Shown: in pieces, positions 1 to 64,000 of the stretch
Layout of the letters: every line of letters begins with the position of its first letter
Position numbering within the stretch: position 1 is the first letter of the stretch
Origin: a virus
Taxonomy: Duplodnaviria; Caudoviricetes
DNA: 64,000 nucleotides
Direction: 5' to 3' (one strand)
Virus record (IMG/VR): IMGVR_UViG_3300049472_000073
Coordinates: 24,155-88,154 of that record
Made by a program: the position numbers and the translations under genes
Notes under the pieces: generated by a model
Seen by the model: the letters and a program-made list of their open reading frames with translations, nothing else
What the model was told of the DNA's origin: nothing
Database searches by the model: none

Positions 1-1
1 T

Positions 2-424
2 ACTGCTTCAAACTACACACCTGCTCAAGTAGGTAGTGAAGGTAGTGACAAAGTATCAAGTCACTTAAAAGGTATTGATACAGCCCTAGGTTCTATTACA
101 GGAACTAACGGAGATATTGCACATACAAGCTTTACTGCTGCTGATAACCAAGCTAGCCCAGCTAATATAACTGGATTTGCTTTTGCTAACGGTACTGTAA
201 GGTCGTTTAAAGCCCTAGTATCTATTATTAGAGGCTCTACCTATGAAGTACGTGAAGTAATGGGTATACAGAAAGCTGCTAGCTGGACGTTTGCTGAGAC
301 TAAGAACGGAGATAACACTGGTGTTGAATTTTCAATGACAACTGGTGGTCAAATGCAGTATACTAGTACGAATACTGGTAATACAGCTACAATTAAGTTT
401 AGGGCTATAGTGACCCAGGTATAA
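2..424 (+). CDS. 3' end of a probable tail fibre/virion protein (partial, starts before the window)
   Basis: Hand translation of frame 2 is open to TAA 422-424 (...GDIAHTSFTAADNQASPANITGFAFANGTVRSFKALVSI...TIKFRAIVTQV*). T/G/S-rich and beta-strand-like, at the head of the virion module. Confidence 0.6.
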   Translation, partial: TASNYTPAQVGSEGSDKVSSHLKGIDTALGSITGTNGDIAHTSFTAADNQASPANITGFAFANGTVRSFKALVSIIRGSTYEVREVMGIQKAASWTFAETKNGDNTGVEFSMTTGGQMQYTSTNTGNTATIKFRAIVTQV

Positions 425-436
425 TAGGAGCATAAA

Positions 437-817
437 ATGAGTAACTTTAACGATCTAGACATGAACCAAATCATTAAAAAGATGATTGACCCTGAGACAT
501 TAACTCTCAAGGTACTTCCTCAAATGCAAGGAGACATTCAGATCGAATTAAGTGCTCAAGATGGAGACTCTGTATCTGTTCGTCCTATCTGTGGAGCAGT
601 AGTAGTACTGGAGCCTAATGAAGTAATGGACGTAGCACACGCTAGAAGCCTATTTATAAGCTCTGTAAGCCCAATGGCTCGTATTTTAGCTAGTATAGAT
701 CAAGAAACATGGCATGAAATAGCTGCCAATGTAGCTCATTTAAACGTAGATAACGCGGCCTTTATGTTTTTAAAGGTAGAAGCTAGTAATTCAGTAAAGG
801 TTTTGGCTAAGGGGTAA
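437..817 (+). CDS. hypothetical protein in the virion module
   Basis: ORF track; AGGAG RBS upstream. Confidence 0.7.
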   Translation: MSNFNDLDMNQIIKKMIDPETLTLKVLPQMQGDIQIELSAQDGDSVSVRPICGAVVVLEPNEVMDVAHARSLFISSVSPMARILASIDQETWHEIAANVAHLNVDNAAFMFLKVEASNSVKVLAKG

Positions 818-820
818 TAT

Positions 821-985
821 ATGGACGGTAATTACAAGACAGTATATCCTGAAAAGAAGAAATGGCCTACTGAAGAACAGCAAAAACGTGCTGAACAGTT
901 TGAAAAGGGTTTTAATAAGAAGCCAGAAATGCCTGGTATGTTTGAGAAGCTAAAAGAGTTGTTCCGAAAGAAAGAACAAAAGTAA
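821..985 (+). CDS. small basic hypothetical protein (54 aa, MDGNYKTVYPEKKKW...), not in the ORF track
   Basis: Hand translation fills the gap exactly; its TAA overlaps the next ATG (TAATG at 983-987). Confidence 0.6.
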   Translation: MDGNYKTVYPEKKKWPTEEQQKRAEQFEKGFNKKPEMPGMFEKLKELFRKKEQK

Positions 986-1359
986 TGGCTAAACTTTCCC
1001 TAAACAAGAGCAATAAGTCCTTAGTACAGCCTAAAGCTGTTTTAGAGCCTATTGTTATTGAAAAAGAAGTCATTAAAGAGGTAATTAAGGAAGTCAGAGT
1101 AGAAATACCTGTAATCCAGACTGTTACCGTTGAGAAGATAGTAGAAAAGATCGTCAATGTTCCTGTAGAAGTTAAAGTACAGGAAGTAGTTGAAGTTATT
1201 AAGGAAGTTCCAGTAGAAGTCATTAAAGTGGTTAAAGAACCTGTATATGTTACTTCTGTCGAGTATATAGATAAGATCAAAGTTCACTACAAAATCCCTG
1301 CTTGGGCTAAATTGCTCATTATAGTAGAGGGATTAATGTTATTAATAACAAATATTTAA
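985..1359 (+). CDS. V/E/K/I/P-repeat (articulin/alveolin-like) protein with C-terminal TM helix
   Basis: Repeats EKEVIKEVIKEV, VEKIVEKIV, VIKEVPVEVIKVVKEPV; hydrophobic tail WAKLLIIVEGLMLLI. Confidence 0.65.
   Translation: MAKLSLNKSNKSLVQPKAVLEPIVIEKEVIKEVIKEVRVEIPVIQTVTVEKIVEKIVNVPVEVKVQEVVEVIKEVPVEVIKVVKEPVYVTSVEYIDKIKVHYKIPAWAKLLIIVEGLMLLITNI
1346..1354 (+). promoter_or_regulatory. candidate late-promoter motif TAACAAATA
   Basis: Identical 9-mer also at 7234, 56095 and 59770, each just before a + strand gene start. Confidence 0.55.
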
Positions 1360-1373
1360 GGGAGAATAGTATT

Positions 1374-1727
1374 ATGATGAAGAAATTAATGGAAGAAATG
1401 GCTAATAAAGACGGGAAAATGAGTCCTGAAGATAAAGAAGCCAAAGTTGCCGTTTTGAAAGCACTTAAAAAAGTAGCTGGAGAATTAATGGCTGATATTA
1501 TGAATGAGAAAATGGCTCCTGAGTCCATGAAGCAAGTTACTGTAGCTGCTGCTGATGAAGAAGGTCTTAAAGAAGGTCTTGAGAAAGCAGAAGAAGTAGT
1601 CGAGAAGCTCCCTGGAATGGAAGAGTCCGAAGAATCTGAAGACGAAGAAATGATGGCTGAAAATGATGGCGAAGAGTCTGATGAAGATAAACTCCGTAAC
1701 CTTTTAGCTAAGAAACAAAACGCATAG
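1374..1727 (+). CDS. acidic hypothetical protein (possible assembly or scaffold factor)
   Basis: ORF track; GGGAG RBS; E/D-rich C-terminus. Confidence 0.65.
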   Translation: MMKKLMEEMANKDGKMSPEDKEAKVAVLKALKKVAGELMADIMNEKMAPESMKQVTVAAADEEGLKEGLEKAEEVVEKLPGMEESEESEDEEMMAENDGEESDEDKLRNLLAKKQNA

Positions 1728-1763
1728 TACCTTAGATAAGTACTCAAACAAGGAGGAAATTCT

Positions 1764-2726
1764 ATGGCAGTACCAGGATATTACACAGCATCTGACTTAA
1801 TAGAGAGCGCAAAAGTGCGTTGTCTAGTTCCTGTTGATGAAGTTACATTTAAAGAAGAAGATTTGCTACGTTTTGCTAACGAAGAGATTCAAAACACAAT
1901 TCTCCCTTATGTTTTGAGACTCAAAGAAGAGTTTTACGTCGTTAGAGAATACTTACAGACTTCTACCAATAAAGTAGCTTATTCTATTCCTTACCGAGCT
2001 ATTGGAAATAAAGTCCGACAGTTGTACTTTACTAATGTACCTAACAGAACTGGTACTATGAATGCGTTAAATCGTATTCAGCCAGAAGATATCAATTTCT
2101 CCTATGCTGGTACTGATGTTAATCAGTTCTACGTAGAAAATAGTGAGATTACCTTTCCTGTAGCTAGTATGCCAGCAGGGTATGTTGAGATGTCCTACTA
2201 CTTGCGGCCTAATAAACTAGTAAAAGCTAGTAGAGTAGGTATCATTGCAGATATTGATCGTACTAATGGTATCATTACCGTCTCTAATAACATTTTCCCT
2301 AGTAACCTTGTATCAGGAACACAAGTAGACTTCCTACAGTCTAAGCCTATATACAAAAACTACGCATGGGATATTGATATTGTAGCTGTAAATACGACTA
2401 CTAAGCAAATTACTGTGGCTGCTGCTTCTATTCCAGAAGGTTTAGTAGTAGGGGATTTAATTGCTACTGCTGGAGAGACTATTGTCCCTCAGATCCCAAC
2501 AGAACTTATGTCATTTTTATCTCAGTGCATTGCATTACGCATTCTTGAAGCTCAAGGAGATATTGATAATTATAAAGCAGCATCAGAGAAGCTAAAACAG
2601 ATGTCTGATTCTCTTATTCACTTACTTGACTCACGTACTGAAGGTAATCCTCAGAAGTTTAACAATAACAATAAAGGTATTCTAAGACAGAACATCTCAG
2701 GTTCTCGTAGAAGAAAACGCTGGTAA
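1764..2726 (+). CDS. tail tubular protein A / head-tail adaptor-like
   Basis: Size and position before a large nozzle-like gene; N-terminal helical region (LLRFANEEIQ) and C-terminal FLSQCIALRILEAQGD, typical of gp11-like adaptors. Confidence 0.55.
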   Translation: MAVPGYYTASDLIESAKVRCLVPVDEVTFKEEDLLRFANEEIQNTILPYVLRLKEEFYVVREYLQTSTNKVAYSIPYRAIGNKVRQLYFTNVPNRTGTMNALNRIQPEDINFSYAGTDVNQFYVENSEITFPVASMPAGYVEMSYYLRPNKLVKASRVGIIADIDRTNGIITVSNNIFPSNLVSGTQVDFLQSKPIYKNYAWDIDIVAVNTTTKQITVAAASIPEGLVVGDLIATAGETIVPQIPTELMSFLSQCIALRILEAQGDIDNYKAASEKLKQMSDSLIHLLDSRTEGNPQKFNNNNKGILRQNISGSRRRKRW

Positions 2727-2731
2727 ATAAA

Positions 2732-5700
2732 ATGGCTGATGTAGTTGTTCTAAAATGTTCAGGGTTAAATACTGATCCTAACAATCTTGGCAGCGTTCCT
2801 AACGGTGCTTTGGTACAAGCAGATAACATTTACATCTCTAGATCAGACATTGCAGAGCCACGTAGAGGATTTAAAGTCTACGGTGACTCTTTTGGTATAG
2901 CAAGTGATAGAGCTAAACAGCTATTACAATACAAAGAACAGGTTTTACGTCATTATGGCTCAGTATTACAAAGGGATAACGGCTCAGGCACGTTTACTTC
3001 CTACGCTGAATCAGTTAATGAGGTAATCGCCGGAACTAAAATAAAGTATACCGAACAAAACGGTAACTTATACTTCACTTCTGCTGAAGGTATACGTAAA
3101 CTAGACGCTCTTACTAGCCCAATCACATTGGCTGGTGGAGTAAAAGCCTTAGATGTTGAAGCTCAACTAGTAGATGCTGAAGGTTTCTTTAATCAAGACT
3201 CTCAAGTAGCCTATAGAGTTCTATGGGGCTATAAAGATCTTAATAATAATATCATTTACGGAACTCCTTCTCAACGAGCTATCGTAATTAACTCTATTTT
3301 GAGCTTACTTACTAGCGATATGACCAAGCTTACCGAGAGATTAGACCTAGACCCAGGTGTAACTGACACCAATTATAACTCTTTATACGCTTTTAATGGT
3401 ACAGAGACCGAAACTCAAGCTTATGACAAGCTAAAGAACTTAGCAGCTAAGCTAAATAAAGATGCTACAGTAGTTAGTACTGATTTTGCTGCTTCTGGTA
3501 AACAAAATGAGACCACTATCGTATGTGGAGACGCTGCTTCACTCACCACTGGAGATTATTTCTTAGTTAATTCTGCAAATGATGAAACAAAATACTACGT
3601 TTGGTATAATAAAGACGGTGGTGGTGGAGATCCAGCCCTATTAGGATACACAGGTATCGCTGTAGTTATTTCCACAGGTAATACAAACGTACAAGTAGCT
3701 ACAGCTACAGCAGCAGCTTTAAATGCTGCGGCTAGTTTCAATTCTGAATCGTCCTCATTTACTGTAATTGTTCGTAACGTATTAGAAGGTGCTTGCATGG
3801 AAACTGCTGATAGCACTTCTAACCAAACGGAATTTGATTTCACAACAACCCAGTCAGGCAGCACTTTAGAAGCTCCTGATTTTACACAAGTACAACAAGC
3901 TTTTGATAGCATTGTTGATAAACTAAACGTAGACGGTGAGACCGAAGAAACCACCGTCAATTTCGTAGCAGGTAATCTTTATGCTTCAGCAGGAATGGCT
4001 GACTATTTCGATATTTTTTCTCCTGACAGTACTCAAATTCCTCCATCTGGTCACGACCTTTACAGGGTCTGGTTCAATGTAGGAACTGTAACAGCTCCTA
4101 CTGGTGGTCCTGGCATCACTCTGGTAGAAGTACTACTCAGTGGTACTGAAACTGATGTTCAAGTAGCTGAAAAAGTAGCTACAGCTTTAGCGGCCTATGA
4201 TTTTATCGTAGGTATTGTAGCTAACCCAATGATCATTCAGGCACCTAAAACAGGTACGGTAACTGACGCTGCTGAAACCGTAGCTGATGCTGGATTTACA
4301 GTAACCGCTTCTACAAGTGGTACTGGATCGTCTTATCTATATCAAAACAGTACTCAGTCACAACAAGTACAGTTAACCTTTACTATACCTTCTGAGGTAA
4401 TAAATGCTGCTGTACCTACTGATTACTTCTATCAACTATACCGATCTAGCTTATCTATCTCTGGAGATGTTTCTCCTGATGATAATCTTCAATTAGTATA
4501 CGAATCTAACCCTACTCCTGCTGAAGTAACAGCTAAACTTGTTACAGTAATAGATATTACTCCTGATTCATTCAGAGGGGCTAACCTTTATACTAATCCT
4601 AACCAAGAAGGTATTGTTCAGTCAAATGAAAAACCACCTTTGGCTAAGGATATTGCTGCATATAAGAACTCTTTGTTCTACGCTAATACTAGTTCTGTAC
4701 AACGTAAAGAACTTAGTATGCTTGCTATTACGGATTTAGTTCCTGTGAATGGTCAGATAGAAGAGTTTTCAGCATCACTACCTAACGTAGTAAACATCTC
4801 TTCTGTGGGCCATGAACTATCTACTGGTAACTCAGTTACTATTTCTGGTTCTAGCGAGCCACTACTAAACGGTACATTTACCGTTACTGTAATAGACGAT
4901 GATACCTTCTCTATTCCTTTAACAGGAGTACTACTACCAGGTGATACTGGTATCTGGACTAGAAATAGTGCTGGATTTTCTAAGCTTACGTTTAAATCTG
5001 GACTAAATCAATTTGATATTAAGTTTGGTAACTACGAAGATATTACTACTGGAGTAGTTAAGTTATCTATATTAGATACCCCTGCTCAACAAGTAGATGA
5101 GACTGCTAAAAACATGTGTAAGGTAATGAACCGTTACACTGGTAATACATTCTTAAACGCATTTTATATTTCTGGAGTAGATGATCTACCAGGTAAAATG
5201 CTATTTGAAGCTCGTACTCTTAGTACTGCTCAATTTGGAATAGGTGCTGAGAGCACAGGATTAAATACTACTGGAAATCAATTCAGTCCCACTATTCCTT
5301 TGTTCCCAGCTACTACTGATTCTGATAATCAACAAAATCCTAATAGGGTTTATTATTCTAAGTTCCAACAACCTGAAGCTGTACCTGCTCTTAACTACCT
5401 TGAGGTAGGAGGAAAAGATTCTCCTATTAAACGTATGGTGGCTCTAAGAGACAGTCTGTTTGTATTTAAAACTGACGGTATTTACCGCATTAGTGGTAAC
5501 GACATCACAAGCCTTAACCTTCAGCTATTTGATAACTCTCTACATATATTGGCCCCTGAGACTGCGGCTGTAGGATCTAACCAGATCTACGTAGTAACGG
5601 ATCAAGGTATTGTAGCTGTATCTGATGTAGGTATTAGACCTATTGACGCAAATAAGATCAGTGATACGTTAGTAGTCCCTTTACTAGGACATCCTAACCT

Positions 5701-6829
5701 AGAGCAAATTGCTTTTGGTTTCTTCTATCAAACAGAAGGACAGTATTACTGCTGGATGCCAAGTAGCAACACCGATACTGTGGCTACTCAATGTTTTGTA
5801 TTTAATACAAACTCTGAAGCCTGGACTAGACTCCCTATTGCTAAGACATGTGGTATGGTATCTGAAACTACGGACAAGATTTATTTAGGTACGGATGACC
5901 TAAACAATATTGAAATTGAACGTAAGACTCTTTCATATAGAGATTATGCTGATAGAGAGTATCAAAATCAGATATCCGTACAAAACGGATTTGATTTAAT
6001 ATTACCTTCTGTAGACTTAATTGAAATAGGAGATGTTATTCAACAAGCGGAGTATCTAACTCCTTTTAAGTTTAACAGAGTCCTAGCTAAATGTGATCAA
6101 GATTCAGGTATGCCAGAATCAGATTTCTATAGTACTTTAGCAGTAGATACTAAAGCTGAACTCAGAGCTGCTATTGACGCTCTAGTTGTCAAGTTAAACG
6201 CACAGAGTCCTGCATTAGGCAACGTATACTCTGCTGGGGTAGCAACGACACCTTCTGGTATACAAAGCGATTTTAACGCTATTGTGGCTCTTTTAAACAC
6301 AGATACTTCTCTTGCTTTAGGTAATTACCCTGAGTCAGAGCACACTCATTTACTAGAAGTTAAGGTAGAGTCTATTGACGCTGCTAATCAGACCGTAACT
6401 GTTAATATCCAGTTTGACTGGGATCTGTGGGACGTAACACATTATAAAGCTATTGAAACTATTGTTGAGTGGGCACCTATACACGCAGGTAATCCTGGAG
6501 TACTAAAGCAATTTAGAGACTCTAACCTAATGTTTAGCGAAACCCTAGCTACTCAGATGTTCTTAGCGTTTAGAACTGATACATATAGAGACTTTGAAGA
6601 GATCACGCTTAATAACCGTGGATCTATTGGCTGGGGACTATCTACATGGGGTGAAGCTCCTTGGGGTGATGGTATTGAACCTGGAGCCTATAGGACCTAT
6701 GTACCTAAGTTCAAACAAAGAGCTAGATACTTAAACCCACGATTTAGACATAAAAGAGGCTTTGAGTATAATCATTTAGTTGGACTTTCTATTACCTTTG
6801 ATGCTATAATAAATAGAATAAGTAGGTAA
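2732..6829 (+). CDS. tail tubular protein B / nozzle-like protein (1365 aa) with inserted domains
   Basis: N-terminus GLNTDPN...ADNIYISR...PRRGF; NRVYYSKFQQPEAVP and LFVFKTDGIYRISG propeller-like segments typical of gp12-like proteins. Confidence 0.65.
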   Translation: MADVVVLKCSGLNTDPNNLGSVPNGALVQADNIYISRSDIAEPRRGFKVYGDSFGIASDRAKQLLQYKEQVLRHYGSVLQRDNGSGTFTSYAESVNEVIAGTKIKYTEQNGNLYFTSAEGIRKLDALTSPITLAGGVKALDVEAQLVDAEGFFNQDSQVAYRVLWGYKDLNNNIIYGTPSQRAIVINSILSLLTSDMTKLTERLDLDPGVTDTNYNSLYAFNGTETETQAYDKLKNLAAKLNKDATVVSTDFAASGKQNETTIVCGDAASLTTGDYFLVNSANDETKYYVWYNKDGGGGDPALLGYTGIAVVISTGNTNVQVATATAAALNAAASFNSESSSFTVIVRNVLEGACMETADSTSNQTEFDFTTTQSGSTLEAPDFTQVQQAFDSIVDKLNVDGETEETTVNFVAGNLYASAGMADYFDIFSPDSTQIPPSGHDLYRVWFNVGTVTAPTGGPGITLVEVLLSGTETDVQVAEKVATALAAYDFIVGIVANPMIIQAPKTGTVTDAAETVADAGFTVTASTSGTGSSYLYQNSTQSQQVQLTFTIPSEVINAAVPTDYFYQLYRSSLSISGDVSPDDNLQLVYESNPTPAEVTAKLVTVIDITPDSFRGANLYTNPNQEGIVQSNEKPPLAKDIAAYKNSLFYANTSSVQRKELSMLAITDLVPVNGQIEEFSASLPNVVNISSVGHELSTGNSVTISGSSEPLLNGTFTVTVIDDDTFSIPLTGVLLPGDTGIWTRNSAGFSKLTFKSGLNQFDIKFGNYEDITTGVVKLSILDTPAQQVDETAKNMCKVMNRYTGNTFLNAFYISGVDDLPGKMLFEARTLSTAQFGIGAESTGLNTTGNQFSPTIPLFPATTDSDNQQNPNRVYYSKFQQPEAVPALNYLEVGGKDSPIKRMVALRDSLFVFKTDGIYRISGNDITSLNLQLFDNSLHILAPETAAVGSNQIYVVTDQGIVAVSDVGIRPIDANKISDTLVVPLLGHPNLEQIAFGFFYQTEGQYYCWMPSSNTDTVATQCFVFNTNSEAWTRLPIAKTCGMVSETTDKIYLGTDDLNNIEIERKTLSYRDYADREYQNQISVQNGFDLILPSVDLIEIGDVIQQAEYLTPFKFNRVLAKCDQDSGMPESDFYSTLAVDTKAELRAAIDALVVKLNAQSPALGNVYSAGVATTPSGIQSDFNAIVALLNTDTSLALGNYPESEHTHLLEVKVESIDAANQTVTVNIQFDWDLWDVTHYKAIETIVEWAPIHAGNPGVLKQFRDSNLMFSETLATQMFLAFRTDTYRDFEEITLNNRGSIGWGLSTWGEAPWGDGIEPGAYRTYVPKFKQRARYLNPRFRHKRGFEYNHLVGLSITFDAIINRISR

Positions 6830-6833
6830 TAAT

Positions 6834-7232
6834 ATGGCTAAACTAGGAATTATAAAAAGACTAGTAGACACCGATTTTCCTAAAAAGTACAGCGATCTGC
6901 TTCCAAACCTATTTGGAGCTATAAATCAGTTTATAGATCAAACCAGCTACGCTCTAAATAAAAGTCTAACCTTCTCTGATAACTTTGCTGCCCTAGATAC
7001 TGAAATTCAGGTAACTGGTAACGGAGCAGGTTCTTTTGTAAAGTGGCCTTATGCTATACCCTGTAAAGGGGCTATGGTTCTAATGGTCACTAATAACACC
7101 AATTCTACTGCTGTGTTAGCTTCTGCTCCCTTTGTAGAGTTTGAAGCTTCAGTAGGTCAGATCACTATAAAGAACATCACAGGACTACAAACCAACAACA
7201 AATACACTCTTAGAGTAGTATTTTTCACATAA
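6834..7232 (+). CDS. small virion protein
   Basis: ORF track; between the nozzle gene and the ejection-protein genes. Confidence 0.55.
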   Translation: MAKLGIIKRLVDTDFPKKYSDLLPNLFGAINQFIDQTSYALNKSLTFSDNFAALDTEIQVTGNGAGSFVKWPYAIPCKGAMVLMVTNNTNSTAVLASAPFVEFEASVGQITIKNITGLQTNNKYTLRVVFFT

Positions 7233-7233
7233 G

Positions 7234-7242
7234 TAACAAATA
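7234..7242 (+). promoter_or_regulatory. candidate late-promoter motif TAACAAATA
   Basis: Intergenic; ATG lies 20 nt after the motif end, the same spacing as the copy at 1346. Confidence 0.55.
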
Positions 7243-7261
7243 TTCATAGGGAAATATATAA

Positions 7262-8890
7262 ATGGCAGGTCAAAATCCGTTAAATCCAGAACTAGATCAA
7301 GAGCAAGACGAAGGTCAGCCTCAACAACAGCAAGGTGCTGTCATGGGTGCTCCTCAAGCTCCTACTGCCCCTGGTGGTATGCAACAGGTACAGCCTGGTG
7401 CTCCACAACAACAAAAAGGTTCTGGTTCATTTACTAATATTCAAAACTTCTTAGGCGCTAATAAGAACTTTGCTCAAAAGCAAGGTGGATTAGCTGGTAA
7501 AATGGCTGGTAAAATTGGTACTCAAGTAGGCCAAGCTAAAACTACTTTGGCTGGTGAGCGTCAAAAGTTTGGAGAGACCCTTGGAAATATTAAACAAGGA
7601 GCAGTTCAAACCAAACAAGCTATGGAACCTTCTTTAGGTTTCTTAGGATCTGATACTGGTACTAAGTTTGCACAGAAATTTGAAAGAGATGCTGAAGGTA
7701 ATCTAAAAATAAAAGCTGTTCAACCTGCTGCTGCACAACCAGCACAAGCTACAGCCGAACCCACAGCACCTGCTTTAACTGCTGAAGAAGCACAAGCCAA
7801 TGTTAGAAAAGCTCTTGAAATGAAATATGCTGGTCCTGAAAGACTAGGATCAGAAAAAGAATTAGAAATACAAAAACAGTCGTTAAACGAACTAGGACAA
7901 GCTACCGCTAATCAAGAAGGTAGATTTGGACTATTAAAGAAGTTCTTTGGAAGACCTACTTATAATGCTGGTCAACAACGACTAGACAATTTATTGGTAC
8001 AAGGTAATCAAGGACAATTAAAAGATTTACGTGGTACTCGTCAACAGACTGCACAATTTAGTGGTGCTTTTGATAAAGCCAGAGGCCAAGCTCTACAAGA
8101 CGTTGCTCAAACTAGAGGTGAAGTACAGGAGATTGCTGGACAAGCAAAAACTCGTACTGGTGAAGTAGCTACTCAAGCTGAACAACAACTTGCTAGAGAC
8201 GTAGAAAACAGAAATAGACTTATTGCTGAAGAGCAAATGTATGGTGAGCAAGGAAGAAATGAATTGCTACAAGCTCTATCTGCTCAGGGACTAGACTTAA
8301 ACGACCTAGGTATTGAATTAGATACACGCTCTGCTTTTGGGGCACCTAATCTTGCATCAGCTAGACTCGCTGAATCTTCTGTTGCTAACTTAGGTAACTT
8401 AGATATAGAACGAGCTAACCGATTAAATGCGTTACGACAACTATCTGGACAAACTAACCTAGTTCCTGTAGGTACTGAGGAAGCTGGTAGTGATATTGAA
8501 GTTGGTTTATCCGATGAAATGAGAAACAGAATTGGTGGATCTATTGGGGACATTAGAGCCTATGCTAAAGCTGCTCAAGGAGCCGATGCTTTCACTGGTG
8601 ATGAAGAAAGACAGTGGAGAGCACGAATGGTTAAGAGTCGCGTAGATGATATTATGAATAGAAATCTAGATCCTAATTTCTTAAGAGAAAATTTTGGTGG
8701 AGACAAAGAAGCTATGAGAAGAGCTTTACAGGCTTATGGTGAACGTGGAAGTGGAGCCTCAAATCTATTCCAGTATGAAAGAGACCTAAGAGACGGATTA
8801 AATTCTAAAGAAGAATTAGTAGGAAGTATCAGACAAGACGTAGGAGCCGACTTACGTAGAAAATTCGGATTTTTAGGAAGGAATAAGTAA
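7262..8890 (+). CDS. probable internal virion (ejection) protein, Q/G/A-rich
   Basis: Low-complexity Q/A/G helical composition; lies after the tail tubular genes. Confidence 0.55.
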   Translation: MAGQNPLNPELDQEQDEGQPQQQQGAVMGAPQAPTAPGGMQQVQPGAPQQQKGSGSFTNIQNFLGANKNFAQKQGGLAGKMAGKIGTQVGQAKTTLAGERQKFGETLGNIKQGAVQTKQAMEPSLGFLGSDTGTKFAQKFERDAEGNLKIKAVQPAAAQPAQATAEPTAPALTAEEAQANVRKALEMKYAGPERLGSEKELEIQKQSLNELGQATANQEGRFGLLKKFFGRPTYNAGQQRLDNLLVQGNQGQLKDLRGTRQQTAQFSGAFDKARGQALQDVAQTRGEVQEIAGQAKTRTGEVATQAEQQLARDVENRNRLIAEEQMYGEQGRNELLQALSAQGLDLNDLGIELDTRSAFGAPNLASARLAESSVANLGNLDIERANRLNALRQLSGQTNLVPVGTEEAGSDIEVGLSDEMRNRIGGSIGDIRAYAKAAQGADAFTGDEERQWRARMVKSRVDDIMNRNLDPNFLRENFGGDKEAMRRALQAYGERGSGASNLFQYERDLRDGLNSKEELVGSIRQDVGADLRRKFGFLGRNK

Positions 8891-8891
8891 T

Positions 8892-9848
8892 ATGGGCTTA
8901 AGATCATCAGGAAACATGGCTAATACAGCAGCAATGGGAGCCGCAACAGGTGGAATGGGGCCTTTAGTAGGTACTGGACTCAACATAGCTGGAGGATTAG
9001 TTACTGGTTTAATGTCAGAAGGAGCTTCTGATGAATTAAGAGCAGCAATAGAAAATCAAGAGATCGTGTCTCTAGAAGATCGTATTGCCCAATATCAACA
9101 GTATAAACAACAAGGACTTTTAACTCCAGAAATGGAAGCAGAGATTCTTGCAAAAGATACCGCATTAGCTAATGTAGTATCTGATCCTCAGTATAAACAA
9201 GCTGAAGTAGAAGCCTTAACACGTATGACTCGTATTGGCCGAGAAGGTATGCTTCTTGGTGATCAAGCTGAACTTGCTAAGCAACGTGAAGAGACTGGTG
9301 CTCAATTACGTGGTGCTCAACAAGCCGTTATGCAAAATAGAGCTGCTAGAGGTTTAGCAGGTAGTGGAGATGAACTAGCTATGCAAATGGCTAATGCTCA
9401 AGCTGCTGCTACTCAACAAGCTCAAGCAGATAGAGATGTTGCTGCTCAAGCACAAGCTCGTAGATTAGAAGCTATTAGTCGTGCAGGTAGCATGGCTGGA
9501 CAAATGTCAGAAAAAGAATATGGTAGAGCTGCTAACGTAGCTAAATCCAGAGATCTTATTGAACAATTCAACGTACAAAACCGTGGTGGAGTTCAACAAA
9601 GAAACGTAGGCTCTAGAAACGTAGCTCAACAAGCTAACTTAAGCGAAAAACAACGTATTGCTGATCAAAATACTCAATTACAGCATCGTCAAGAAGAACA
9701 GAAGATTGCTGCTAGACAAGCTATTGCTGCTCAAAAGAACTTACGTAATCAACAACTTGGTCAGATGAGTAAAGAACAACAATTAGCAGAAGCTGAAGCA
9801 GTCGGTGGAGCTATCAGCTCTACTGGTAAGATGATAGGAGGAATGTAA
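8892..9848 (+). CDS. probable DNA pilot / ejection protein
   Basis: N-terminal glycine-rich hydrophobic segment (GPLVGTGLNIAGGLVTGL) followed by a Q/A coiled coil. Confidence 0.6.
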   Translation: MGLRSSGNMANTAAMGAATGGMGPLVGTGLNIAGGLVTGLMSEGASDELRAAIENQEIVSLEDRIAQYQQYKQQGLLTPEMEAEILAKDTALANVVSDPQYKQAEVEALTRMTRIGREGMLLGDQAELAKQREETGAQLRGAQQAVMQNRAARGLAGSGDELAMQMANAQAAATQQAQADRDVAAQAQARRLEAISRAGSMAGQMSEKEYGRAANVAKSRDLIEQFNVQNRGGVQQRNVGSRNVAQQANLSEKQRIADQNTQLQHRQEEQKIAARQAIAAQKNLRNQQLGQMSKEQQLAEAEAVGGAISSTGKMIGGM

Positions 9849-9849
9849 T

Positions 9850-11250
9850 ATGGCAAAATCCTATGACGAGTTAATGGCAGCCGCTAACGGTGCTAGACCA
9901 CAACCATCTCCATACCCAGATTTATTAGCTATGGCACAACAAGCACAAGCTAGAAAAGCTATGGGAGCATCTGGTAGCTGGGAAGAAACTCCAGCAGTAG
10001 ATCCTCAATTAGCACAAGAAGAAGTAGCTGAGCCTGTAATTACAAAAGCTCCTGCTAAGCCTTCTATGAGTTCTAGCGAGATCTTAAACAGCGTATTATC
10101 TAGAGCAAAAGAAAGACAAGCTGCTCCTGCACCTGCTTCTATTGAAGAAGAAATGGCTGCTCCAGCTCCTAGAGAATCTAATACTGATCAATTTATGCAA
10201 CAACTAATGGCTGCTCAACAAGAGCAACGTAATAAAGAACGCGGTCTTAATATGTTAGAGGCTTCTCAAGGATTTTTGAAATCTGGACTACGTTGGGGTG
10301 GATCTAAGAACGAAGACATCAACCAAGCTATTAATAACGAAGGATTTGAAAATCTTCGTAAACAAGCTGGTGCCCCTGTATCTGATCTACAAGCATTAAG
10401 AACTGCCGAAAAAGGTTCTATTGAAATGGGATCTATGAAGCGTAAAGATCAACAAGAAAGAGATATGGTTGATTCTAATAGCGAGTTATCTAAGCAATAC
10501 AGAGAAATCGCAAAACAATCTGGTATTAATGTACCTGAAAATGCTAATGCTGCTTCTTTAGAAAAGACTCTTCCTTGGTTATTTAAAGCTAAAGAGTCTG
10601 CGATGGACAGACAGCTTAAACAACAAGAAATTGAATTAAGAAAACAAGAAATTCAAGCTAAGATAAAAGAAAATGCTAAGAAGAGTGGTATGACTAAAGG
10701 CCAAGTAGCTTTAGACCAACAAACCGCTAAAGAGTATACAAAGTGGTTAGATGAATCACCAAAAATCGAAGCTAATTTATCTGATTTAGAGTCAGTAAAA
10801 GAAGATCTACGAAAAGCTGGTGCATTAATGAGTGGTCCTATCGTAGGTAAGCTCCCTAAGATTGCTAGAAGTTCTAGCTCTATTGAAACTCAGCAAAAAG
10901 TAGATAAAATTACTACTGAAACTCTTCGTCAGATTCTTGGTGCTCAGTTCACTGAAAAAGAAGGTGAAACAATTAGAGCACTGTCCTATGATCCTGAATT
11001 AGAGCCAGAAGCAAACATTAAGAAGATCAATGATGGTATTAATCGCTTAAAAGCATTAGCCAAAGAAAAACAAGACCGAATGGGCTACTTTGAGAACAAT
11101 GAAATGTCCATGAGTGGATATAAAGGAGTGTCAAAAGCTCCCCAATCTGATAAAGTAGTAGTTCAGGATAAAGATGGGAAGAGATTTAAACTTCCTAAGT
11201 CACAGTTAGAAGCTGCGGCCAAACAAGGATATACAGAAGTAAAGGAATAA
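9850..11250 (+). CDS. probable ejection protein
   Basis: Helical composition; C-terminal region GALMSGPIVG...LRQILGAQFTEKEG typical of internal virion proteins. Confidence 0.55.
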   Translation: MAKSYDELMAAANGARPQPSPYPDLLAMAQQAQARKAMGASGSWEETPAVDPQLAQEEVAEPVITKAPAKPSMSSSEILNSVLSRAKERQAAPAPASIEEEMAAPAPRESNTDQFMQQLMAAQQEQRNKERGLNMLEASQGFLKSGLRWGGSKNEDINQAINNEGFENLRKQAGAPVSDLQALRTAEKGSIEMGSMKRKDQQERDMVDSNSELSKQYREIAKQSGINVPENANAASLEKTLPWLFKAKESAMDRQLKQQEIELRKQEIQAKIKENAKKSGMTKGQVALDQQTAKEYTKWLDESPKIEANLSDLESVKEDLRKAGALMSGPIVGKLPKIARSSSSIETQQKVDKITTETLRQILGAQFTEKEGETIRALSYDPELEPEANIKKINDGINRLKALAKEKQDRMGYFENNEMSMSGYKGVSKAPQSDKVVVQDKDGKRFKLPKSQLEAAAKQGYTEVKE

Positions 11251-11251
11251 T

Positions 11252-13738
11252 ATGGCTGATAAATTAGACCTAGAGCCTTTAGATTTAGAACCTTTAGAGT
11301 CAAGTAATAAGCTCGATTTGGAGCCTCTTGACCTAGAGCCAGTAGAAGAGGAAAAATCCTTTCTACAATCTGCTAAAGAGACAGGTACTGGTTTATTACG
11401 TGGAGCAGAACAAGGTGCCACATTAGGTTTTGCTGATGAATTAGGTACAATGATCGAGAATTACCGACTCAAGAAAGAACTTGAGAGAATGGGTTTAGAT
11501 CAAGATACCCTTAATACTAAAGCTCAATCTGAACTTGCTAAACAAGAAAAAGCAAACTTAGAAGGTACTAGACAAGAGTATAGAGCTGCTCAAGAAGCTG
11601 CTCCTATAGCATATGGAACAGGACAATTAGGTGGTGCTGTAGCTACTGGTATGGCAACAGCTCCCTTAGCTGGTGCTGGTAGTCTAGCAAGACTATCTGC
11701 ATTAGGGGCTACTGAAGGTGCCGTTACTGGTTATGGAACTAGTGAAGCTGAAACTTTAGAAGGAGCATTACCTGAAATTGCTACTGGTGCTGCATTTGGA
11801 GCCTTAGCTCCTGGTGCTGCTAAAGCATTAGCTCCTGTAGGTAGAATGGCTTTGGCTCCTGTAAAGGCTGTAGGTAGAACTGCTAAAAAAGTATTATCCG
11901 ATTTAGGAGAAGCCGAAGTATTTAAAGACGTAAAAAGAGGTTTTGAATACGGAACTAAAAAAGGACAGACCTTGTTTAGTGAACAACCTGCTAGAGAAGC
12001 TGGAGAACAGCTAGAAAAGACTTTAGGAGACACTTTAGGAGTAGTATCTGGAGCTAAAAAAACCGCACTAGAAACTACTGAAAAAGCCCAACAAGAAATA
12101 CTTGAGCGTACTAAGGCTGCTGAAGCTGAAATGTTAGCCGCATCACAAAAAGCACAAGAAAAAGTGGCTAAAGACTTAGCTGCTGCTGAAGCTGCTGAAC
12201 AAGCAAATAAAAAACTAGTTCAAGAACAAAAAATTGCATTTGAAAAAGGAAAACAATCTACTGTAAGTTCATTAAATAAGAAAGTAGATCAGAGTGCTAG
12301 AACATTAGCAGATAAATATGCTAATTTATATAATAGTCTTGGTACATCTAGAAAAGCCGTAGTAGCTGGACTAGAACAACAAGGTGTCAAAGTTGATACT
12401 CTTCCGTTTGAAGAGCAATTAACTAAAATGTTCGGAAACTTAACTACTGATGAGAGAGGACTAACTACGTTCTCTAATATGCGTAATATCAACGCTATTG
12501 ACACTCAAAAAATAAGTAGTATCCTAGACGATGTTAGAAAATTCCAAGGTGAGATCCCTTATTCTAAAGTAGAAGAGCTTAAAGACCTATTACAAAAGTA
12601 CGCTTATGGTAGAGGTGGTTTAACTGACGAAAGTAAACGCTCTATGAAAGCTTTGTATGATTCTATGAACAAGTCTATAGATGCTAGCCTTAAAGCTCAA
12701 GGACTAGAAGAGTCTGCTAAGCGTTTAAATGAGATTAATAAAGGCTTTAGAACTCTTTATAAAGCTCAAGATATTGGACTAGAGAAACTAGCTCCAGATG
12801 AACTAATCTCTGGCACTGGATATCAAAAACTTGCTCGTCAAGTAGGTTCTGAAGACTATACTCCTCAATTTGGTGAACAAAAAGAGCGTATGCTTGCTAA
12901 TATTGAGGAATTACTTGCTTCGCCTGCTGTTTCAGAGGAACAAAAACAAGCCTTAAGACAAGCATTAGAAGAAGCTAAGTCTACATCTCAGAAATTAGTT
13001 GGGGCAGAAGCAGAAACCTTTACTCCAAATATACCAGAAGTACAAAAACCTGCTCCTTTAGATAAGAATATGTTCAAAGTAGATGAAGAAGCTATCAGAA
13101 AAGAAGTACTAGCTACTCCTGAAGTAGCTGCTGCTGATAAAGCTATGGCCCAAGTAAAAGACGTAGAGCAAGTATTCGGAGACGTACTTACAAGAGGTAC
13201 AAAAGAAGCTAGATTACCTTCTAAAGCCTTAACTACTGCTGAAGTAGCAGGTACAGACCAGTATGCTGCTAAGCTAAAAGAACTTGAGTCACTTAGAAAA
13301 GCTGTAACTGAATTGGACCCTGAAAAAGCTGCTCAAGTATTACCTGAACTCGATAAAGCTATTGAAGAGATAGGCTTCTTGACCAGAACTGGACGATCAG
13401 TACCTATCGGTGACTTAACTACTCAAGCTACTGGTGGTATTAGAGCTTTGGCCGTTAAAGGTGCAAGTGCTTTAGGAGCTACTAAAATGGCTATTAAAGA
13501 AGAAATAAAAAAAGCTACTCCAGATAGCTTAAAAAATGTAGCTAAGTTTATTAGATCAAGTACACAAAAAGCTGGTGAAGCTGGAGCAAAAACAGGACAA
13601 CAAACCAGAGAAGTATTTGCTCAGATGTTGGATAAAGCTGCTGATAACCCCGATAAGATAGCTAGAAGTGCAACCGTATTTATGTTATTACAGGACCCTA
13701 AGTATAGAGAGATAATGGACGAAGAAAATAAGGAATAA
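11252..13738 (+). CDS. large probable ejection protein (828 aa)
   Basis: GAEQGATLGFADEL motif and Gly/Ala-rich hydrophobic segments; N-terminal LDLEP repeats. Confidence 0.6.
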   Translation: MADKLDLEPLDLEPLESSNKLDLEPLDLEPVEEEKSFLQSAKETGTGLLRGAEQGATLGFADELGTMIENYRLKKELERMGLDQDTLNTKAQSELAKQEKANLEGTRQEYRAAQEAAPIAYGTGQLGGAVATGMATAPLAGAGSLARLSALGATEGAVTGYGTSEAETLEGALPEIATGAAFGALAPGAAKALAPVGRMALAPVKAVGRTAKKVLSDLGEAEVFKDVKRGFEYGTKKGQTLFSEQPAREAGEQLEKTLGDTLGVVSGAKKTALETTEKAQQEILERTKAAEAEMLAASQKAQEKVAKDLAAAEAAEQANKKLVQEQKIAFEKGKQSTVSSLNKKVDQSARTLADKYANLYNSLGTSRKAVVAGLEQQGVKVDTLPFEEQLTKMFGNLTTDERGLTTFSNMRNINAIDTQKISSILDDVRKFQGEIPYSKVEELKDLLQKYAYGRGGLTDESKRSMKALYDSMNKSIDASLKAQGLEESAKRLNEINKGFRTLYKAQDIGLEKLAPDELISGTGYQKLARQVGSEDYTPQFGEQKERMLANIEELLASPAVSEEQKQALRQALEEAKSTSQKLVGAEAETFTPNIPEVQKPAPLDKNMFKVDEEAIRKEVLATPEVAAADKAMAQVKDVEQVFGDVLTRGTKEARLPSKALTTAEVAGTDQYAAKLKELESLRKAVTELDPEKAAQVLPELDKAIEEIGFLTRTGRSVPIGDLTTQATGGIRALAVKGASALGATKMAIKEEIKKATPDSLKNVAKFIRSSTQKAGEAGAKTGQQTREVFAQMLDKAADNPDKIARSATVFMLLQDPKYREIMDEENKE

Positions 13739-13740
13739 CT

Positions 13741-14121
13741 ATGTCAACAAGATTAGAAGACAAATTAGACGAAGTACGTGATGATCTACACAACTTAGAT
13801 ACCAAAGTTCAGGTATTAAGTGAGAAGTTCATTATGCACATGGAGCAAGATACACGTAATCTTGAAAATATATCTAATTCACTGGCTTCTATTACTGAGA
13901 GACTGTCTGATTATAATGAAACCCTTGTTGAACACATTCGTCGTTCTGAAGCCCTAGAACAATCTAATGAGCTAATGAAAGCTCAATTAGGCTTATACAA
14001 AAAAGAACAAGATGTTAGACTTGAGAAGCTAGAGGCTCCTCAAAAGTGGATAAAGACTACTTTAGTAGTAATTGCTGCGGTAGTGACTATTCTTACGTTC
14101 TTAGAAAAAATTAAGCTTTAA
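13741..14121 (+). CDS. coiled-coil protein with C-terminal TM helix (holin-like)
   Basis: Heptad-rich body then WIKTTLVVIAAVVTILTFL; last gene of the virion module. Confidence 0.4.
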   Translation: MSTRLEDKLDEVRDDLHNLDTKVQVLSEKFIMHMEQDTRNLENISNSLASITERLSDYNETLVEHIRRSEALEQSNELMKAQLGLYKKEQDVRLEKLEAPQKWIKTTLVVIAAVVTILTFLEKIKL

Positions 14122-14552
14122 TCTTCTGCTACTGGGGTATCAGAAAATAGTAGCTCTATTATAATATCCTCTTGATTATCCCTTAAATTCTGACCATCTA
14201 ATTTATGTTCTAAGTACTCCTTAGTAGGAGCATTATCAAGTAATCCAGTTACCTTAGCCTTACTGTATAGATCCCTATTACGCTGATTATTACGGTCATA
14301 GCTATCTTTTTTAGACTTCTTACTCTTAGATACAGCCTTACCCTTGTGATTAAAATTAGCTATATAATACTCTTCTGTAAAGCGATTTAAGAAGTCCTTA
14401 GCCTTATCATCTAAAGCCCCTACATAGTCATAGTCTACGTATTCTTTTCTATTAGAGACCATTCTCTTGACGTTTAAAGCAGGGTATCTCTCTTTATGTC
14501 TGGGGACTTTCTTATCCTTCTCAGCCATCTTCTTTTTCTTTACAGGAGCCAT
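14118..14552 (-). CDS. basic hypothetical protein
   Basis: ORF track; converges on the + strand module with overlapping stops. Confidence 0.65.
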   Translation of the reverse strand: MAPVKKKKMAEKDKKVPRHKERYPALNVKRMVSNRKEYVDYDYVGALDDKAKDFLNRFTEEYYIANFNHKGKAVSKSKKSKKDSYDRNNQRNRDLYSKAKVTGLLDNAPTKEYLEHKLDGQNLRDNQEDIIIELLFSDTPVAED

Positions 14553-14944
14553 TACTTACTCTCCACTACTACTGGATCTGTCCAGATACTATAGTTATCA
14601 GGTAAGTTAAATGGAGTAGGGTCTAGTTCATAGAACTTTACTGAACCTGTACGTTTAGCTTTAAAGACCTTATTAAACTGTGTAGTAAAGCCCTTTTGTT
14701 TAAATCCCTTTAGAGATGTCCACTTCTTATAATCATCAAATATAAGGTAAATAGGTATCTTTCTAGCACCCTTTACAATACCTTTAGCTCGTATGTATTT
14801 GTATACGTCCTGCTCCATAGGACTTATATTCTCACCAGGGTTTATCGGAGCTAACTCAGGGTTCTGAGCTATTCTAATGAGAGCTAGAGTCTCCTCATCC
14901 ATTACAACATTATAATCCTCAAATGGAGACTTATTGTTTTCCAT
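14552..14944 (-). CDS. hypothetical protein (possible winged-helix DNA-binding)
   Basis: ORF track; IYLIFDDYKKW...FTTQFNKVF resembles primase-associated wHTH domains. Confidence 0.5.
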   Translation of the reverse strand: MENNKSPFEDYNVVMDEETLALIRIAQNPELAPINPGENISPMEQDVYKYIRAKGIVKGARKIPIYLIFDDYKKWTSLKGFKQKGFTTQFNKVFKAKRTGSVKFYELDPTPFNLPDNYSIWTDPVVVESK

Positions 14945-14946
14945 AG

Positions 14947-15321
14947 TTATCGCTGTGCTTGGCTAACTCCATATACGATAGCTGTGGTAAGTGCTGCTCC
15001 TAGAGCAAAAAAGAAAGTATTCTTCCAGAACTGTAGCTCTTGTTTCTCAGAGTTAATCTTAGCTAAGTTGTGTGCCTGGTCTCTCCAAAGAGTAACCTGG
15101 TCTAAATAGATCTTTTCATTAGCTACATATAAAGTATTTTGCTGGGTAATCAAATCTATCTTTTGTTTAGCAAAGTCTAGCTCAATCATTTTCTCTTTTA
15201 GAGCTTGTTCTTCTTCAATAGTGAATAGATAACCTTTGTAGGGAGCTGGCTGGTCCTTATTAATAACGGTAGCAGAAAACGCATTAACAGATATTAAAAA
15301 GGCTAGGAACAGTTTTTGCAT
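14947..15321 (-). CDS. exported/membrane protein, possible spanin-like lysis protein
   Basis: N-terminal signal peptide, coiled coil, C-terminal hydrophobic helix. Confidence 0.45.
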   Translation of the reverse strand: MQKLFLAFLISVNAFSATVINKDQPAPYKGYLFTIEEEQALKEKMIELDFAKQKIDLITQQNTLYVANEKIYLDQVTLWRDQAHNLAKINSEKQELQFWKNTFFFALGAALTTAIVYGVSQAQR

Positions 15322-15361
15322 ACATCCCTAGTATAACCTAAGAATGGCTAACCTGTCAATA

Positions 15362-15757
15362 TTATTTAGAAACTATAAACTTGAGGTAGTTCCAAAGCCT
15401 AGGGAGTAAGGATTTGTACTTGAGCTTAAATACATTATAAGCCAGGGATTTAGATCTCTGTAAAGGTCTGCCACTGTGATCAAGTAGATCATCAGCACGT
15501 TTGTACCCAATGTGTAGCAAAGAGTCACTGAACTCCTTTGGCTCTACTACTAGGCATCTATTAAAGTTTATGTAGCCTACAGAGCCGATTACGTAGATAT
15601 ACGGTACTACGCTGGTCTCGTCATGCTTTATGGCTATCTTCTCAATACGGTCTATTTTAGACAGTAATGGAGTTAGTTTAGAAGTATCTAGGTATACCTT
15701 GCGTAGGTGCTGTTTTACTTGCTTAAAAGGTGACAGATACATGTCTAGCTCATTCAT
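15362..15757 (-). CDS. hypothetical protein
   Basis: ORF track. Confidence 0.6.
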   Translation of the reverse strand: MNELDMYLSPFKQVKQHLRKVYLDTSKLTPLLSKIDRIEKIAIKHDETSVVPYIYVIGSVGYINFNRCLVVEPKEFSDSLLHIGYKRADDLLDHSGRPLQRSKSLAYNVFKLKYKSLLPRLWNYLKFIVSK

Positions 15758-15993
15758 TTAAGTAGCTCCCCTAAGTCATTATCAAAATCTACTAATGCTT
15801 TATATTCAGGACTCAACTCAGCTAAGTGATCTACTTCATCTATAGGGTGTCCCCAACTAATAAAATCTATATCTTCAGCAGTCTTATCCGTTGTTTGTTC
15901 CAGTAAATAGTATGCTCCATCACCAATAGAAGTAACTTCCCATTTAACACCTTCAAATAGAATCACATTGCCTATTTTGAATTTAGGTCGCAT
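15754..15993 (-). CDS. FDxxLEELL-tag family protein
   Basis: MRPKFKIGN...YKALVDFDNDLGELLK*. Confidence 0.8.
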   Translation of the reverse strand: MRPKFKIGNVILFEGVKWEVTSIGDGAYYLLEQTTDKTAEDIDFISWGHPIDEVDHLAELSPEYKALVDFDNDLGELLK

Positions 15994-16307
15994 TACTTAT
16001 CTCCTAAACGGTCTTTCCAAAAGTCTACTCTCTCCTCTTCAGTATCACCTTTAGAAGCGTCTTTAGCTTTCTGTTCGTCTTTATCAAGTTTATCTAATTG
16101 CTTATCTAAACCATCAATCTTTTCTTTATTCTCTTCAGTACGTCTTTGCAAATCACGATCTGTGATATCAGCAGCTATTACGCTATTATTAGCTTCAGCG
16201 TCTAATCTCTTAGATCTTTGAAAGATAGCGTAGAAAATGAGTCCTACTACTCCTACAATAATACCCCAGTATTTACTAAAGAATGCTTTAATCTTTTCCA
16301 TTACCAA
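15993..16307 (-). CDS. TM plus coiled-coil protein (i-spanin-like)
   Basis: YWGIIVGVVGLIFYAIF followed by a charged coiled coil. Confidence 0.45.
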   Translation of the reverse strand: MVMEKIKAFFSKYWGIIVGVVGLIFYAIFQRSKRLDAEANNSVIAADITDRDLQRRTEENKEKIDGLDKQLDKLDKDEQKAKDASKGDTEEERVDFWKDRLGDK

Positions 16308-16968
16308 AAAATCTCCCCTTCATAATATCTTCATCTGACTTGTCTTTTAAACGCATGATTAACTCATTGTCGTTAAAGATCTTGTCACCTTTCAAGAGAT
16401 TATTACAGTTAGATGATTCAGTCAAGGCTAAAACAATAGCCAGTGCATCGTATATATCAGTAGGAGTATCTCGTTCCTTTAAAGTAATGTTTGATAAAGT
16501 CCTTGTAGGAGCGTCTATACGCTTCACTACGCAGTCTTTAGTAGGAGTCTTGTAGTCTCGCTTACCCTTAACCATAACAGGCTTAATCTTGAGTATAGCT
16601 CTCCAGGAAGGAGGTGGGATCTCTTCAAAATGTATGTCCTTACCTACCTCATCTATACACATCTGTAGTATAGCATTGATAGTAGGGATAACGGCTGTAC
16701 CACCTGTTAGCATCTTAGGGTTCATAAAGAACTGTTCTGTATAAATACCGTCAATTTTAAACTCTTTAATCAAGAATAGAAAGCTAGTCTTCATATAATT
16801 TAGACGCTTGCCTAGTGACCACTTATCATGGGTCCACAGCATCCCTGACTTTAAAATAGTCATAGAAGACTGACTAGGGTCTATCTCACAAATGACAAAG
16901 GCTAAGTGGCTAGCCGAAGGATCGACTACCAATAGCCTCTGTTTACTTTCTATTGCTTTAATAGACAT
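16288..16968 (-). CDS. ruvC: RuvC-like Holliday junction resolvase
   Basis: LLVVDPSASHLAF (catalytic D), IYTEQ (E), IPPPSWR, DIYDALAI (D..D). Confidence 0.75.
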   Translation of the reverse strand: MSIKAIESKQRLLVVDPSASHLAFVICEIDPSQSSMTILKSGMLWTHDKWSLGKRLNYMKTSFLFLIKEFKIDGIYTEQFFMNPKMLTGGTAVIPTINAILQMCIDEVGKDIHFEEIPPPSWRAILKIKPVMVKGKRDYKTPTKDCVVKRIDAPTRTLSNITLKERDTPTDIYDALAIVLALTESSNCNNLLKGDKIFNDNELIMRLKDKSDEDIMKGRFFGNGKD

Positions 16969-17762
16969 TACTTCACGTTATGAAGAGTTTCTACCGTTTT
17001 ATACATCTTCTCTTCAGATGGCTCAAGTTTACGCTCTTCTTTTTTATAAGAAAGAGAAACTGCTTTATCAGCAAAACCAGTAGCCAAAGCTTCATCACTC
17101 ATTAACCACATCTCAATAGAGCTACGAGCTTTAAATTCTTCATAGTTCATTTTAGCACGTTTAGCAATTACTACGTTGTGCTTCTCTACATAACGCTGAA
17201 TGATAGTAAGACTACTTACTATCTTATCAAGTTCTCCACCTCCACCACCACCGATACTAGCAGGGTGACTCATAAGAATAGCATGGTCAGTAACCCAACG
17301 CTGTGTACCGTATTGATGAATAATAAATGCCATACTAGCGCAGAGATTTAAACAGATAGTGATTACAGGAGACTTTACAGACTTCATAGCAGTAATGAAC
17401 TCAGTGCCACCCATTACGCTACCACCTGGGCTATCAATAGCAACATAGATAGGAGCATCAGAATCTTCAGCCATAGCTTGTAATTGACTAATCTGAGCAG
17501 ACATATCAGCAATAGGAGTATTAACCAGGATAATTCTATCTGCATCTAAACGCTCATCATGAAGCTTAACTTCTGTGATCTTATAAGCCTTAAATACTTT
17601 TGTTTCTGGTTGAGCTGGTTGTTCTACTGTAGCATGTTTTACAGGATTAGAAACAACTGCCTTAGAGTTAAAAGCTTTAACAGTAATAACAGTTCCACCA
17701 ATAACAGCAGAGGTAATTGTTAGGTATTTAAGTGCGGTAAAGATTGCGAGTTTATTAAGCAT
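16968..17762 (-). CDS. ClpP/crotonase-fold serine protease with N-terminal membrane anchor
   Basis: IDSPGGSV, CASMA (nucleophile Ser), LMSHPA (His), EMWLMSDEALATGFAD. Confidence 0.8.
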   Translation of the reverse strand: MLNKLAIFTALKYLTITSAVIGGTVITVKAFNSKAVVSNPVKHATVEQPAQPETKVFKAYKITEVKLHDERLDADRIILVNTPIADMSAQISQLQAMAEDSDAPIYVAIDSPGGSVMGGTEFITAMKSVKSPVITICLNLCASMAFIIHQYGTQRWVTDHAILMSHPASIGGGGGGELDKIVSSLTIIQRYVEKHNVVIAKRAKMNYEEFKARSSIEMWLMSDEALATGFADKAVSLSYKKEERKLEPSEEKMYKTVETLHNVK

Positions 17763-17800
17763 ATCCTACCATTATAACTATATGGTATGATTATTGCAAG

Positions 17801-18091
17801 CTATTTTATTCGTTTCCTATGGGTATTATCCTTAGAGCAAACCCTTACAGTACCCATTTTACCTAGCTCAATATCAGTAGTATTGGCTCCACACTTGTCA
17901 CATTTTATGACATCTTTTGGTGTCACAGTGGCAATTTCTTCTACTTCGGTAGTAGCCTCTATGTCTTCGTATTTCTTTAGATTTTTCTGTTTTCTAGCAA
18001 CTTGTTTTTTCAATTCCTTAACAAGCTTTTGAAGCTGTCTATTTTCGCCACGTAAGTCTTCTAGGTCTTTCGACCGACGATCTCTTGCCAT
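17801..18091 (-). CDS. coiled-coil plus zinc-ribbon protein
   Basis: Heptads followed by CDKCG...VCSKD. Confidence 0.6.
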   Translation of the reverse strand: MARDRRSKDLEDLRGENRQLQKLVKELKKQVARKQKNLKKYEDIEATTEVEEIATVTPKDVIKCDKCGANTTDIELGKMGTVRVCSKDNTHRKRIK

Positions 18092-18128
18092 TCAACATGA
18101 TCTCCGCTCTACTTATATTTGTTTATTT

Positions 18129-18809
18129 TTAAAGTTTGTTTGGTTGATCTCTAAACTCTTGATATACTTCAGTAATAGAATACCTAACAGCCTCTTTGAA
18201 GAACAATAGATCATCATTACGTATCATGAAATCAGCCTCTATTGAGTCTATAGCGTCCTCAGATGCGTGATTATCCTTTGGTAGGTAAGCTGGCATAGGA
18301 CGAACTAATTTCATCAACAAGCCACCTTTATTACGTATAAAGTCTACTTCTTGTGGAAATCTAGTATCATCAAAGATAAATCTATTATTGTAGTGACGTT
18401 CTACGTCCATAGTCATTTCCATGACATGTATCCAGTAGTCCTGTGAGACACAGTTACGAAATAGATCTGTTCCAACAAATTGCATTAAGGTACGCGGAGT
18501 AACTCTTTGAGGAAAACTCTCAAGTGCTAGGATCATATTAACTTCTAGCTGACTAGATACAGGAATAAGATTATGATATGCATAATCAGTGAGCTTCTTA
18601 ATAAAATCAATACTAGGCTCTACAGGTAAGTCAATAGACTCTTTTAGTACTGGGTCTACAAAATAGTGCATAGGTAATCCAAAGCACTCACTAAGCATTT
18701 CTTTAAGTGGCTTAGCAAAACTTAGGATTTTATATCCAAATTCTTCTTTTGCTATCTTAGCCGCAGTACTCTTACCACTACCCTTTTTACCAATTAATCC
18801 AATAATCAT
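18129..18809 (-). CDS. deoxynucleoside monophosphate kinase
   Basis: IIGLIGKKGSGKSTAA P-loop, SFAKPLKE, PRTLMQFVGTD, DDTRFPQE. Confidence 0.9.
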   Translation of the reverse strand: MIIGLIGKKGSGKSTAAKIAKEEFGYKILSFAKPLKEMLSECFGLPMHYFVDPVLKESIDLPVEPSIDFIKKLTDYAYHNLIPVSSQLEVNMILALESFPQRVTPRTLMQFVGTDLFRNCVSQDYWIHVMEMTMDVERHYNNRFIFDDTRFPQEVDFIRNKGGLLMKLVRPMPAYLPKDNHASEDAIDSIEADFMIRNDDLLFFKEAVRYSITEVYQEFRDQPNKL

Positions 18810-19108
18810 GATAACAACTCCTTTAACTGCTTATCAAACTGTTTAACGGCTATTACAGAAGGATCTATACGAGCCACATATTCTTTATTAACTATAAAGG
18901 TATGTACAGCTACAGCGTATATATCACCATCTGCGTCCACACCTCTAGCTACTACTGTCTTCTTTTCTAAGTCAACATCATTAGGAAACCAATACGTTGT
19001 TAGCATCTTTATATGTAAGTCGTTAGCAGTAACCTTCTCTACTACCCCTGTATACTCTTCATTTACAGTAAACACTAAGTCACCTTTTTTAAACTTAGGC
19101 TTTTTCAT
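18806..19108 (-). CDS. FDxxLEELL-tag family protein
   Basis: MKKPKFKKGDLV...IAVKQFDKQLKELLS*. Confidence 0.8.
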   Translation of the reverse strand: MKKPKFKKGDLVFTVNEEYTGVVEKVTANDLHIKMLTTYWFPNDVDLEKKTVVARGVDADGDIYAVAVHTFIVNKEYVARIDPSVIAVKQFDKQLKELLS

Positions 19109-19356
19109 TTCAGTAGTTCCTCTAGATCCTTGTCAAAATCCTTTACTGCCTGATAACTAGGTACGTAAATATCGTCGAGTATAGTTCTGTCTGTTAGTTC
19201 TAGTTCTTCTGGTAGCTCATAAAATCCTTCTGAATTTAGAACCTCTATAACGTCCACAATCCATACTATATTACCGTAATAATCTTCTCCAGATGTTCGT
19301 AATACATAAACAATGTCCTCGTCTCTGTATACATCTCCAGCTTTAAGTTTTCTCAT
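19105..19356 (-). CDS. FDxxLEELL-tag family protein
   Basis: ...YQAVKDFDKDLEELLK*. Confidence 0.8.
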   Translation of the reverse strand: MRKLKAGDVYRDEDIVYVLRTSGEDYYGNIVWIVDVIEVLNSEGFYELPEELELTDRTILDDIYVPSYQAVKDFDKDLEELLK

Positions 19357-19651
19357 CTAATAGATCCCTTAGTTCTTTATCAAAATTACTGCCAGCCTTT
19401 AGCATAGCCGTAGCTTCTGCTACTATATCCTTGTGCTTCTGTCTAATATAAGCAATGAAGGTATCTCTGCATTGATCACACCACTCTAAGTTAGGGTCCA
19501 TAGTAGAATCACGTAGAATAAACACTGTCATTCTGTCGTGTAATTCGCTAAACTTAGCGTTGCTGGTAGGTAATTGATGTACATCAGGAGACGTAACATT
19601 CACATCTTCTGAGTAACCACAGAAGTCACAAGTACATTTTAATATTCTCAT
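19343..19651 (-). CDS. FDxxLEELL-tag protein with zinc-binding N-domain
   Basis: CDFC...CDQC; ends GSNFDKELRDLLDEKT*. Confidence 0.75.
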   Translation of the reverse strand: MRILKCTCDFCGYSEDVNVTSPDVHQLPTSNAKFSELHDRMTVFILRDSTMDPNLEWCDQCRDTFIAYIRQKHKDIVAEATAMLKAGSNFDKELRDLLDEKT

Positions 19652-19914
19652 TTTTCCCCCAGTAGATCTTCTAGGTCTTCATCAAACTTACGTGCCGCAG
19701 TCTCTGAGTACATAGATACAGTACACTCTTCTATAAAAGTGATAGGCTTAGTAGCCGACATACCATTTTTATTATCGTATGTGTATGAGGCGTTATCTCC
19801 GTTTATTGCTGTGATATAGAATATTGCGCCAGGTGCTAGAAAGCCCAGCCCCTCAAAACTACCCTTATCACTTCTAGAAGTAACTACTCTTCTAAATTCC
19901 CCAACTTTAAGCAT
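19648..19914 (-). CDS. FDxxLEELL-tag family protein
   Basis: MLKVGE...AARKFDEDLEDLLGEK*. Confidence 0.8.
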   Translation of the reverse strand: MLKVGEFRRVVTSRSDKGSFEGLGFLAPGAIFYITAINGDNASYTYDNKNGMSATKPITFIEECTVSMYSETAARKFDEDLEDLLGEK

Positions 19915-19915
19915 A

Positions 19916-20311
19916 CTACTCCTTTTTTAGGTCTAATAAGGCTTGGTGTAACTTACAGTATCCTAAATCATTGTAGGCTTTATTGTCAAGGTTAGCATAT
20001 ATGATGTAGGCTTTATCTAGAATCTTATTCCAGTCAGCACCTATGAACTCACAAGCAATCTCTTCTACAGCATCTAGATTTAGATGATCTGTGGCACTAC
20101 TCAATCGAAGGTAACAGAAGTAAGCATGAGACACTTCATGTACTATGGTAGTGATATCAATCTGAGACTTTCTAAAATCAATATGCTTAGCTGTGAGATC
20201 TGTAATAGCCCCACAGTCACCATGTAACTCATCAAACTTACTATCCCTTAGACAAGAGTATGTCCAGGTATCTTCGTTAATCTTTAGCTTATATTTCTTA
20301 GCTCTAGACAT
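19916..20311 (-). CDS. putative HEXXH zinc metallopeptidase
   Basis: TTIVHEVSHAYF followed by a downstream E (VEEIACE). Confidence 0.65.
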   Translation of the reverse strand: MSRAKKYKLKINEDTWTYSCLRDSKFDELHGDCGAITDLTAKHIDFRKSQIDITTIVHEVSHAYFCYLRLSSATDHLNLDAVEEIACEFIGADWNKILDKAYIIYANLDNKAYNDLGYCKLHQALLDLKKE

Positions 20312-20327
20312 ATCCCCTCCCTATCTA

Positions 20328-21635
20328 TTAGAAATTATTCCACGGCTGAATGATCTTGTCAAGAGAAGCATTTTTATCTTCATCTACTCCGACCCTAATA
20401 AAACGTGTATCTCCTACTGGATACCCTTCTACTGATTCAAACAGTAACTGTCCACAAGGACTCTCTAAGATACCGATAGATACCGCAAACTCATCAGGGG
20501 GTATCAAAGCTCCGTTAGTAATCATATATACTCCATTAGATAGTAGGGTCTGTGAGAACACATGTACGTGTCCTACTACTGCTACGGAGTACTCTTCTGT
20601 ATCCTTTAGTCCAGCGTTAATCTTATTAAGCTGTGTCTCAAGGCTACCAATCTTAATATCTTTACCAGGGTATCCTGGGTTTAATACAGAGTCACCGTGG
20701 GTATATAGGATCTTCTTTCCAAATACTTCAAAGTGATCATAAGGCTTCTTTGTAATATGAATCTTTACGTTCTTTTGATTAGCTAATGCTTGTTTAAGAG
20801 CGTAGTAAATAATAGTCTCGTAGCTATCCCATTTCTGGTTAGTAGCGCGTCCATAATGACGTTCCTTACGTCTACCGTGGTTGCCCGATTCGCAGTATAC
20901 ATCTACTGAAGGAAACTCACTAGCGAGCCTCATAAGAGCTTGAGAGAGTAAGTGAATAGCACGACACACCTGCTCAGCCATTGGAGCACCATCTCTAGGG
21001 TCATGTAAAGTACCGTTAGTTAAATCTCCTATTAATAACACGTTCAAAGCTGTTTCAGCTCTATGTTCTTTTTTATATTCAATAGTCTCTTGTACTACTT
21101 TAGCTAACCGTCTAGATTCTTCTTTGACTCCATAGTTAGCTACACCAGTTTCTTCTGCCTTAACATCAGATCCAAAGTGAGTATCAGAGATTACTAGGTT
21201 AAAGAAGCGTTTGATAGCCTTTTTCTTTTTAGGATACTTAACTGGAGCCATTCGTCCTTTAAACACTGACTCAGAGAATTTCTCTACATAATCCATTACG
21301 TTCTCACGTACCAGGATATTATTATTTACTCCAGCTACTTTCTTAGCCTCTAGCCCCAAACGATACTCAGTAATGTCAGAGCTGTTAATACGAACTGGTA
21401 CAGCAAGGTTCTGGATATCTGGGTGGTTCTCTAAAGCAAATGCTTGGAATTTAGAGAAGGACTCAGCAATTCTATGAATTTTATCGGTACTAGCTAAAAA
21501 CTTAGCAGTTTCTCGTTTATTAGGTAGTTTTCCTAATTTTCTTGCTAAGTTAGCGTATTCTTTTGCAAGTTCAGTTAAAGTATCAGCTTTAGTTTTTTGT
21601 ATGTTCATACTATCTCCCATTATATCCGTATCCAA
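20328..21635 (-). CDS. calcineurin-like metallophosphoesterase with N-terminal extension
   Basis: ISDTHFG, IGDL, SGNHG, YTHGD, VGHVH motifs. Confidence 0.85.
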   Translation of the reverse strand: MDTDIMGDSMNIQKTKADTLTELAKEYANLARKLGKLPNKRETAKFLASTDKIHRIAESFSKFQAFALENHPDIQNLAVPVRINSSDITEYRLGLEAKKVAGVNNNILVRENVMDYVEKFSESVFKGRMAPVKYPKKKKAIKRFFNLVISDTHFGSDVKAEETGVANYGVKEESRRLAKVVQETIEYKKEHRAETALNVLLIGDLTNGTLHDPRDGAPMAEQVCRAIHLLSQALMRLASEFPSVDVYCESGNHGRRKERHYGRATNQKWDSYETIIYYALKQALANQKNVKIHITKKPYDHFEVFGKKILYTHGDSVLNPGYPGKDIKIGSLETQLNKINAGLKDTEEYSVAVVGHVHVFSQTLLSNGVYMITNGALIPPDEFAVSIGILESPCGQLLFESVEGYPVGDTRFIRVGVDEDKNASLDKIIQPWNNF

Positions 21636-22335
21636 GACTTTTTAAAAGCTTATTCGTATGAATAGCTGTTGATTGAGATGTTCCATTTAAACAGATGTCT
21701 TTGTAACACTGTCCTCTACCGTTTTCACTATACTTAGCTGGGCCACCTTTATTAGCGGCCTGTAAACCATTATCAGTAACTACTCTAAATCCTTCGTATT
21801 TCTGTAAACTTCTATAACAAGCAGGGTATGATTCGCATCGCTTAGACAAGTCCATAGACTCATTACCAGCAGCTACTACTATATAAGCACCTCTACCTAA
21901 AGCTAATCTAAGAGAAGTCTCTTCACTACTTAAAGGAGCTACCCCATTACCACTAAAGTTTAAAAGTAAGTAATCTGATTCTGACAGTCTACTAAGAATC
22001 TTCGGTACAACCTCTATACGTTCTTGTTCTGTATCATTTTTATTAAAATACTTAACTACTTTGATACAAACTCTTTTAGGATTAATGTCTTTTAGTATAA
22101 GACCTGCTACGTTAGTGCCATGTCCATGCCTATCTTGTAGTCCTTTACCTGTTAGATCAGAGTGTCCGTATTCACACATGAATGGCTTGAAATAAGGATC
22201 TCTTAGATCAATCCCTGTGTCAAGCACCAATACTGAAAATCTATGTTCTTTGGCTTGTGACGCGCAAGAACCTAGAAGTAACAAGGGTAGTAGCTTATTT
22301 AGAAGACTCATTTGTAACCTCTTCAGGACATGCAA
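21610..22335 (-). CDS. subtilisin-like (S8) serine protease, predicted lipoprotein
   Basis: Lipobox LLGSC; triad VLDTGID / HGHGTNVAG / NGTSQS; oxyanion AAGNE. Confidence 0.85.
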   Translation of the reverse strand: MHVLKRLQMSLLNKLLPLLLLGSCASQAKEHRFSVLVLDTGIDLRDPYFKPFMCEYGHSDLTGKGLQDRHGHGTNVAGLILKDINPKRVCIKVVKYFNKNDTEQERIEVVPKILSRLSESDYLLLNFSGNGVAPLSSEETSLRLALGRGAYIVVAAGNESMDLSKRCESYPACYRSLQKYEGFRVVTDNGLQAANKGGPAKYSENGRGQCYKDICLNGTSQSTAIHTNKLLKSLGYGYNGR

Positions 22336-22627
22336 TTTCTCTATAACTAGTTTCTATTTTACGTATCTCCATAAATTTTTCACGGGAGTAAGGATTATAC
22401 TCCATATTATAAAGATCGAAATTTTTTATCTCAGCAAATCCTTTTTTTATCCTAAGCACCTTATATCCATCTACTGAAGTGTATTTCTCAGTAATGCACA
22501 TTCCTTCTCTTACTTCTGTACTTTCCATTTTAGCTTGTAGTACACAAGATGCTGGTAAAATACTTAAGGTAGCTGCCATTAATAGCAGTATCCCTAGGAA
22601 TTTTAACCCTTCAATTAAAGTTTTCAT
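22295..22627 (-). CDS. membrane-anchored hypothetical protein
   Basis: N-terminal hydrophobic helix. Confidence 0.55.
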   Translation of the reverse strand: MKTLIEGLKFLGILLLMAATLSILPASCVLQAKMESTEVREGMCITEKYTSVDGYKVLRIKKGFAEIKNFDLYNMEYNPYSREKFMEIRKIETSYREIACPEEVTNESSK

Positions 22628-22658
22628 CTTAGACCCTCCTCAGAGTTTATAGATCTAG

Positions 22659-23315
22659 TTAATCAAACGTAGTTGTAACTGTCAAGCCGTAAAATATATC
22701 TTTTTTAAATAGAGGTGTTTGGTAAAACACTTTGTAGCTGTCTAACTGTACATAACCTGTATAGTTATTATAGATCGCATTAATTTCATTACGTAGCATT
22801 AGGTTCTTGTAATGAACCTCTTGAAAGAATAAGCCTCTATTAAGTTCTGAGCCTGTTTTAAATCGTGTATCTGGAGCTACTTCAGCTTCTCCGCCAGCTA
22901 TATTATTAACTTCCGCTACTTCAGCCTCTACGTTCTTAATAGTAGCATTCTTTTCTTTAGCCTTGTTGTACATTCGTAGAGCATTGTGAAAAGCAAACTG
23001 TTTCCAGAATACGTTTATGTCGTTACTGTGACTAGGTGGTGGCTCTACAATAGCAGGACGCTCTACAGGGTCAGGCTTCTTCATACTCATAACATCAGTA
23101 GCCTTAGCTACCCCATAACCGAAATAAAACATGGTATTTATAATAAATAGTGCCCATAGCAACTGCTTAAAGAATACCCAGTAGCTAAATGGAACTTTAG
23201 GTAATGTATGCTCAGGTGGACGTATTTTAGCTTTGTATTTAAAGCCAGTGATCTGATAGCTCCAGGTTCTAAGTATACGCTTAGGTTCTGGAATTACTTT
23301 GGTTATAATAGGCAT
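22659..23315 (-). CDS. hypothetical protein with central TM helix
   Basis: LLWALFIINTMFYFGYGVAKA. Confidence 0.6.
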   Translation of the reverse strand: MPIITKVIPEPKRILRTWSYQITGFKYKAKIRPPEHTLPKVPFSYWVFFKQLLWALFIINTMFYFGYGVAKATDVMSMKKPDPVERPAIVEPPPSHSNDINVFWKQFAFHNALRMYNKAKEKNATIKNVEAEVAEVNNIAGGEAEVAPDTRFKTGSELNRGLFFQEVHYKNLMLRNEINAIYNNYTGYVQLDSYKVFYQTPLFKKDIFYGLTVTTTFD

Positions 23316-23545
23316 TATTCCTCCAATAGGTTATTTAGATCTTGATCGAATTGCTTAGTAGCTCTGTAAGCCGAGTCTAGCTGATCATCATCACAACTAC
23401 TATGATTCCAGAACCATTCTTTTCCGTCATGTAGAGTTTTAACTATATAACAGTCATTATCAACACGTAGTATTTCATAGGTCAGAGAAAGACTATCATC
23501 ATTACCAGGATCTCTTACTACATCCCCTACTTTAAACTTAGGCAT
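23315..23545 (-). CDS. FDxxLEELL-tag family protein
   Basis: MPKFKVGDVV...LDSAYRATKQFDQDLNNLLEE*. Confidence 0.8.
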   Translation of the reverse strand: MPKFKVGDVVRDPGNDDSLSLTYEILRVDNDCYIVKTLHDGKEWFWNHSSCDDDQLDSAYRATKQFDQDLNNLLEE

Positions 23546-24491
23546 CTTCTAATTCTTCCCCGTCATCAGTACTGAATGTGCCCCAAGAGTCCTTATTAGC
23601 TTTCTTGTACGCTTCGATAGCTTCTGGAGTATTAGGTAAAATAGCATCAGATGTGATAACAAACTCACCTTCAGTAGAAGTGCTAGTTAAATGATTCTTA
23701 GCTACCTTAACTCTACACACAGTACCAAATACTACTTTACGTCCATCTACCTTAGAAGAAAGCTCTCCACCTTCTTTAATCTGTAAGCATAGAGATAAAG
23801 GGAACCAAATCTTCTCACCACCATTAGGAATCATTGTAGCCATTCCGCCTGGGAACTCTGGTGGCTTAATATAAGCTTGCGTAAGCATAACTAGACCTAC
23901 TGTATGGTCACAGTCTGTTTGTCTGGTAGAAGCGATTCTCTTCATAATAATAGGGTTATAATACCCAATTACCGCAGCATTCTTTTGAGGACCGTATTTC
24001 TTTTTAATCTTACCAGTCTTATCAATCTCTAAAGATTCAATAGAAGGAGTAGAGGCAACAGAGTCCCAAAAGATCATAATGTCCCTTGGAAGTCTACCTG
24101 TCTTAACATCCTCAATTTTCTGAGAAATATAGTTGTATACATCCTCTAAGTACTCCAGATCCTCTCTGATAATACATCTACTTTTACTAATATCTAGACC
24201 CATACGCTCGGCTCTAGACCAGTCCATTTTATTTTCTGTAATGATAAAGATAGGAGTAATCCCCTGTTTTTGAGCTTGTACAGCCGCGTGAATCATAATA
24301 CTGGTCTTACCAGAGTTACTTAATCCGTACATAGCTGTCACAGCCCCCATACGAAAACCAGGCATACCAATAGCTTCACTCAACTCCTTTTGTAAAACAA
24401 CATCCACATCAGGTTTATACACGATCTCTGTGTGATCTTCATTGCTTGAATAGTTCTCTAAATCAAATTCTTCTTTTTGTTTTTTACTCAT
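23538..24491 (-). CDS. recA: RecA/UvsX-like recombinase
   Basis: YGLSNSGKTS Walker A, IFWDSVA Walker B, PNGGEKIWF, VAKNH. Confidence 0.85.
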   Translation of the reverse strand: MSKKQKEEFDLENYSSNEDHTEIVYKPDVDVVLQKELSEAIGMPGFRMGAVTAMYGLSNSGKTSIMIHAAVQAQKQGITPIFIITENKMDWSRAERMGLDISKSRCIIREDLEYLEDVYNYISQKIEDVKTGRLPRDIMIFWDSVASTPSIESLEIDKTGKIKKKYGPQKNAAVIGYYNPIIMKRIASTRQTDCDHTVGLVMLTQAYIKPPEFPGGMATMIPNGGEKIWFPLSLCLQIKEGGELSSKVDGRKVVFGTVCRVKVAKNHLTSTSTEGEFVITSDAILPNTPEAIEAYKKANKDSWGTFSTDDGEELEDA

Positions 24492-25116
24492 TGTAGTACT
24501 CCCATTTAAAACCTTTATGATGTTTAAGTTTACCTTTACAGCATTGTATAATATGTCCTGAATTAAATCCAGGTATTTTACTTCCTGTAAAGATAGTTTC
24601 TTCTCCAGTTACTAAACACGTAGCCTTATATCTCTTACTCCACTCGGGCTTTCTTATCCCTTTATTAGGACTAGGACCCATTTTCATACCCTTATTCCAA
24701 GGAGTTCTTCCCATAGTGGACTTAGCTATGTTACTTCTGTAATATACTGAACTCCCATTATTAGCTAATTTTATGTTATAGCCATGCTTATCTGTAAGAG
24801 TCTCTAATGCTATAATGGCATCAATTTCAGCCTTGTCTAAATCAGCTTTATTTGTGTAACGTCCTAAAATACAATACTCAAAATTATCTACTCCATACTT
24901 TTTTATGGCCCTAGTTAATATACTATACCTAGAAAATCTAGGATTGCAATGTTGAACGAATCTATCTTTAAATTTTTGCGTGGTCTGACCTACATATCCC
25001 TTATCGTTTTTCTTATTTCTTATCAAGTAAACTACTCCATAAATAGGGAGTTTCTTTTCTTCCTCTAACTTATGCTTATAAGCTTGTAGATCAAAGGAGC
25101 TACTCATGTGATTCAA
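24484..25116 (-). CDS. GIY-YIG homing endonuclease with NUMOD-type DNA-binding repeats
   Basis: GVVYLIRNKKNDKGYVGQT; GYN; GRTPWNKG; C-terminal HIIQCCKGKLKHHKGFKW. Confidence 0.85.
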   Translation of the reverse strand: MNHMSSSFDLQAYKHKLEEEKKLPIYGVVYLIRNKKNDKGYVGQTTQKFKDRFVQHCNPRFSRYSILTRAIKKYGVDNFEYCILGRYTNKADLDKAEIDAIIALETLTDKHGYNIKLANNGSSVYYRSNIAKSTMGRTPWNKGMKMGPSPNKGIRKPEWSKRYKATCLVTGEETIFTGSKIPGFNSGHIIQCCKGKLKHHKGFKWEYYNE

Positions 25117-25420
25117 ATCCTCCGTTAGTACTTAGTGAAGCCTTTAGATTAGGCAACAGGTTCTTATATACTTCTAGCTCTTGAGACATCTTCTCATTAG
25201 CTTCTTTTAGATCACGTACTTGCTCTTGTAGATCTCCAAGGTACTTAATTTCTCCTAAAGCTTTGGCAAAATCAATATCTGGATTTTTAAGTAAGGGAGG
25301 AATCTTATAGGACATTCGTAACACGTAACTGTCATAGTCCTGGTTTAGAGAGACTACCCACTTGTTACCAACAAAATTCTGGAAACGATCTAAAACATTA
25401 GTTGCTAATAAAAAGCTCAT
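25100..25420 (-). CDS. hypothetical coiled-coil protein
   Basis: ORF track. Confidence 0.6.
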   Translation of the reverse strand: MSFLLATNVLDRFQNFVGNKWVVSLNQDYDSYVLRMSYKIPPLLKNPDIDFAKALGEIKYLGDLQEQVRDLKEANEKMSQELEVYKNLLPNLKASLSTNGGFESHE

Positions 25421-25569
25421 TTTGAACTCCTACACTCCATTAGTTTATCTCCTAGGAAAATATTCTGGTTAATTACCTTTACAAAGTTCTTATCAATCTG
25501 ACTGAGCCTAGAGTTTATATACAACATAAACCCCGACACTAATATTACATTAATTAGAAACAGTTTCAT
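25417..25569 (-). CDS. small membrane protein (50 aa), not in the ORF track
   Basis: Hand translation MKLFLINVILVSGFMLYINSRLSQIDKNF...CRSSK*; fills the gap with an ATGA overlap. Confidence 0.55.
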   Translation of the reverse strand: MKLFLINVILVSGFMLYINSRLSQIDKNFVKVINQNIFLGDKLMECRSSK

Positions 25570-25771
25570 TCTTCCTTCTTTCTTCGCTGTCTAATTCCCA
25601 TTTTATCATTGTAATTGGGAAAATGAGTCCTAAACCTATACCAACAACCCAAGCAGCAATTTCTCTGTAGAACATAACACCTACAACAATAAGAGATAGC
25701 ACTATTAGAAAACTTACCCAAAGTACTGTCGCCCTAATTAAGTTTTTCATTTTACTTCCTCTAATTCCCAT
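25550..25771 (-). CDS. two-TM small membrane protein
   Basis: Two hydrophobic helices. Confidence 0.6.
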   Translation of the reverse strand: MGIRGSKMKNLIRATVLWVSFLIVLSLIVVGVMFYREIAAWVVGIGLGLIFPITMIKWELDSEERRKNETVSN

Positions 25772-26133
25772 TTAATTATGTTACTCATTGACATTTGTGA
25801 TCCATCCGCAGCAATAAAGTATCTCCAGTAAGCCATGTTTTCCCTAGCCCTGTTCTCGGATAACCCATCTACTCCAGAATAGGGGTATGTACTATGAGGT
25901 ATAGGAGCCGATCTGATAATATCATGTTCCCCAAACCAATTATAGTGAGCTACTATACGGTATATAGCTGCGTTCTTTTTAAGCTCCTCGTACTCAGCTT
26001 CTAGCTTCTTATTTTGCTTATTAGAACGCACACCGTTTATTTTATTGTCTATCATTTGTACTAAACCAAAAATAGCCATTAGCAATAGTAACAGTACTAA
26101 AGCTATACAACAAAAAATCAACATTTCTGTCAT
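25747..26133 (-). CDS. membrane-anchored hypothetical protein
   Basis: N-terminal TM helix and coiled coil. Confidence 0.6.
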   Translation of the reverse strand: MTEMLIFCCIALVLLLLLMAIFGLVQMIDNKINGVRSNKQNKKLEAEYEELKKNAAIYRIVAHYNWFGEHDIIRSAPIPHSTYPYSGVDGLSENRARENMAYWRYFIAADGSQMSMSNIIKWELEEVK

Positions 26134-27020
26134 AATCTCCCCAATCTATAAGTAAGTTCCTTGAACTCCTCATTAGAACAGCCAATATTTAAACGGATAA
26201 TATCATCTGACACACCCATTGCTGATCCCCTTAATCCAATTATATCACTACTCTCAAAGCTCTGTCCAGCATCATTATACAAAGCAAACATGCCCTCAGA
26301 ATTATTAGGCTTTATATTCAAGCTCTCAAGTTCTAACCATCTCTCATTTAAAATATTCTTAGCTTTTAGGTAGTATTGTCCATAATGACTAATACCGTTA
26401 TATGCCATTACCTGACCGTCTACACTGACTCCACTAGTAACAAGCTCTACGTAATCACGTAACTGTTTAGCCTTCTCAGGTTTACGCACTAATGCCCATC
26501 CTACACGACTAGCAGCCAGTCCTGTGAGTTTTGCCAGACTAAATAAGAATACCTCACCAGTGAGTGCTTTAAACTCACTATGACGGTAATACATAGGCCA
26601 GTGATAGCAAGCGTCTACGACATTAGTATAATAATTATAATAAGGCAATAGAAAATCTGGGTTGTTAGGGTAAACGGTAAAATTAAAAGATTCAGGATCA
26701 GTTCTCCCATAAAACGAAACTTTTCTAGCATCGGCTATCCCCTTAAATCTGCTCCAGTAAGGAGCGTACATCTCTAAGTATTTATGTGTTGGTATTAGTG
26801 CATCTAGTAACTGGGTAGCGCCATTAGCTACCACTACTTCATAAGAATCTACGTCAGCTATGTTCCCTACTTGTTTATGTAGCTTTCTAATGGCTCCTTC
26901 TAGGAAACCTTTAATCTTTGTGTCATAGCGGTACTTATCCACCATAGGTGGGTGAAAGTGAGTAGGAGTATAGATGTCTTGTAGGAACCCAGGATTACCT
27001 ACTGATAAGTCAAGTTTCAT
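26130..27020 (-). CDS. PLP-dependent fold-type I enzyme, alliinase/TAA1-like
   Basis: LHKQVGN, VVANGATQL, PNNPD, DACYHWP, FSLAKLTGLAASRVGWALV (Schiff-base Lys), IRLNI. Confidence 0.85.
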   Translation of the reverse strand: MKLDLSVGNPGFLQDIYTPTHFHPPMVDKYRYDTKIKGFLEGAIRKLHKQVGNIADVDSYEVVVANGATQLLDALIPTHKYLEMYAPYWSRFKGIADARKVSFYGRTDPESFNFTVYPNNPDFLLPYYNYYTNVVDACYHWPMYYRHSEFKALTGEVFLFSLAKLTGLAASRVGWALVRKPEKAKQLRDYVELVTSGVSVDGQVMAYNGISHYGQYYLKAKNILNERWLELESLNIKPNNSEGMFALYNDAGQSFESSDIIGLRGSAMGVSDDIIRLNIGCSNEEFKELTYRLGRL

Positions 27021-27504
27021 AAGTTTCCTTTATCTTACGTAACTCTTCTAGTTGACCTGAGAGTCTACTCAACCCATTAGTACTAATTATTTGCATTAGT
27101 TCTGGAAGCTCTTTAGGTGAATGGTCTACGGCCCATTTAATTCTATTTTTAGCCCATATTATGTTTTCTTGTAGCTGCCTATCATAAGCATTTTTAGGAG
27201 AGTCCACTATAGGCCAATGAACACAACCCATACCATAGTCATCTACAAAATATCTAAGTCCATTTATAGTAAGTATACTCTTTTTATCTATGTTTTTCTC
27301 TACTACCTCTCCAGATTTTAGTAGAAAAACTTTTTGAGTATCATTTTTGTCCTCTATTCCGTAGTCCCTGTAATATGTCAAAGAGTATACAGGATTAAAT
27401 CCCTCATAATACTTATCTTCTAGTTCTTTAGCATCTTGACCATAAATCCATTGAAGAGTTCCTGGATGCTGAATTACATACCCCTTAGCTTCTTTAGTGC
27501 TCAT
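27010..27504 (-). CDS. hypothetical protein
   Basis: ORF track. Confidence 0.6.
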   Translation of the reverse strand: MSTKEAKGYVIQHPGTLQWIYGQDAKELEDKYYEGFNPVYSLTYYRDYGIEDKNDTQKVFLLKSGEVVEKNIDKKSILTINGLRYFVDDYGMGCVHWPIVDSPKNAYDRQLQENIIWAKNRIKWAVDHSPKELPELMQIISTNGLSRLSGQLEELRKIKETYET

Positions 27505-27691
27505 TTAACTTTCTCCTCTGTACCCAATCACTTACATTTCTCCAGTTCCTTCATCAACTCATCAGCCTGTCTTTGTGAGTTACTTAACTTACTCTGTAAA
27601 TTATCTATTTTACTGAACATAATAAGAAAGTGAGTAAAGTACATAGCTAATATAGCTAGAGTACCTAGAAATATAGAACGTCCTAGTAGTC

Positions 27692-28114
27692 TCATAGTCC
27701 AGTCTTTCTTAGCCTAGTTAGAAGAGCTTCGGCTTGTTCTACTGCAATATCCGCAATATCATGTCTACTAGGAGCATTACTTCCTATATATCGGCTATTT
27801 CCTTTAAATGCTAGTAGTCCTTGCATAGCTGCCATAGCAAATTGTTCACGTTTAGTCAGCGTATTAGTCTCTACTGGAACTACTCCTTTTACAGCCTGTA
27901 TAGGAGCTGTACGCTTAAGGTATTCTTCTATATCATCAATTATTTGCTTGATTGGTTTATTTCTAGTAATTCCCCATTTAATTCCTAAATCATCGTTATG
28001 ATAGGTAGTATTGTTATCGTTGTATACAAGCTCTCCACCTCTAAAATAGTATTGTAAAGCTAGTGCGCTATCAGTCTCTATCAAAAATTGTAAATATTCT
28101 TCATCAGTTGTCAT
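27692..28114 (-). CDS. hypothetical protein with the common phage motif LTKREQFAMAAMQGLL
   Basis: C-terminal motif often seen in small phage proteins. Confidence 0.65.
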   Translation of the reverse strand: MTTDEEYLQFLIETDSALALQYYFRGGELVYNDNNTTYHNDDLGIKWGITRNKPIKQIIDDIEEYLKRTAPIQAVKGVVPVETNTLTKREQFAMAAMQGLLAFKGNSRYIGSNAPSRHDIADIAVEQAEALLTRLRKTGL

Positions 28115-30273
28115 TTTGCATCACTCCATTTCGTTACCATTTTTGGTTCAGCAATCATAGGTACAGCTAGTTTCTGAGTTATCTCATTACTCTCCATACA
28201 CTCTTGTAGTATCTTAGCACACCTATCCGCCTGGTCAAGTGGAGAAATTACAGAGATCTGGTCATGAACCTGTGCCCATATCTTAGCGTCTAGTCCTTCT
28301 TCACGCACTCTACGGTGAAAGTCAATCATAGCTCTATTTACAATAGAAGCTGCAAGTGATTGAATTTGAAAGTTATATGCGTTTCTTTCTTCATTACCTA
28401 GAGTCTTGTATACTTCTCTACTATCTTTCATACCAGTGAGACGTTCAATCTTTCTCATGTTATTTTTTAAGTCCCAAGGCATGAACTCTTTAATGCCACT
28501 AGAATGTAACTTAAAGGTAATCTCAGCTCGTTTACGTCTACCTACTATGTTCTCTACATAACCTAGTCTCTTTAGTTTCTTCTTGGTATCCTTGTGGTAC
28601 TTAAGTAAGTTAGGATACGCTTTAAAGTACCTATCTTTTAATTCCTTGGCCTCTTCTTCTTCAATGCCCATCATCTTAGCAAGCTTAAACTCTGTCATGC
28701 CATAAGCAAACCCTAATGCCCACCCTTTTACAGATTGACGTAACTTAGGGGCCACATCCTTTAAGAAATTGGGATCACCTTCTTTAGCGGAGTACTCATT
28801 AGCTTGCATTACTGTAATATAGACCTGTGAATAGAAATCTAGGTCATCATGATAAATCTGTTGAATAGTAGGCTCATCAGCAATAATACTAAAGGAACGC
28901 GGCTCCAAGCTGCTATAGTCAGCATCAATAATAATATGGTCATTATCAGGTATAACACCTTTACGAATACGCATATCCCCAGCAGGTAGGTTTTGAAAGT
29001 TAGGATTAGCGGAGCTGTATCTACCAGAGGTAGTACCAGTTTGTTTAAAGTCAGGGTATAGTCTGCCATCTATTTGACGCTCTAGAAACGGCTCTACATA
29101 CGTAGACAGTAATTTGATCTCTTTCTTACGCTGTAGTAGTAATTTAATAATGGGACTGGACTCTTCATAGTTCTTACCGATCTCATCCAGTACTGCGGCT
29201 GTTACAGATCTCTTACCAGAGTCAGTAGTCTTCTCACAAGGGATGCCAAGCACATCATACATTAAGTACGCTAGGTCATCATTACTATCAATGTTGAAAA
29301 TCTTAGTAATGTCGTTCTTTTTCCTAAACCACTTACGAGCTATGTCTTTACTTCCAGGGCTATCTAACTCCAGAGACTCTCCAGCCTCTAGAAGTAGCTT
29401 GCCTAACTCACTACGCTCAGTAATCTTAGTTTTCTTCTTTATACGGTCTATCTCATAATTAACCAGGGCATCCCCCGATTCAATAGCGGAATAGATCTCG
29501 TCTTCTAATCTTTGTATAAGTTCTTTTACCTCTACTCTTAGTTTCTCAAAGTAAGGTACGTCAATAGCAATACCAGTAGTATTTAGCTCGTAGCTAACAG
29601 GTAGCAGGGCCATTACCTCATTATTCCATAGATTAAGTAGATTACCTTCTAGCTTTGGAAATAGTACCTCAAATAGGCCAAACGTGTATAAGGTATCGTA
29701 TACAGCATAAGTTCCTAAGATCTTATAATCACACTTGTAGAAGTCGAATTGTTTCTGTGATGTAGAGCCACCATTGGCCTTTACAGACTCTTTTACTTCA
29801 TCTTTAGGTGATAGAGCATCTGGGTCTAATAACTCACCAGCAAGCTCCTTAAGTCCCATAGGACCCTCTTCATTGTGTACTGTATGGGCTAGTAACATTG
29901 TGTCACAGAATACGTATTCACAGATATTAACCCCTAGCCAGTTATTAATGACTTTGATATCAAATACGGCATTGTGAGCAATTAGATTCTTTTTAGAGGT
30001 TAATAATTTATAACAGAAGTCTTTAACCTTTTGTACTGATTCTGGTGTCTTCCAAGGTGAGACTAGAGCATTGTCTTTCCAAATGCGTAAAGGGATATAA
30101 ATCCCTTCTTCTGTGTTAGGTGAAAATGAAATGCCAATAGGGTTAACAAAACGGCCTAAGCCATCTGTTTCAGTATCAAACGCAATATATTCAGCTTGTA
30201 AATAATAATCAAGTAACTCGTCTAGCCTATTGCTATTCGTTACTATCTCTATTGACTTTTCCTTGCTCCACAT
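28111..30273 (-). CDS. polA: family A DNA polymerase with 3'-5' exonuclease
   Basis: ExoI FDTET, ExoII AHNAVFD, ExoIII YAVYD; motif A DADYSSLEPR, motif B RQSVKGWALGFAYG, motif C VHDQ. Confidence 0.95.
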   Translation of the reverse strand: MWSKEKSIEIVTNSNRLDELLDYYLQAEYIAFDTETDGLGRFVNPIGISFSPNTEEGIYIPLRIWKDNALVSPWKTPESVQKVKDFCYKLLTSKKNLIAHNAVFDIKVINNWLGVNICEYVFCDTMLLAHTVHNEEGPMGLKELAGELLDPDALSPKDEVKESVKANGGSTSQKQFDFYKCDYKILGTYAVYDTLYTFGLFEVLFPKLEGNLLNLWNNEVMALLPVSYELNTTGIAIDVPYFEKLRVEVKELIQRLEDEIYSAIESGDALVNYEIDRIKKKTKITERSELGKLLLEAGESLELDSPGSKDIARKWFRKKNDITKIFNIDSNDDLAYLMYDVLGIPCEKTTDSGKRSVTAAVLDEIGKNYEESSPIIKLLLQRKKEIKLLSTYVEPFLERQIDGRLYPDFKQTGTTSGRYSSANPNFQNLPAGDMRIRKGVIPDNDHIIIDADYSSLEPRSFSIIADEPTIQQIYHDDLDFYSQVYITVMQANEYSAKEGDPNFLKDVAPKLRQSVKGWALGFAYGMTEFKLAKMMGIEEEEAKELKDRYFKAYPNLLKYHKDTKKKLKRLGYVENIVGRRKRAEITFKLHSSGIKEFMPWDLKNNMRKIERLTGMKDSREVYKTLGNEERNAYNFQIQSLAASIVNRAMIDFHRRVREEGLDAKIWAQVHDQISVISPLDQADRCAKILQECMESNEITQKLAVPMIAEPKMVTKWSDAK

Positions 30274-30595
30274 TGTTTAACCCCTTATTTAGCTCTTGCT
30301 CTCTGGCTACCAATAATACTCTTCTTCTGTGTACTTCGTCCAGTATTTTCTTATTTAGTGCCCTAGACTTAGGGCCAGTAAAGCACAGTCTTACTACTGT
30401 AAGATGTGTAAATGCCGCTAACAAACCTAATAGAATATTAATACTGCCTAGTATGCTTCCTATTAACATTCCAGGAAATACAGTTATTAAAAAACTAGTC
30501 AGCAGCCATCCTGTTATTTCTTTTCTATGTTCTTTCATAACCTGTGAGACTAGTTCTTCTTCTTCTCTAGCTAGCTTCTCTAACTCGTTTTGCAT
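30233..30595 (-). CDS. two-TM membrane protein
   Basis: Hydrophobic core flanked by coiled coils. Confidence 0.6.
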   Translation of the reverse strand: MQNELEKLAREEEELVSQVMKEHRKEITGWLLTSFLITVFPGMLIGSILGSINILLGLLAAFTHLTVVRLCFTGPKSRALNKKILDEVHRRRVLLVAREQELNKGLNNVEQGKVNRDSNE

Positions 30596-30939
30596 TAGTT
30601 CAGTACTCCTCTATCAATAGGACCTTCATCCCCAGTATCGTTCTCATCAGCCATACCAATGTCTTCTACGATGTTCATAGAGATAGCGTACATGCCAATA
30701 AGCTTTTTACCCTTCTTATCTCCTAGAATAACAAAATTGTCATCACTGTCAACAAAAAACCCTTGATGGGCCACAGGAGAAGGTACTGATGATACGTGAC
30801 CATCTTCTTCAACCTGCATAGTTCCCATCTTGGTAGAATAAATACGCACAAATTTACCCTTAAACACCTTATTCAACGCTGCACTCATATTAACCTCACC
30901 AATCGTCGTTATTTTTAGCTTTTTTATCTTTCTTAGCAT
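30595..30939 (-). CDS. hypothetical small beta-barrel protein
   Basis: ORF track; true start probably the internal MSAALN. Confidence 0.55.
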   Translation of the reverse strand: MLRKIKKLKITTIGEVNMSAALNKVFKGKFVRIYSTKMGTMQVEEDGHVSSVPSPVAHQGFFVDSDDNFVILGDKKGKKLIGMYAISMNIVEDIGMADENDTGDEGPIDRGVLN

Positions 30940-32818
30940 CCCTTAAGTCTTCTAATGCTTCTTGTTCGATATAAGATAGAGGCTTAACTTTACCAGTTAC
31001 ACCTTCCCAACCGAAGTCAAGAGAGAATAGTCCACCTAGGGTATTCTTTAAGCAGTTAATCGTAATAAACTTATCATTCTGTGGGGTATCTGGGCTAAAC
31101 CCTTCTCTGTATACACCAAAAATAGTTCTAAAGTTCTGTTCTAACACAGAAGCTCCCTTTACTTGTCTCATTGAGTACAAAGGAGTAGAGGCATCACCAG
31201 CACTCTTAGGAGGCTGTACAAGGACCACCACACACGCTTCTAGATCAGTAGATAAATCCTTTAGCTGAGTAGCTAAGAAGGCACCATTGGCCGTAGGATC
31301 ACTATAAGGGCCTACTAATAGCTCTAAGTAGTCAATCACTACTAGTTTGATTTTTTCACCTAGTTGTTCTTGTCTTTTTAGTACTTGTTGCTTAATGTCT
31401 TCTACTGTAGTACCTGATCTAAACCAGAAGTCTACATTCTTAAATTCTCCAGCTAATTTAGCATCCCATTCACGATAATGGTCCTTATCTTGCTTATAAG
31501 TCTCGATTACGTCTTCAAACTTGTGTCCACTGAGTCGGCTAATAAGACGAGCATATACTAATGGCCATCCCATGTCTAGTGAACAAAATACTGATCTAGT
31601 ACCAGCTAATGAAGTGTTATGTAGCATGTTAAACGCTAGGGCAGTCTTAGCAGATCCTGGTGCCCCTAAAATTCCAGTGAGCATAGAGGTAGTAAGCACG
31701 ATCTTTTCGTCTAATGCTTGTATACCTGTATATACCCTGTTCTTTTCAATATTCACAGCAAAGTCTTTAAACTTGCTGGATAGGTCTTCAATTTTAATTA
31801 AGTCAGTATTGTCTTTTTTCTTACACGCATCTTTACTAGGGCAGATCTCTTGTAAGAACTCATGGTCTTTACAAGCATACGTTTTACCCTGCCATGTCGG
31901 ACTGTATACAACTCTAATGATGTTGTTCCAGATCTCATCTTTATCAAACGGTTCATCACCTGTACGTCTAGCTTGTAACTCAGCCGCACCTTTTAGCATC
32001 CTATATGCTACTTCTTTTGGTAGTCCTTGAGCTGAAATAGAAGCACATAAAGACATAAGTGCGTTACTTCTGTTACCTGATTTAAAGTATCCATTTAGAA
32101 TAGCTTCTCTACAAGGTGGGAGCCACTTAACTTTAAGTACTAGATCTTTTACGTCATTACTAAGCTCTGCATTTTTATTTACTACAGGAGCTTCCTCAGA
32201 CTTAGGCTTAAGATCACTTGGTAACTCAACTGATAGAGTCTTCCACTCTACAGCGTTATCAAGATCCTGAGCAATAGTCTTAATAGTAGCTGAGTCAGTC
32301 TCAGCCAATGTCTCAATAGAGATAGGTAACTTAAACAGCCCACTACTAGGGTGTCTAGTATATGGTGCTCTGAATAGACGGTTCTCATTATAGATAACCG
32401 TATCCCAAGTATTACAGTCACCTGCTAATTGCTTAGCAATGCTTTTAATATCTTGGGAGGTATATGAGTTAGAGAGTCTAGTTTCAAGGCTAAATCCTTT
32501 GTTACCGCTAAAACATATATTAATCTGCTCATTGGTAAAACCGTATTGGATAAGTCTATTATATACCGTAAGGGCATCATCCTTAGCAAGATCAATATTT
32601 TCCTTACTATCGAAGTCAAATACGAGTTTATCTGTAACTAGCCCTGTAAAGCCAGCTACAGACTTCTTCTTTTGAAACTCACTAAAGTGTAGATCATTAT
32701 ACAAGAACAGAGATACATACCAGTCAGTATCAGTGCTGTTAATAACATTAGTCAGCTCTGCTTCTGGAACCAGAATACCTTTATCTTTAATACCCTTACA
32801 AATACGAATGTACTTCAT
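30896..32818 (-). CDS. primase-helicase (AEP-type primase plus DnaB-like SF4 helicase)
   Basis: VFDFD, FSGNKGF and RLFRAPYTRH (AEP); LPPC...GNRSNAL; GAPGSAKT Walker A, VIDYLEL Walker B. Confidence 0.85.
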   Translation of the reverse strand: MKYIRICKGIKDKGILVPEAELTNVINSTDTDWYVSLFLYNDLHFSEFQKKKSVAGFTGLVTDKLVFDFDSKENIDLAKDDALTVYNRLIQYGFTNEQINICFSGNKGFSLETRLSNSYTSQDIKSIAKQLAGDCNTWDTVIYNENRLFRAPYTRHPSSGLFKLPISIETLAETDSATIKTIAQDLDNAVEWKTLSVELPSDLKPKSEEAPVVNKNAELSNDVKDLVLKVKWLPPCREAILNGYFKSGNRSNALMSLCASISAQGLPKEVAYRMLKGAAELQARRTGDEPFDKDEIWNNIIRVVYSPTWQGKTYACKDHEFLQEICPSKDACKKKDNTDLIKIEDLSSKFKDFAVNIEKNRVYTGIQALDEKIVLTTSMLTGILGAPGSAKTALAFNMLHNTSLAGTRSVFCSLDMGWPLVYARLISRLSGHKFEDVIETYKQDKDHYREWDAKLAGEFKNVDFWFRSGTTVEDIKQQVLKRQEQLGEKIKLVVIDYLELLVGPYSDPTANGAFLATQLKDLSTDLEACVVVLVQPPKSAGDASTPLYSMRQVKGASVLEQNFRTIFGVYREGFSPDTPQNDKFITINCLKNTLGGLFSLDFGWEGVTGKVKPLSYIEQEALEDLRDAKKDKKAKNNDDW

Positions 32819-33330
32819 TACCCATCTCCTTCAATTATATTCAGCTTAGCAAACTCTCCGAACAATTCCAATGCTTTTTTATTATACGCTCTAGCAGCGT
32901 CTTCTTCTACTGAAAAACTACCTAAGCCATACTTAATACCACTATGCTTTATTAATCCTACCCACTTAGTATTAGTGGAGTTTCTATAGACCCCTTTATA
33001 TTTAGAAGTCTTTTTTCTTTTTTGTATGCTCTGATTTTGAGCATTTCCTTTTGCAGTACATAATCGTAAATTCTCTCTAGTGTTATCTAGAGTATTGCCA
33101 TTAATGTGATCTACAAACATTCCTTTAGGGGCATCCATAATAAATCTATGTAAAGCTGTGTTGTAATAACCTCCACCTGGTTTCTTTATAGTCATCATGA
33201 CATAAAAAGTCCCCATAGAATTTATGCTTACGCATAGTGCGTGTGGAAGCACTCTATCATAGTCTTCATCTGACACATAAGTATCAATGTACCCATGTGT
33301 CTTAGAAGTAATTGTAATTGGATTACTCAT
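32818..33330 (-). CDS. HNH-AP2 homing endonuclease
   Basis: LHRFIM...VDHINGNTLDNTRENLR; SKYKGV...LGSF..EEDAARAYN...FGEFA (AP2). Confidence 0.9.
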   Translation of the reverse strand: MSNPITITSKTHGYIDTYVSDEDYDRVLPHALCVSINSMGTFYVMMTIKKPGGGYYNTALHRFIMDAPKGMFVDHINGNTLDNTRENLRLCTAKGNAQNQSIQKRKKTSKYKGVYRNSTNTKWVGLIKHSGIKYGLGSFSVEEDAARAYNKKALELFGEFAKLNIIEGDG

Positions 33331-33820
33331 CGGTTACTAAAACAAGGTCAGCGACTTTCCAGGGCTGCCAAGAGTCTGCTCGTTTTTTAAGCTTTGGATT
33401 AGCTTCTACTTGTTCTTCTGTTGGTTTCTTACTTAAAGTAATAAACTGTCCTTTTTTCAAAGAAACATCAATATCAATTTTAATATAAGAACCAGACCCG
33501 TCTTTCTTTTTAGCTACCATACCGATTGTTGTGAATTTTGCCATTTTGTTGTTCTCCTTCTTTTCTTTCGATTTAATACTACCTGTCTCTAATAGTTCTG
33601 TCAACTCCTGATCAAAACTATATTTTAACTTTATTTTTCTTTTGTGCATTAGCATTACTTTACCTTGACGAGTCTTGATAGGCAAGTAGTTCTGCATAGA
33701 CCTAAGATTTATATAATCAGATGGAGTCTCTACACACGTACCTACAAACCACTTATCGTACTTAGGGATATAATACTCAACTAGATCACCAGGGTTAATC
33801 TGAATCGTTATCTGCTCCAT
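33323..33820 (-). CDS. in-frame fusion of a tag-family domain and a separately initiable 73-aa basic protein
   Basis: Internal SFDQELTELL, then AAGGAG RBS and in-frame ATG at 33544 (MAKFTTIG...). Confidence 0.65.
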   Translation of the reverse strand: MEQITIQINPGDLVEYYIPKYDKWFVGTCVETPSDYINLRSMQNYLPIKTRQGKVMLMHKRKIKLKYSFDQELTELLETGSIKSKEKKENNKMAKFTTIGMVAKKKDGSGSYIKIDIDVSLKKGQFITLSKKPTEEQVEANPKLKKRADSWQPWKVADLVLVTDE

Positions 33821-33953
33821 TGATTAATTCCTCTAGTTCTTTGTCGAAGTCTACCATAGCTTGTTCTATTTTCATAGGTCTATATATCATAGCTTCATAA
33901 AGATTTTTCCATTCAGCTTTTATTCTTGTAAGATCGTCTTTATCATCACTCAT
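33795..33953 (-). CDS. FDxxLEELL-tag peptide (52 aa), not in the ORF track
   Basis: Hand translation MSDDKDDL...QAMVDFDKELEELINGADNDSD*. Confidence 0.7.
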   Translation of the reverse strand: MSDDKDDLTRIKAEWKNLYEAMIYRPMKIEQAMVDFDKELEELINGADNDSD

Positions 33954-34047
33954 TGAGTAGGTCCTCTAAATCCTTATCAAAGTCTTCTAAAGCTTTTTTA
34001 GTTTTGAGTATTTCTTTCCAGTTTGGTCCGTATAACATCTGGTTCAT
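33946..34047 (-). CDS. minimal FDxxLEELL-tag peptide (33 aa), not in the ORF track
   Basis: MNQMLYGPNWKEILKTKKALEDFDKDLEDLLNE*; overlaps another short ORF starting at 34153. Confidence 0.55.
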   Translation of the reverse strand: MNQMLYGPNWKEILKTKKALEDFDKDLEDLLNE

Positions 34048-34130
34048 ATGCTACTTTATACTCGTTGTACTGTCGGATAAATTCTTGTTGTTTTAATTTT
34101 GTCTGTTCTTCTTGAGCATAAGCAACAGAC

Positions 34131-34415
34131 CTATCTTTTTTTGACTTGCTCATACACACCTTTTATCCACTCAGGTAACTGAATTGGTTTCTTGTATTTC
34201 TTCTCTAACACTTCTGCTAGAGTCATTTCTTTTAGTTGGTTAACACCAGTCTTTAACATCTCAACATACTGGGTGTTTATAAAGAACGGTCTCATAGCCG
34301 CTACATTGTACATACGCACAGTAGCAGCTACCTTATCACCTAGGTCTCTAGGCTCACTGATTATCTCCATAGCTAGGTCAGTACCTACCTTGTAGTATTT
34401 TCCCTTTTCTATCAT
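34131..34415 (-). CDS. hypothetical protein
   Basis: ORF track; ACAGGAG RBS. Confidence 0.65.
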   Translation of the reverse strand: MIEKGKYYKVGTDLAMEIISEPRDLGDKVAATVRMYNVAAMRPFFINTQYVEMLKTGVNQLKEMTLAEVLEKKYKKPIQLPEWIKGVYEQVKKR

Positions 34416-34504
34416 ATAATCTCCTGTTAAATTGGGTGCCCCTGTTTTACTAATGTAGTAGGGGCCACACTACGAATACTCTTAGAGAAGAGATCCAATC
34501 AAAA

Positions 34505-34933
34505 CTAAGAGTTATTTTCTGATTCGCTGGACTCAGTAACTTCACTGGATGCTTGAGCAGCTTGTTCTAAGCCCTGTTGCATATTCTGACCTTGTGCTTC
34601 CATTTTAGCAAGCATTTTATTAATATACATAAACTTAATGTCTGTTCCACCTGTGAACGCATCAAAAGCCATCTGCTCTACACCGTTTTGGAACTTAGGT
34701 GCTTTTTCAAAAGGGTGACGCATAGCAGCTCTAAGCACTCTTCCAAGTGAACGTGACGATAACTGTGTAGATACTTTGACTACCACGTCTTTTAATTGCT
34801 CATAGCGCAAAATAAGAGCTTCTTCTTCAGATACCTGAATCTCTTCATTCTTTACAGCTTCTTGTGTCTCAGCATCTTGTACCAACTCTTGTCCTAATTT
34901 CTCTACTTGTTCTTGTGATAAAATTTCGCTCAT
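34505..34933 (-). CDS. hypothetical protein
   Basis: ORF track; AAGGAG RBS. Confidence 0.65.
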   Translation of the reverse strand: MSEILSQEQVEKLGQELVQDAETQEAVKNEEIQVSEEEALILRYEQLKDVVVKVSTQLSSRSLGRVLRAAMRHPFEKAPKFQNGVEQMAFDAFTGGTDIKFMYINKMLAKMEAQGQNMQQGLEQAAQASSEVTESSESENNS

Positions 34934-34942
34934 ATTTACTCC

Positions 34943-35521
34943 TTAAATAAAATCTTCTGTTTGTGTTGATGCTGGTTTAGGTGCTGAAGTAGCAGGACGT
35001 TTAAATCCTGTGCTAGCTGGTTTACTGACTTCTTTAGCTTTTTCTGCTACAGGCTCTGATGGCTTAGAAGCTACTGGAGCTGGTTTAGAATACTCTTTAC
35101 GCTTCATAGGAGCATCATCAGTCTCTGGATCATCATCAGTCTCTGGATCATCACCAGAGGACATGAGGAATGTCTTCATTAAGAAATACTTATAAGCACC
35201 TGTAATAGCCTTATAAACACCTTTATCACCTTTATCTTTACCTTGGCCTACTGAGTTAATGGTGACTGCTTCTCCAGTGTCACCGTCAGTAATAGTATAT
35301 GCTACGGTTACTGTGGTTAACTCACCTTCATGGGAGCTATTGATAACGCTACTGAAAATAAATACGTTATGTGCTGCTAGTTTCTCACGTACAGCGTCCA
35401 TAATATCTGACTCAGTTACGTAGTCATAGTTTTGGAATTCATTACGACCGTTCTTTTGAACTCGGCCTAAATCCTTCATAATTGATACAAGTTTAATTGT
35501 TAGTCCTTTTGGTATACTCAT
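34943..35521 (-). CDS. ERF-family single-strand annealing protein
   Basis: VQKNGRNEFQNYDYVTESDI; GQGKDKGDKGVYKAITGAYKYFL...GDDPE; disordered tail ending EDFI. Confidence 0.8.
   Translation of the reverse strand: MSIPKGLTIKLVSIMKDLGRVQKNGRNEFQNYDYVTESDIMDAVREKLAAHNVFIFSSVINSSHEGELTTVTVAYTITDGDTGEAVTINSVGQGKDKGDKGVYKAITGAYKYFLMKTFLMSSGDDPETDDDPETDDAPMKRKEYSKPAPVASKPSEPVAEKAKEVSKPASTGFKRPATSAPKPASTQTEDFI
35113..35153. repeat. perfect 18-bp tandem duplication (CATCATCAGTCTCTGGAT x2.3) in the ERF gene
   Basis: Read directly; encodes DDPETD-DDPETDD. Confidence 0.9.
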
Positions 35522-35530
35522 AGTTCCTCC

Positions 35531-35743
35531 TTAGTTAATACGAATGATATTCTGTCTTACAAGTTCTAGGTTTAATTTAGCTCTAGCTTCTACTAGTGAT
35601 TTAGTTTCTAATAATACAGTGCGTTTTGCAACATAATTCTTAGAATTTACCATAATTAATGTTACTAGAAATGTGCCATCCTCTTCTACAATACCGATGA
35701 ATGGTTCATTCTTTAAAATAATGTCTGTCTTTGGTTGTTTCAT
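35531..35743 (-). CDS. hypothetical protein
   Basis: ORF track. Confidence 0.6.
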   Translation of the reverse strand: MKQPKTDIILKNEPFIGIVEEDGTFLVTLIMVNSKNYVAKRTVLLETKSLVEARAKLNLELVRQNIIRIN

Positions 35744-35791
35744 ATCCCCTCCTGTAAGTAAGCTATCAGTTTATAGATTTTATGTAAAGAA

Positions 35792-36043
35792 CTATTTTAA
35801 TAATTCTTCTAGTTCCTGATCAAATTGCTGTAATGCCTCATATCCTGGTAGATAGGTACATCTTTCCTCTAAAAACATGATATGCCATGTATCTTCCATT
35901 CCCAGGTCATATCTTCTAGTTCCGTTTATATATTTTCCCGTAAAAGCCATTTTGTTATCGTCTATTTTTTCTATTTTAAATAAAGGAGACTCTCTATAGA
36001 TTTCTGGTAATTGATATACATCCCCTACTTTAGGGTATCTCAT
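35792..36043 (-). CDS. FDxxLEELL-tag family protein
   Basis: MRYPKVGD...YEALQQFDQELEELLK*. Confidence 0.85.
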   Translation of the reverse strand: MRYPKVGDVYQLPEIYRESPLFKIEKIDDNKMAFTGKYINGTRRYDLGMEDTWHIMFLEERCTYLPGYEALQQFDQELEELLK

Positions 36044-36312
36044 TTTAGCAGTTCCTCTAATTCTTGATCAAATTGCTGTAAAGCTTTATATGATTTATTG
36101 ATTATAAAATTAAGGTGTCTACCTCTAGTTAACCCAAGAAGCCACCAATCTTCGTCCTCAAACTCTGGCCTATCCACTAGATAGCGTACAAATACCTTTT
36201 TGTTTCCATTTTTATCTTCTACTGGATCTATATCCAATACTTCCATTAACCCTTTATACGGAATATCAACTATGCTAATTATATCTCCTATTTTTGGCCA
36301 TTCAATACTCAT
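36040..36312 (-). CDS. FDxxLEELL-tag family protein
   Basis: MSIEWPKIGD...YKALQQFDQELEELLK*. Confidence 0.85.
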   Translation of the reverse strand: MSIEWPKIGDIISIVDIPYKGLMEVLDIDPVEDKNGNKKVFVRYLVDRPEFEDEDWWLLGLTRGRHLNFIINKSYKALQQFDQELEELLK

Positions 36313-36563
36313 TTCAACAATTCCTCTAATTGCTGATCAAAAATGGCTTCTGCTTTATTAACAGGGTCTAGATAATAGTTCTCCATAAGGTCTACGTATC
36401 CCTCTTCGGCAGGTATACTAAGGTCCCCAAAATGTAGCTCTCCTATGTATGTTAAAAAAGAATCAATATGCCGTTTTTGGTAGATTGCTGTAATTATAAA
36501 ATAGTTATTTGCGTGTCCATGTCTTCTATCTATATATTTATATCCAATTTTAGGCTTAATCAT
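36309..36563 (-). CDS. FDxxLEELL-tag family protein
   Basis: MIKPKIG...LDPVNKAEAIFDQQLEELLK*. Confidence 0.85.
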   Translation of the reverse strand: MIKPKIGYKYIDRRHGHANNYFIITAIYQKRHIDSFLTYIGELHFGDLSIPAEEGYVDLMENYYLDPVNKAEAIFDQQLEELLK

Positions 36564-36687
36564 TTACAAGCTCCTGTAGCTCATCATCAAACTGCTTTAA
36601 AGCTTTTTCTACAATTAACATCTCAGCTTCCATTTTGGCAAGCATTTTATCTCTTTCAAGTAGGGCTTGTTTTATTGCTTCGTACAT
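36556..36687 (-). CDS. FDxxLEELL-tag peptide (43 aa), not in the ORF track
   Basis: MYEAIKQALLERDKMLAKMEAEMLIVEKALKQFDDELQELVND*. Confidence 0.7.
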   Translation of the reverse strand: MYEAIKQALLERDKMLAKMEAEMLIVEKALKQFDDELQELVND

Positions 36688-37124
36688 TATTTAAGTAGCT
36701 CCTCTAAGTCCTTATCAAATTCTTTCATTACCTTAAGACCACCTAGTACCTTAGCCTCTTTTTCACTAATGTCTTCTTTACGAACATAAAGCATATTAGG
36801 CTCCATCCATTTAAAATTATATGGAACTGGGGTGTCAAACATCATAAACGGTAGATGTTTTTTTATATACTTAGTACTCATAAGAGGGTTCTGCTTACGT
36901 ATATACCTATATACCAGTTTTTCAAATTGCTTGTCAGTATCTTCTCTCCAAACACAGTGATTAAATACTGCATCAGCTACTTCATATCCAAGAGTCCTAA
37001 CTAGATAATTAGTTAATTTGCTAATAGGGTCCTCTTTACTTCTATGATTACCTCTAAACCTATATACAGAAGGTAGAGGTATAGCATAGGTGGTCTCAGG
37101 GCTGAGTCTTCTACTTTGAGTCAC
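36687..37124 (-). CDS. 145-aa unrelated domain carrying the FDxxLEELL tag
   Basis: ...GLKVMKEFDKDLEELLK*. Confidence 0.8.
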   Translation of the reverse strand: MTQSRRLSPETTYAIPLPSVYRFRGNHRSKEDPISKLTNYLVRTLGYEVADAVFNHCVWREDTDKQFEKLVYRYIRKQNPLMSTKYIKKHLPFMMFDTPVPYNFKWMEPNMLYVRKEDISEKEAKVLGGLKVMKEFDKDLEELLK

Positions 37125-37359
37125 TTAGTAGTTCCTCTAGTTCTTTATCGAACTGTTGCTGTGCAGCATATACATAGTCTAACTGAAAGTGCCTTGCTTT
37201 AAAATGATACCCATGCTGATCTTTGGCCCAGTTTGTGTCAGGACCTTCTAGCTCATCTATAATTATAGTCTCTAAGCTAGGATTTACATGAACTACTGTA
37301 CCTCTAAGGTCTGTTTCTTTATCCCAAACTCTATCTCCTACTTTAAATCTAGACTTCAT
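37111..37359 (-). CDS. FDxxLEELL-tag family protein
   Basis: MKSRFKVGDRV...FQLDYVYAAQQQFDKELEELLSDSK*. Confidence 0.85.
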   Translation of the reverse strand: MKSRFKVGDRVWDKETDLRGTVVHVNPSLETIIIDELEGPDTNWAKDQHGYHFKARHFQLDYVYAAQQQFDKELEELLSDSK

Positions 37360-37573
37360 TTAATAGTTTCTCCAAATCCTCGTCAAATTGCTTTATAGCC
37401 AAGTATTCTGGGCAAGGTTTAAACCCATGTACAAAATCACTTAGATGATACCTAATGCCATCAATAGCTCCAACAAAACAAACGTATACATATTGAGATT
37501 CATAATTAGCCACAACGCATACGATATCTGATCTTCCTCTAGCTCTGTAATACTGACCTTTTTTAATTTCCAT
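37349..37573 (-). CDS. FDxxLEELL-tag family protein (paralog of 38904..39140)
   Basis: ...CPEYLAIKQFDEDLEKLLNEV*. Confidence 0.85.
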   Translation of the reverse strand: MEIKKGQYYRARGRSDIVCVVANYESQYVYVCFVGAIDGIRYHLSDFVHGFKPCPEYLAIKQFDEDLEKLLNEV

Positions 37574-37829
37574 TGATTAGTTCCTCTAGGTCTTTATCAA
37601 ACTGTCTTTTGGCTAGTATAACACTTATTGGCTCTTTAGTCACTACATGTTCTAGTGCTACTGAAGCATCATTATCAATACTTGCTAAAGTTCCTACTAA
37701 AAATGGCTGTATTCTGTATACAGGGTGCTCTGCTCCCCCAAACCAATAAGTCAATTTCTCAAAATCAGAATTAGAATGCGCTTCATATTGACCAAGCCAC
37801 CCTAATGCCTCAACAGCATAAACTCTCAT
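37563..37829 (-). CDS. FDxxLEELL-tag family protein
   Basis: ...ILAKRQFDKDLEELINGN*. Confidence 0.8.
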   Translation of the reverse strand: MRVYAVEALGWLGQYEAHSNSDFEKLTYWFGGAEHPVYRIQPFLVGTLASIDNDASVALEHVVTKEPISVILAKRQFDKDLEELINGN

Positions 37830-38911
37830 ACCTTCTCCAGGTCATCTGTCTTGCCTTTATGACAGTAATTAAAATACGGACACTTGCCCCCGTAATAATC
37901 GGTACATGAGCTGGGGTTCTTAAAGAACACTTCCTTCTTAATCATCTCATTAACCACGTTAAAGTTGTCAAGTACCATCTCTTCTACTTTGGGATTGATG
38001 TCATCTAGTATGATGTTAATCTCAGCTTCTAAATTAGTCTTTTCATTCCACTCACCATGACAGCGTTTACCGTTCACATTAGCATCACAGGTCTTAGCTC
38101 TGGAGTACTCACTGTTATCGCATTTAGAGCACACCTTAGTCTTATTACGCTTTAAGTTCTTTAAGTATACAATAAACCCAGCTTTAGGTAGCTGCTCATG
38201 GAGAGCATACAAAGATAACTGTGAACTAGTACGTACACAGTCTTCTTCATAATAGCTCATAGAGCTAGTAGATTTATTATCTAGGACATAGGTGTTACCG
38301 TCATCCATTTCAGCTATCAAGTCAATGACTCCTGTTACAGCGTCACCTTGATCATTTAAAAGCTCTATAGTCTTCTGTACAGCTATTACCTTCTTAATCC
38401 TAGGCATGACCTTATCTTCATAAGCTTTTAGAATGTAGCCAGCTTTACGACGCAATGATAGCCAATTACAGTAGTTAAGATACTTAAACTCAGACTCTTT
38501 GAACTGCCTAAATGCAGCTTGTTTCTTATATACAGCTACTTGCTCATAGGCTTCTAATGGGTCAGTACCCTCTATGCCTAACTCTTCCATAGCTTGTTTC
38601 ATTTTAAATAGGTCAGACTCTTCTAATACTTCTGAGTCATAGTCTCTAGCAGCGTATACAATCTGTGTTGACAGAGGTAGAGAAATCTTTTTACCGTTTA
38701 TAAAGCCATTCTCCCATTCCTTTTCAAATACTTCTAATGGGTCTTTACCGTCTCTAAGTAATAGAGAGTTTAATGCAGTATCAATAGCAGATCCCCACAG
38801 TAGTGCTGCGGAGGTAGTATTAGGACGTAGACGTTCCTTGTAATGTAGGTAATGACTATACCCACACTTTAAATAGCGATTTAATTGCGAGTATGAAAGT
38901 TTATTACTCAT
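37826..38911 (-). CDS. PD-(D/E)XK (RecB/Cas4-like) exonuclease
   Basis: LSYSQLNRYLKCG; TGVIDLI...VLDNKST; SQLSLY; C-terminal C..Y..KCPYFNYC. Confidence 0.85.
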   Translation of the reverse strand: MSNKLSYSQLNRYLKCGYSHYLHYKERLRPNTTSAALLWGSAIDTALNSLLLRDGKDPLEVFEKEWENGFINGKKISLPLSTQIVYAARDYDSEVLEESDLFKMKQAMEELGIEGTDPLEAYEQVAVYKKQAAFRQFKESEFKYLNYCNWLSLRRKAGYILKAYEDKVMPRIKKVIAVQKTIELLNDQGDAVTGVIDLIAEMDDGNTYVLDNKSTSSMSYYEEDCVRTSSQLSLYALHEQLPKAGFIVYLKNLKRNKTKVCSKCDNSEYSRAKTCDANVNGKRCHGEWNEKTNLEAEINIILDDINPKVEEMVLDNFNVVNEMIKKEVFFKNPSSCTDYYGGKCPYFNYCHKGKTDDLEKV

Positions 38912-39140
38912 TTAATAGTTTCTCCAAATCTTCATCGAATTGCTTTGTGGCCATAAATTCTGGACAATAATCAAACATAGCTTCAAAGTCGGTTCTGTAA
39001 TACGTAATACGTTCTTCTATTTTATAAGAAGGCATAGCAATAAAATCAAAACGTACATAAGTGTAGTCAACGCTGGCTATTACTCCCACAATATCTGATC
39101 TTCCTTTAGCTTTATAATAATCTCCTACGCTAATTTCCAT
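38904..39140 (-). CDS. FDxxLEELL-tag family protein
   Basis: ...CPEFMATKQFDEDLEKLLNE*. Confidence 0.85.
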   Translation of the reverse strand: MEISVGDYYKAKGRSDIVGVIASVDYTYVRFDFIAMPSYKIEERITYYRTDFEAMFDYCPEFMATKQFDEDLEKLLNE

Positions 39141-39378
39141 TTAATAGCTCCTCTAGTTCTTTATCGAACTGCTGTATAGCCACATAAGAATGGGCCAGAT
39201 TATCATCATCACACCACTCAAACGGAAACATAACTTGCTCTCCTTCATCCCATGTCCCATAAGGATCATTTCTCATAGTAATAAAATAGGAGCTATTTTC
39301 TCTATTCACTTTATTGATCTTATATACTACTCCGTGACAGTCTTCTACTATATCCCCTACCTTAAACTTTGGCTTCAT
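39130..39378 (-). CDS. FDxxLEELL-tag family protein
   Basis: MKPKFKVGDIV...YVAIQQFDKELEELLNGN*. Confidence 0.85.
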   Translation of the reverse strand: MKPKFKVGDIVEDCHGVVYKINKVNRENSSYFITMRNDPYGTWDEGEQVMFPFEWCDDDNLAHSYVAIQQFDKELEELLNGN

Positions 39379-39382
39379 ATAA

Positions 39383-39610
39383 CTATTCTCCCAGAAGTTC
39401 TGCTAATTGTCTATCAAATTCTTCTACTACAGGATCTCTAGTGCAGGTAAAGTGCTTTAAGATGGTATCTGCCCAGTACGAAGTGGGTACTCCACTTTTT
39501 GTCCTAACCTTCCAGGCTTCATGCTCTAGGGTATCTATGCGGCTAACTATGGTCAGTCTGTCGTCTTCAAAAGCTTCCCATACCTGACCTACTCTAATAC
39601 CGCTACTCAT
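39383..39610 (-). CDS. FDxxLEELL-tag family protein
   Basis: MSSGIRVGQVW...VEEFDRQLAELLGE*. Confidence 0.8.
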   Translation of the reverse strand: MSSGIRVGQVWEAFEDDRLTIVSRIDTLEHEAWKVRTKSGVPTSYWADTILKHFTCTRDPVVEEFDRQLAELLGE

Positions 39611-39950
39611 CTAAAAGCTCCTTTAGTTCTCTATCAAAGCCAGACTCGGCTATTTTCCTGATTAGTAAAGGAGTAAGACCATAAAAAATCCTATGTATAT
39701 CCAATGTAAAACAGAATCTTTTATCGTCTAAAGAACCTACATATTTATAGCCATTTGGTACTTCTATAATAGTATATTCGCATAACTGGTAGTTATCTAC
39801 GAAACTATGCTTAGTTACTGGAGAAAAGCTGGCATTAATAGTGGTAGCTCCTATTCGTAGAGTATTAGATACAGACAATTCACTGTCTACCTCTATACGA
39901 GAAGCACTTATTTCATAAGACCTAATATAATCTGATGGGTCATCACTCAT
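39603..39950 (-). CDS. unrelated domain carrying the FDxxLEELL tag
   Basis: ...ESGFDRELKELLDE*. Confidence 0.75.
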   Translation of the reverse strand: MSDDPSDYIRSYEISASRIEVDSELSVSNTLRIGATTINASFSPVTKHSFVDNYQLCEYTIIEVPNGYKYVGSLDDKRFCFTLDIHRIFYGLTPLLIRKIAESGFDRELKELLDE

Positions 39951-40189
39951 TTTAGTAACTCCTCTAAGTCCTGATCAAACTGATATACTGCCATAGCAGC
40001 TTTTACTTTAGCTTCCGTTATCCTACCCTTTTTCCAGACACCCTTATCATATCCATACAGGATACCGTCTATGATTTTCCAAGGAAAATCTATTACCTCA
40101 TTGTTTAGCTTATTAACAGCTCTACCTGTGTAGTCTGAGTATAAATACGTAGTCCACTGTCCATTATCTATTTCGGCAATAAGCTGCAT
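39947..40189 (-). CDS. FDxxLEELL-tag family protein
   Basis: ...MAVYQFDQDLEELLK*. Confidence 0.8.
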   Translation of the reverse strand: MQLIAEIDNGQWTTYLYSDYTGRAVNKLNNEVIDFPWKIIDGILYGYDKGVWKKGRITEAKVKAAMAVYQFDQDLEELLK

Positions 40190-40331
40190 ATAATTCTCCT
40201 GTTGTGTTTAGTTTAAATTGGGAGACCTTAGCAGGTCAGCCTAACCACTGTAGTAGGTTACACACAAAGGAGGGGTGGGAAAGGGGTCTAGTAATAGACT
40301 ATCAGTGTGCGTAAATAATGTCAACTATTTT

Positions 40332-40955
40332 CTAAATAGTCCATTCCATAGCTTCAGCAATAGTAGGGAACTGTTCTATGAATATCTTTTTAGCGGCCAT
40401 AGCAATGTCCCTGTGTTCTTTTTGAGTAGATGGGTCAGTACGTACTTGAATATAATGTACCCAAGACCTTATAGTACCGTTCATATACAGTTTTGTCACT
40501 GTGTTTAGAGGTAGTAATGTCCTAGCTTGTTCTTTGGCTATGCCTTTAGACAGTGCCTCTTCATACAGTCCATAAGAACTATCCCATACCTGTTTCTGAG
40601 CGTCTACAAACCACTGTAGATCGTCTTCTGACATATCCTCAATACTATTCTGCTTATTCTTTAAGTCCTGCCTACGAGCCGTATAAGACTCATAGGAGGC
40701 TGCTTCAGCATATCTCTGACTGAACTCTTGGAAGCTAAAACTACGGTGCCTTAGTATCTGTGGGCTAATAGCTCTAGTGGTAGTAATCTCTAGGCACATG
40801 CTAGCCATCTCCAGAATGGAGTAGTGATTATGCTTAACGCAGTATCTAATTAACTTAGCGTACTCAGGGTTATCCTGATTAGGGCTAGACACCCTAGCAC
40901 AATAAGCAATATGCTTTTCTGCATCAGGTGTCACATGTACTAATTTTACTTCCAT
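40332..40955 (-). CDS. thyX: FAD-dependent thymidylate synthase
   Basis: HYSILE; [17 protein letters not shown] (ThyX motif); ARTLLP; TQKEHR. Confidence 0.95.
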
Positions 40956-40963
40956 TGTATCTC

Positions 40964-42817
40964 CTATGTTATTTCACAATTTCCAGAAACGCAAGCGAGT
41001 TGCTCAATACGACTTGTATTGTCCATTTCCTCTTTGACCATACGTAGATCAATCTCTTTTACTAAAGCTGACATATCCTCATAGGTTTCTTTAGAGCAAT
41101 CCTCGAAGGGAGCTTGTTGATAAGTATGACCGTCAAACGGTAACAAAGAAATACCTGAGTATGAGTCTCTACTGTTCCACATTTGTTCACGTAAACTATT
41201 CCACTCGTCTTCTTTAACTGAGATAGTAACAGATACGTTATGCTTATTCAAGCCATCTCTGTGAGTAGGCTCAATCCAATTCTTTCTGTACATTAAAGTA
41301 CGGTCTAAAAGACCTAGTGCTGTCTCTTGGTGACGAGTAATAGCTCCTTTAGGGCTTTCTTGGGGTATTGAAACTACTACTCCACTTGAACTAAATACAT
41401 CGTCCTCTACTAGATCTGGTATAACAGATTTTAAATATACAGCTAGAGCATCGTCTTTATTCATACGAACTCTACGGATATAATAATCAGCATGTCTAGC
41501 ATGAATACCGCTAGAAGATCCTAATACACAGCTAGCAGAGCCTTCTGGTTTTACAGTACCAATTCTAGCGGCTAAATTAATACCTAGCTTACTAGCATAC
41601 TTTTCATTTACCTCTAGTGCCAATGCAGCACCTTTTTGTAGTAACTCAGGAGTCACTACTCCAGCATTATCCGCAATACCAGTAAATGATACTCCAAGTA
41701 ACGCTTCTCTTTCTGTAGTCTGTTGCCAAACAGGACGTAGGTAATCAAAACTAGTATAACTAGCTTGAAGAGTACCAATAAGGGTAGCAGCGTAGACCCT
41801 GTTTAAAAAATCTTTCTCACTTCGTATTCCAGTCTGATTAATAGTAGTTAAGTTACAAAATTGATTAGGGCTTAAAGCTATCTCACAGCAAGGATTAGTC
41901 AATAAATTCAATGAGTTAGACCAGAAGAATCCTGGTTCACCACTATTAGAATCTTTGCACATCTTAAAGATATGATCGAACTCTTCTTTAGTTACTACAT
42001 CTCTTGGAAGTACAACTGAATTGTTAGCTCTGGCTCTCCAAGGAGAATGATTCCACCATTCACCATGTTTCGCTTTTAGCATTTCTTCATCATCTCTATC
42101 AAATAGAGAAATAAGCGCAGCTCTACGTATACCTCCAGCTAATACAGCATCACTAATGATGCATACGATATCATGGGCTTCAATAGGTCTAAGCTTTCTG
42201 CCCATTGCAGCTTTAAGCTTAGCTTCTACCATCTCTAGCATTTTACGCAATGGCTCAGGACCAGGAGCTTTAGCTCCAGTAGTCACTAAGTATGAACCTT
42301 TAGGTCTGATATTACCGAAGTCAAATTGTGGTCTAATGCGTCCTAGAAAGTATGACTCCATTAAAACGTCTAAGGCTTGTGCCCATCCTTGAATAGAGTC
42401 ATGAATTACAAAGTATCCTTCTTCTCTAGGCATTTTGATAGCAGGTAATTGTGATACGTGGTGCTTTTGTACTGAGAAGCCGTAGCCCACCCCAGACAAT
42501 AAAAGATATAAAGCTTCTCCAAATGATCTAATGTCATCAATAGGTGATGCAGAGCAATTAAATAACCTTGCGTTATTTTTGACAATAGCTTCTCCAGAGA
42601 ATTGCATAGAACGCATACTAGGCATTACTTCTAAAGAATGAATACGTTGATAAGATTTAATAATGTCCTTAGATAGCTTAGGAAAGCGGTCTAAGTGCAT
42701 AGTCATGTTACGGTTAATAGTCTCAGCTAGAGACTCTCTTCTACCTAAATGTGGTAGGAATTTTGCATAAGTTCTAAAGGCTACAATGTCACTAAGTAAT
42801 TTATTTGATCCGTTCAT
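40964..42817 (-). CDS. nrdJ: class II adenosylcobalamin-dependent ribonucleotide reductase (RTPR type)
   Basis: FNCS; GVGYGFSV; [10 protein letters not shown]; [10 protein letters not shown]; TNPCCEI (radical Cys); VKPEGSAS; C-terminal CVSGNC. Confidence 0.93.
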
Positions 42818-42839
42818 TTCAACTCCTGTATTGTAATTA

Positions 42840-43352
42840 TTATTCCTGCGCTGCTTTCCAAATTACTTCATCAGTCTCTAAAACATAATTCAAATGCCTC
42901 CCTAATACAAAAAGATAATCAGATAGCCTATTTAGGTATCTAAGTTCGAGACTAACGTCTCTGTCTTTAGTTAATTTTACCAGATTACGCTCGGCTCGTC
43001 TACATATTGCTCTAGAAATAAATGCGTAGCAAGCTGCATTACTACCGTTAGGTAGAATAAAGTTTTTAAGTGTAGGTAACTCAAGATCTAGCTTATCTAT
43101 TTCAAGCTCTAGTAAAGTTACTGAGTCCTCTGACATAGCTACCTTAGCCCCTATTAGTCTAGCACCAATAGTGAATAGATCACTTTGTACTTGACTGATA
43201 AACTCTCTATCATACTGGACTAGTAATCCTAGATTAGAATTTAACTCGTCTATCTCACCAATAGCTACGATTGTATCGTCGTCCTTAGCTACTCTTCCAT
43301 TGCATCCGTATGTAGTTCCAGTATCACCTGTCTTTGTATATAACTTAGTCAT
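42840..43352 (-). CDS. pduO: ATP:cob(I)alamin adenosyltransferase, PduO type
   Basis: LYTKTGDTGTT; IGEIDELNS; QSDLFTIGA; FILP; RAICRRAER; YLNRLSDYLFVLGR. Confidence 0.92.
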   Translation of the reverse strand: MTKLYTKTGDTGTTYGCNGRVAKDDDTIVAIGEIDELNSNLGLLVQYDREFISQVQSDLFTIGARLIGAKVAMSEDSVTLLELEIDKLDLELPTLKNFILPNGSNAACYAFISRAICRRAERNLVKLTKDRDVSLELRYLNRLSDYLFVLGRHLNYVLETDEVIWKAAQE

Positions 43353-43596
43353 TGAGTAGTTCCTCTAGGTCTTTGTCGAATTGTTGTTGGGCTTCGTATA
43401 CATAGGAGGGTGTTGTATGCGCTAGAATCTCATCTATATCTCTATAATAATCTGAGTATTCTAAAAGCTCTGGATAGACGTAGAAGGCAATGCCTTCATG
43501 AACCTGAGCTATTCTTATGATCGTACAAGCAGTCTTAAATTTGTTTGGAGTAGAATGATCTATTACTCTAATCTGACCTTCATAAATACCGCTCAT
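43345..43596 (-). CDS. FDxxLEELL-tag family protein
   Basis: ...YEAQQQFDKDLEELLND*. Confidence 0.85.
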   Translation of the reverse strand: MSGIYEGQIRVIDHSTPNKFKTACTIIRIAQVHEGIAFYVYPELLEYSDYYRDIDEILAHTTPSYVYEAQQQFDKDLEELLND

Positions 43597-43820
43597 TATT
43601 TAAGTAGCTCCTCTAGTTCCTGATCAAATTGTTTTAGTGCTTTATAATGTGGCAGTTCCTTAAAGCTACTGTTGTAGTAAAGATGTATACTCCTACCAAC
43701 AAAGTTATTCTTATCATCATATAGTACATTAAATTCAGATGCCATTCCGTATTCGGCTGACTGTTGACACTCTAAGATATAACCTTGATACTCATATACT
43801 GCTTCTACTTTGGGCTTCAT
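43596..43820 (-). CDS. FDxxLEELL-tag family protein
   Basis: ...HYKALKQFDQELEELLK*. Confidence 0.85.
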   Translation of the reverse strand: MKPKVEAVYEYQGYILECQQSAEYGMASEFNVLYDDKNNFVGRSIHLYYNSSFKELPHYKALKQFDQELEELLK

Positions 43821-44296
43821 GAGTATACAATCTCCTTTACCTTAGCCTTAACTTTCTTTACATGCTGAGATACATTAGCCTCTGTAGTATCTAACTCCTT
43901 GGCTACGTCTCGCATACTCTTATCGTCAATAAATCCTTCTATAATAGCAGTCTCAGTGTAGTTAAACTTCCAATTAGAAAGTCTCTCTAAGTCTTCTTTA
44001 GCTTCATAAAAGTCCTGCTTATAGCTTTGTTTAGATAGATCATCTACCATTTGTGAACTACCTACGTAGTTTATTTGTAATGGCTGTAATCGTCTCTTAT
44101 CTCCTAGCATCCTAAGTACATCTAGTACTATATATCTAGCTCTCTGTGCTAAAAAACTACCGTCTATCTCACCGTCATCATATTCCCATAACCTAATGAC
44201 TACTTCCTGAATAATGTCTTCATTAGTAGGGTCATCAAATTTATACCTTTTAAACAGCGCAGCTTTAGCAATAGAATAGTAATCGTGCATATCCAC
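43817..44296 (-). CDS. sigma70/ECF-like RNA polymerase sigma factor
   Basis: Region 2-like EDIIQEVVIRLW...ARYIVLDVLR; region 4 HTH SMRDVAKELDTTEANVSQH. Confidence 0.75.
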   Translation of the reverse strand: MDMHDYYSIAKAALFKRYKFDDPTNEDIIQEVVIRLWEYDDGEIDGSFLAQRARYIVLDVLRMLGDKRRLQPLQINYVGSSQMVDDLSKQSYKQDFYEAKEDLERLSNWKFNYTETAIIEGFIDDKSMRDVAKELDTTEANVSQHVKKVKAKVKEIVYS

Positions 44297-44298
44297 CT

Positions 44299-44538
44299 CT
44301 ACTTTAATAGTTCCTCTAGTTCTTTATCAAATTTCTTAAGTGCGAAATACTCATTGCACAACTCTGCTTGGCGATTTAGTGACATTCCAAACACTTTATT
44401 AAGTCGGGCTAAGGTCATAGATGAGTCATTACATTCAATAGGAGTGACTGAGTAGTGATCTATGTCTACTTTATCTACTCGGTAAACATTACCGCTATTA
44501 GGAAATCTGAAATAATCACCAACTTTAAATTTTGGCAT
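44299..44538 (-). CDS. FDxxLEELL-tag family protein
   Basis: MPKFKVGDYF...YFALKKFDKELEELLK*. Confidence 0.85.
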   Translation of the reverse strand: MPKFKVGDYFRFPNSGNVYRVDKVDIDHYSVTPIECNDSSMTLARLNKVFGMSLNRQAELCNEYFALKKFDKELEELLK

Positions 44539-44773
44539 TTAGTAACTCCTCTAAATCCTGATCAAAGTCTTCTAATGCCATTGCTTCTACATCTAACTCT
44601 GCTACATTCTCTATTGTTTTAATATTATAGTCATCCGTAATTCCAACCTCATTAGTTGTTTTATTTATCCACTGGAGTGTATACATCTTATGTTTTGAGT
44701 TTATGGCAAGTATGCGGTAGCTAGATGGAACATGAGTTATTTTTATAATATCCCCAGGTTTAAACTTTGGCAT
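44525..44773 (-). CDS. FDxxLEELL-tag family protein
   Basis: MPKFKPGDII...ALEDFDQDLEELLNAKI*. Confidence 0.85.
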   Translation of the reverse strand: MPKFKPGDIIKITHVPSSYRILAINSKHKMYTLQWINKTTNEVGITDDYNIKTIENVAELDVEAMALEDFDQDLEELLNAKI

Positions 44774-45018
44774 TAGTCCTCCTCGATATCGAATAAACTA
44801 TCGTATGCTTTTTCTATTTCAAAGTCTACTTTGTTTATGAAGTCCTCTGGAGACCACGTTCTAATAAACTTCTCTACGTCTACTTCTTTCTTTAAATCAA
44901 ATAGTAACCTAGTCTTGTTAACTAGATCTGTAATCTCAGTCTTAGTTAGCTCTCTTCTTTGAGCATATCTTTTAATGTCTTTACCGTACATAACTTTTAG
45001 CGTCAAGGTATTAAACAT
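44773..45018 (-). CDS. hypothetical protein
   Basis: ORF track. Confidence 0.6.
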   Translation of the reverse strand: MFNTLTLKVMYGKDIKRYAQRRELTKTEITDLVNKTRLLFDLKKEVDVEKFIRTWSPEDFINKVDFEIEKAYDSLFDIEED

Positions 45019-45218
45019 CAGTCCTTCTTTCTTAGTCTATCCTTAGTAACAATAACATCGGTGCCGTTTACACGTACCATGTACTTCCCTGCATAGTCAC
45101 CGTGGTTAATAATTCTAATGAGCATCCCATCAGTCTCACCATAAATCTTATCATTAATGATTAGGTTTAGAACCTTTACTTGTTCGCCAGGTTTAAATTC
45201 GATGTCTTCATTTCCCAT
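45018..45218 (-). CDS. small SH3/KOW-like hypothetical protein without the tag
   Basis: EFKPGEQVKV...YMVRV... Confidence 0.55.
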   Translation of the reverse strand: MGNEDIEFKPGEQVKVLNLIINDKIYGETDGMLIRIINHGDYAGKYMVRVNGTDVIVTKDRLRKKD

Positions 45219-45655
45219 TGGTACGCGCTCCTAATCTTGTTTAGTTTTTCACAATACGCAATCTTTTTAGAAGGCGTCTTACTATGATACCTACAGTACC
45301 AATTAGAGTCAATGTCTTTCTTAGTTCTATGTAACGCTAGTAGCTTAGCTGCGCACCCTGCATTACCCTTTAGAGTCTGTATATCATACTCTTTACAAAA
45401 GGTCTTGTTGACAGAGTTAATCTGAAACAGTCCGTAGTCTGTGGTGCCATTACTATTCAATCTACTTGCTTGAGTATTCATACTACTCTCTAGTATAGCA
45501 ATTGCTACCATAATGTCTGGCTTGATACCATACTTAGCGGCCTTATCTTTAATAACCTTTACTACCTTAGCGTCAGTGAAGTAACCCAATGATGCAATAG
45601 CTCTTAGACTATCAGCCATACAAGTGACTGACAGTAACATTATTAGCCGTATCAT
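45176..45655 (-). CDS. soluble lytic transglycosylase (IagB/SLT type) with signal peptide
   Basis: AIAILESS (catalytic E), DYGLFQINS, YHSKTP. Confidence 0.85.
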   Translation of the reverse strand: MIRLIMLLSVTCMADSLRAIASLGYFTDAKVVKVIKDKAAKYGIKPDIMVAIAILESSMNTQASRLNSNGTTDYGLFQINSVNKTFCKEYDIQTLKGNAGCAAKLLALHRTKKDIDSNWYCRYHSKTPSKKIAYCEKLNKIRSAYQWEMKTSNLNLANK

Positions 45656-45663
45656 GTAGCCTC

Positions 45664-45945
45664 CTATTCGGTCACTAGTTCCTCAGTAAAGTCTTCTGGT
45701 ACTTGTAGCTCATCTGAGGGAGAGGCTGCCTTTAAGGTGCCATATAAATCAATATCTGTGCTACTAAGTAAACGTACATCACTCTTTTCTAACTTGCCAT
45801 AACCATTTTGTAAAACTTTAAATGCCTGTTCTTGTGTCTCAGCAATGGTAACGTCTTCTTCTACTTTCTCTTCCATAAAGTAAACTGGTTTAAGTATCTT
45901 CCAATGCCACTTCTTTGATTTAACGGCCATAATTCTTTCCTCCAA
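45664..45945 (-). CDS. hypothetical protein
   Basis: ORF track. Confidence 0.55.
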   Translation of the reverse strand: MEERIMAVKSKKWHWKILKPVYFMEEKVEEDVTIAETQEQAFKVLQNGYGKLEKSDVRLLSSTDIDLYGTLKAASPSDELQVPEDFTEELVTE

Positions 45946-46005
45946 ATAATCTAAATACGATCTGTAATGATTTTAATACTAAGTATACTGGTACTAATAA
46001 GTATC

Positions 46006-46251
46006 TCATTTTAATAGTTCCTCCAGTTCCTGATCAAATTGCTCAAGTGCATTATGCGTAGTATCTAGTTCCCAACTATCTAAATGACTATGATGAATTA
46101 CTAAAGGGTCTCCAATCCAATCTGTATTTGATGCTTCTAGAGCTATCACTTGTATTGAACGTCCTACTCTTCTTACTTTTGCTAAAGTACACCAAGGGTC
46201 GGATTCCTTTGAGACATATCTAATTATGTCTCCAGCTTTAAACTTATTCAT
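46006..46251 (-). CDS. FDxxLEELL-tag family protein
   Basis: MNKFKAGDII...WELDTTHNALEQFDQELEELLK*. Confidence 0.85.
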   Translation of the reverse strand: MNKFKAGDIIRYVSKESDPWCTLAKVRRVGRSIQVIALEASNTDWIGDPLVIHHSHLDSWELDTTHNALEQFDQELEELLK

Positions 46252-46366
46252 CTGTCATTCCGTCTACTACGCCCATAATGATAGTATCTACTATCAAAAG
46301 CTTTAGCATCCAAAGTACAGTGATTAACCACGGACCAAACACAATAGCCAAAAATAAACCAAACAT
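46244..46366 (-). CDS. small hydrophobic peptide (40 aa), not in the ORF track
   Basis: MFGLFLAIVFGPWLITVLWMLKLLIVDTIIMGVVDGMTDE*; fills the gap. Confidence 0.5.
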   Translation of the reverse strand: MFGLFLAIVFGPWLITVLWMLKLLIVDTIIMGVVDGMTDE

Positions 46367-46789
46367 CTAAAACTCCTTGCCTATTACTGCGTACACTGAC
46401 TTGTTAGTGAAAGCACTGACTCCTAAGTTAGACCCTGTGAAACTAAAGCTATATCCTAATCCCAGACTAGGCTCTAATACGCTCATAATTCGATTACCTA
46501 GCACTTTAATCTCTGGGGCCACACCTACATACCCTCTAAGGTTATGACGCAATGGCAAGGCTTTTAAGACGTTTATAGGCTGTTTCTCTACTACTAAAGT
46601 ATCTGGCTTTAGAAAGACAAGCCTATCTACTGTTTTGTACCTAGTCTTGTATACTACCTGCTTTACTGCTACTGGCCTCTCTACTGCCACGTACTTAATA
46701 GTCTCTATACGCTCTGGCTTTCTGGGCCATAACAGTCCTAACATAAACCCTAGTACTAAATACAGTAGCCTTGTTAATAAGTTTTTCAT
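46367..46789 (-). CDS. membrane-anchored protein with beta-strand-rich C-terminus
   Basis: N-terminal TM helix; alternating hydrophobic pattern ending in F. Confidence 0.55.
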   Translation of the reverse strand: MKNLLTRLLYLVLGFMLGLLWPRKPERIETIKYVAVERPVAVKQVVYKTRYKTVDRLVFLKPDTLVVEKQPINVLKALPLRHNLRGYVGVAPEIKVLGNRIMSVLEPSLGLGYSFSFTGSNLGVSAFTNKSVYAVIGKEF

Positions 46790-47043
46790 TTTAGTAATTC
46801 CTCTAGCTCTTTATCGAATTGTTGTAAAGCCTTATATTCTGGGCATAGAGACCACTCCTTTTCTATTCCAGAAAAACCTATTTCATGCTGCTTACCCATA
46901 CTTACATTATTTTTACTATCTAATACTGTTATAATAGCTGCGTCTTTTAATACCTTATCTATTTTAATCATGCGTACCCAGTTGCGTTTATCACTAAAGT
47001 ATTCAGGTTTTCTAATAAAAACCTGCCCTACCTCATAGGTCAT
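46786..47043 (-). CDS. FDxxLEELL-tag family protein
   Basis: MTYEVGQVF...CPEYKALQQFDKELEELLK*. Confidence 0.85.
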   Translation of the reverse strand: MTYEVGQVFIRKPEYFSDKRNWVRMIKIDKVLKDAAIITVLDSKNNVSMGKQHEIGFSGIEKEWSLCPEYKALQQFDKELEELLK

Positions 47044-47453
47044 AATTTTACCCTTGTAATAGTTAATGGCTGTGGATTAGCGTTATTGCGTCCACTAATG
47101 ATAATCAGGTTACGTCCTACCACAATGGTCTCATTGCCACTATAACTAAGCGTCTCGTTGTTACCTGTACAGCTAGAGTTAAAATAGATTCTAACTGAGT
47201 CAGTGTTACTAGATGCCTTGTTACCAAATACTACTAAGCCACTTTCGTTAATGACTTCTTTACAAGTGGTAGTATTGGTAAAGCTTACAGTAGTTACTTG
47301 AGCTACCGCATTACTACCATCGCTGCCATCGTCACCGTCTACCCCATTGCTACCTGACTCCCCTTGTGGACCTCTCTCGCCTTGTACAGTCTCGACTTCC
47401 TCTAATACGTGCCCACATGATGTCAGTGCAAATGCCAGTAATAAATATTTCAT
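47040..47453 (-). CDS. lipoprotein with collagen-like Gly-X-Y repeat
   Basis: Lipobox LTSC; GERGPQGESGSNGVDGDDGSDG. Confidence 0.75.
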   Translation of the reverse strand: MKYLLLAFALTSCGHVLEEVETVQGERGPQGESGSNGVDGDDGSDGSNAVAQVTTVSFTNTTTCKEVINESGLVVFGNKASSNTDSVRIYFNSSCTGNNETLSYSGNETIVVGRNLIIISGRNNANPQPLTITRVKL

Positions 47454-47737
47454 TTTAATAACTCCTTTAATTCGTCGTCAAATTGTTCAAGTGCTTTATA
47501 CGTAGCATCTAATTCCCATTCATGCCTTAGTTCTGCGTAGTTTATATCAACTATTGAGCTAGTAGAGCCTCTCCTAGTATCAAATTCTATAGGCCGAGCT
47601 GTCACCATATCGACATATACCGCAGTTATCTCTACTTTCCATACCCACTTTTCATTTTTGTATTGCTCTAGTCCAATATATATCTGACCTACCTCATAAT
47701 TATGTTTCTTTTTGGCCATCTGCATACCCCATATCAT
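47450..47737 (-). CDS. FDxxLEELL-tag family protein
   Basis: NYEVGQIY...WELDATYKALEQFDDELKELLK*. Confidence 0.85.
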   Translation of the reverse strand: MIWGMQMAKKKHNYEVGQIYIGLEQYKNEKWVWKVEITAVYVDMVTARPIEFDTRRGSTSSIVDINYAELRHEWELDATYKALEQFDDELKELLK

Positions 47738-47912
47738 ATCCCTGATTAAATAGCTCGTCAGATTCTAGGTTAGTATACTTGAGTACTCCTATTAACTGTT
47801 CTATCTTATCTACTGTTAAGTGCTCACTAACAGATTCGTTATACAACTTAGCTCTATTCAATGCGTAGTCTAAGTCTTCTATTACCTCTGACAGGTCTTC
47901 TTTAAATCCCAT
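47700..47912 (-). CDS. hypothetical protein
   Basis: ORF track; C-terminal FNQGYDMGYADG motif common in phages. Confidence 0.6.
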   Translation of the reverse strand: MGFKEDLSEVIEDLDYALNRAKLYNESVSEHLTVDKIEQLIGVLKYTNLESDELFNQGYDMGYADGQKET

Positions 47913-48072
47913 AGTACCTCCTAGTTAGTCGTGAAAGTATTTAAGTTAATCGGACATACGTAATACATATCCCCAATCTGATATAGTACTAAGTTACCGT
48001 AGTCTACTTTATCGTATAGTAACTCTAGCTTTCTTTGTAGATCTGTTTCGTTTTGTACTTCACCTAATGAGA

Positions 48073-48306
48073 TTAGCATTTTATTAGTTCCTCTAATTCC
48101 TTCTCGAATTGTTTAATAGCCATATAAGCTTGGTTTTCTATTACTGAATCATCTAGAGAAAGAGTAACTATGTCTCTTATTTTAAGATAAGTTTCACTTT
48201 TAGGTGGTATTTCTAGTACGATAAAATCGGCTGATACTTCATTCAGTTCCTTTAGTTCTAATACAAAGCCGAAACAGTTATATACCTTCCCTATTTCAAA
48301 AGACAT
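48073..48306 (-). CDS. FDxxLEELL-tag family protein
   Basis: MSFEIGKVY...YMAIKQFEKELEELIKC*. Confidence 0.8.
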   Translation of the reverse strand: MSFEIGKVYNCFGFVLELKELNEVSADFIVLEIPPKSETYLKIRDIVTLSLDDSVIENQAYMAIKQFEKELEELIKC

Positions 48307-48527
48307 TACCTATCCCCTTCCATAGCGTACTCCGCAGCCATTACAGCATTTTCATAAGCTTCCTCAAATACCTTTGAGCTATACTTATCTAACAGCGTAT
48401 CAATAACATCGTCGTCTACTGACTCTCCAGTATCAGTATAGGTAGCCTCTGTAACTTCAATATCATCATAATCGTGCATCTTAACAAACATCTCTACTTC
48501 TCGGTTATCATCGGTTATTAATAGCAT
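48306..48527 (-). CDS. acidic hypothetical protein
   Basis: ORF track. Confidence 0.6.
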   Translation of the reverse strand: MLLITDDNREVEMFVKMHDYDDIEVTEATYTDTGESVDDDVIDTLLDKYSSKVFEEAYENAVMAAEYAMEGDR

Positions 48528-48530
48528 TGG

Positions 48531-48812
48531 TTACTCCTTTAATAGATTTTCTAAGTCGTTGTCAAATTGTTTAGCGGCCTCAAATACCTTATCGTATTCC
48601 CAGTCTTTGTCTATAGCTTTTTGATCAAAAGTATCTGTTTCTCCTATACGGCTTTTGTAATCATGAACAGCATCTAATACTTTTACTTCATACATAGGTC
48701 TACCAAAGCTACCATTATAAGGTAATATCTTTAGTATTTCTACTAATATCGGCCACTTATCGGGATGCTCAGTAGATACTACATCTCCTACTTTATACTT
48801 AGCCATAGTCAC
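48531..48812 (-). CDS. FDxxLEELL-tag family protein
   Basis: MAKYKVGDVV...FEAAKQFDNDLENLLKE*. Confidence 0.85.
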   Translation of the reverse strand: MTMAKYKVGDVVSTEHPDKWPILVEILKILPYNGSFGRPMYEVKVLDAVHDYKSRIGETDTFDQKAIDKDWEYDKVFEAAKQFDNDLENLLKE

Positions 48813-48813
48813 C

Positions 48814-49026
48814 TCACATCAAAAAGTCTATACGTCTAATGTTTTCCTCAGTGATTACTTTGTCCATAAACTCTAAGGCTTGTTTGTTTTCTTCATTAAA
48901 TCTAATTGCGTTAGCTAACTCTAAGGTACGTTCTGTTCCTAACTCACTGACTAGCCTCTCTACCCATAGGGGCTTATTCTTTACCCTAGCCCATGATTCT
49001 AATTCGTTTAGTAAATTGTTATACAT
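48814..49026 (-). CDS. hypothetical protein
   Basis: ORF track. Confidence 0.55.
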   Translation of the reverse strand: MYNNLLNELESWARVKNKPLWVERLVSELGTERTLELANAIRFNEENKQALEFMDKVITEENIRRIDFLM

Positions 49027-49270
49027 CTAGTAACTCCTTCAATTCTCTTTCAAATCTAGAAGTAGGTTCTTCTATAATAACTACTTCTTTTAGTCTTTCG
49101 TCAAACTCACTTATTTTATAAGTATACGGTCTACTGTCGTGCTCATTACTTCCACTAAATGTAACTGATCCCTCTTTTATATGTCTAAACTTAAAGTAGT
49201 GCTCTTTATTATCAATACGAATATACTTTCTTCCTTTCACTAACTCTTTATGTGAATTTATTCTAGCCAT
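49019..49270 (-). CDS. FDxxLEELL-tag family protein (variant)
   Basis: ...TSRFERELKELLDV*. Confidence 0.7.
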   Translation of the reverse strand: MARINSHKELVKGRKYIRIDNKEHYFKFRHIKEGSVTFSGSNEHDSRPYTYKISEFDERLKEVVIIEEPTSRFERELKELLDV

Positions 49271-50486
49271 ATTTCACCGTCTTTCCCATCTTTTTCATTG
49301 GATGATCTACAGTGCCATCTTTACTAATCACGAATACGGACTGAGGTATCTTTTTTAAGTTTACTTCTGGCATACTCCAGTAGCCATCGGTTAGTACGAT
49401 AACTAAGTCTGGCTTAGACTTAATTACTTTACTAAAAGCCTCTGTTAAGTCAGTGCCACCGCTTTGAAAGGTATCTTTTTCTACTTTACAGTTACGCTTA
49501 ACTCTCTGAGAATGATATACGCTTGTATGAAACAAGTGTATAGTAGCCTTGTCTACGCCTACATTTAGAAAGTTATCTACAATCTTTAAAAACTCATTAG
49601 CTTCCTCTACTGAGATACTACCACTAGTATCAATTAGTACTTCAATCTTTGGCATAATGCCAATAGTGTTACCCTGTGCAATGTCTCCTAAGCGTCTACT
49701 AGGTCTTTTCCATGTCTTTCTAATATCACGGCTTGGCATAGACTTCTTTAAGGTACTAAGCAAGATAGCCTTGTAGTCAAGTTTAGCAAGCTTAGAATCA
49801 ATTTCTTGTAACATTTCTCTAATAGAATCTGGCACCTTAGTATGTGAGTTAGAGGCTTTCTGCATTGCTCGCTTCATTAAGTCTCTGACAGCCTCTAGCT
49901 TTTCCTTAGCATCTTCCTCAGACATATTCCAATCGTGAGTATCAAACTCTGGGGCTTGCCCATTCTTAATCATATCAGATACGTTAAGTCTATCTCCTTT
50001 ACCATTACCTTTATCAGGGTTTTTCATAGTAGCATTTTCAAGCAATGCGTAGTAGTTTTCCGTAGTACTATTCTTTGGGAAGTCTTTACCACTAGCATCT
50101 TTGAAGTTACTAATGATCATGCATCCCTCTGGCAGGTTCTTAATGTATTGATTAATAACCAAATCCATAGCAATGTTAAGCCTAGCTCTATCAATATGCT
50201 CTGGAGTATCAAAGAATACGTGCTTAAAGGTAACATGGAATAACTCATGTATAAGCACAGCTTTACGCTCTAAGAAATTCCACTTGTCAACAAAGATAGT
50301 AGGATTTATATAGAGCATAAAGTTTTTAGACTTAGCATCAAACATGATACCAGCCGTAGGCATACCCTCATCGAATCTAATAGTCAAACACTGTAGGATG
50401 CTACTCATAAAGGCAGTCTCGTTGTCATCACGTAGTCCGTGAATAGTCGATTCCAATGCCTGTTTTCTTTGTTGAATAATATCCAT
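49263..50486 (-). CDS. metallopeptidase-like (HEXXH) plus VWA domain protein
   Basis: LIHELFHV; MIDAS DTSGS; GGTDL; VLTDG. Confidence 0.85.
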   Translation of the reverse strand: MDIIQQRKQALESTIHGLRDDNETAFMSSILQCLTIRFDEGMPTAGIMFDAKSKNFMLYINPTIFVDKWNFLERKAVLIHELFHVTFKHVFFDTPEHIDRARLNIAMDLVINQYIKNLPEGCMIISNFKDASGKDFPKNSTTENYYALLENATMKNPDKGNGKGDRLNVSDMIKNGQAPEFDTHDWNMSEEDAKEKLEAVRDLMKRAMQKASNSHTKVPDSIREMLQEIDSKLAKLDYKAILLSTLKKSMPSRDIRKTWKRPSRRLGDIAQGNTIGIMPKIEVLIDTSGSISVEEANEFLKIVDNFLNVGVDKATIHLFHTSVYHSQRVKRNCKVEKDTFQSGGTDLTEAFSKVIKSKPDLVIVLTDGYWSMPEVNLKKIPQSVFVISKDGTVDHPMKKMGKTVKYG

Positions 50487-50503
50487 GCAATGTCTCCTTT
50501 TAT

Positions 50504-51652
50504 TTAAAACTCGTCGTCAGTAGTTTTCTTTGACTCTTTTACTTTAGTTTCTTTATCTTTACGTAGACCTTGCTTCAAAGCCTCTGCTAATTCAGGACTC
50601 ATCTCAATAAACTTTTTCAAAGTTACATGATTTTCAGGGTCTTTCTCGGCACTCTTTTTAACGCAATCTCTAAGTAATCCAGCAGCTTGATCTTTGGGAA
50701 TGATCTTAGCTACCTCTACCATGATCTTATCGTCGATCTTGGTAGGATATACGTCAAGTACGCTAGCAATAGTAGCTGCCACCATGTCTCCCTTATAAGT
50801 AGCTTCTTTATCGTTACAGTAGCCTTTAAGCTTCTTTAGAGCTGCTTTCTTGTTACTGATCAAGTCCTGCGCTAATACTGGAGTTTGTTCGAATCTAAAC
50901 TTGTAGTACTCTCTTCCTACAGCCGTACCTAAAATAGCGGTGGAAGTAGTAAAATGCAAGTCAGTATCTAACTCTAAAATTCCAGTTTGCTCGGCAGCAT
51001 TTAATTGGCTAAAGCTACGTGGACTAATATACTTTCCAGTTTCACTAACTTCCTCAATAGACTTATACTGCCATAGCCCCGATTCTACATAACTAATAAT
51101 ACTTTGGTGCCAATTATTTTCTTTCATAAACTTAATAAAGCTTTTACCATCATATTCAATCTTGTATGTTACAAATCGGTTACTTAACGCGCTATCCATT
51201 GAGTTAACATCAAATCCAGCCTTATCCTCATTAATAGCACCTGCAATAATCCAGCCATCGGGCAGCTCATAATCGTCTACTTTACGATCTGTTAATAGCT
51301 GCATTAAGCAGTTCATAACCGAGCTGTTAGCACGATTAGGTTCTTCTAATAGCAACAAGCCTTTTGTACCTTTCTTTGGCCAAAAGTTAGGCAAGTAGTT
51401 AATAGTCAAACGCATACCGTTTTCCGTTATCTTTTCAGGAAGTCCAATAAAGTCTGGTCCCTCTCTGTATGCTAATCGCAAGTCAATAAATCCAAAGTTA
51501 GGGTCAGTCTTTTGTTGTTCTTTTACCCAAGCTTGGCAGATTTCAGACTTCCCTAGTCCTGCGTCTCCAGCAAATAAAGGATTAAAAGTCTTTCCTTGTT
51601 TTCGTGCCATTGCTGCTAGGTCTAATGCTTTTAAAATATCAATAGGTTTCAT
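50504..51652 (-). CDS. MoxR-like AAA+ ATPase
   Basis: GDAGLGKS Walker A, LLLLEE Walker B, IAGAIN, ALSNRF, SPRS. Confidence 0.85.
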   Translation of the reverse strand: MKPIDILKALDLAAMARKQGKTFNPLFAGDAGLGKSEICQAWVKEQQKTDPNFGFIDLRLAYREGPDFIGLPEKITENGMRLTINYLPNFWPKKGTKGLLLLEEPNRANSSVMNCLMQLLTDRKVDDYELPDGWIIAGAINEDKAGFDVNSMDSALSNRFVTYKIEYDGKSFIKFMKENNWHQSIISYVESGLWQYKSIEEVSETGKYISPRSFSQLNAAEQTGILELDTDLHFTTSTAILGTAVGREYYKFRFEQTPVLAQDLISNKKAALKKLKGYCNDKEATYKGDMVAATIASVLDVYPTKIDDKIMVEVAKIIPKDQAAGLLRDCVKKSAEKDPENHVTLKKFIEMSPELAEALKQGLRKDKETKVKESKKTTDDEF

Positions 51653-51653
51653 G

Positions 51654-51926
51654 TTAATTGTACTCCCTCTTATAATCCTCTGTTATTATTTCTTCTACCG
51701 TATACAAATCAAAGTATTTTTCTAATTGTCTCTCTGTTAATCTAACTTCCTTAGTCTTTTTTCCTTTACCTAACGTCGTATAAGCCTCTATAATAACAAT
51801 TTCATCAGGGTCATTAGGGTAATAGTTACCAAAACTAGGGTCAAAGCCACCGCGTCTACCTTTTGAATAACTGTAAAGAATCTCAAAGCCTCTACCCTTA
51901 TCGTCTACCATGTATACGCTATTCAT
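51654..51926 (-). CDS. hypothetical protein
   Basis: ORF track. Confidence 0.6.
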   Translation of the reverse strand: MNSVYMVDDKGRGFEILYSYSKGRRGGFDPSFGNYYPNDPDEIVIIEAYTTLGKGKKTKEVRLTERQLEKYFDLYTVEEIITEDYKREYN

Positions 51927-52207
51927 TCGATTCCCTTTCCATTAAACTTATACCCTAAAAATGTCTCTGCTTCCCAAAGCTTCCTTAAGCTACCATGTTT
52001 TTCTAATGAGTCAAGATGATTTTGAATAGTCTGAATGTCAAGGTCTAACTTATTATACAAGCGATAATGTAGCCAAAGACTATTAGCTGTAATAGCCATG
52101 TATTCTTTTGCTAGGTAGTAGCAGGTATCATGCACCATGCGTTCTGTTAAGACTATACCGCTTTCCTCTAGTAACCTTTTGTTTTTAAAGTCTACATGTA
52201 ATAGCAT
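51923..52207 (-). CDS. hypothetical protein (possible winged helix)
   Basis: ORF track. Confidence 0.55.
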   Translation of the reverse strand: MLLHVDFKNKRLLEESGIVLTERMVHDTCYYLAKEYMAITANSLWLHYRLYNKLDLDIQTIQNHLDSLEKHGSLRKLWEAETFLGYKFNGKGIE

Positions 52208-52208
52208 C

Positions 52209-52415
52209 TTATTTCCCCTTGCTTAGTTTAAGTAACGCTTCCCCTAGTTTCTTGGCAGTCTCTAGTGACAATCTAACATCTAGTCTCTCTAATTCGTCTA
52301 CAATAGGGTTTTTACTACCGAAAATAGTTCCCTCACTTCCTGAATTGTCAAAAGTTAACTGTACTATTTTTCTACTCTTAATTAGGTTAGCCTCTACTTT
52401 ATTATTGATTTTCAT
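52209..52415 (-). CDS. hypothetical protein
   Basis: ORF track. Confidence 0.55.
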   Translation of the reverse strand: MKINNKVEANLIKSRKIVQLTFDNSGSEGTIFGSKNPIVDELERLDVRLSLETAKKLGEALLKLSKGK

Positions 52416-52563
52416 TAGTATTTTTCTCCCTTGTAATGCTTATCGGTGTTAACTTGTTTCATCTTATATTGCTCTAACTTTACTTCACAAGTCTTTTTGC
52501 CTACTAAACTTTCATAACTAATAAACCCTGCGCCATAACTAAAAACTACTAACATAAAAATAA

Positions 52564-52764
52564 TCATTCTAACTCCTTTTTGTATTCTTTAAATTCAAAA
52601 TAACCATGCTTTAAAATCTCATGTAATTGAACTAAGTCTATTTGTACTGGATATTCTGCGCTATTAGTTGAAACTAATAGCTGTAATGTTTTTAGATCGG
52701 TATTGTCTAACGTAATTCTTTTAGAGGTATCTAGCTCTATTGTTTGCAATACTGTAATTTTCAT
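52564..52764 (-). CDS. hypothetical protein
   Basis: ORF track. Confidence 0.55.
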   Translation of the reverse strand: MKITVLQTIELDTSKRITLDNTDLKTLQLLVSTNSAEYPVQIDLVQLHEILKHGYFEFKEYKKELE

Positions 52765-52772
52765 TGTGTCTC

Positions 52773-53159
52773 CTATTCAAACTTAATAAAACATTCCCAA
52801 GGCTGGGGCTTATTAAAGCGTAACATTGTTTCTTTGACATGGTTTTCAGCTTCTTTTCTAAGTGTAAAAAGCCTAGGTCTCATATCGTGAGTATCTCCCT
52901 CAAATAAGCTTTGAGCATTAAGACTTTCATCTTTACCTGTTACGTCAAAAGGTAACTCTCTATAGTTATCGCTCGTAACCTGTGTTACTGTAGGTTCAAT
53001 TTCTGCAATATACTCTTGACCATAATCCATACAGCCATGCTCGATACAATCCTCATGGCTACCCTCTAAGCATCTTTGACCATAAATCGGTTCAAAGTGT
53101 ACAGCATAAGCCCCAATAGGTACTAATTCGGTTACTTGTCGTGTAATAGGTGTTAGCAT
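52773..53159 (-). CDS. hypothetical protein
   Basis: ORF track; AAGGA RBS. Confidence 0.6.
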   Translation of the reverse strand: MLTPITRQVTELVPIGAYAVHFEPIYGQRCLEGSHEDCIEHGCMDYGQEYIAEIEPTVTQVTSDNYRELPFDVTGKDESLNAQSLFEGDTHDMRPRLFTLRKEAENHVKETMLRFNKPQPWECFIKFE

Positions 53160-53171
53160 TGTTTAATCCTT

Positions 53172-53660
53172 TCAAGCTGCGGTGTTATCGTTTATAAGCG
53201 TTTCTAATTGATTGTCAAAGCAAAGAAGCGCATCAAATTGGGCTATTTCTTCTATTTCCTTTTTAATACTCTCTATACGCTCTAGATTGTATTCTTTTGT
53301 AGTTTTTCTAACTCTAGGCTTTTGGTTATAGTCTAAAAGCTCTTGTATATTCTTTTTATAATCTGAAATGATGCGCTCTACTAATTGTTTATCGCTCATG
53401 TCCCTAATATTGTCTCTATTCCTTAATTGAAAGGCTACTAGCTTTTTATTGTCAAAGTTATAGCCTAACTCTCTTAATACGCTTCTAATTTTACTTTGAT
53501 GCTTAGCGGTGGAGTTACTATAGCTAGTCCAATTAAAGAAAACCTTGTCACCTATTTTACGCGTTACCTGCCACCATCCATAAGAATAGCTTTTTAGAGT
53601 TTCAGGGTCTAACTCTACCCTGCTAGCCTTGTACACTTTTAGTCTTTTAAAATATTTCAT
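53172..53660 (-). CDS. 162-aa early protein carrying a tag variant
   Basis: ...DALLCFDNQLETLINDNTAA*. Confidence 0.7.
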   Translation of the reverse strand: MKYFKRLKVYKASRVELDPETLKSYSYGWWQVTRKIGDKVFFNWTSYSNSTAKHQSKIRSVLRELGYNFDNKKLVAFQLRNRDNIRDMSDKQLVERIISDYKKNIQELLDYNQKPRVRKTTKEYNLERIESIKKEIEEIAQFDALLCFDNQLETLINDNTAA

Positions 53661-53668
53661 ACTTTTAC

Positions 53669-53701
53669 CCTGCCTTTATTTTAGTTTATAGTCAAATTAA
53701 G
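53669..53701 (-). promoter_or_regulatory. early intergenic repeat CTTAATTTGAC...AAAGGCAGG
   Basis: Same two blocks with identical spacing at 54696-54728; core 11-mer also at 55433. Confidence 0.55.
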
Positions 53702-53718
53702 TTTTGGTTAAGTTTACG

Positions 53719-53982
53719 TTAAGATCGAATTAATTTATCTAAGTGTCTACCATAAGCCCCTGCTAACTCGCCTTGTGCTTTTTGAGTAGGGCTTAACCTA
53801 GGCTTTTCTACCTTGCGCCATGTTTTAAAAACTTCACTATAAAAAATCTTGTTACTAGCCTCTAGCTGCTTTACCTTAGCTGTTAGCTCTACATTGCCAA
53901 AAGGATACTTAAAGCCTAGATCATTGCTAGAGTTTAGAGCTGTTAGAATTGCGGTAATTTCTTTAGTTTTAGGCATTGTCAA
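53719..53982 (-). CDS. early hypothetical protein
   Basis: ORF track. Confidence 0.55.
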   Translation of the reverse strand: MTMPKTKEITAILTALNSSNDLGFKYPFGNVELTAKVKQLEASNKIFYSEVFKTWRKVEKPRLSPTQKAQGELAGAYGRHLDKLIRS

Positions 53983-54178
53983 GTACTCCGTTTTCTAAAA
54001 GCCTCATTGCTGTTTTGATAACCTTTGGCAAGTTAGTCTCTATTTCTTTGAATCTAGCAGCCTTGTTAGTCCTAACGTCAATTAATAGGTATTCCTGCTT
54101 AGGTAGCTTCACTAGACTAACTTCGGGTCTCTTATAAAGTCTAATTGAGTCACCTTGATTGAATTGCTTTGTTTCCAT
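53969..54178 (-). CDS. early hypothetical protein
   Basis: ORF track; AAGGAG RBS. Confidence 0.6.
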   Translation of the reverse strand: METKQFNQGDSIRLYKRPEVSLVKLPKQEYLLIDVRTNKAARFKEIETNLPKVIKTAMRLLENGVLDNA

Positions 54179-54243
54179 ATAGTTAACTCCTTTTTCTCTA
54201 AACTATTTCTAAACTGGGCTATTTATAATCCTATATATACTAA

Positions 54244-54435
54244 TTAAGATAACGTGTCTATTTCTATACTATTAAAGTCTAGTGTCTCTAGGTCTAGTAT
54301 TTCTTTTATTTCCTCTAGGTCTCTGTCAATACCTATAAGCATACCTTTTAGTTCTTCAAAGTCTCTATAGTCCTTTTCTTTACTAGCCTTTATTTTATTA
54401 ATTAGGTTAAGTTTCATTGCTTCAAAAGAATCCAT
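54244..54435 (-). CDS. early coiled-coil hypothetical protein
   Basis: ORF track. Confidence 0.55.
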   Translation of the reverse strand: MDSFEAMKLNLINKIKASKEKDYRDFEELKGMLIGIDRDLEEIKEILDLETLDFNSIEIDTLS

Positions 54436-54468
54436 ATAGTTATCCTTTCTATTTGTATAGAGTAGCTA

Positions 54469-54687
54469 TTAAGCTGCCTCTAGTATTTGAGTAGGTGTTA
54501 GATCTTCTAATAGTTCCCATTGCTTAAGCTCAAATAAGTCAAAGCTTTCTAGAGAGTCAATGCCTAGAGTATAGTCTAAGCTAGCGTTACCTGTTAGCTC
54601 TAGTTTAGTCTTAAGGTCTAGAGTATTCCAGTTAACAGGTCTCTCATATCTAACCTTTTCTATAATCATTCTAAGTTTAGTTTCCAT
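54469..54687 (-). CDS. early hypothetical protein
   Basis: ORF track. Confidence 0.55.
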   Translation of the reverse strand: METKLRMIIEKVRYERPVNWNTLDLKTKLELTGNASLDYTLGIDSLESFDLFELKQWELLEDLTPTQILEAA

Positions 54688-54695
54688 ATATGTAT

Positions 54696-54728
54696 CCTGC
54701 CTTTCAATTAGTGTAGAGTCAAATTAAG
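54696..54728 (-). promoter_or_regulatory. early intergenic repeat CTTAATTTGAC...AAAGGCAGG
   Basis: Second copy of the element at 53669. Confidence 0.55.
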
Positions 54729-54914
54729 ATTCTATTAAGTTATTTTAGGTTATAAGATCTTAGAGTTAAGCCCCAAGTCTTAGAGTCAATTTGAGTTAAA
54801 ATCGAATAATATCCTTTATTTGTCCATATCTTGCTAGCGTTATAAGCTGCTTCAAAGCTGTTAAATTTAACCGAAAACATATATTTAGTCTCCTATTAGT
54901 CTAAGTTATTGAGT

Positions 54915-55358
54915 TTATTGCTTTTTAGGTGTATTAGAGCAGGTCCAGTATGTCATTGTATCAAGTCTAAGCGTACTAGCAACTAAACTAGCTGCCTCTT
55001 GCTTTGAAACTTCTTTACAAAACCCTAACCTTTCAGACATACCGTTAGCATATAGCAGTCTAGCTGAACCCTGCCCCTCAATAAGCATAACAGACTCTTG
55101 TAAATATTCCATATGCGCTAGGTCAACTAAGTCCTGAATAGTATCTAAGTCTTTTGATACTACTAAAAAGCTTTTCTCTTCGCTAGTGATACCGTCTTTA
55201 TCGGTATACATTCCAATACAGTCTACAAAGGATATATTGTTAGCTCTTAAGTATTCGCGTACTGCTATAGTACGTAACTCATTTACGTTATTTGATTCTG
55301 TATGTCTACTAGCTGAAAAGATCATTCCAGTTACGTTATTTAAAGTTATATTGTGCAT
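54915..55358 (-). CDS. S-adenosylmethionine lyase (T3 gp0.3 SAMase family)
   Basis: Aligns by eye to T3 SAMase as recalled: FSASR..., N..R, GMY...EEKS, EYLQESV, ARLLYANG..ERLG...EV; early-gene position. Confidence 0.7.
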   Translation of the reverse strand: MHNITLNNVTGMIFSASRHTESNNVNELRTIAVREYLRANNISFVDCIGMYTDKDGITSEEKSFLVVSKDLDTIQDLVDLAHMEYLQESVMLIEGQGSARLLYANGMSERLGFCKEVSKQEAASLVASTLRLDTMTYWTCSNTPKKQ

Positions 55359-55449
55359 ATTAATAGCCCCTTTTGGTTAGTTAGTTATTGTTTCTAGGTT
55401 ATGTTTAGAGCTTAGTTCAAGTCTTTTGTCAAGTCAAATTAAGTTATTG

Positions 55450-55620
55450 TTAGTATTCTAAGGCTTCTTTAATAGCTCGGGCTACTAATTCAGACTTCTT
55501 TTGCCATAACGCTTTAATAGTTTCGTTATCGTCTATATTCGCTTGTGATATTAGGAATTCAATTTCTGCTACTATATCTTGTATTGTTCTTTTGTTTTCT
55601 TTTTTGTTATCGCCGCTCAT
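55450..55620 (-). CDS. first early hypothetical protein (start likely MSGDNKKE at 55620)
   Basis: The track start at 55638 lies inside the upstream sigma54-type box. Confidence 0.5.
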   Translation of the reverse strand: MSGDNKKENKRTIQDIVAEIEFLISQANIDDNETIKALWQKKSELVARAIKEALEY

Positions 55621-55631
55621 ACTTAGGTAGA

Positions 55632-55647
55632 TGCACACGTTATGCCA
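55632..55647 (-). promoter_or_regulatory. sigma54-type -24/-12 box TGGCATAACGTGTGCA facing the early operon
   Basis: GG-N10-GC spacing; predicted +1 near 55621, next to ATG 55620. Confidence 0.5.
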
Positions 55648-55866
55648 AGGCTTAAGTCAATGATTTTATTAGAAACTACTCAAAAATAGGTGTTGAACTA
55701 TTAGTCAGTTTGTGTTAAGAAACAGTTAATAATTAGAATACTCCTGTTATATTAAATACTTAAGCAGGTGTAGAACTATTAGTCACGGTGTCAAGCTGCT
55801 ATACTTCATTCATTCTTAACAGTCAATATCTATTATACATAAGGTCAAATTTGTATTGGGTTGGGT

Positions 55867-56004
55867 TGGCACGTTATTTGCTATATATGCAATATTCATA
55901 CCAATATACGTAGGCACGATTCTTGCTACTACTAGCAGGATCTATGCCAGCTTATGTTAAGATTCTATTAGGCATGATTCTTGCAGAGTGCAAAGGCTAT
56001 GCCA
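55867..56004. promoter_or_regulatory. three head-to-head pairs of sigma54-type boxes
   Basis: + strand TGGCACGTTATTTGCT 55867, AGGCACGATTCTTGCT 55912, AGGCATGATTCTTGCA 55970; - strand TGGTATGAATATTGCA (55888-55903), TGGCATAGATCCTGCT (55934-55949), TGGCATAGCCTTTGCA (55989-56004). Confidence 0.65.
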
Positions 56005-56094
56005 TACCCATAAGGGGATTTTGGGTGTTGGTTATGTTTATATGTGTCTGTGGTACAAGAACGTACTTTTTTAATGGAAGTCTAGGGGAGTAGG

Positions 56095-56103
56095 TAACAA
56101 ATA
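56095..56103 (+). promoter_or_regulatory. candidate late-promoter motif TAACAAATA
   Basis: 5-nt gap before ATG 56109. Confidence 0.55.
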
Positions 56104-56108
56104 GATAT

Positions 56109-57083
56109 ATGAACCAGCAATACCCTTTTTTAAAAGAAGATGAGATTTTAATACCAGGAACTATAAACTGCAGTATATGTGAGAAGGATAAGCCTTATCA
56201 TTATGTAAATCTAAAGGTCTGTGGTGTTGGGCAAAGTAGAGCTAAGCATGTAGATGATGCTGGTAAGAAGTGGGGGAAGGGTAGTAATAAGAAAGTGTGT
56301 CCAGACTGTAGGTTATTTATTGAGACTCAATATAAACATATAGTTGCGGAGCTAACTAGAGAATATAAAGAGAATAAAATCTATAAACTTTCGTGTAAAT
56401 ACTGTTCTAAGGAGTTCACAAGTAGTATAGATAAACGATGCTGCTCTAAAGAGTGCTCTAATAAACTAAATACTAAGATACAAAATGATCGTAGAAAGAG
56501 TCTGAGGGTTCCTAAGACTACCCATAGTACTTGTGAGAGATGCAACAAAGAAGTTATACAAAAAAAACCTACTAGATTTTGTAGCGTTAAATGTAGGGTA
56601 GCAGATTATAATAAAAAAGCTTATATTCCTAGGCCAAAGGTACTTAAGGAAAAGCCTGTAAAGCTTCCTATTGCTCCTAAGAAAGTTATATGTAAAGAGT
56701 GTAAGGTAGGGTTTGAGACTAGTAGGAACGCTGAGTACTGTTCTAAGGTGTGTAGAAAGCGTTGCGCGAGACGCGAAGGCCGTGAGAAGAGATATAAACC
56801 AAATAGAGAGGTAGCTAGAGCAGCTAAAAAGAAGCGAGAGATGGCTATTCTGAAAAGACTGCCTAAATGGGCAAACCATAAAGAGCTAGACAGGATCTAT
56901 AAAGAGCGTCCAGATAACATGCAAGTAGACCATATTATTCCCTTAAGAGGTGAGATAGTAAGTGGGCTGCATGTGGAGTATAATCTTCAGTACTTAACTC
57001 CAGAAGAGAACCATTTTAAAAGGGCTAAGTTTGATGGAACTTATAATAACGAATCGTGGAGAGAAGAACTTACAAATCTATAA
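56109..57083 (+). CDS. HNH endonuclease with multiple zinc-finger repeats
   Basis: Three CxxC...CSxxC repeats; C-terminal LPKWAN...QVDHIIPLRGEIVSGLHVEYNLQYL...ENH. Confidence 0.85.
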   Translation: MNQQYPFLKEDEILIPGTINCSICEKDKPYHYVNLKVCGVGQSRAKHVDDAGKKWGKGSNKKVCPDCRLFIETQYKHIVAELTREYKENKIYKLSCKYCSKEFTSSIDKRCCSKECSNKLNTKIQNDRRKSLRVPKTTHSTCERCNKEVIQKKPTRFCSVKCRVADYNKKAYIPRPKVLKEKPVKLPIAPKKVICKECKVGFETSRNAEYCSKVCRKRCARREGREKRYKPNREVARAAKKKREMAILKRLPKWANHKELDRIYKERPDNMQVDHIIPLRGEIVSGLHVEYNLQYLTPEENHFKRAKFDGTYNNESWREELTNL

Positions 57084-57138
57084 ACTATTATATTGACTTA
57101 TGAACTACAATTCTATGCTTCGCAGAAATATTATATAA

Positions 57139-57167
57139 TTGACATATAGCTTATATTTCTATAAACT
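57139..57167 (+). promoter_or_regulatory. sigma70-type promoter TTGACA-N17-TAAACT
   Basis: Perfect -35 and 17-nt spacer; ATG 57174 falls at the predicted +1. Confidence 0.7.
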
Positions 57168-57173
57168 TTCTAC

Positions 57174-57398
57174 ATGGGGCTATTTAAAGTAAAACTAACT
57201 AGTGAAATACATTGGGGTGGGGTTACTACACCTGTTGGTACAGTTTTTACTGTCTATGATACTAAGCATACTAATGGCGTATACTTTCTTATTTATGTTG
57301 GACGAACGTGGCACTGGCTAGAAGGATATGATTGTGTTCCTTTTACTGCTACTGATCAGTTTGATCAGGATCTCAAGGAGTTGATAGATGGAAATTAA
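57174..57398 (+). CDS. FDxxLEELL-tag family protein
   Basis: ...ATDQFDQDLKELIDGN*. Confidence 0.8.
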   Translation: MGLFKVKLTSEIHWGGVTTPVGTVFTVYDTKHTNGVYFLIYVGRTWHWLEGYDCVPFTATDQFDQDLKELIDGN

Positions 57399-57654
57399 GG
57401 TGGGGCAGGTGTGGAATTATACAGGAACCTCCTATGGAGTAGGATACAAGATAAAGCAGCTAAAGATCCTATCAGTAAATCCTAATACTAAGACAGTTAG
57501 GATAGAAGATACTAATCAAGAGCAGTCATTACGTATCTATAGGAATAGATTGACTTATGCAGAGCTTATATCTGTTTATGAGCTAGATCCTGTGTATAAG
57601 GCTCTAGAAGACTTTGATAGTCAGTTAGAGGAGTTACTAGATGTACCAAGCTAG
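57388..57654 (+). CDS. FDxxLEELL-tag family protein
   Basis: MEIKVGQVW...YELDPVYKALEDFDSQLEELLDVPS*. Confidence 0.85.
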   Translation: MEIKVGQVWNYTGTSYGVGYKIKQLKILSVNPNTKTVRIEDTNQEQSLRIYRNRLTYAELISVYELDPVYKALEDFDSQLEELLDVPS

Positions 57655-57934
57655 ATTTAAAGTAGGAGATGTTATAAAAGCAGTTAAGGCTATAACTCTA
57701 GGACAAAGCATATCTATATACAAAGTGGTGGAGCATAAAACAGATCTTAGTGGATATCAAACCTATAACCTATTGAAATTAGTAGATGAAAGAGGTGATA
57801 TACCTTTTAAGGTAAACTCTGTAGAATCTTTTGCTTGTGGAGTAGTTGACTACATGTGTGAGATAGATCATACTTATAAGGCTTTAAGTGAATTCGATGA
57901 TGAACTAGCTAAGCTGCTGGGGGAGGACACCTAA
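57641..57934 (+). CDS. FDxxLEELL-tag family protein
   Basis: RFKVGDVI...IDHTYKALSEFDDELAKLLGEDT*. Confidence 0.85.
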   Translation: MYQARFKVGDVIKAVKAITLGQSISIYKVVEHKTDLSGYQTYNLLKLVDERGDIPFKVNSVESFACGVVDYMCEIDHTYKALSEFDDELAKLLGEDT

Positions 57935-58146
57935 TGGATTATCCAGTTATAGGAGACAGGTACGAGTACAAGTATAGAGGTCCATATGGTCTATTTACTG
58001 TAGTAGAAATAAAGAAAGAGATTCCTATCCATGAATACGTTACTATATACTTAAAAGAAGAGGGTGAAGAAGGACTGTATCCTTGTTACTATCCTACTTT
58101 TATTCAAGTATTTGATAAGGTAGGGTCGGGGGAGAGTACCAGATGA
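57934..58146 (+). CDS. tag-family-like N-domain with a degenerate or lost tag
   Basis: MDYPVIGDRY resembles MRYPKVGDVY (35792); ends VFDKVGSGESTR*. Confidence 0.65.
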   Translation: MDYPVIGDRYEYKYRGPYGLFTVVEIKKEIPIHEYVTIYLKEEGEEGLYPCYYPTFIQVFDKVGSGESTR

Positions 58147-58400
58147 GTACTGTAGTTAAACCAGGTCAGTTGTGGAAATACGGACCTAAGATGAATGAGG
58201 ATGTAGTAACTCCATACAGACAAGTAAGAGTAGTAGGATATAGTAATGTACTGGAAGATCAGTTAGTTATAGAAAGCATCAGCTATCCTTCTATGACTTT
58301 TACAATACCATATCAAGACTTCATTAACATGTGGGAACTAGATGCTGTATCTGAGGCTTTAGATAAGTTCGACAGTGACCTAGAGGATTTATTAAAATGA
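58143..58400 (+). CDS. FDxxLEELL-tag family protein
   Basis: VKPGQLW...WELDAVSEALDKFDSDLEDLLK*. Confidence 0.85.
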   Translation: MSTVVKPGQLWKYGPKMNEDVVTPYRQVRVVGYSNVLEDQLVIESISYPSMTFTIPYQDFINMWELDAVSEALDKFDSDLEDLLK

Positions 58401-58567
58401 CTGATTGGGAGATTCTTAATAAAGGTATAGACTTAGACTATCCAGCTATTATAAAGGAACTAGAAGAAAGGTCTTATTTGCTTCAGTATGGAATGACTAA
58501 ACAGACTAAGGAAGCTCTAGACCAGTTTGACCAGGAGCTAGAGGAGTTATTAAGTGACGAGGGATGA
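58397..58567 (+). CDS. FDxxLEELL-tag peptide (56 aa), not in the ORF track
   Basis: MTDWEILNKG...KEALDQFDQELEELLSDEG*; ATGA overlap with the previous gene. Confidence 0.75.
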   Translation: MTDWEILNKGIDLDYPAIIKELEERSYLLQYGMTKQTKEALDQFDQELEELLSDEG

Positions 58568-58811
58568 ATTAGATAGTTTAGAGCCAGGTGACATTGTTAT
58601 TAGCCGCTTTTATGCCTCACCATTGAGTTTTGATAGAAAGATGAAGAATGGGTCTCATTCAATATATAATTTCATTAGCGAGGATTCTGGTGAGTTTCAG
58701 GAGATATGTAGTAAGTGTGATGAAGGTGTAGTTGAAGATTTGGTCTTAGAGGCGAGTTGCCAGGCGGCAAAAGCGTTTGACAAGGAACTAAAGGAGCTAA
58801 TAGATGAGTAA
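58554..58811 (+). CDS. FDxxLEELL-tag family protein
   Basis: LEPGDIV...QAAKAFDKELKELIDE*; GTG start. Confidence 0.8.
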   Translation: MTRDELDSLEPGDIVISRFYASPLSFDRKMKNGSHSIYNFISEDSGEFQEICSKCDEGVVEDLVLEASCQAAKAFDKELKELIDE

Positions 58812-58835
58812 AGGATTTAAAAGATTTATTGGAGG

Positions 58836-59114
58836 ATGAAGATGTTTAGTATAGTAATAATGGCTAGTATGTTTATGTCAGGACAAGAGATGTATAACAA
58901 TAACTGTATTCAGTGCCACGGTCAAAGTGGGGTAGGTCTAGTAGGACCTAGGATAAAGGATAGCTCACTAGAGGTCTTTAAATCTAAGGTACTTACAGGT
59001 AAATATCCCCCAGGATATAAGCCTAAACGTAAGACAAGAGCTATGCCAGTATTCAAGAAACTTCATGAAAAAGACGTAGAGAAGATCTATAAGTTCTTGC
59101 AAAATAAGAAATAA
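58836..59114 (+). CDS. class I c-type cytochrome
   Basis: Hydrophobic leader; GQEMYNNNCIQCHG (CxxCH); GP; distal Met in AMPVF; C-terminal helix VEKIYKFL. Confidence 0.85.
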   Translation: MKMFSIVIMASMFMSGQEMYNNNCIQCHGQSGVGLVGPRIKDSSLEVFKSKVLTGKYPPGYKPKRKTRAMPVFKKLHEKDVEKIYKFLQNKK

Positions 59115-59123
59115 TAAAGTATA

Positions 59124-59351
59124 ATGGAAAAAGGTATGGAAGATCAGAATAAAAGTTTAGAGACCTTGCTATGTACCTGTAAGGTATGCGGTGAAAAGTC
59201 TGTAAAGACTAAGGTTCACGGCAAAAAGGTCTTTTCTGATGAGTCTGGTAGATTATGGTCTGGTAAAACCTGTCCTAAGTGCCACGTAAACGATATCAAT
59301 AATCGTAATAAAGCAAAACGTCAAAAAGCTAAAGAATTAATCTCCAATTAA
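59124..59351 (+). CDS. small C4 zinc-finger protein
   Basis: CKVC...DESGRLWSGKTCPKC. Confidence 0.7.
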   Translation: MEKGMEDQNKSLETLLCTCKVCGEKSVKTKVHGKKVFSDESGRLWSGKTCPKCHVNDINNRNKAKRQKAKELISN

Positions 59352-59765
59352 ATCACTAAGTTCACTATCAAAAGCGTAGGTAGCACCTCTAGTTGAGACT
59401 CCTATTTTTACATATTCTCTGTCTGTAGACTCTATAGGCCAGTTAGAGTACTTCTCTCCGTTTAGATCAAGCTTAGAATAAGTGCTCTTAAACTTATCAG
59501 CATCCCTATACCAGACTTTGTAGTGGCTTCGTCCTATATCTAGGACCTCCATAGCTTCACTACCGTCCCATATCTCCCAGTCTTCTAAATAAGAAGGTCT
59601 AGCCTTACCTATCAAGTCACCTTTTTTGAATTTAGGTTTAGAGCTTACTATCTTGGTTGATCTAAAGATCCTAGAAACCCATTTACTAATCCAAGCTCCT
59701 ATACGTATTTGGGTTAAAAAACTCATGCTTGTCTCATTATAGCCTATCTGGTATAATAATTGCAA
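59337..59765 (-). CDS. FDxxLEELL-tag family protein (variant), lone - strand gene
   Basis: PKFKKGDLI...TYAFDSELSDLIGD*. Confidence 0.75.
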   Translation of the reverse strand: MQLLYQIGYNETSMSFLTQIRIGAWISKWVSRIFRSTKIVSSKPKFKKGDLIGKARPSYLEDWEIWDGSEAMEVLDIGRSHYKVWYRDADKFKSTYSKLDLNGEKYSNWPIESTDREYVKIGVSTRGATYAFDSELSDLIGD

Positions 59766-59778
59766 TAGGTAACAAATA
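59749..59778 (+). promoter_or_regulatory. sigma54-type box TGGTATAATAATTGCA (59749-59764) followed by TAACAAATA (59770-59778)
   Basis: Both motifs read directly; ATG 59784 follows after a 5-nt gap. Confidence 0.5.
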
Positions 59779-59783
59779 TAGAT

Positions 59784-60263
59784 ATGAAAAAGCCAGACTT
59801 AATGATGGATAGCGAAATGGAACAACCTGTTGAACAGGCTCCTGAAGATAAAAATATGTTTATGGAAGCTCTCAGGAAAGCTAGAGATGCTTACGGTTCG
59901 TATGATCCTGCTGCTTCTACTGATAGAGTCGCTAAAATGATTGCTCGTAAGATGGCTGAAAAAGGACAACTAGTAGCTCAAGAAGGTGAGACTCCTGAAA
60001 TGGCTGAAGAGCGTTTAGCTAGTGGAATGTCTCAAGCTGGTCAGATGGGTATGCAAGCTGGTATGTCTGCTGGTAGCATTGCTCCTATCGGTGCTCACTC
60101 ACAAGTAGCTAAAGGATTGGCTCAAGAGATTGGGGCTTTAGGTAAAGCACAAAGTCTTTCTAATCTTGGTGCTAAAGCTGGTGATGCTTCTAAGGTAATT
60201 AATAATAGTCCTAAAATGTCTCCAGAGCAGTTAGCGTTAATGGCTAAGAAACTAGGTTTCTAA
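59784..60263 (+). CDS. M/A/Q-rich protein resembling internal virion proteins
   Basis: Composition similar to the ORFs at 7262-11250. Confidence 0.55.
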   Translation: MKKPDLMMDSEMEQPVEQAPEDKNMFMEALRKARDAYGSYDPAASTDRVAKMIARKMAEKGQLVAQEGETPEMAEERLASGMSQAGQMGMQAGMSAGSIAPIGAHSQVAKGLAQEIGALGKAQSLSNLGAKAGDASKVINNSPKMSPEQLALMAKKLGF

Positions 60264-60803
60264 GTGGACGATAAGATCCTAGATTCTGAGTTATTAGATA
60301 GGGATCAAGAGTTTGAGCGTATTAAGCAGCTCAGACAAGAAAAGATTGCTGCGTTAGAAGATCCAGTTCTAAAGGCTATCGCTCAAAGAGAATCTAGTGG
60401 TGGCCTAAATACTAGGCATCGTGAAATGAAACGTGGTATGCACGAAGGTGATCAAGCTGGTGGTGGATTTGGTATAATGCCTAAAGCTGCTATTGACGAA
60501 GTAAAGCTTTCCCCTGAGTTCTTAGAAAAACATCCTGAATTTACAAAATCAATGCAGGATAATAAACTCATTACAGAAGACTTAAATAACAATCCAGATA
60601 TGGATATAGAACTAGCTAAGACTATCCTAGCTCGTAGAGCTGGTAGACTAGATGGTAATATTCCTGATACTATCTATTCGTGGCACCACGGTGTACAGGG
60701 CGCTCTAAATAATCGCAAGAAAAAAGATCTCTCTAAAGATGACTATACTAAATCAGTACTAGCTGAAATAGTAAAGACTCAGCGTTTACCTGCTTCTAAG
60801 TAA
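60264..60803 (+). CDS. lysozyme/transglycosylase-like protein
   Basis: LKAIAQRESSGG (catalytic E context), AGGGFGIMP, YSWHHG; GTG start. Confidence 0.6.
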   Translation: MDDKILDSELLDRDQEFERIKQLRQEKIAALEDPVLKAIAQRESSGGLNTRHREMKRGMHEGDQAGGGFGIMPKAAIDEVKLSPEFLEKHPEFTKSMQDNKLITEDLNNNPDMDIELAKTILARRAGRLDGNIPDTIYSWHHGVQGALNNRKKKDLSKDDYTKSVLAEIVKTQRLPASK

Positions 60804-61002
60804 TCTTAACTACTTTTAGTTGTAAGTTGTCTAATACTACTATAATAGACTCTTCTGGTGCATACGAGTCACTTTTTACAACTGGGTCTATTAAGTCTTT
60901 TTTGAAGAAAGCGGTAAACAGTTCCTTGTGCTTATTAACAATCTCGTAGTTTTTAGGAGCACACCAGATCGTGTTTTTAAATTTATCAAATTTATTTTCC
61001 AT
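60796..61002 (-). CDS. hypothetical protein
   Basis: ORF track. Confidence 0.55.
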   Translation of the reverse strand: MENKFDKFKNTIWCAPKNYEIVNKHKELFTAFFKKDLIDPVVKSDSYAPEESIIVVLDNLQLKVVKIT

Positions 61003-61222
61003 TGATTAATTCCTCTAATTGAGCGTCAAACTCTGCTAATGCAGACTTAACTATACTTTTGATATAAGTTCTCATAAAGTCTTCTTTGGGAAGAGTGTGT
61101 ACCACACCTGATCCTTCTATACGATAATAGGATACTACACCTTTTGCTATCCCCAATATCTTTACTCCTATATCACCACTTCTAGACGGTAGAGTAAATA
61201 CATCTCCTGGCTTAATATCCAC
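60992..61222 (-). CDS. FDxxLEELL-tag family protein
   Basis: MDIKPGDVF...SALAEFDAQLEELINGK*; GTG start. Confidence 0.8.
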   Translation of the reverse strand: MDIKPGDVFTLPSRSGDIGVKILGIAKGVVSYYRIEGSGVVHTLPKEDFMRTYIKSIVKSALAEFDAQLEELINGK

Positions 61223-61254
61223 TTATTAAGTCTATAAGAGTCTGTCTTGTATGT

Positions 61255-61617
61255 CTATCTTTTTTTATTGTCTGGGCACCAGGTACTATGCCAGTCATAA
61301 GTATCACCGAATGCTGATTTCATTCCACATTCGCATTTATTAGAATAGTCTTTCTTCTTATCAAAATTAATAGTAATCTCTAGCTCGTTATCTTTACCAA
61401 CTGCTACTTTAATAATAGCTGGTTTATCTAGATCTGAATAATTAGGGAACTTAGGGCTAGCTACGTATATAGTTGGATATATAGTCCAGGCAGATGAGCT
61501 TACATCAACCTCTGCTGGTTCACCAAAGAACTCTTCTAGCTTCTTGGCTATATGCTCAGTAGTGAAGGGAAGCGTTCCTGGCTCCCCCTCTACTTTTATG
61601 AATCTCTTCTCAATCAT
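61255..61617 (-). CDS. hypothetical protein with C-terminal CxC...HxxxC motif
   Basis: CECG...WHSTWCP. Confidence 0.6.
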   Translation of the reverse strand: MIEKRFIKVEGEPGTLPFTTEHIAKKLEEFFGEPAEVDVSSSAWTIYPTIYVASPKFPNYSDLDKPAIIKVAVGKDNELEITINFDKKKDYSNKCECGMKSAFGDTYDWHSTWCPDNKKR

Positions 61618-61853
61618 AGACTCTGTTTAACTTTTATTAAATTCTCATGGAATTTAGACAGTATCTCTTCACGAACCTTTGCCTTTTCTTCAAATACTAA
61701 AGCCGATACTACTGGCTGAATCATTTGCACAATCCTAGTATAGTCTTTAAGAGAGGACATTCTATCCTTTTCAGAATCTAGATTTGCCAGATCTTCTACA
61801 ATACTAACTGTAATCTCCATTAACTTTTCTTTATCTTCTTGTCTCATTGCCAT
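61614..61853 (-). CDS. hypothetical helical protein
   Basis: ORF track. Confidence 0.55.
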   Translation of the reverse strand: MAMRQEDKEKLMEITVSIVEDLANLDSEKDRMSSLKDYTRIVQMIQPVVSALVFEEKAKVREEILSKFHENLIKVKQSL

Positions 61854-61861
61854 ATAAACTC

Positions 61862-62383
61862 CTATTTAAAGTCTTTGTATAACTGGCTCTCTGTTGGAGA
61901 GGTTTGATCTACGTACTTTCCTGTATAATGCTTTGTAATGTCTCCGCTTACTTCGTTAAAGTAAATCTGAGCTACCTTAATATTAGGGTAGATGCGTACT
62001 GGGTGAATACAGCTAAGCTCTAATGTCCAGTTAGTTTTAAATCCTAGGTCCCCGAAGCCAGCACTAATCTCCGCAGTAATGCCTAGTCTAGCCAGAGAAC
62101 TACGTCCTACCAAAATAGGTAGGTAGAAGTCCGAACCAATCTTTTCATTAGTGGAAGCCAAATAAAGTGTGTTAGGCTGTAATACAAAGCCTTCTTCAGG
62201 AATGATGATCTCGCGTGTTTCATTCTTACTCCTCATATCAAGTGGTGTCATAGCGTAGGTCTTAAGTACGTTAGATATTGTAACGTCATAACTATTAGGT
62301 CCTATCTGAGCTTCATTAAATGGAGAAACTAAGATCTTACCGCTAGCTATTTCCTGCTTAAGTTTATCTGCTGTTAGTATCAT
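61862..62383 (-). CDS. dcd: dCTP deaminase
   Basis: MILT...QIGPNSYDV; GRSSLARLGI; GFGDLGF...TLE; VAQIYF; YTGKY. Confidence 0.9.
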   Translation of the reverse strand: MILTADKLKQEIASGKILVSPFNEAQIGPNSYDVTISNVLKTYAMTPLDMRSKNETREIIIPEEGFVLQPNTLYLASTNEKIGSDFYLPILVGRSSLARLGITAEISAGFGDLGFKTNWTLELSCIHPVRIYPNIKVAQIYFNEVSGDITKHYTGKYVDQTSPTESQLYKDFK

Positions 62384-62673
62384 TCGTCATCCTCTCCAAA
62401 CATCTCAATATGTCGGACACTTTCTTTCATAGCTTGAACTATATCATTTCGTTCTTCATCTGACAAGGAGCCATTTGCACTAGGTAGCCTTTCTCTAAAG
62501 AGCTTAAGATTATCTTTATACGCGTCTAAGTACAGATCTACTACAATATCATCGTTTACTCTTTCTGATTCCTGGTTAAGCATTCCTTTAGAACCAGTAC
62601 TAGATCGTTTATTTAGCTTCTTACTCATCGCTAAATCCAAATCCCATCTTCTTAGTCTCATCACTAAAGTCAT
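62380..62673 (-). CDS. hypothetical protein
   Basis: ORF track; true start probably MSKKLNK. Confidence 0.55.
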   Translation of the reverse strand: MTLVMRLRRWDLDLAMSKKLNKRSSTGSKGMLNQESERVNDDIVVDLYLDAYKDNLKLFRERLPSANGSLSDEERNDIVQAMKESVRHIEMFGEDDE

Positions 62674-63598
62674 CTTTTTTAGCTTTAGTAGACTGGGCTA
62701 ATACTTGCTTCATAGACTCTACCATAGAGATATCATAGATCTTAGCTCTAATAACAATTTCTTTAATATGAGCTACTGACAGGTCATTATACTTCTTTAG
62801 TCTGATCTCTTTAGTATCTTCTTCAGTAGCTTGGTTCTTTGAGAAGAACTCTAGGAACTTACCTCTAAATTCAGGTGAAGGATTGCCTACTTTAATTACA
62901 TCATCAAATCGTTGTGGACGATTAGTAAGGTTCTCAAGTAGTGATTCAGGGAAGTTAGTAGTAGCTAGGATAAGGGTAGGTAAGGTAAAAGTCTTCTCTA
63001 CGTTATCTAATAGTGATAACATACTAGACTGTGATGGCATTTTACCTCCGCCATTATACTCTACTCCTCCGATATCTTCTGCTACTAGGATCATCTTTTC
63101 GATATTGCTATCATATGAAATACTTTGTAATAAAGACTTCATATGACGAGCTTCGTATTTGTCCGTATTCCAAACTAACACGAAGGTCTTACCATCTTGT
63201 AAGTATTTATTAACCGCTTTGGTAATGATACGTGTCTTACCTGTGCCCTGGCTTCCGTATAACAAGCATCCTCGTTTAGGGAATACTCCGAACTCTTTGT
63301 ATACGTCGATTTTACTAAAGAATTTATCAATCTTAGTACTTACTTCTTCTGTATGAATGTACTCTTCTAAAAGAGGCTCATTCATAAATTCGGTAGGTAT
63401 AAGCTTAGCCTCAAAATTACTAACCTCAATTCTATAGAGACCAGGTTTAGCCTCAATAGCATCTTCTTTGTCTTCACTAACAAACTTGTACTGGTAGAAC
63501 GTACCATCTTCAAAATGTGAGAAGTCAGACTCTTCAATTTCTTGTCCAATATTAAATTCTTTAACATTTAATTTATTCCTCAGTATAAACTTGCCCAT
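62621..63598 (-). CDS. AAA+ ATPase (FtsH/26S-like ATPase domain)
   Basis: RGCLLYGSQGTGKT; LVAEDI; LATTN; NRPQRFD. Confidence 0.85.
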   Translation of the reverse strand: MGKFILRNKLNVKEFNIGQEIEESDFSHFEDGTFYQYKFVSEDKEDAIEAKPGLYRIEVSNFEAKLIPTEFMNEPLLEEYIHTEEVSTKIDKFFSKIDVYKEFGVFPKRGCLLYGSQGTGKTRIITKAVNKYLQDGKTFVLVWNTDKYEARHMKSLLQSISYDSNIEKMILVAEDIGGVEYNGGGKMPSQSSMLSLLDNVEKTFTLPTLILATTNFPESLLENLTNRPQRFDDVIKVGNPSPEFRGKFLEFFSKNQATEEDTKEIRLKKYNDLSVAHIKEIVIRAKIYDISMVESMKQVLAQSTKAKKDDFSDETKKMGFGFSDE

Positions 63599-63601
63599 AT
63601 A

Positions 63602-63883
63602 CTATGCCTGTCCAATAGGACCGTTATATCCTACCCCTGCTTTAATCTCTAGTATAGTATTCTCTAAGTTAGTAGCTAGTTCTCTAAGAGCTTCTGAAGA
63701 AGAGTTCTCATCAGTAATAGCTACTACCCCTTTTAATGTTCCTAGTATAAGCATTACCCCTAATGCCCATTCCTTAAGAGCATCCATACGCTCAATAGGA
63801 GGTAAACCTAGCAAATGCTCAGCTAGGTATTTTTGTGATTCTAGTAATTTAATCATCGACTTATCAACATTAGTTTTTGTCAT
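63602..63883 (-). CDS. hypothetical protein
   Basis: ORF track. Confidence 0.55.
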   Translation of the reverse strand: MTKTNVDKSMIKLLESQKYLAEHLLGLPPIERMDALKEWALGVMLILGTLKGVVAITDENSSSEALRELATNLENTILEIKAGVGYNGPIGQA

Positions 63884-63942
63884 TACCTAATCCTATCACT
63901 ACCTATAAACTTTGACAACTTTAATTATTATTTGTATTTTTT

Positions 63943-63970
63943 ACTTTACTATATACAACTAGTATGTCAA
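63943..63970 (-). promoter_or_regulatory. possible sigma70 promoter TTGACA-N16-TAAAGT
   Basis: AT-rich intergenic region upstream of the - strand operon. Confidence 0.4.
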
Positions 63971-64000
63971 TATGGTCACTGGGGCAGTACAATTATATAT

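Follow-up and report, generated by a model that had tools for sequence, protein, structure and literature searches.

The gene at positions 26130 to 27020 raises the question of what a pyridoxal phosphate (PLP) enzyme related to plant TAA1, which begins auxin synthesis, and to alliinase, which forms the allicin of garlic, is doing in a phage genome, and of how close that relationship is. The window, which is the whole stretch of 64,000 nucleotides that was analysed, corresponds to bases 24155-88154 of an 88,154-bp IMG/VR virus record from an uncultured phage, rated 100% complete by CheckV. The genome encodes DNA polymerase A, a primase-helicase, a UvsX-like recombinase, ERF, exonucleases, RNR, ThyX, homing endonucleases, and virion proteins, and an earlier sequence-only reading that described the enzyme as phage-encoded is borne out by this complete virus record with its replication, nucleotide-metabolism, and virion genes. 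The nearest cultured phage by PolA is Flavobacterium phage immuto, which is 30% identical; a DNA polymerase query recovered no close relatives of the phage in IMG/VR, and there are no tRNA genes in the 64-kb window. The enzyme gene is located in the replication module, within a long minus-strand block and between the DNA polymerase and the recombinase. The same block contains a GIY-YIG homing endonuclease, ERF, ThyX, a dNMP kinase, a dCTP deaminase, exonucleases, RNR with an adjacent cobalamin adenosyltransferase, and a T3-type SAM lyase. The positions referred to in the text are listed here.

26130..27020, minus strand: gene of the compact Alliinase_C-family PLP enzyme, viral-type clade, 296 amino acids, ATG start (ORF, Pfam, PDB, and AF2 evidence)
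26529..26531, minus strand: codon of Lys164, the predicted Schiff-base lysine, in the motif S-L-A-K-L-T-G (alignment to TAA1 FSKITG and alliinase MSKFTG)
26748..26750, minus strand: codon of Arg91, a cationic residue specific to the viral clade, two positions past the PLP-stacking aromatic residue Trp-89 (family alignment)
27026..27030, minus strand: Shine-Dalgarno-like AAGGA, 6-10 nt 5' of the enzyme ATG (direct reading of the sequence)
27010..27504, minus strand: ORF of 164 amino acids upstream of the enzyme, overlapping its start by 11 nt (ORF list)
25747..26133, minus strand: ORF of 128 amino acids downstream, with a hydrophobic N terminus, overlapping the enzyme stop by 4 nt (ORF list)
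28111-30273, minus-strand block: DNA polymerase A
30896-32818, minus-strand block: primase-helicase
23538-24491, minus-strand block: UvsX-like recombinase

The ORF claimed in the sequence-only reading is present, and all of the motifs quoted for it (AIRKLHKQVGN, VVANGATQL, PNNPD, DACYHWP, and FSLAKLTGLAASRVGWALVRKPEKAKQLRDYVELVTSGVSVDGQ) are found in its translation. The gene has a GC content of 0.39 and a GC3 of 0.32, similar to the adjoining phage genes. From the overlaps of 11 and 4 nt, both adjoining ORFs are predicted to be translationally coupled to the enzyme gene. The upstream ORF has no match in Pfam, PHROGs, or PADLOC and no Atlas lead, the downstream ORF likewise has no family match in these three collections and no Atlas lead, and an all-against-all BLASTP of ORFs from 15 viral loci shows that the upstream ORF is not kept beside homologues of the enzyme.

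The enzyme scores 85.2 bits against the Pfam profile Alliinase_C (PF04864; E 5.5e-24, cut-off 22) in a local alignment that spans residues 39-207 only, the C-terminal part being assigned via the fold and the family alignments. Against the generic class I/II profile Aminotran_1_2 (PF00155) the score is 22 bits, and this comparison of the two profiles, which had been proposed as a check, favours Alliinase_C. The best NCBIfam model is hisC (TIGR01141), with 22.3 bits compared with a cut-off of 276.6, so that the equivalog threshold is not reached. PHROGs and PADLOC give no match to the enzyme, and the EGF-like alliinase domain PF04863 is not found in a Pfam search. Among PDB entries, HMMER finds real sequence matches only to TAA1 (E 2.6e-14) and to garlic alliinase (E 2e-12); the TAA1 motifs quoted in the earlier reading are correct and lie in register with the enzyme in the alignment to PDB code 3bwn.

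The AlphaFold2 model calculated from a 30-row family alignment (pLDDT 87.8, pTM 0.87) is closest to TAA1 in a Foldseek search of the PDB (TM 0.87, E 3e-21), with alliinase next (E 7.5e-20). Ranks 1-11 are occupied by TAA1 and alliinase, followed by a gap of ~10^6 in E value, after which generic aminotransferases appear with E 6e-14 or worse; BFVD contains no comparable viral structure. The enzyme is predicted to be of fold-type I and to form the canonical homodimer. A homodimer with two PLP molecules has a predicted score of 0.83 (median of 3 runs) compared with 0.00 for the best control. In the calibration of the method, the pass mark was reached by 20 of 30 proteins whose structures were solved as pairs and by 1 of 23 solved as single chains, and the pass here may be due to solved TAA1 and alliinase dimers that the model had already learned. 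The runs have at least 79% of contacts in common, with pLDDT of at least 83, and the predicted canonical interface is made up of residues 30-32, 66-70, 91, 167-173, and 193-205.

The PLP site of the enzyme is, as read from the alignments, complete. The residues Asn-120, Asp-136, Tyr-139, Lys-164, Arg-172, and Arg-276 together with Tyr-30 are invariant in the family alignments, position 89 is aromatic (tryptophan in this protein), and Lys-164 is invariant in alignments of 30, 93, and 28 family rows. Lys-164, Asn-120, Asp-136, Tyr-139, and Arg-172 are in register with the motifs of TAA1 and alliinase. A second set of residues, His-48, Asn-53, Trp-141-Pro-142, Phe-160, and Arg-227-Trp-228, is common to the viral-type and eukaryotic rows and absent from the 4 outgroup rows, which form a small outgroup. 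The viral-type clade retains the outgroup-like Gly-243-Met-244, Asn-278, and Gly-280, where plants have Pro-Ala, Ser, and Leu/Ile. These character states agree with shared ancestry and divergence of the viral-type and cellular members.

The phylogenetic placement was examined in a first tree of 125 rows comprising 93 viral-type sequences, 28 cellular sequences, and 4 generic aminotransferases as the outgroup, and in a 62-row subset. The cellular rows include land-plant sequences of the TAA type and TAR3/4 type, chlorophytes, Emiliania, Euglena, Parmales, long forms from MMETSP and other metagenomes, and one protein of a Bacillota MAG. Both trees are quick searches with SH-aLRT support and without bootstrap, and in these terms the split between ingroup and outgroup is supported at 99 in the 125-row tree and at 98-99 over both trees, with the enzyme on the side of the Alliinase_C members and apart from the generic aminotransferases, as the earlier reading had expected of a phylogeny. 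The cellular rows form one clade with support of 100 (125 rows) and 98 (62-row subset), within which the plant rows form a clade of their own; the phage enzyme lies outside the entire cellular clade and is therefore not placed with TAA/TAR1/TAR2.

Profile, fold, signature residues, and tree thus agree with the original proposal that the protein is TAA1/alliinase-like and not a generic HisC, CobD, or AspAT relative, and its further description as compact and viral also stands, with 296 amino acids encoded in a complete phage genome. There is little doubt that the enzyme belongs to the Alliinase_C family as a member of a compact, phage-borne sister clade of the eukaryotic members. An identity of the HisC, CobD, or AspAT type is contradicted by the hisC score of 22.3 bits together with the profile, the fold, and the tree.

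The order of branching between phage and cellular members bears on the origin of the family. PF04864 is described as largely confined to plants and to protists that have secondary plastids (Koper et al. 2024, PMC11214133), and the origin of TAA is disputed between horizontal transfer and descent within algae (PMC5611494, PMC4754409, PMC10015382). In the outgroup-rooted 125-row tree, the cellular clade lies inside a grade of viral-type sequences, with the phage enzyme in a basal subgroup. In the 62-row subset, the tree with the 40 viral-type rows as one clade is +14.5 lnL over the free tree with a p-AU of 0.76, and the candidate arrangement in which eukaryotes are nested within phage diversity received no support from this AU test. 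Because the nesting lacks this support, only two sister clades can be claimed, and the defensible reading of the sequences is that the viral-type group and the eukaryotic clade, which contains plant TAA/TAR and algae, are sisters. The suggestion that a viral member could inform the origin of the family therefore holds in that a sister clade bears on the debate, but its reach is limited for now, the nesting having failed the AU test. A bolder proposal, that the eukaryotic TAA/alliinase family and the phage clade descend from an ancestor common to these two alone, without intermediates in cellular prokaryotes, is considered improbable. If it were true, the lineage that gave plants their auxin aminotransferase would have entered early photosynthetic eukaryotes from phage, or have passed in the reverse direction, a parallel to the RNA polymerase and helicase of organelles, which derive from phage, and the phage clade would be the missing outgroup in the dispute over TAA origin.

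The viral-type clade is large and diverse. A HMMER search of 1.84 billion cluster representatives gives 613 clusters (50% identity) at E <= 1e-3 and 274 at <= 1e-10, with lengths of about 286-375 amino acids for nearly all of the best 150 of the 613. Members are carried by 14-15 IMG/VR records in at least five unrelated phage backgrounds, in which the neighbours include terminase, an intein-bearing portal, DnaB, a GroEL-like chaperonin, an SbcC-like ATPase, ERF, RNase T, an NT5C nucleotidase, a C5 methylase, and TnpB. Bulk metagenome contigs, to which no viral pre-filter was applied, yield 32 more loci. In the 13 longest of these, 56 flanking ORFs match phage families, RNR being the most frequent and the others including SbcC, RuvC, exonucleases, endonuclease VII, tail fibre, terminase, helicase, and ERF. 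Every visible genomic context of the clade, in 15 IMG/VR records and 13 long bulk-metagenome contigs, is phage.

Outside these sources, tblastn with three divergent members as queries finds no member in 50,697 GenBank phage records, PHROGs contains no clade member, and there is no match to the enzyme among 72,556 plasmids. From 185,579 species genomes of prokaryotes, a motif scan, which depends on its patterns and is not proof of absence, returns two weak loci only, and the one examined (L016) is a generic PF00155 aminotransferase. The clade is thus not in the cultured phages searched or, as far as the motif scan can show, in prokaryotic chromosomes. Full-text literature searches found no published description of phage members; a 2013 study lists Alliinase_C among Pfam clusters of marine metagenomes, with the carrier organisms not stated (PMC3597751).

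The sequences of the clade are under purifying selection, since viral pairs have a pN much lower than pS (in one case 0.13 compared with 0.92; dN/dS 0.14-0.31 where estimable) and the catalytic residues are invariant at a median identity of 33%.

The all-against-all BLASTP of ORFs from the 15 viral loci reveals no recurrent partner gene. Several candidate associations suggested by the genome were dropped on this kind of evidence. RNR is the commonest neighbour, but 4 of the 10 other carriers contain it, which speaks against an obligatory RNR link. A cobalamin/CobD link was abandoned because the adenosyltransferase occurs in 1 of 10 other carriers, and a SAM lyase link because that gene occurs in 1 of 5. 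A defence or anti-defence role was set aside as PADLOC gave no match. The tie of the enzyme to nucleotide metabolism is only positional. In the complete phage genome there is no flavin monooxygenase of the YUCCA/FMO type (including Pyr_redox_3) and no enzyme of the TPP or indolepyruvate-decarboxylase type; as far as these searches recognise such enzymes, an enzyme for the second step in auxin synthesis is not encoded.

With neither a recurrent partner gene nor a second auxin step to go by, we infer the function of the enzyme. The reading toward which we lean, taken as a whole, is that of an intact homodimeric fold-type I PLP enzyme of a phage-borne Alliinase_C sister clade acting as a stand-alone auxiliary enzyme of the aminotransferase type. 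The stand-alone part of this reading follows from the lack of recurrent or obligatory companions and of auxin or hypermodification partner genes. The enzyme would be co-produced with the replication and nucleotide-metabolism genes and would by itself act on a free amino acid present in the infected cell. Lys-164 would carry PLP as the internal aldimine, the amino group of the substrate would displace it, and Cα would then be deprotonated. The most likely outcome would be transamination to the 2-oxo acid, with β-elimination less likely, and host amino-acid nitrogen or carbon would be redirected while phage DNA is synthesised.

The cationic residue at position 91 is specific to the viral-type clade: the position is Arg in 88% and Lys in 7% (Arg/Lys 95%) of the 93 viral-type rows and Val, Met, Ser, or another residue in the cellular clade, the plant rows having Val, Met, or Ser and Arabidopsis TAA1 having Thr. 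Since the viral-type clade carries a nearly invariant Arg/Lys-91 of its own next to the cofactor-stacking residue, the substrate of the enzyme is probably not the one used by TAA1 or alliinase. The position of Arg-91 is one that we take to face the substrate side-chain pocket in aspartate aminotransferase structures. The residue could bind an anionic group, which might be a phosphate, a sulfonate, or the distal carboxylate of Asp, Glu, or 2-oxoglutarate. Another possible role is a bridge across the modelled dimer interface, formed with Glu-192 of the partner subunit. Glu-192 is present in 86% of the viral-type clade, Arg-91 nearly always co-occurs with Glu/Asp-192, and Arg-91 is within the predicted interface, with both residues at or beside it; the two positions are too nearly fixed for their covariation to separate a salt bridge from substrate binding.

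For the chemistry performed by the enzyme, transamination is our first choice and C-S or β-elimination the second, the sequence itself being unable to decide, and we know of no motif that separates aminotransferases from C-S lyases in the Alliinase_C family. As a C-S (β-elimination) lyase like alliinase, the enzyme would convert an S-substituted cysteine, cystine, or a sulfoxide or sulfonate amino acid into pyruvate, ammonia, and a reactive sulfur species, and the purpose would be energy and nitrogen, sulfur mobilisation, or the poisoning of competitors; we regard this, with any of these purposes, as possible but doubtful. Many C-S lyases belong to the wider class I family, which counts in its favour. 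Alliinase is also the second-best match by structure and by sequence, and in the view of Koper et al. 2024 (PMC11214133) the plant Trp aminotransferases arose from alliinase-like ancestors. However, the enzyme is without the EGF-like alliinase domain and falls outside the cellular clade in the trees, no sulfur-metabolism gene is found near any homologue in the IMG/VR or bulk-metagenome loci, and the sequence holds nothing that would tell a lyase from a transaminase.

It is highly unlikely that the enzyme is a Trp (aromatic) aminotransferase like TAA1, making indole-3-pyruvate by which the phage would drive auxin production in the host. TAA1 is the top match by sequence and fold, but Trp aminotransferases are described as a land-plant-specific specialisation (PMC11214133) and the enzyme is outside all cellular members instead of grouping with the plant TAA clade. 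The arginine at position 91 also departs from the residues found there in plant rows and in Arabidopsis TAA1, and the complete genome has no gene of the FMO/YUCCA or TPP-decarboxylase type. Neither an auxin function nor an alliinase function is supported by the present analysis.

That the substrate is a small molecule with a phosphate or some other anionic group is an equally slim prospect. HisC acts on histidinol-phosphate and CobD is a threonine-phosphate decarboxylase, and in an enzyme of this sort Arg-91 would contact the phosphate and the enzyme might support cobalamin supply for the B12-type RNR of the phage. The clade specificity of Arg-91, the cobalamin adenosyltransferase that adjoins RNR in this phage, RNR as the most recurrent neighbour of homologues, and hisC as the weak best match in NCBIfam are all in keeping with such an activity, but the hisC score of 22 bits is far under the cut-off of 277, the adenosyltransferase and RNR are found in 1 and 4 of 10 other carriers, respectively, and profile, fold, and tree all point to Alliinase_C. 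Tailoring of an amino-acid-decorated base in phage DNA, as carried out by the PLP decarboxylases of the hypermodifying phages M6 and ViI, is scarcely credible, for although the gene is in the replication module between DNA polymerase and recombinase and PLP enzymes are known in such pathways (PMC8989533), the known ones are fold-type II and always accompanied by a 5-hmdU DNA kinase, an aGPT-Pplase, and a dUMP hydroxymethylase (PMC8989533), no such partner recurs beside homologues, and the complete genome has ThyX and a dCTP deaminase without a ThyA-type hydroxymethylase.

The phage-borne variant of this known enzyme family is new. As a stand-alone enzyme of the aminotransferase type, it would give phage biology a widespread and strongly conserved auxiliary PLP enzyme, for which, in contrast to the majority of auxiliary metabolic genes, no host-derived counterpart is evident. 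The very diverse phage-borne sister clade would provide the nearest non-eukaryotic relatives of TAA/alliinase and a better outgroup than the generic aminotransferases. At 296 amino acids, the enzyme is among the smallest fold-type I aminotransferase-like proteins and may be useful as a minimal scaffold. Also new here are the AU test against over-reading of the nested tree, the Arg-91/Glu-192 pair that is specific to the clade and located at the predicted interface, the phage-like surroundings of the gene on bulk metagenome contigs, and the tests for partners in auxin, cobalamin, SAM, and hypermodification pathways, with their negative outcome.

Among known systems, the best match is to the Arabidopsis L-tryptophan:pyruvate aminotransferases TAA1/TAR1/TAR2 (PDB codes 3bwn and 3bwo; PF04864), with E 2.6e-14 and TM 0.87. 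TAA1 and the phage enzyme have in common the lysine motif S-K-x-T-G, PNNPD, D-x-x-Y-x-W-P, SR-x-GWALV, and LH-x-x-x-GN, as well as the fold-type I dimer (predicted for the phage enzyme) and the absence of an EGF domain. The two differ in size, with the phage enzyme having 296 amino acids compared with 391 in TAA1. It starts ~80-107 residues later than the plant members, the N-terminal extension with the EGF-like domain being missing, and about eight loops are shortened, mostly in the C-terminal small domain. Further differences from TAA1 are Arg-91 in place of a small or hydrophobic residue, Gly-243-Met-244, Asn-278, and Gly-280 compared with the plant Pro-Ala, Ser, and Leu/Ile, the location outside the whole cellular clade, and the lack of a YUCCA partner in the phage genome.

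Garlic and onion alliinase (alliin lyase, EC 4.4.1.4; PDB codes 1lk9 and 2hor) together with plant TAR3/TAR4 are the second-best match (E 2e-12, Foldseek E 7.5e-20). The same PLP-site residues are in register in alliinase and the phage enzyme, whereas the latter has no EGF-like domain (PF04863), no signal or vacuolar targeting extension, and a place in another clade. The generic class I/II aminotransferases (PF00155: AspAT Ib, HisC, aromatic, BacF, and kynurenine) have the same fold-type I architecture as that predicted for the phage enzyme and the universal PLP residues Tyr-30, Asn-120, Asp-136, Tyr-139, Lys-164, Arg-172, and Arg-276, and they have some states in common with the viral clade, such as Gly-Met-Phe at 243-245, but they are without His-48, Asn-53, Trp-141-Pro-142, Phe-160, and Arg-227-Trp-228 and lie on the other side of the branch supported at 98-99 SH-aLRT. 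The PLP decarboxylases of thymidine hypermodification, M6 gp52 and ViI gp226, are fold-type II enzymes (PMC8989533), whereas the phage enzyme described here is predicted to be fold-type I.

In the window phage, genes for ThyX, a ribonucleotide reductase (RNR) and a cobalamin adenosyltransferase adjoin one another on the minus strand.

40332-43352 (-), ThyX, RNR and cobalamin adenosyltransferase

The RNR has 617 amino acids and falls in phrog_367, and the adenosyltransferase is of the PduO type (PF01923). Because these three genes adjoin, the arrangement suggests that adenosylcobalamin for a putative B12-dependent RNR is supplied by the phage itself. Two protease-like genes are placed within the early/replication strand block, outside the structural module. 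The replication genes are interspersed with no fewer than four genes of homing-endonuclease type, one GIY-YIG and three HNH.

16968-17762 (-), ClpP-like protease
21610-22335 (-), subtilase-like Peptidase_S8 domain protein, 241 amino acids
24484-25116 (-), 32818-33330 (-), 49263-50486 (-) and 56109-57083 (+), homing-endonuclease-type genes

The neighbors of the alliinase-like gene at other carrier loci include an intein-split portal gene and, in a 98-kb viral contig (L001), a TnpB/Cas12f-like gene immediately downstream, with an RNase T-like exonuclease and an NT5C 5'-nucleotidase on the upstream side. One sub-lineage repeats the order GroEL-like chaperonin (about 595 amino acids), one or two small ORFs, alliinase-like gene and SbcC-like ATPase (about 565-580 amino acids), with locus L033 assigned to it from ORF sizes alone.

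L003 11225-14353 (+), portal gene split by an intein with a Hint domain and LAGLIDADG homing endonuclease
L001 11162-12247 (+), TnpB/Cas12f-like gene (TNB domain, 59 bits)
L006 7694-12683, L011 7675-12690 and L033 3432-8479, chaperonin/alliinase-like/SbcC-like order

In the family tree the sole prokaryote-labeled protein within the otherwise eukaryotic Alliinase_C clade is P0137 (NCBI MEN9406714.1, 404 amino acids, labeled as a Bacillota MAG), which scores 169 bits on PF04864 and clusters with a metagenomic group of 444-465-amino acid proteins. Contamination or horizontal transfer could account for its placement, or the protein could belong to a genuinely bacterial lineage.

The window phage also encodes an S-adenosylmethionine lyase, present in only one of five other carriers of the alliinase-like gene.

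54915-55358 (-), T3-type S-adenosylmethionine lyase (PF23780, 70 bits)

Lyases of the T3 type have a known anti-restriction role.

Follow-up and report, generated by a model that had tools for sequence, protein, structure and literature searches.

Sigma-54 is the sole bacterial sigma factor that binds its promoters silently and needs an ATP-driven activator before transcription can start, and its specificity is universal. To our knowledge, a 10-nt spacing of promoter elements is known only for sigma-54, and no other known factor combines this sequence specificity with that spacing. Bacterial sigma-54 promoters such as glnAp2, pspA and nifH share the pattern TGGCAC(G)-N4/5-TTGC(W), in which exactly 10 nt separate GG from GC. 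The holoenzyme has a footprint of about 30 bp, and an E. coli cell contains about 100 copies of sigma-54. The E. coli hyc-hyp genes form a divergent sigma-54 regulon sharing a central enhancer (FhlA sites). We know of no phage that builds its control region around sigma-54, and no account of sigma-54-type box arrays on phage DNA came up in a full-text search of the literature. In phage lambda, three dyad-like operator sites stand in a row between divergent early genes (OR1-3 and OL1-3), and T4-type phages reportedly carry PeSL (promoter-early stem-loop) modules at cassette borders, said to have been described by Arbiol et al. in 2010. The closest match in that search is a 2026 preprint (bioRxiv 10.64898/2026.10.06.757011) on Htm (Gp204), an AAA+ protein of the phage Mosigvirus AV110 whose proposed fold is bEBP-like but which has no GAFTGA motif. 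It offers a precedent, itself still hypothetical, for phage action on sigma-54 RNA polymerase that needs no canonical activator.

The phage studied here is an uncultured phage from freshwater sediment, whose IMG/VR record of 88,154 bp is rated complete by CheckV; the window, meaning the whole stretch of DNA analysed (64,000 nt), comprises bases 24155-88154 of that record. A box array sits in a 470-nt gap separating two divergent gene blocks. The first leftward gene is a 56-aa ORF (ATG at 55620), followed by a SAM lyase gene (54915..55358, - strand; PF23780, E = 1.7e-19) and further leftward by genes for a MoxR-like ATPase with its VWA partner, a class II ribonucleotide reductase, a PD-(D/E)XK nuclease, a primase-helicase and a family-A DNA polymerase. 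SAM lyase is an early anti-restriction function. On the right, a 324-aa HNH-endonuclease-like gene (56109..57083, + strand; PHROG 1271, E = 4e-15) is followed by a series of small ORFs, and a sigma-70-type promoter, TTGACA-17-TAAACT (57139..57167, + strand), precedes this rightward small-gene operon. Since the 324-aa gene is absent at the same position in L247, a close relative, it is an insertion between the array and the rightward promoter, outside the ancestral module; the L247 counterpart of that promoter (TTGACT) lies about 90 nt from the L247 array. No strong sigma-70 promoter was seen beside the first leftward gene.

The boxes were scored at 12 positions against the bacterial sigma-54 consensus TGGCACG-N4-TTGCW. 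The six boxes of the original prediction were seen again at 55868-56003 on direct inspection of the sequence, each with the exact GG-N10-GC spacing. Box 1, GGCACGTTATTTGC / TTGGCACGTTATTTGCT (55868..55881, + strand), matches the consensus at 12/12 positions and faces its convergent partner box 2, GGTATGAATATTGC (55889..55902, - strand), with the GC elements 7 nt apart. Box 3, GGCACGATTCTTGC / AGGCACGATTCTTGCT (55913..55926, + strand), matches at 11/12 positions and faces box 4, GGCATAGATCCTGC (55935..55948, - strand), across a spacer of 8 nt, and box 5, GGCATGATTCTTGC / AGGCATGATTCTTGCA (55971..55984, + strand), faces box 6, GGCATAGCCTTTGC (55990..56003, - strand), across 5 nt. The remaining array boxes match at 9-10/12 positions. 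The arrangement as three inverted pairs was also borne out, and the gaps of 7, 8 and 5 nt between facing GC elements become the predicted 3-6 nt once the W at either side is included in the boxes. To these six we add box 7, GGCATAACGTGTGC (55633..55646, - strand), a solitary and weaker box that adjoins the first leftward gene, 12 nt upstream of the ATG at 55620, and points into the leftward SAM-lyase/replication operon, in which the SAM lyase gene lies downstream of it. The exact spacing is common to the seven boxes, whose agreement with the consensus ranges from 9 to 12 of 12 positions. The pattern GGCAY-N5-YTGC has five matches in the 64 kb, all in one 136-nt stretch, compared to 0.85 expected, and 1/100 shuffles reached five matches. 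The whole 88,154-bp genome contains one extra match, which is intragenic, and the box cluster is the sole one of its kind in the 88-kb genome.

Several other elements surround the array. A 20-nt direct repeat, confined to the control region, is present in two copies 78 nt apart, copy 1 at 55688..55707 (+ strand; AGGTGTTGAACTATTAGTCA, then CAGTTTGTGTTAAGA) and copy 2 at 55766..55785 (+ strand; AGGTGTAGAACTATTAGTCA). Copy 1 is identical in L247, and copy 2 has box 7 on one side and the array on the other, each at an enhancer-like distance. When an exact 19-mer of this repeat was searched in metagenome contigs, it matched only unrelated coding DNA. Left of the array are two candidate sigma-70 -10 elements, TG-n-TATACT at 55800 (+ strand) and TATAAT at 55832-55837 (- strand), the latter conserved in L247. 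Between pairs 2 and 3 is a conserved stretch, CAGCTTATGTTAAGA (55948..55962, + strand), whose TG-n-TAAGAT is extended -10-like; in the more distant relative G003 the same CTTATGTTAAGA comes after the box pair. A G-rich tract, GGGGATTTTGGGTGTTGG (56014..56031, + strand), flanks the array.

The boxes of this phage are like bacterial sigma-54 promoters in both sequence and element spacing, and the solitary boxes of the phage and its relatives, like those promoters, are correctly oriented upstream of genes. Different from bacterial sigma-54 promoters, the phage genome encodes neither sigma-54 nor a bEBP, and the phage has no recognised enhancer for a known bEBP. The sites are also packed differently. 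Instead of one non-overlapping site per promoter, there are six boxes in 136 nt, with gaps of 5-8 nt within pairs; across the array they lie 5-22 nt apart in alternating orientation and would be mutually exclusive, and packing of this density is not known to us in bacterial regulons. As in hyc-hyp, outward-facing -24/-12 boxes flank repeated upstream elements 70-200 bp away, but the central elements of the phage are direct repeats of no assigned specificity, and inward-facing boxes are present as well. The row of three dyad-like sites between divergent early genes resembles the lambda operators, whereas the half-site spacing varies here, the boxes are asymmetric, one unit is tandem in L247, and the consensus is common to unrelated phages. 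As in PeSL, promoter-like modules are repeated in a phage early region; however, there is one cluster in the main control region here rather than one module per cassette, and the boxes have no stable stem-loops and are not of the sigma-70 type.

L247, an 87-kb contig reached via an ATPase homologue of 92% identity, has a control region that aligns with that of the window and provides a phylogenetic footprint. For the six alignable boxes, only 1/42 positions of the GGCA/TGC core differ (GGTA to GGCA), whereas the N positions of the same boxes differ at 15/42 and the surrounding non-box DNA at 70/318 (binomial P = 4e-4 for the core). Judged from this comparison, selection is confined to exactly the bases that sigma-54 reads, leaving the N positions free. 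Bacterial sigma-54 promoters likewise have their substitutions confined to unimportant positions, and the conserved E. coli sigma-54 sites found by ChIP-seq show the same substitution pattern (Bonocora et al. 2015, PMC4591121). Box 3 is identical in L247, and box 2 reads GGCATAGATATTGC, with the spacer between boxes 1 and 2 reduced from 7 to 5 nt. Box 4 keeps its core with 4/7 N positions changed and its spacer reduced from 8 to 5 nt, and box 7 keeps its core with 6/7 N positions changed. At the position of box 6, L247 carries a + strand box, GGCATGGATCTTGC, so that the third unit consists of two tandem boxes; the arrangement of the boxes is thus plastic, and the orientation of a box can flip even between close relatives. 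The boxes keep their asymmetric flanks, with G before GCA and with T before and W after TGC. Because the spacers shift, the third unit is tandem in L247 and the flanks are asymmetric, the unit is a directional box and not one half of a palindrome for a dimer. L247 has no 56-aa ORF, and its box 7 stands 57 nt ahead of the ATG of the SAM lyase gene, which has an SD. The ATG 12 nt after box 7 as a transcription start, giving a leaderless message, is weakened as a candidate, since this ATG is not conserved in L247.

Each of the eight lineage members for which this control region was available, namely the window, L247, L369, L370, G003, L103, L041 and L067, has a box cluster there. The more distant relatives show 33-54% identity at the protein level for TerL, portal, PolA or ATPase, and their intergenic DNA cannot be aligned. 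The number and arrangement of boxes differ among members: the control region of G003/L073 has one pair and three single boxes, those of L103 and L041 have six to seven boxes, some of them tandem, and that of L067 has three convergent pairs and two single boxes, while L369 has five boxes in a divergent gap and L370 has two groups, of three and two boxes. Solitary boxes near genes recur, with one in G003 (4828-4841) lying 42 nt before an ATG with an SD, one in L067 (13081-13094) lying 95 nt before an ATG, and a further box in G003 standing 12 nt before an ATG, analogous to box 7. In 8/8 members the cluster has a G-run at its side (a C-run where the locus is reversed), always within about 15-35 nt of a box pointing into it, and two copies of an AGAACTA-type repeat lie beside the cluster in the window, L247, G003 and L067. 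These comparisons define a lineage-wide module of a single box, repeats, the array and the G-run. Outside the lineage, no cultured relative was found in the phage collection, the best PolA match being 30% identical (a Flavobacterium phage) with negligible DNA similarity, and the 324-aa gene and the SAM lyase as queries retrieved no related loci from viral or metagenome contigs.

Similar clusters occur far beyond this lineage. A scan of IMG/VR for convergent pairs gave at least 120 loci, many with arrays of two to four pairs, and among the matches listed the loci fall into at least 54 gene-sharing groups with a GC content of 30-68%, with convergent spacers of 4 to 8 nt and never 9. The corresponding scan for tandem pairs also gave at least 120 loci, compared to about one or two expected by chance according to our estimate. 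Among the 236 loci listed, the preferred gaps are 4-8 nt for convergent, 3-5 or 10-15 nt for tandem and 7-12 nt for divergent pairs; the largest clusters among the matches listed hold 13-14 tandem boxes with an 18-nt period. Divergent gene pairs are over-represented at gaps that carry box pairs (OR 2.6, P = 2e-4, from crude ORF calls and non-independent loci). Counted by similarity cluster, tandem pairs face the downstream ORF in a non-significant ratio of 24:15. ATGs seemed to peak 13 nt past the boxes, but this proved to be an artefact of CATGCC in the partner box. Across the groups of the at least 120 IMG/VR loci, no protein family is shared near the pairs except terminase and portal, and no cultured relative of a family of arrays with a 47-nt period was found in the phage collection. 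A single repeated element of saprophytic Leptospira makes up most of the matches to the pattern in bacterial genomes. Among the titled entries of that scan, three matches in Actinobacteria are hairpin-type palindromes with N5 arms complementary at 4-5/5 positions, and the non-hairpin pairs fall in phyla that generally have sigma-54.

We searched the phage genome for a reader of its own. The original prediction that no GAFTGA-containing activator is visible holds for the whole genome, in which PF00158 had no match at E<=1 and no GAFTGA motif is present. Neither an RpoN box nor a sigma-54 DNA-binding domain was found in the phage genome, and no T7-type RNA polymerase was found in it, a family for which control genomes gave no signal either. 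Two ATPases were considered as hidden activators and set aside on their sequences: the 382-aa one belongs to an AAA_5/MoxR-type family and is paired with the VWA protein, and the 325-aa one is Cdc48-like. No Htm-like protein was identified here. Because the phage is without an RNA polymerase, a sigma-54 or an activator of its own, the host sigma-54 RNA polymerase is the most likely reader. A universal host reader is further favoured because one consensus occurs in dozens of unrelated groups that share no phage protein nearby. We therefore consider it probable, with some reserve, that the host sigma-54 RNA polymerase reads the boxes. No host signal came from an atlas look-up of the phage cytochrome c, no tRNA genes are present in the phage genome, and a run search with the phage sequence returned no RNA run, the sole full match being a freshwater-sediment DNA run, perhaps from the sample of origin.

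How the boxes would be used is less certain, and our leading but tentative reading is that they are independent, directional sigma-54-type sites, with the solitary box 7 and the array acting as activator-dependent promoters. Under this reading, the sigma-54 holoenzyme would dock on the boxes as closed complexes, box 7 would serve as the promoter of the leftward SAM-lyase/replication operon, and the six packed boxes, in the middle of the divergent control region, would provide three start sites for either direction. To fire, they would require an AAA+ activator, supplied by the host or by an unrecognised phage factor, which might dock on the pair of 20-nt direct repeats that lie between the array and box 7. 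The data show the match to the consensus, the selection on the bases critical to sigma-54, the persistence of the clusters in the lineage, the directional nature of the box and the lack of a reader encoded by the phage; from these we infer that sigma-54 reads the boxes, that transcription starts at them and that the repeats serve as an enhancer.

Several observations argue for the promoter reading. The consensus match and exact spacing of the boxes, the substitutions in L247 that spare the core but not the N positions, and an asymmetric box with direction-specific flanks that can be placed in tandem or convergently all agree with it, as does the persistence of the clusters in every lineage member despite unalignable intergenic DNA. 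Furthermore, the solitary boxes (box 7 and those of G003 and L067) point at genes from promoter-like distances, the first leftward gene has no strong sigma-70 promoter next to it, and both copies of the 20-nt repeat stand at enhancer-like distances. More broadly, the same reading is supported by the occurrence of the consensus in at least 54 IMG/VR groups across a wide GC range, by the enrichment of pair-bearing gaps for divergent gene pairs and by the phyla of the non-hairpin bacterial pairs. On the other hand, the phage encodes no bEBP, and an early anti-restriction operon relying on an activated host bEBP would be unusual. Boxes 2-8 nt apart could not all hold holoenzyme simultaneously, the related tandem arrays of 13-14 boxes with an 18-nt period resemble a binding-site array more, the orientation bias of tandem pairs in IMG/VR falls short of significance, and the ATG just past box 7 is not conserved in L247. 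The original prediction had held that overlapping convergent boxes are unlikely to be ordinary promoters; the dense overlapping sites of the array are indeed unlike bacterial sigma-54 promoters. The solitary gene-proximal boxes of this phage and its relatives resemble ordinary ones.

A second explanation, less likely but a serious rival, is that the boxes are operators of another DNA-binding protein, of the phage or the host, that recognises GGCAY-N5-TTGC and controls divergent early promoters in a manner like lambda OR/OL. Clustered short repeats with many dyad pairs in a divergent region are a typical phage operator setting, and the arrays have a weak gene-ward orientation bias. Candidate binding proteins would be an early regulator or a 159-aa protein with a sigma-70-region-4/GerE-like HTH; the phage has a weak HTH protein, encoded at 43817-44296, and many small proteins without annotated function whose genes adjoin the region. 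However, neither Pfam nor PHROGs detected a DNA-binding regulator flanking the region, and no adjacent repressor or Cro-type HTH gene was found in the flanking ORFs, small proteins of no known fold aside. The half-site spacing is unfixed (5, 7 and 8 nt here, 5 and 5 nt in L247), and one unit of asymmetric boxes changes from convergent to tandem between relatives. Moreover, operators normally co-diverge with their repressors, but this consensus is found in at least 54 unrelated groups, with GC contents from 30 to 68%, that share only terminase and portal nearby. The earlier suggestion of palindromic operators for another protein lost ground for the same reasons, the spacers and the third unit differing in L247 and tandem pairs being as common as convergent ones in IMG/VR.

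It is unlikely, in our judgement, that the boxes are silent sites for sigma-54 or its holoenzyme, acting either as a sink that titrates a scarce factor while the phage genome replicates or by occlusion or a roadblock in the leaders of sigma-70 transcripts. Such a decoy or roadblock role, raised in the original prediction, is possible because the dense, mutually overlapping sites differ from bacterial sigma-54 promoters. The packing is orientation-agnostic, the 18-nt period fits a 14-16-bp site and not the holoenzyme footprint, the orientation bias of tandem pairs is weak, and the phage is without an activator. Six to seven sites on hundreds of genome copies could exceed the sigma-54 pool. Transcripts from the candidate -10 elements (55800, + strand; 55832-55837, - strand) would cross the array or box 7. 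The sigma-54 holoenzyme binds stably without an activator (PMC4591121), but in the same study intragenic sigma-54 sites of E. coli gave no roadblock effect. A sink, for its part, would need neither a location in the control region nor a fixed solitary box before the first gene, and the benefit of silent sites to the phage is unspecified.

The module of array, G-run and AT-rich surroundings as a replication origin seems very unlikely. Under this reading, the boxes would be iterons for an initiator, or transcripts started at the boxes would form a persistent RNA-DNA hybrid at the G-run that the family-A polymerase extends, as in ColE1. The constant G-run beside a box pointing into it, the turn of the cumulative GC skew at 54-56 kb, and the encoded PolA-type polymerase and primase-helicase are consistent with such a role, but no origin-binding protein was recognised. 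Nevertheless, the skew turns where the genes change direction, which accounts for it without an origin, and the clusters of other lineages lie beside packaging genes, as in one other phage group whose pairs are found about 1.3 kb from TerL. In addition, iterons are normally lineage-specific and of a single orientation, but the boxes are mixed in orientation and their consensus is common to unrelated phages.

Two further proposals concern DNA packaging and entry. TerL lies at genome positions 1036-2538 and the array at 80022-80157, about 9 kb apart across the record ends. At this distance TerL is not immediately beside the array, as might be expected had terminase bound the palindromes, and a reading of the array as a cosB/pac terminase site was rejected for this lineage. 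The suggested use of host RNA polymerase for DNA entry likewise found nothing in its support here.

Finally, that the boxes are chance matches or the pairs ordinary hairpins (terminators or RNA structure) is extremely improbable and, as far as computation goes, refuted: pair 2 does fold at -15.8 kcal/mol (z = -4.3), but pairs 1 and 3 fold no better than shuffles (z = -0.5 and -1.6), no T-run follows any pair, the symmetry within each pair is confined to the conserved blocks, with N5 arms complementary at 0-2/5 positions here and at chance level in 151 viral pairs, no Rfam family scored above threshold, and both the density of strict matches in the 136-nt stretch and the conservation of the core positions argue against it.

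The new contributions of this locus are the phylogenetic footprint on the sigma-54-critical bases, the flip in box orientation and the lineage-wide module. Since the specificity of sigma-54 is universal, the sigma-54 hypothesis is readily testable without culturing the phage or its host. As a more speculative and rather unlikely extension, the dense arrays of perfect sigma-54 sites, packed convergently, in tandem or divergently with up to 14 copies among the matches listed, may serve many unrelated phages that lack a sigma-54 and an activator of their own as a general means of capturing the sigma-54 RNA polymerase of the host, which would either run part of the phage programme via an unrecognised non-GAFTGA activator or be soaked up so that sigma-54-dependent host responses are silenced, and in this lineage the array with its G-run may also prime replication through an R-loop. 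Should the host sigma-54 RNA polymerase be the reader of these clusters, many and diverse uncultured phages would be linked to a host regulatory system in a way that is so far undescribed. If true, this could represent a new promoter class tied to host physiology or membrane stress, or a DNA sponge directed against a host sigma factor.

The box cluster is bordered by a G-run in all eight members of the lineage, or by a C-run where the locus is reversed, despite a genomic GC content of ~37%. This run lies at 56014-56031 in the window, and G- or C-runs flank the clusters of six related contigs at L073:6578-6590 (member G003), L103:~705-745, L041:~315-335, L067:~12630-12660, L369:~2150-2163 and L370:~4640-4675, respectively. 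Possibly, the run acts as an R-loop or G-quadruplex element. Repeats were also found with the clusters. The window carries two copies of the 20-nt repeat AGGTGTWGAACTATTAGTCA (55688-55707 and 55766-55785), which is confined to its control region and is kept in the close relative L247. AGAACTA-type repeats accompany the clusters of G003 and L067, and TATAGAAAC repeats accompany those of L103 and L041.

Next to the array in the window, a 324-aa HNH-endonuclease-like gene (56109-57083; PHROG 1271) is inserted between the boxes and the sigma-70-type promoter at 57139. Comparison with L247 showed no such gene at the equivalent position, and the gene therefore looks like a mobile element of the homing type. 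The motif AGGTAACAAATA was observed twice, directly before the ATG at 56109 (56092-56111) and again directly before that at 59784 (59766-59786). Ahead of the second copy lies a perfect extended -10 element, TGGTATAAT (59750-59758).

Two further proteins of interest are encoded on the minus strand of the window. One (62621-63598) is a classical AAA ATPase of 325 aa that has a single domain and resembles Cdc48/VCP (PDB matches at E = 2e-16); its G003 counterpart shares 33% identity. The other is a 159-aa protein (43817-44296) whose C-terminal part weakly matches an HTH of the sigma-70-region-4/GerE type (E = 0.004), and whose L247 homologue has precomputed matches to GerE and faint ones to Sigma70_r4. 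This protein could serve the phage as a transcription factor.

Box arrays also occur in viral contigs outside the lineage. In a contig family with a GC content of 55%, 13-14 near-perfect sigma-54 cores (TGGCACGGACCTTGCATG) are arranged in tandem on one strand within ~340 nt (L360:4945-5280 and L321:6303-6656), in part with an exact 18-nt period. A large podovirus-like group from IMG/VR (L013, L019, L027, L033, L042, L047, L115 and L120) has three or four convergent box pairs with a 47-nt period, located inside a divergent gap upstream of an operon encoding a 135-aa AT-hook protein, an M15 endolysin, TerL and portal.

In Leptospira, a conserved imperfect palindrome of ~130 nt, centred on the convergent sigma-54-type box pair TGGCATTCGCCTTGC-N4-GCAAGCTACATGCCA, separates co-directional gene cassettes of ~1 kb at L138:1204-6943 and at many other loci in L. 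yanagawae, L. vanthielii, L. soteropolitanensis and L. abararensis. Since this palindrome looks attC-like, the cassette series suggests an integron-like array.
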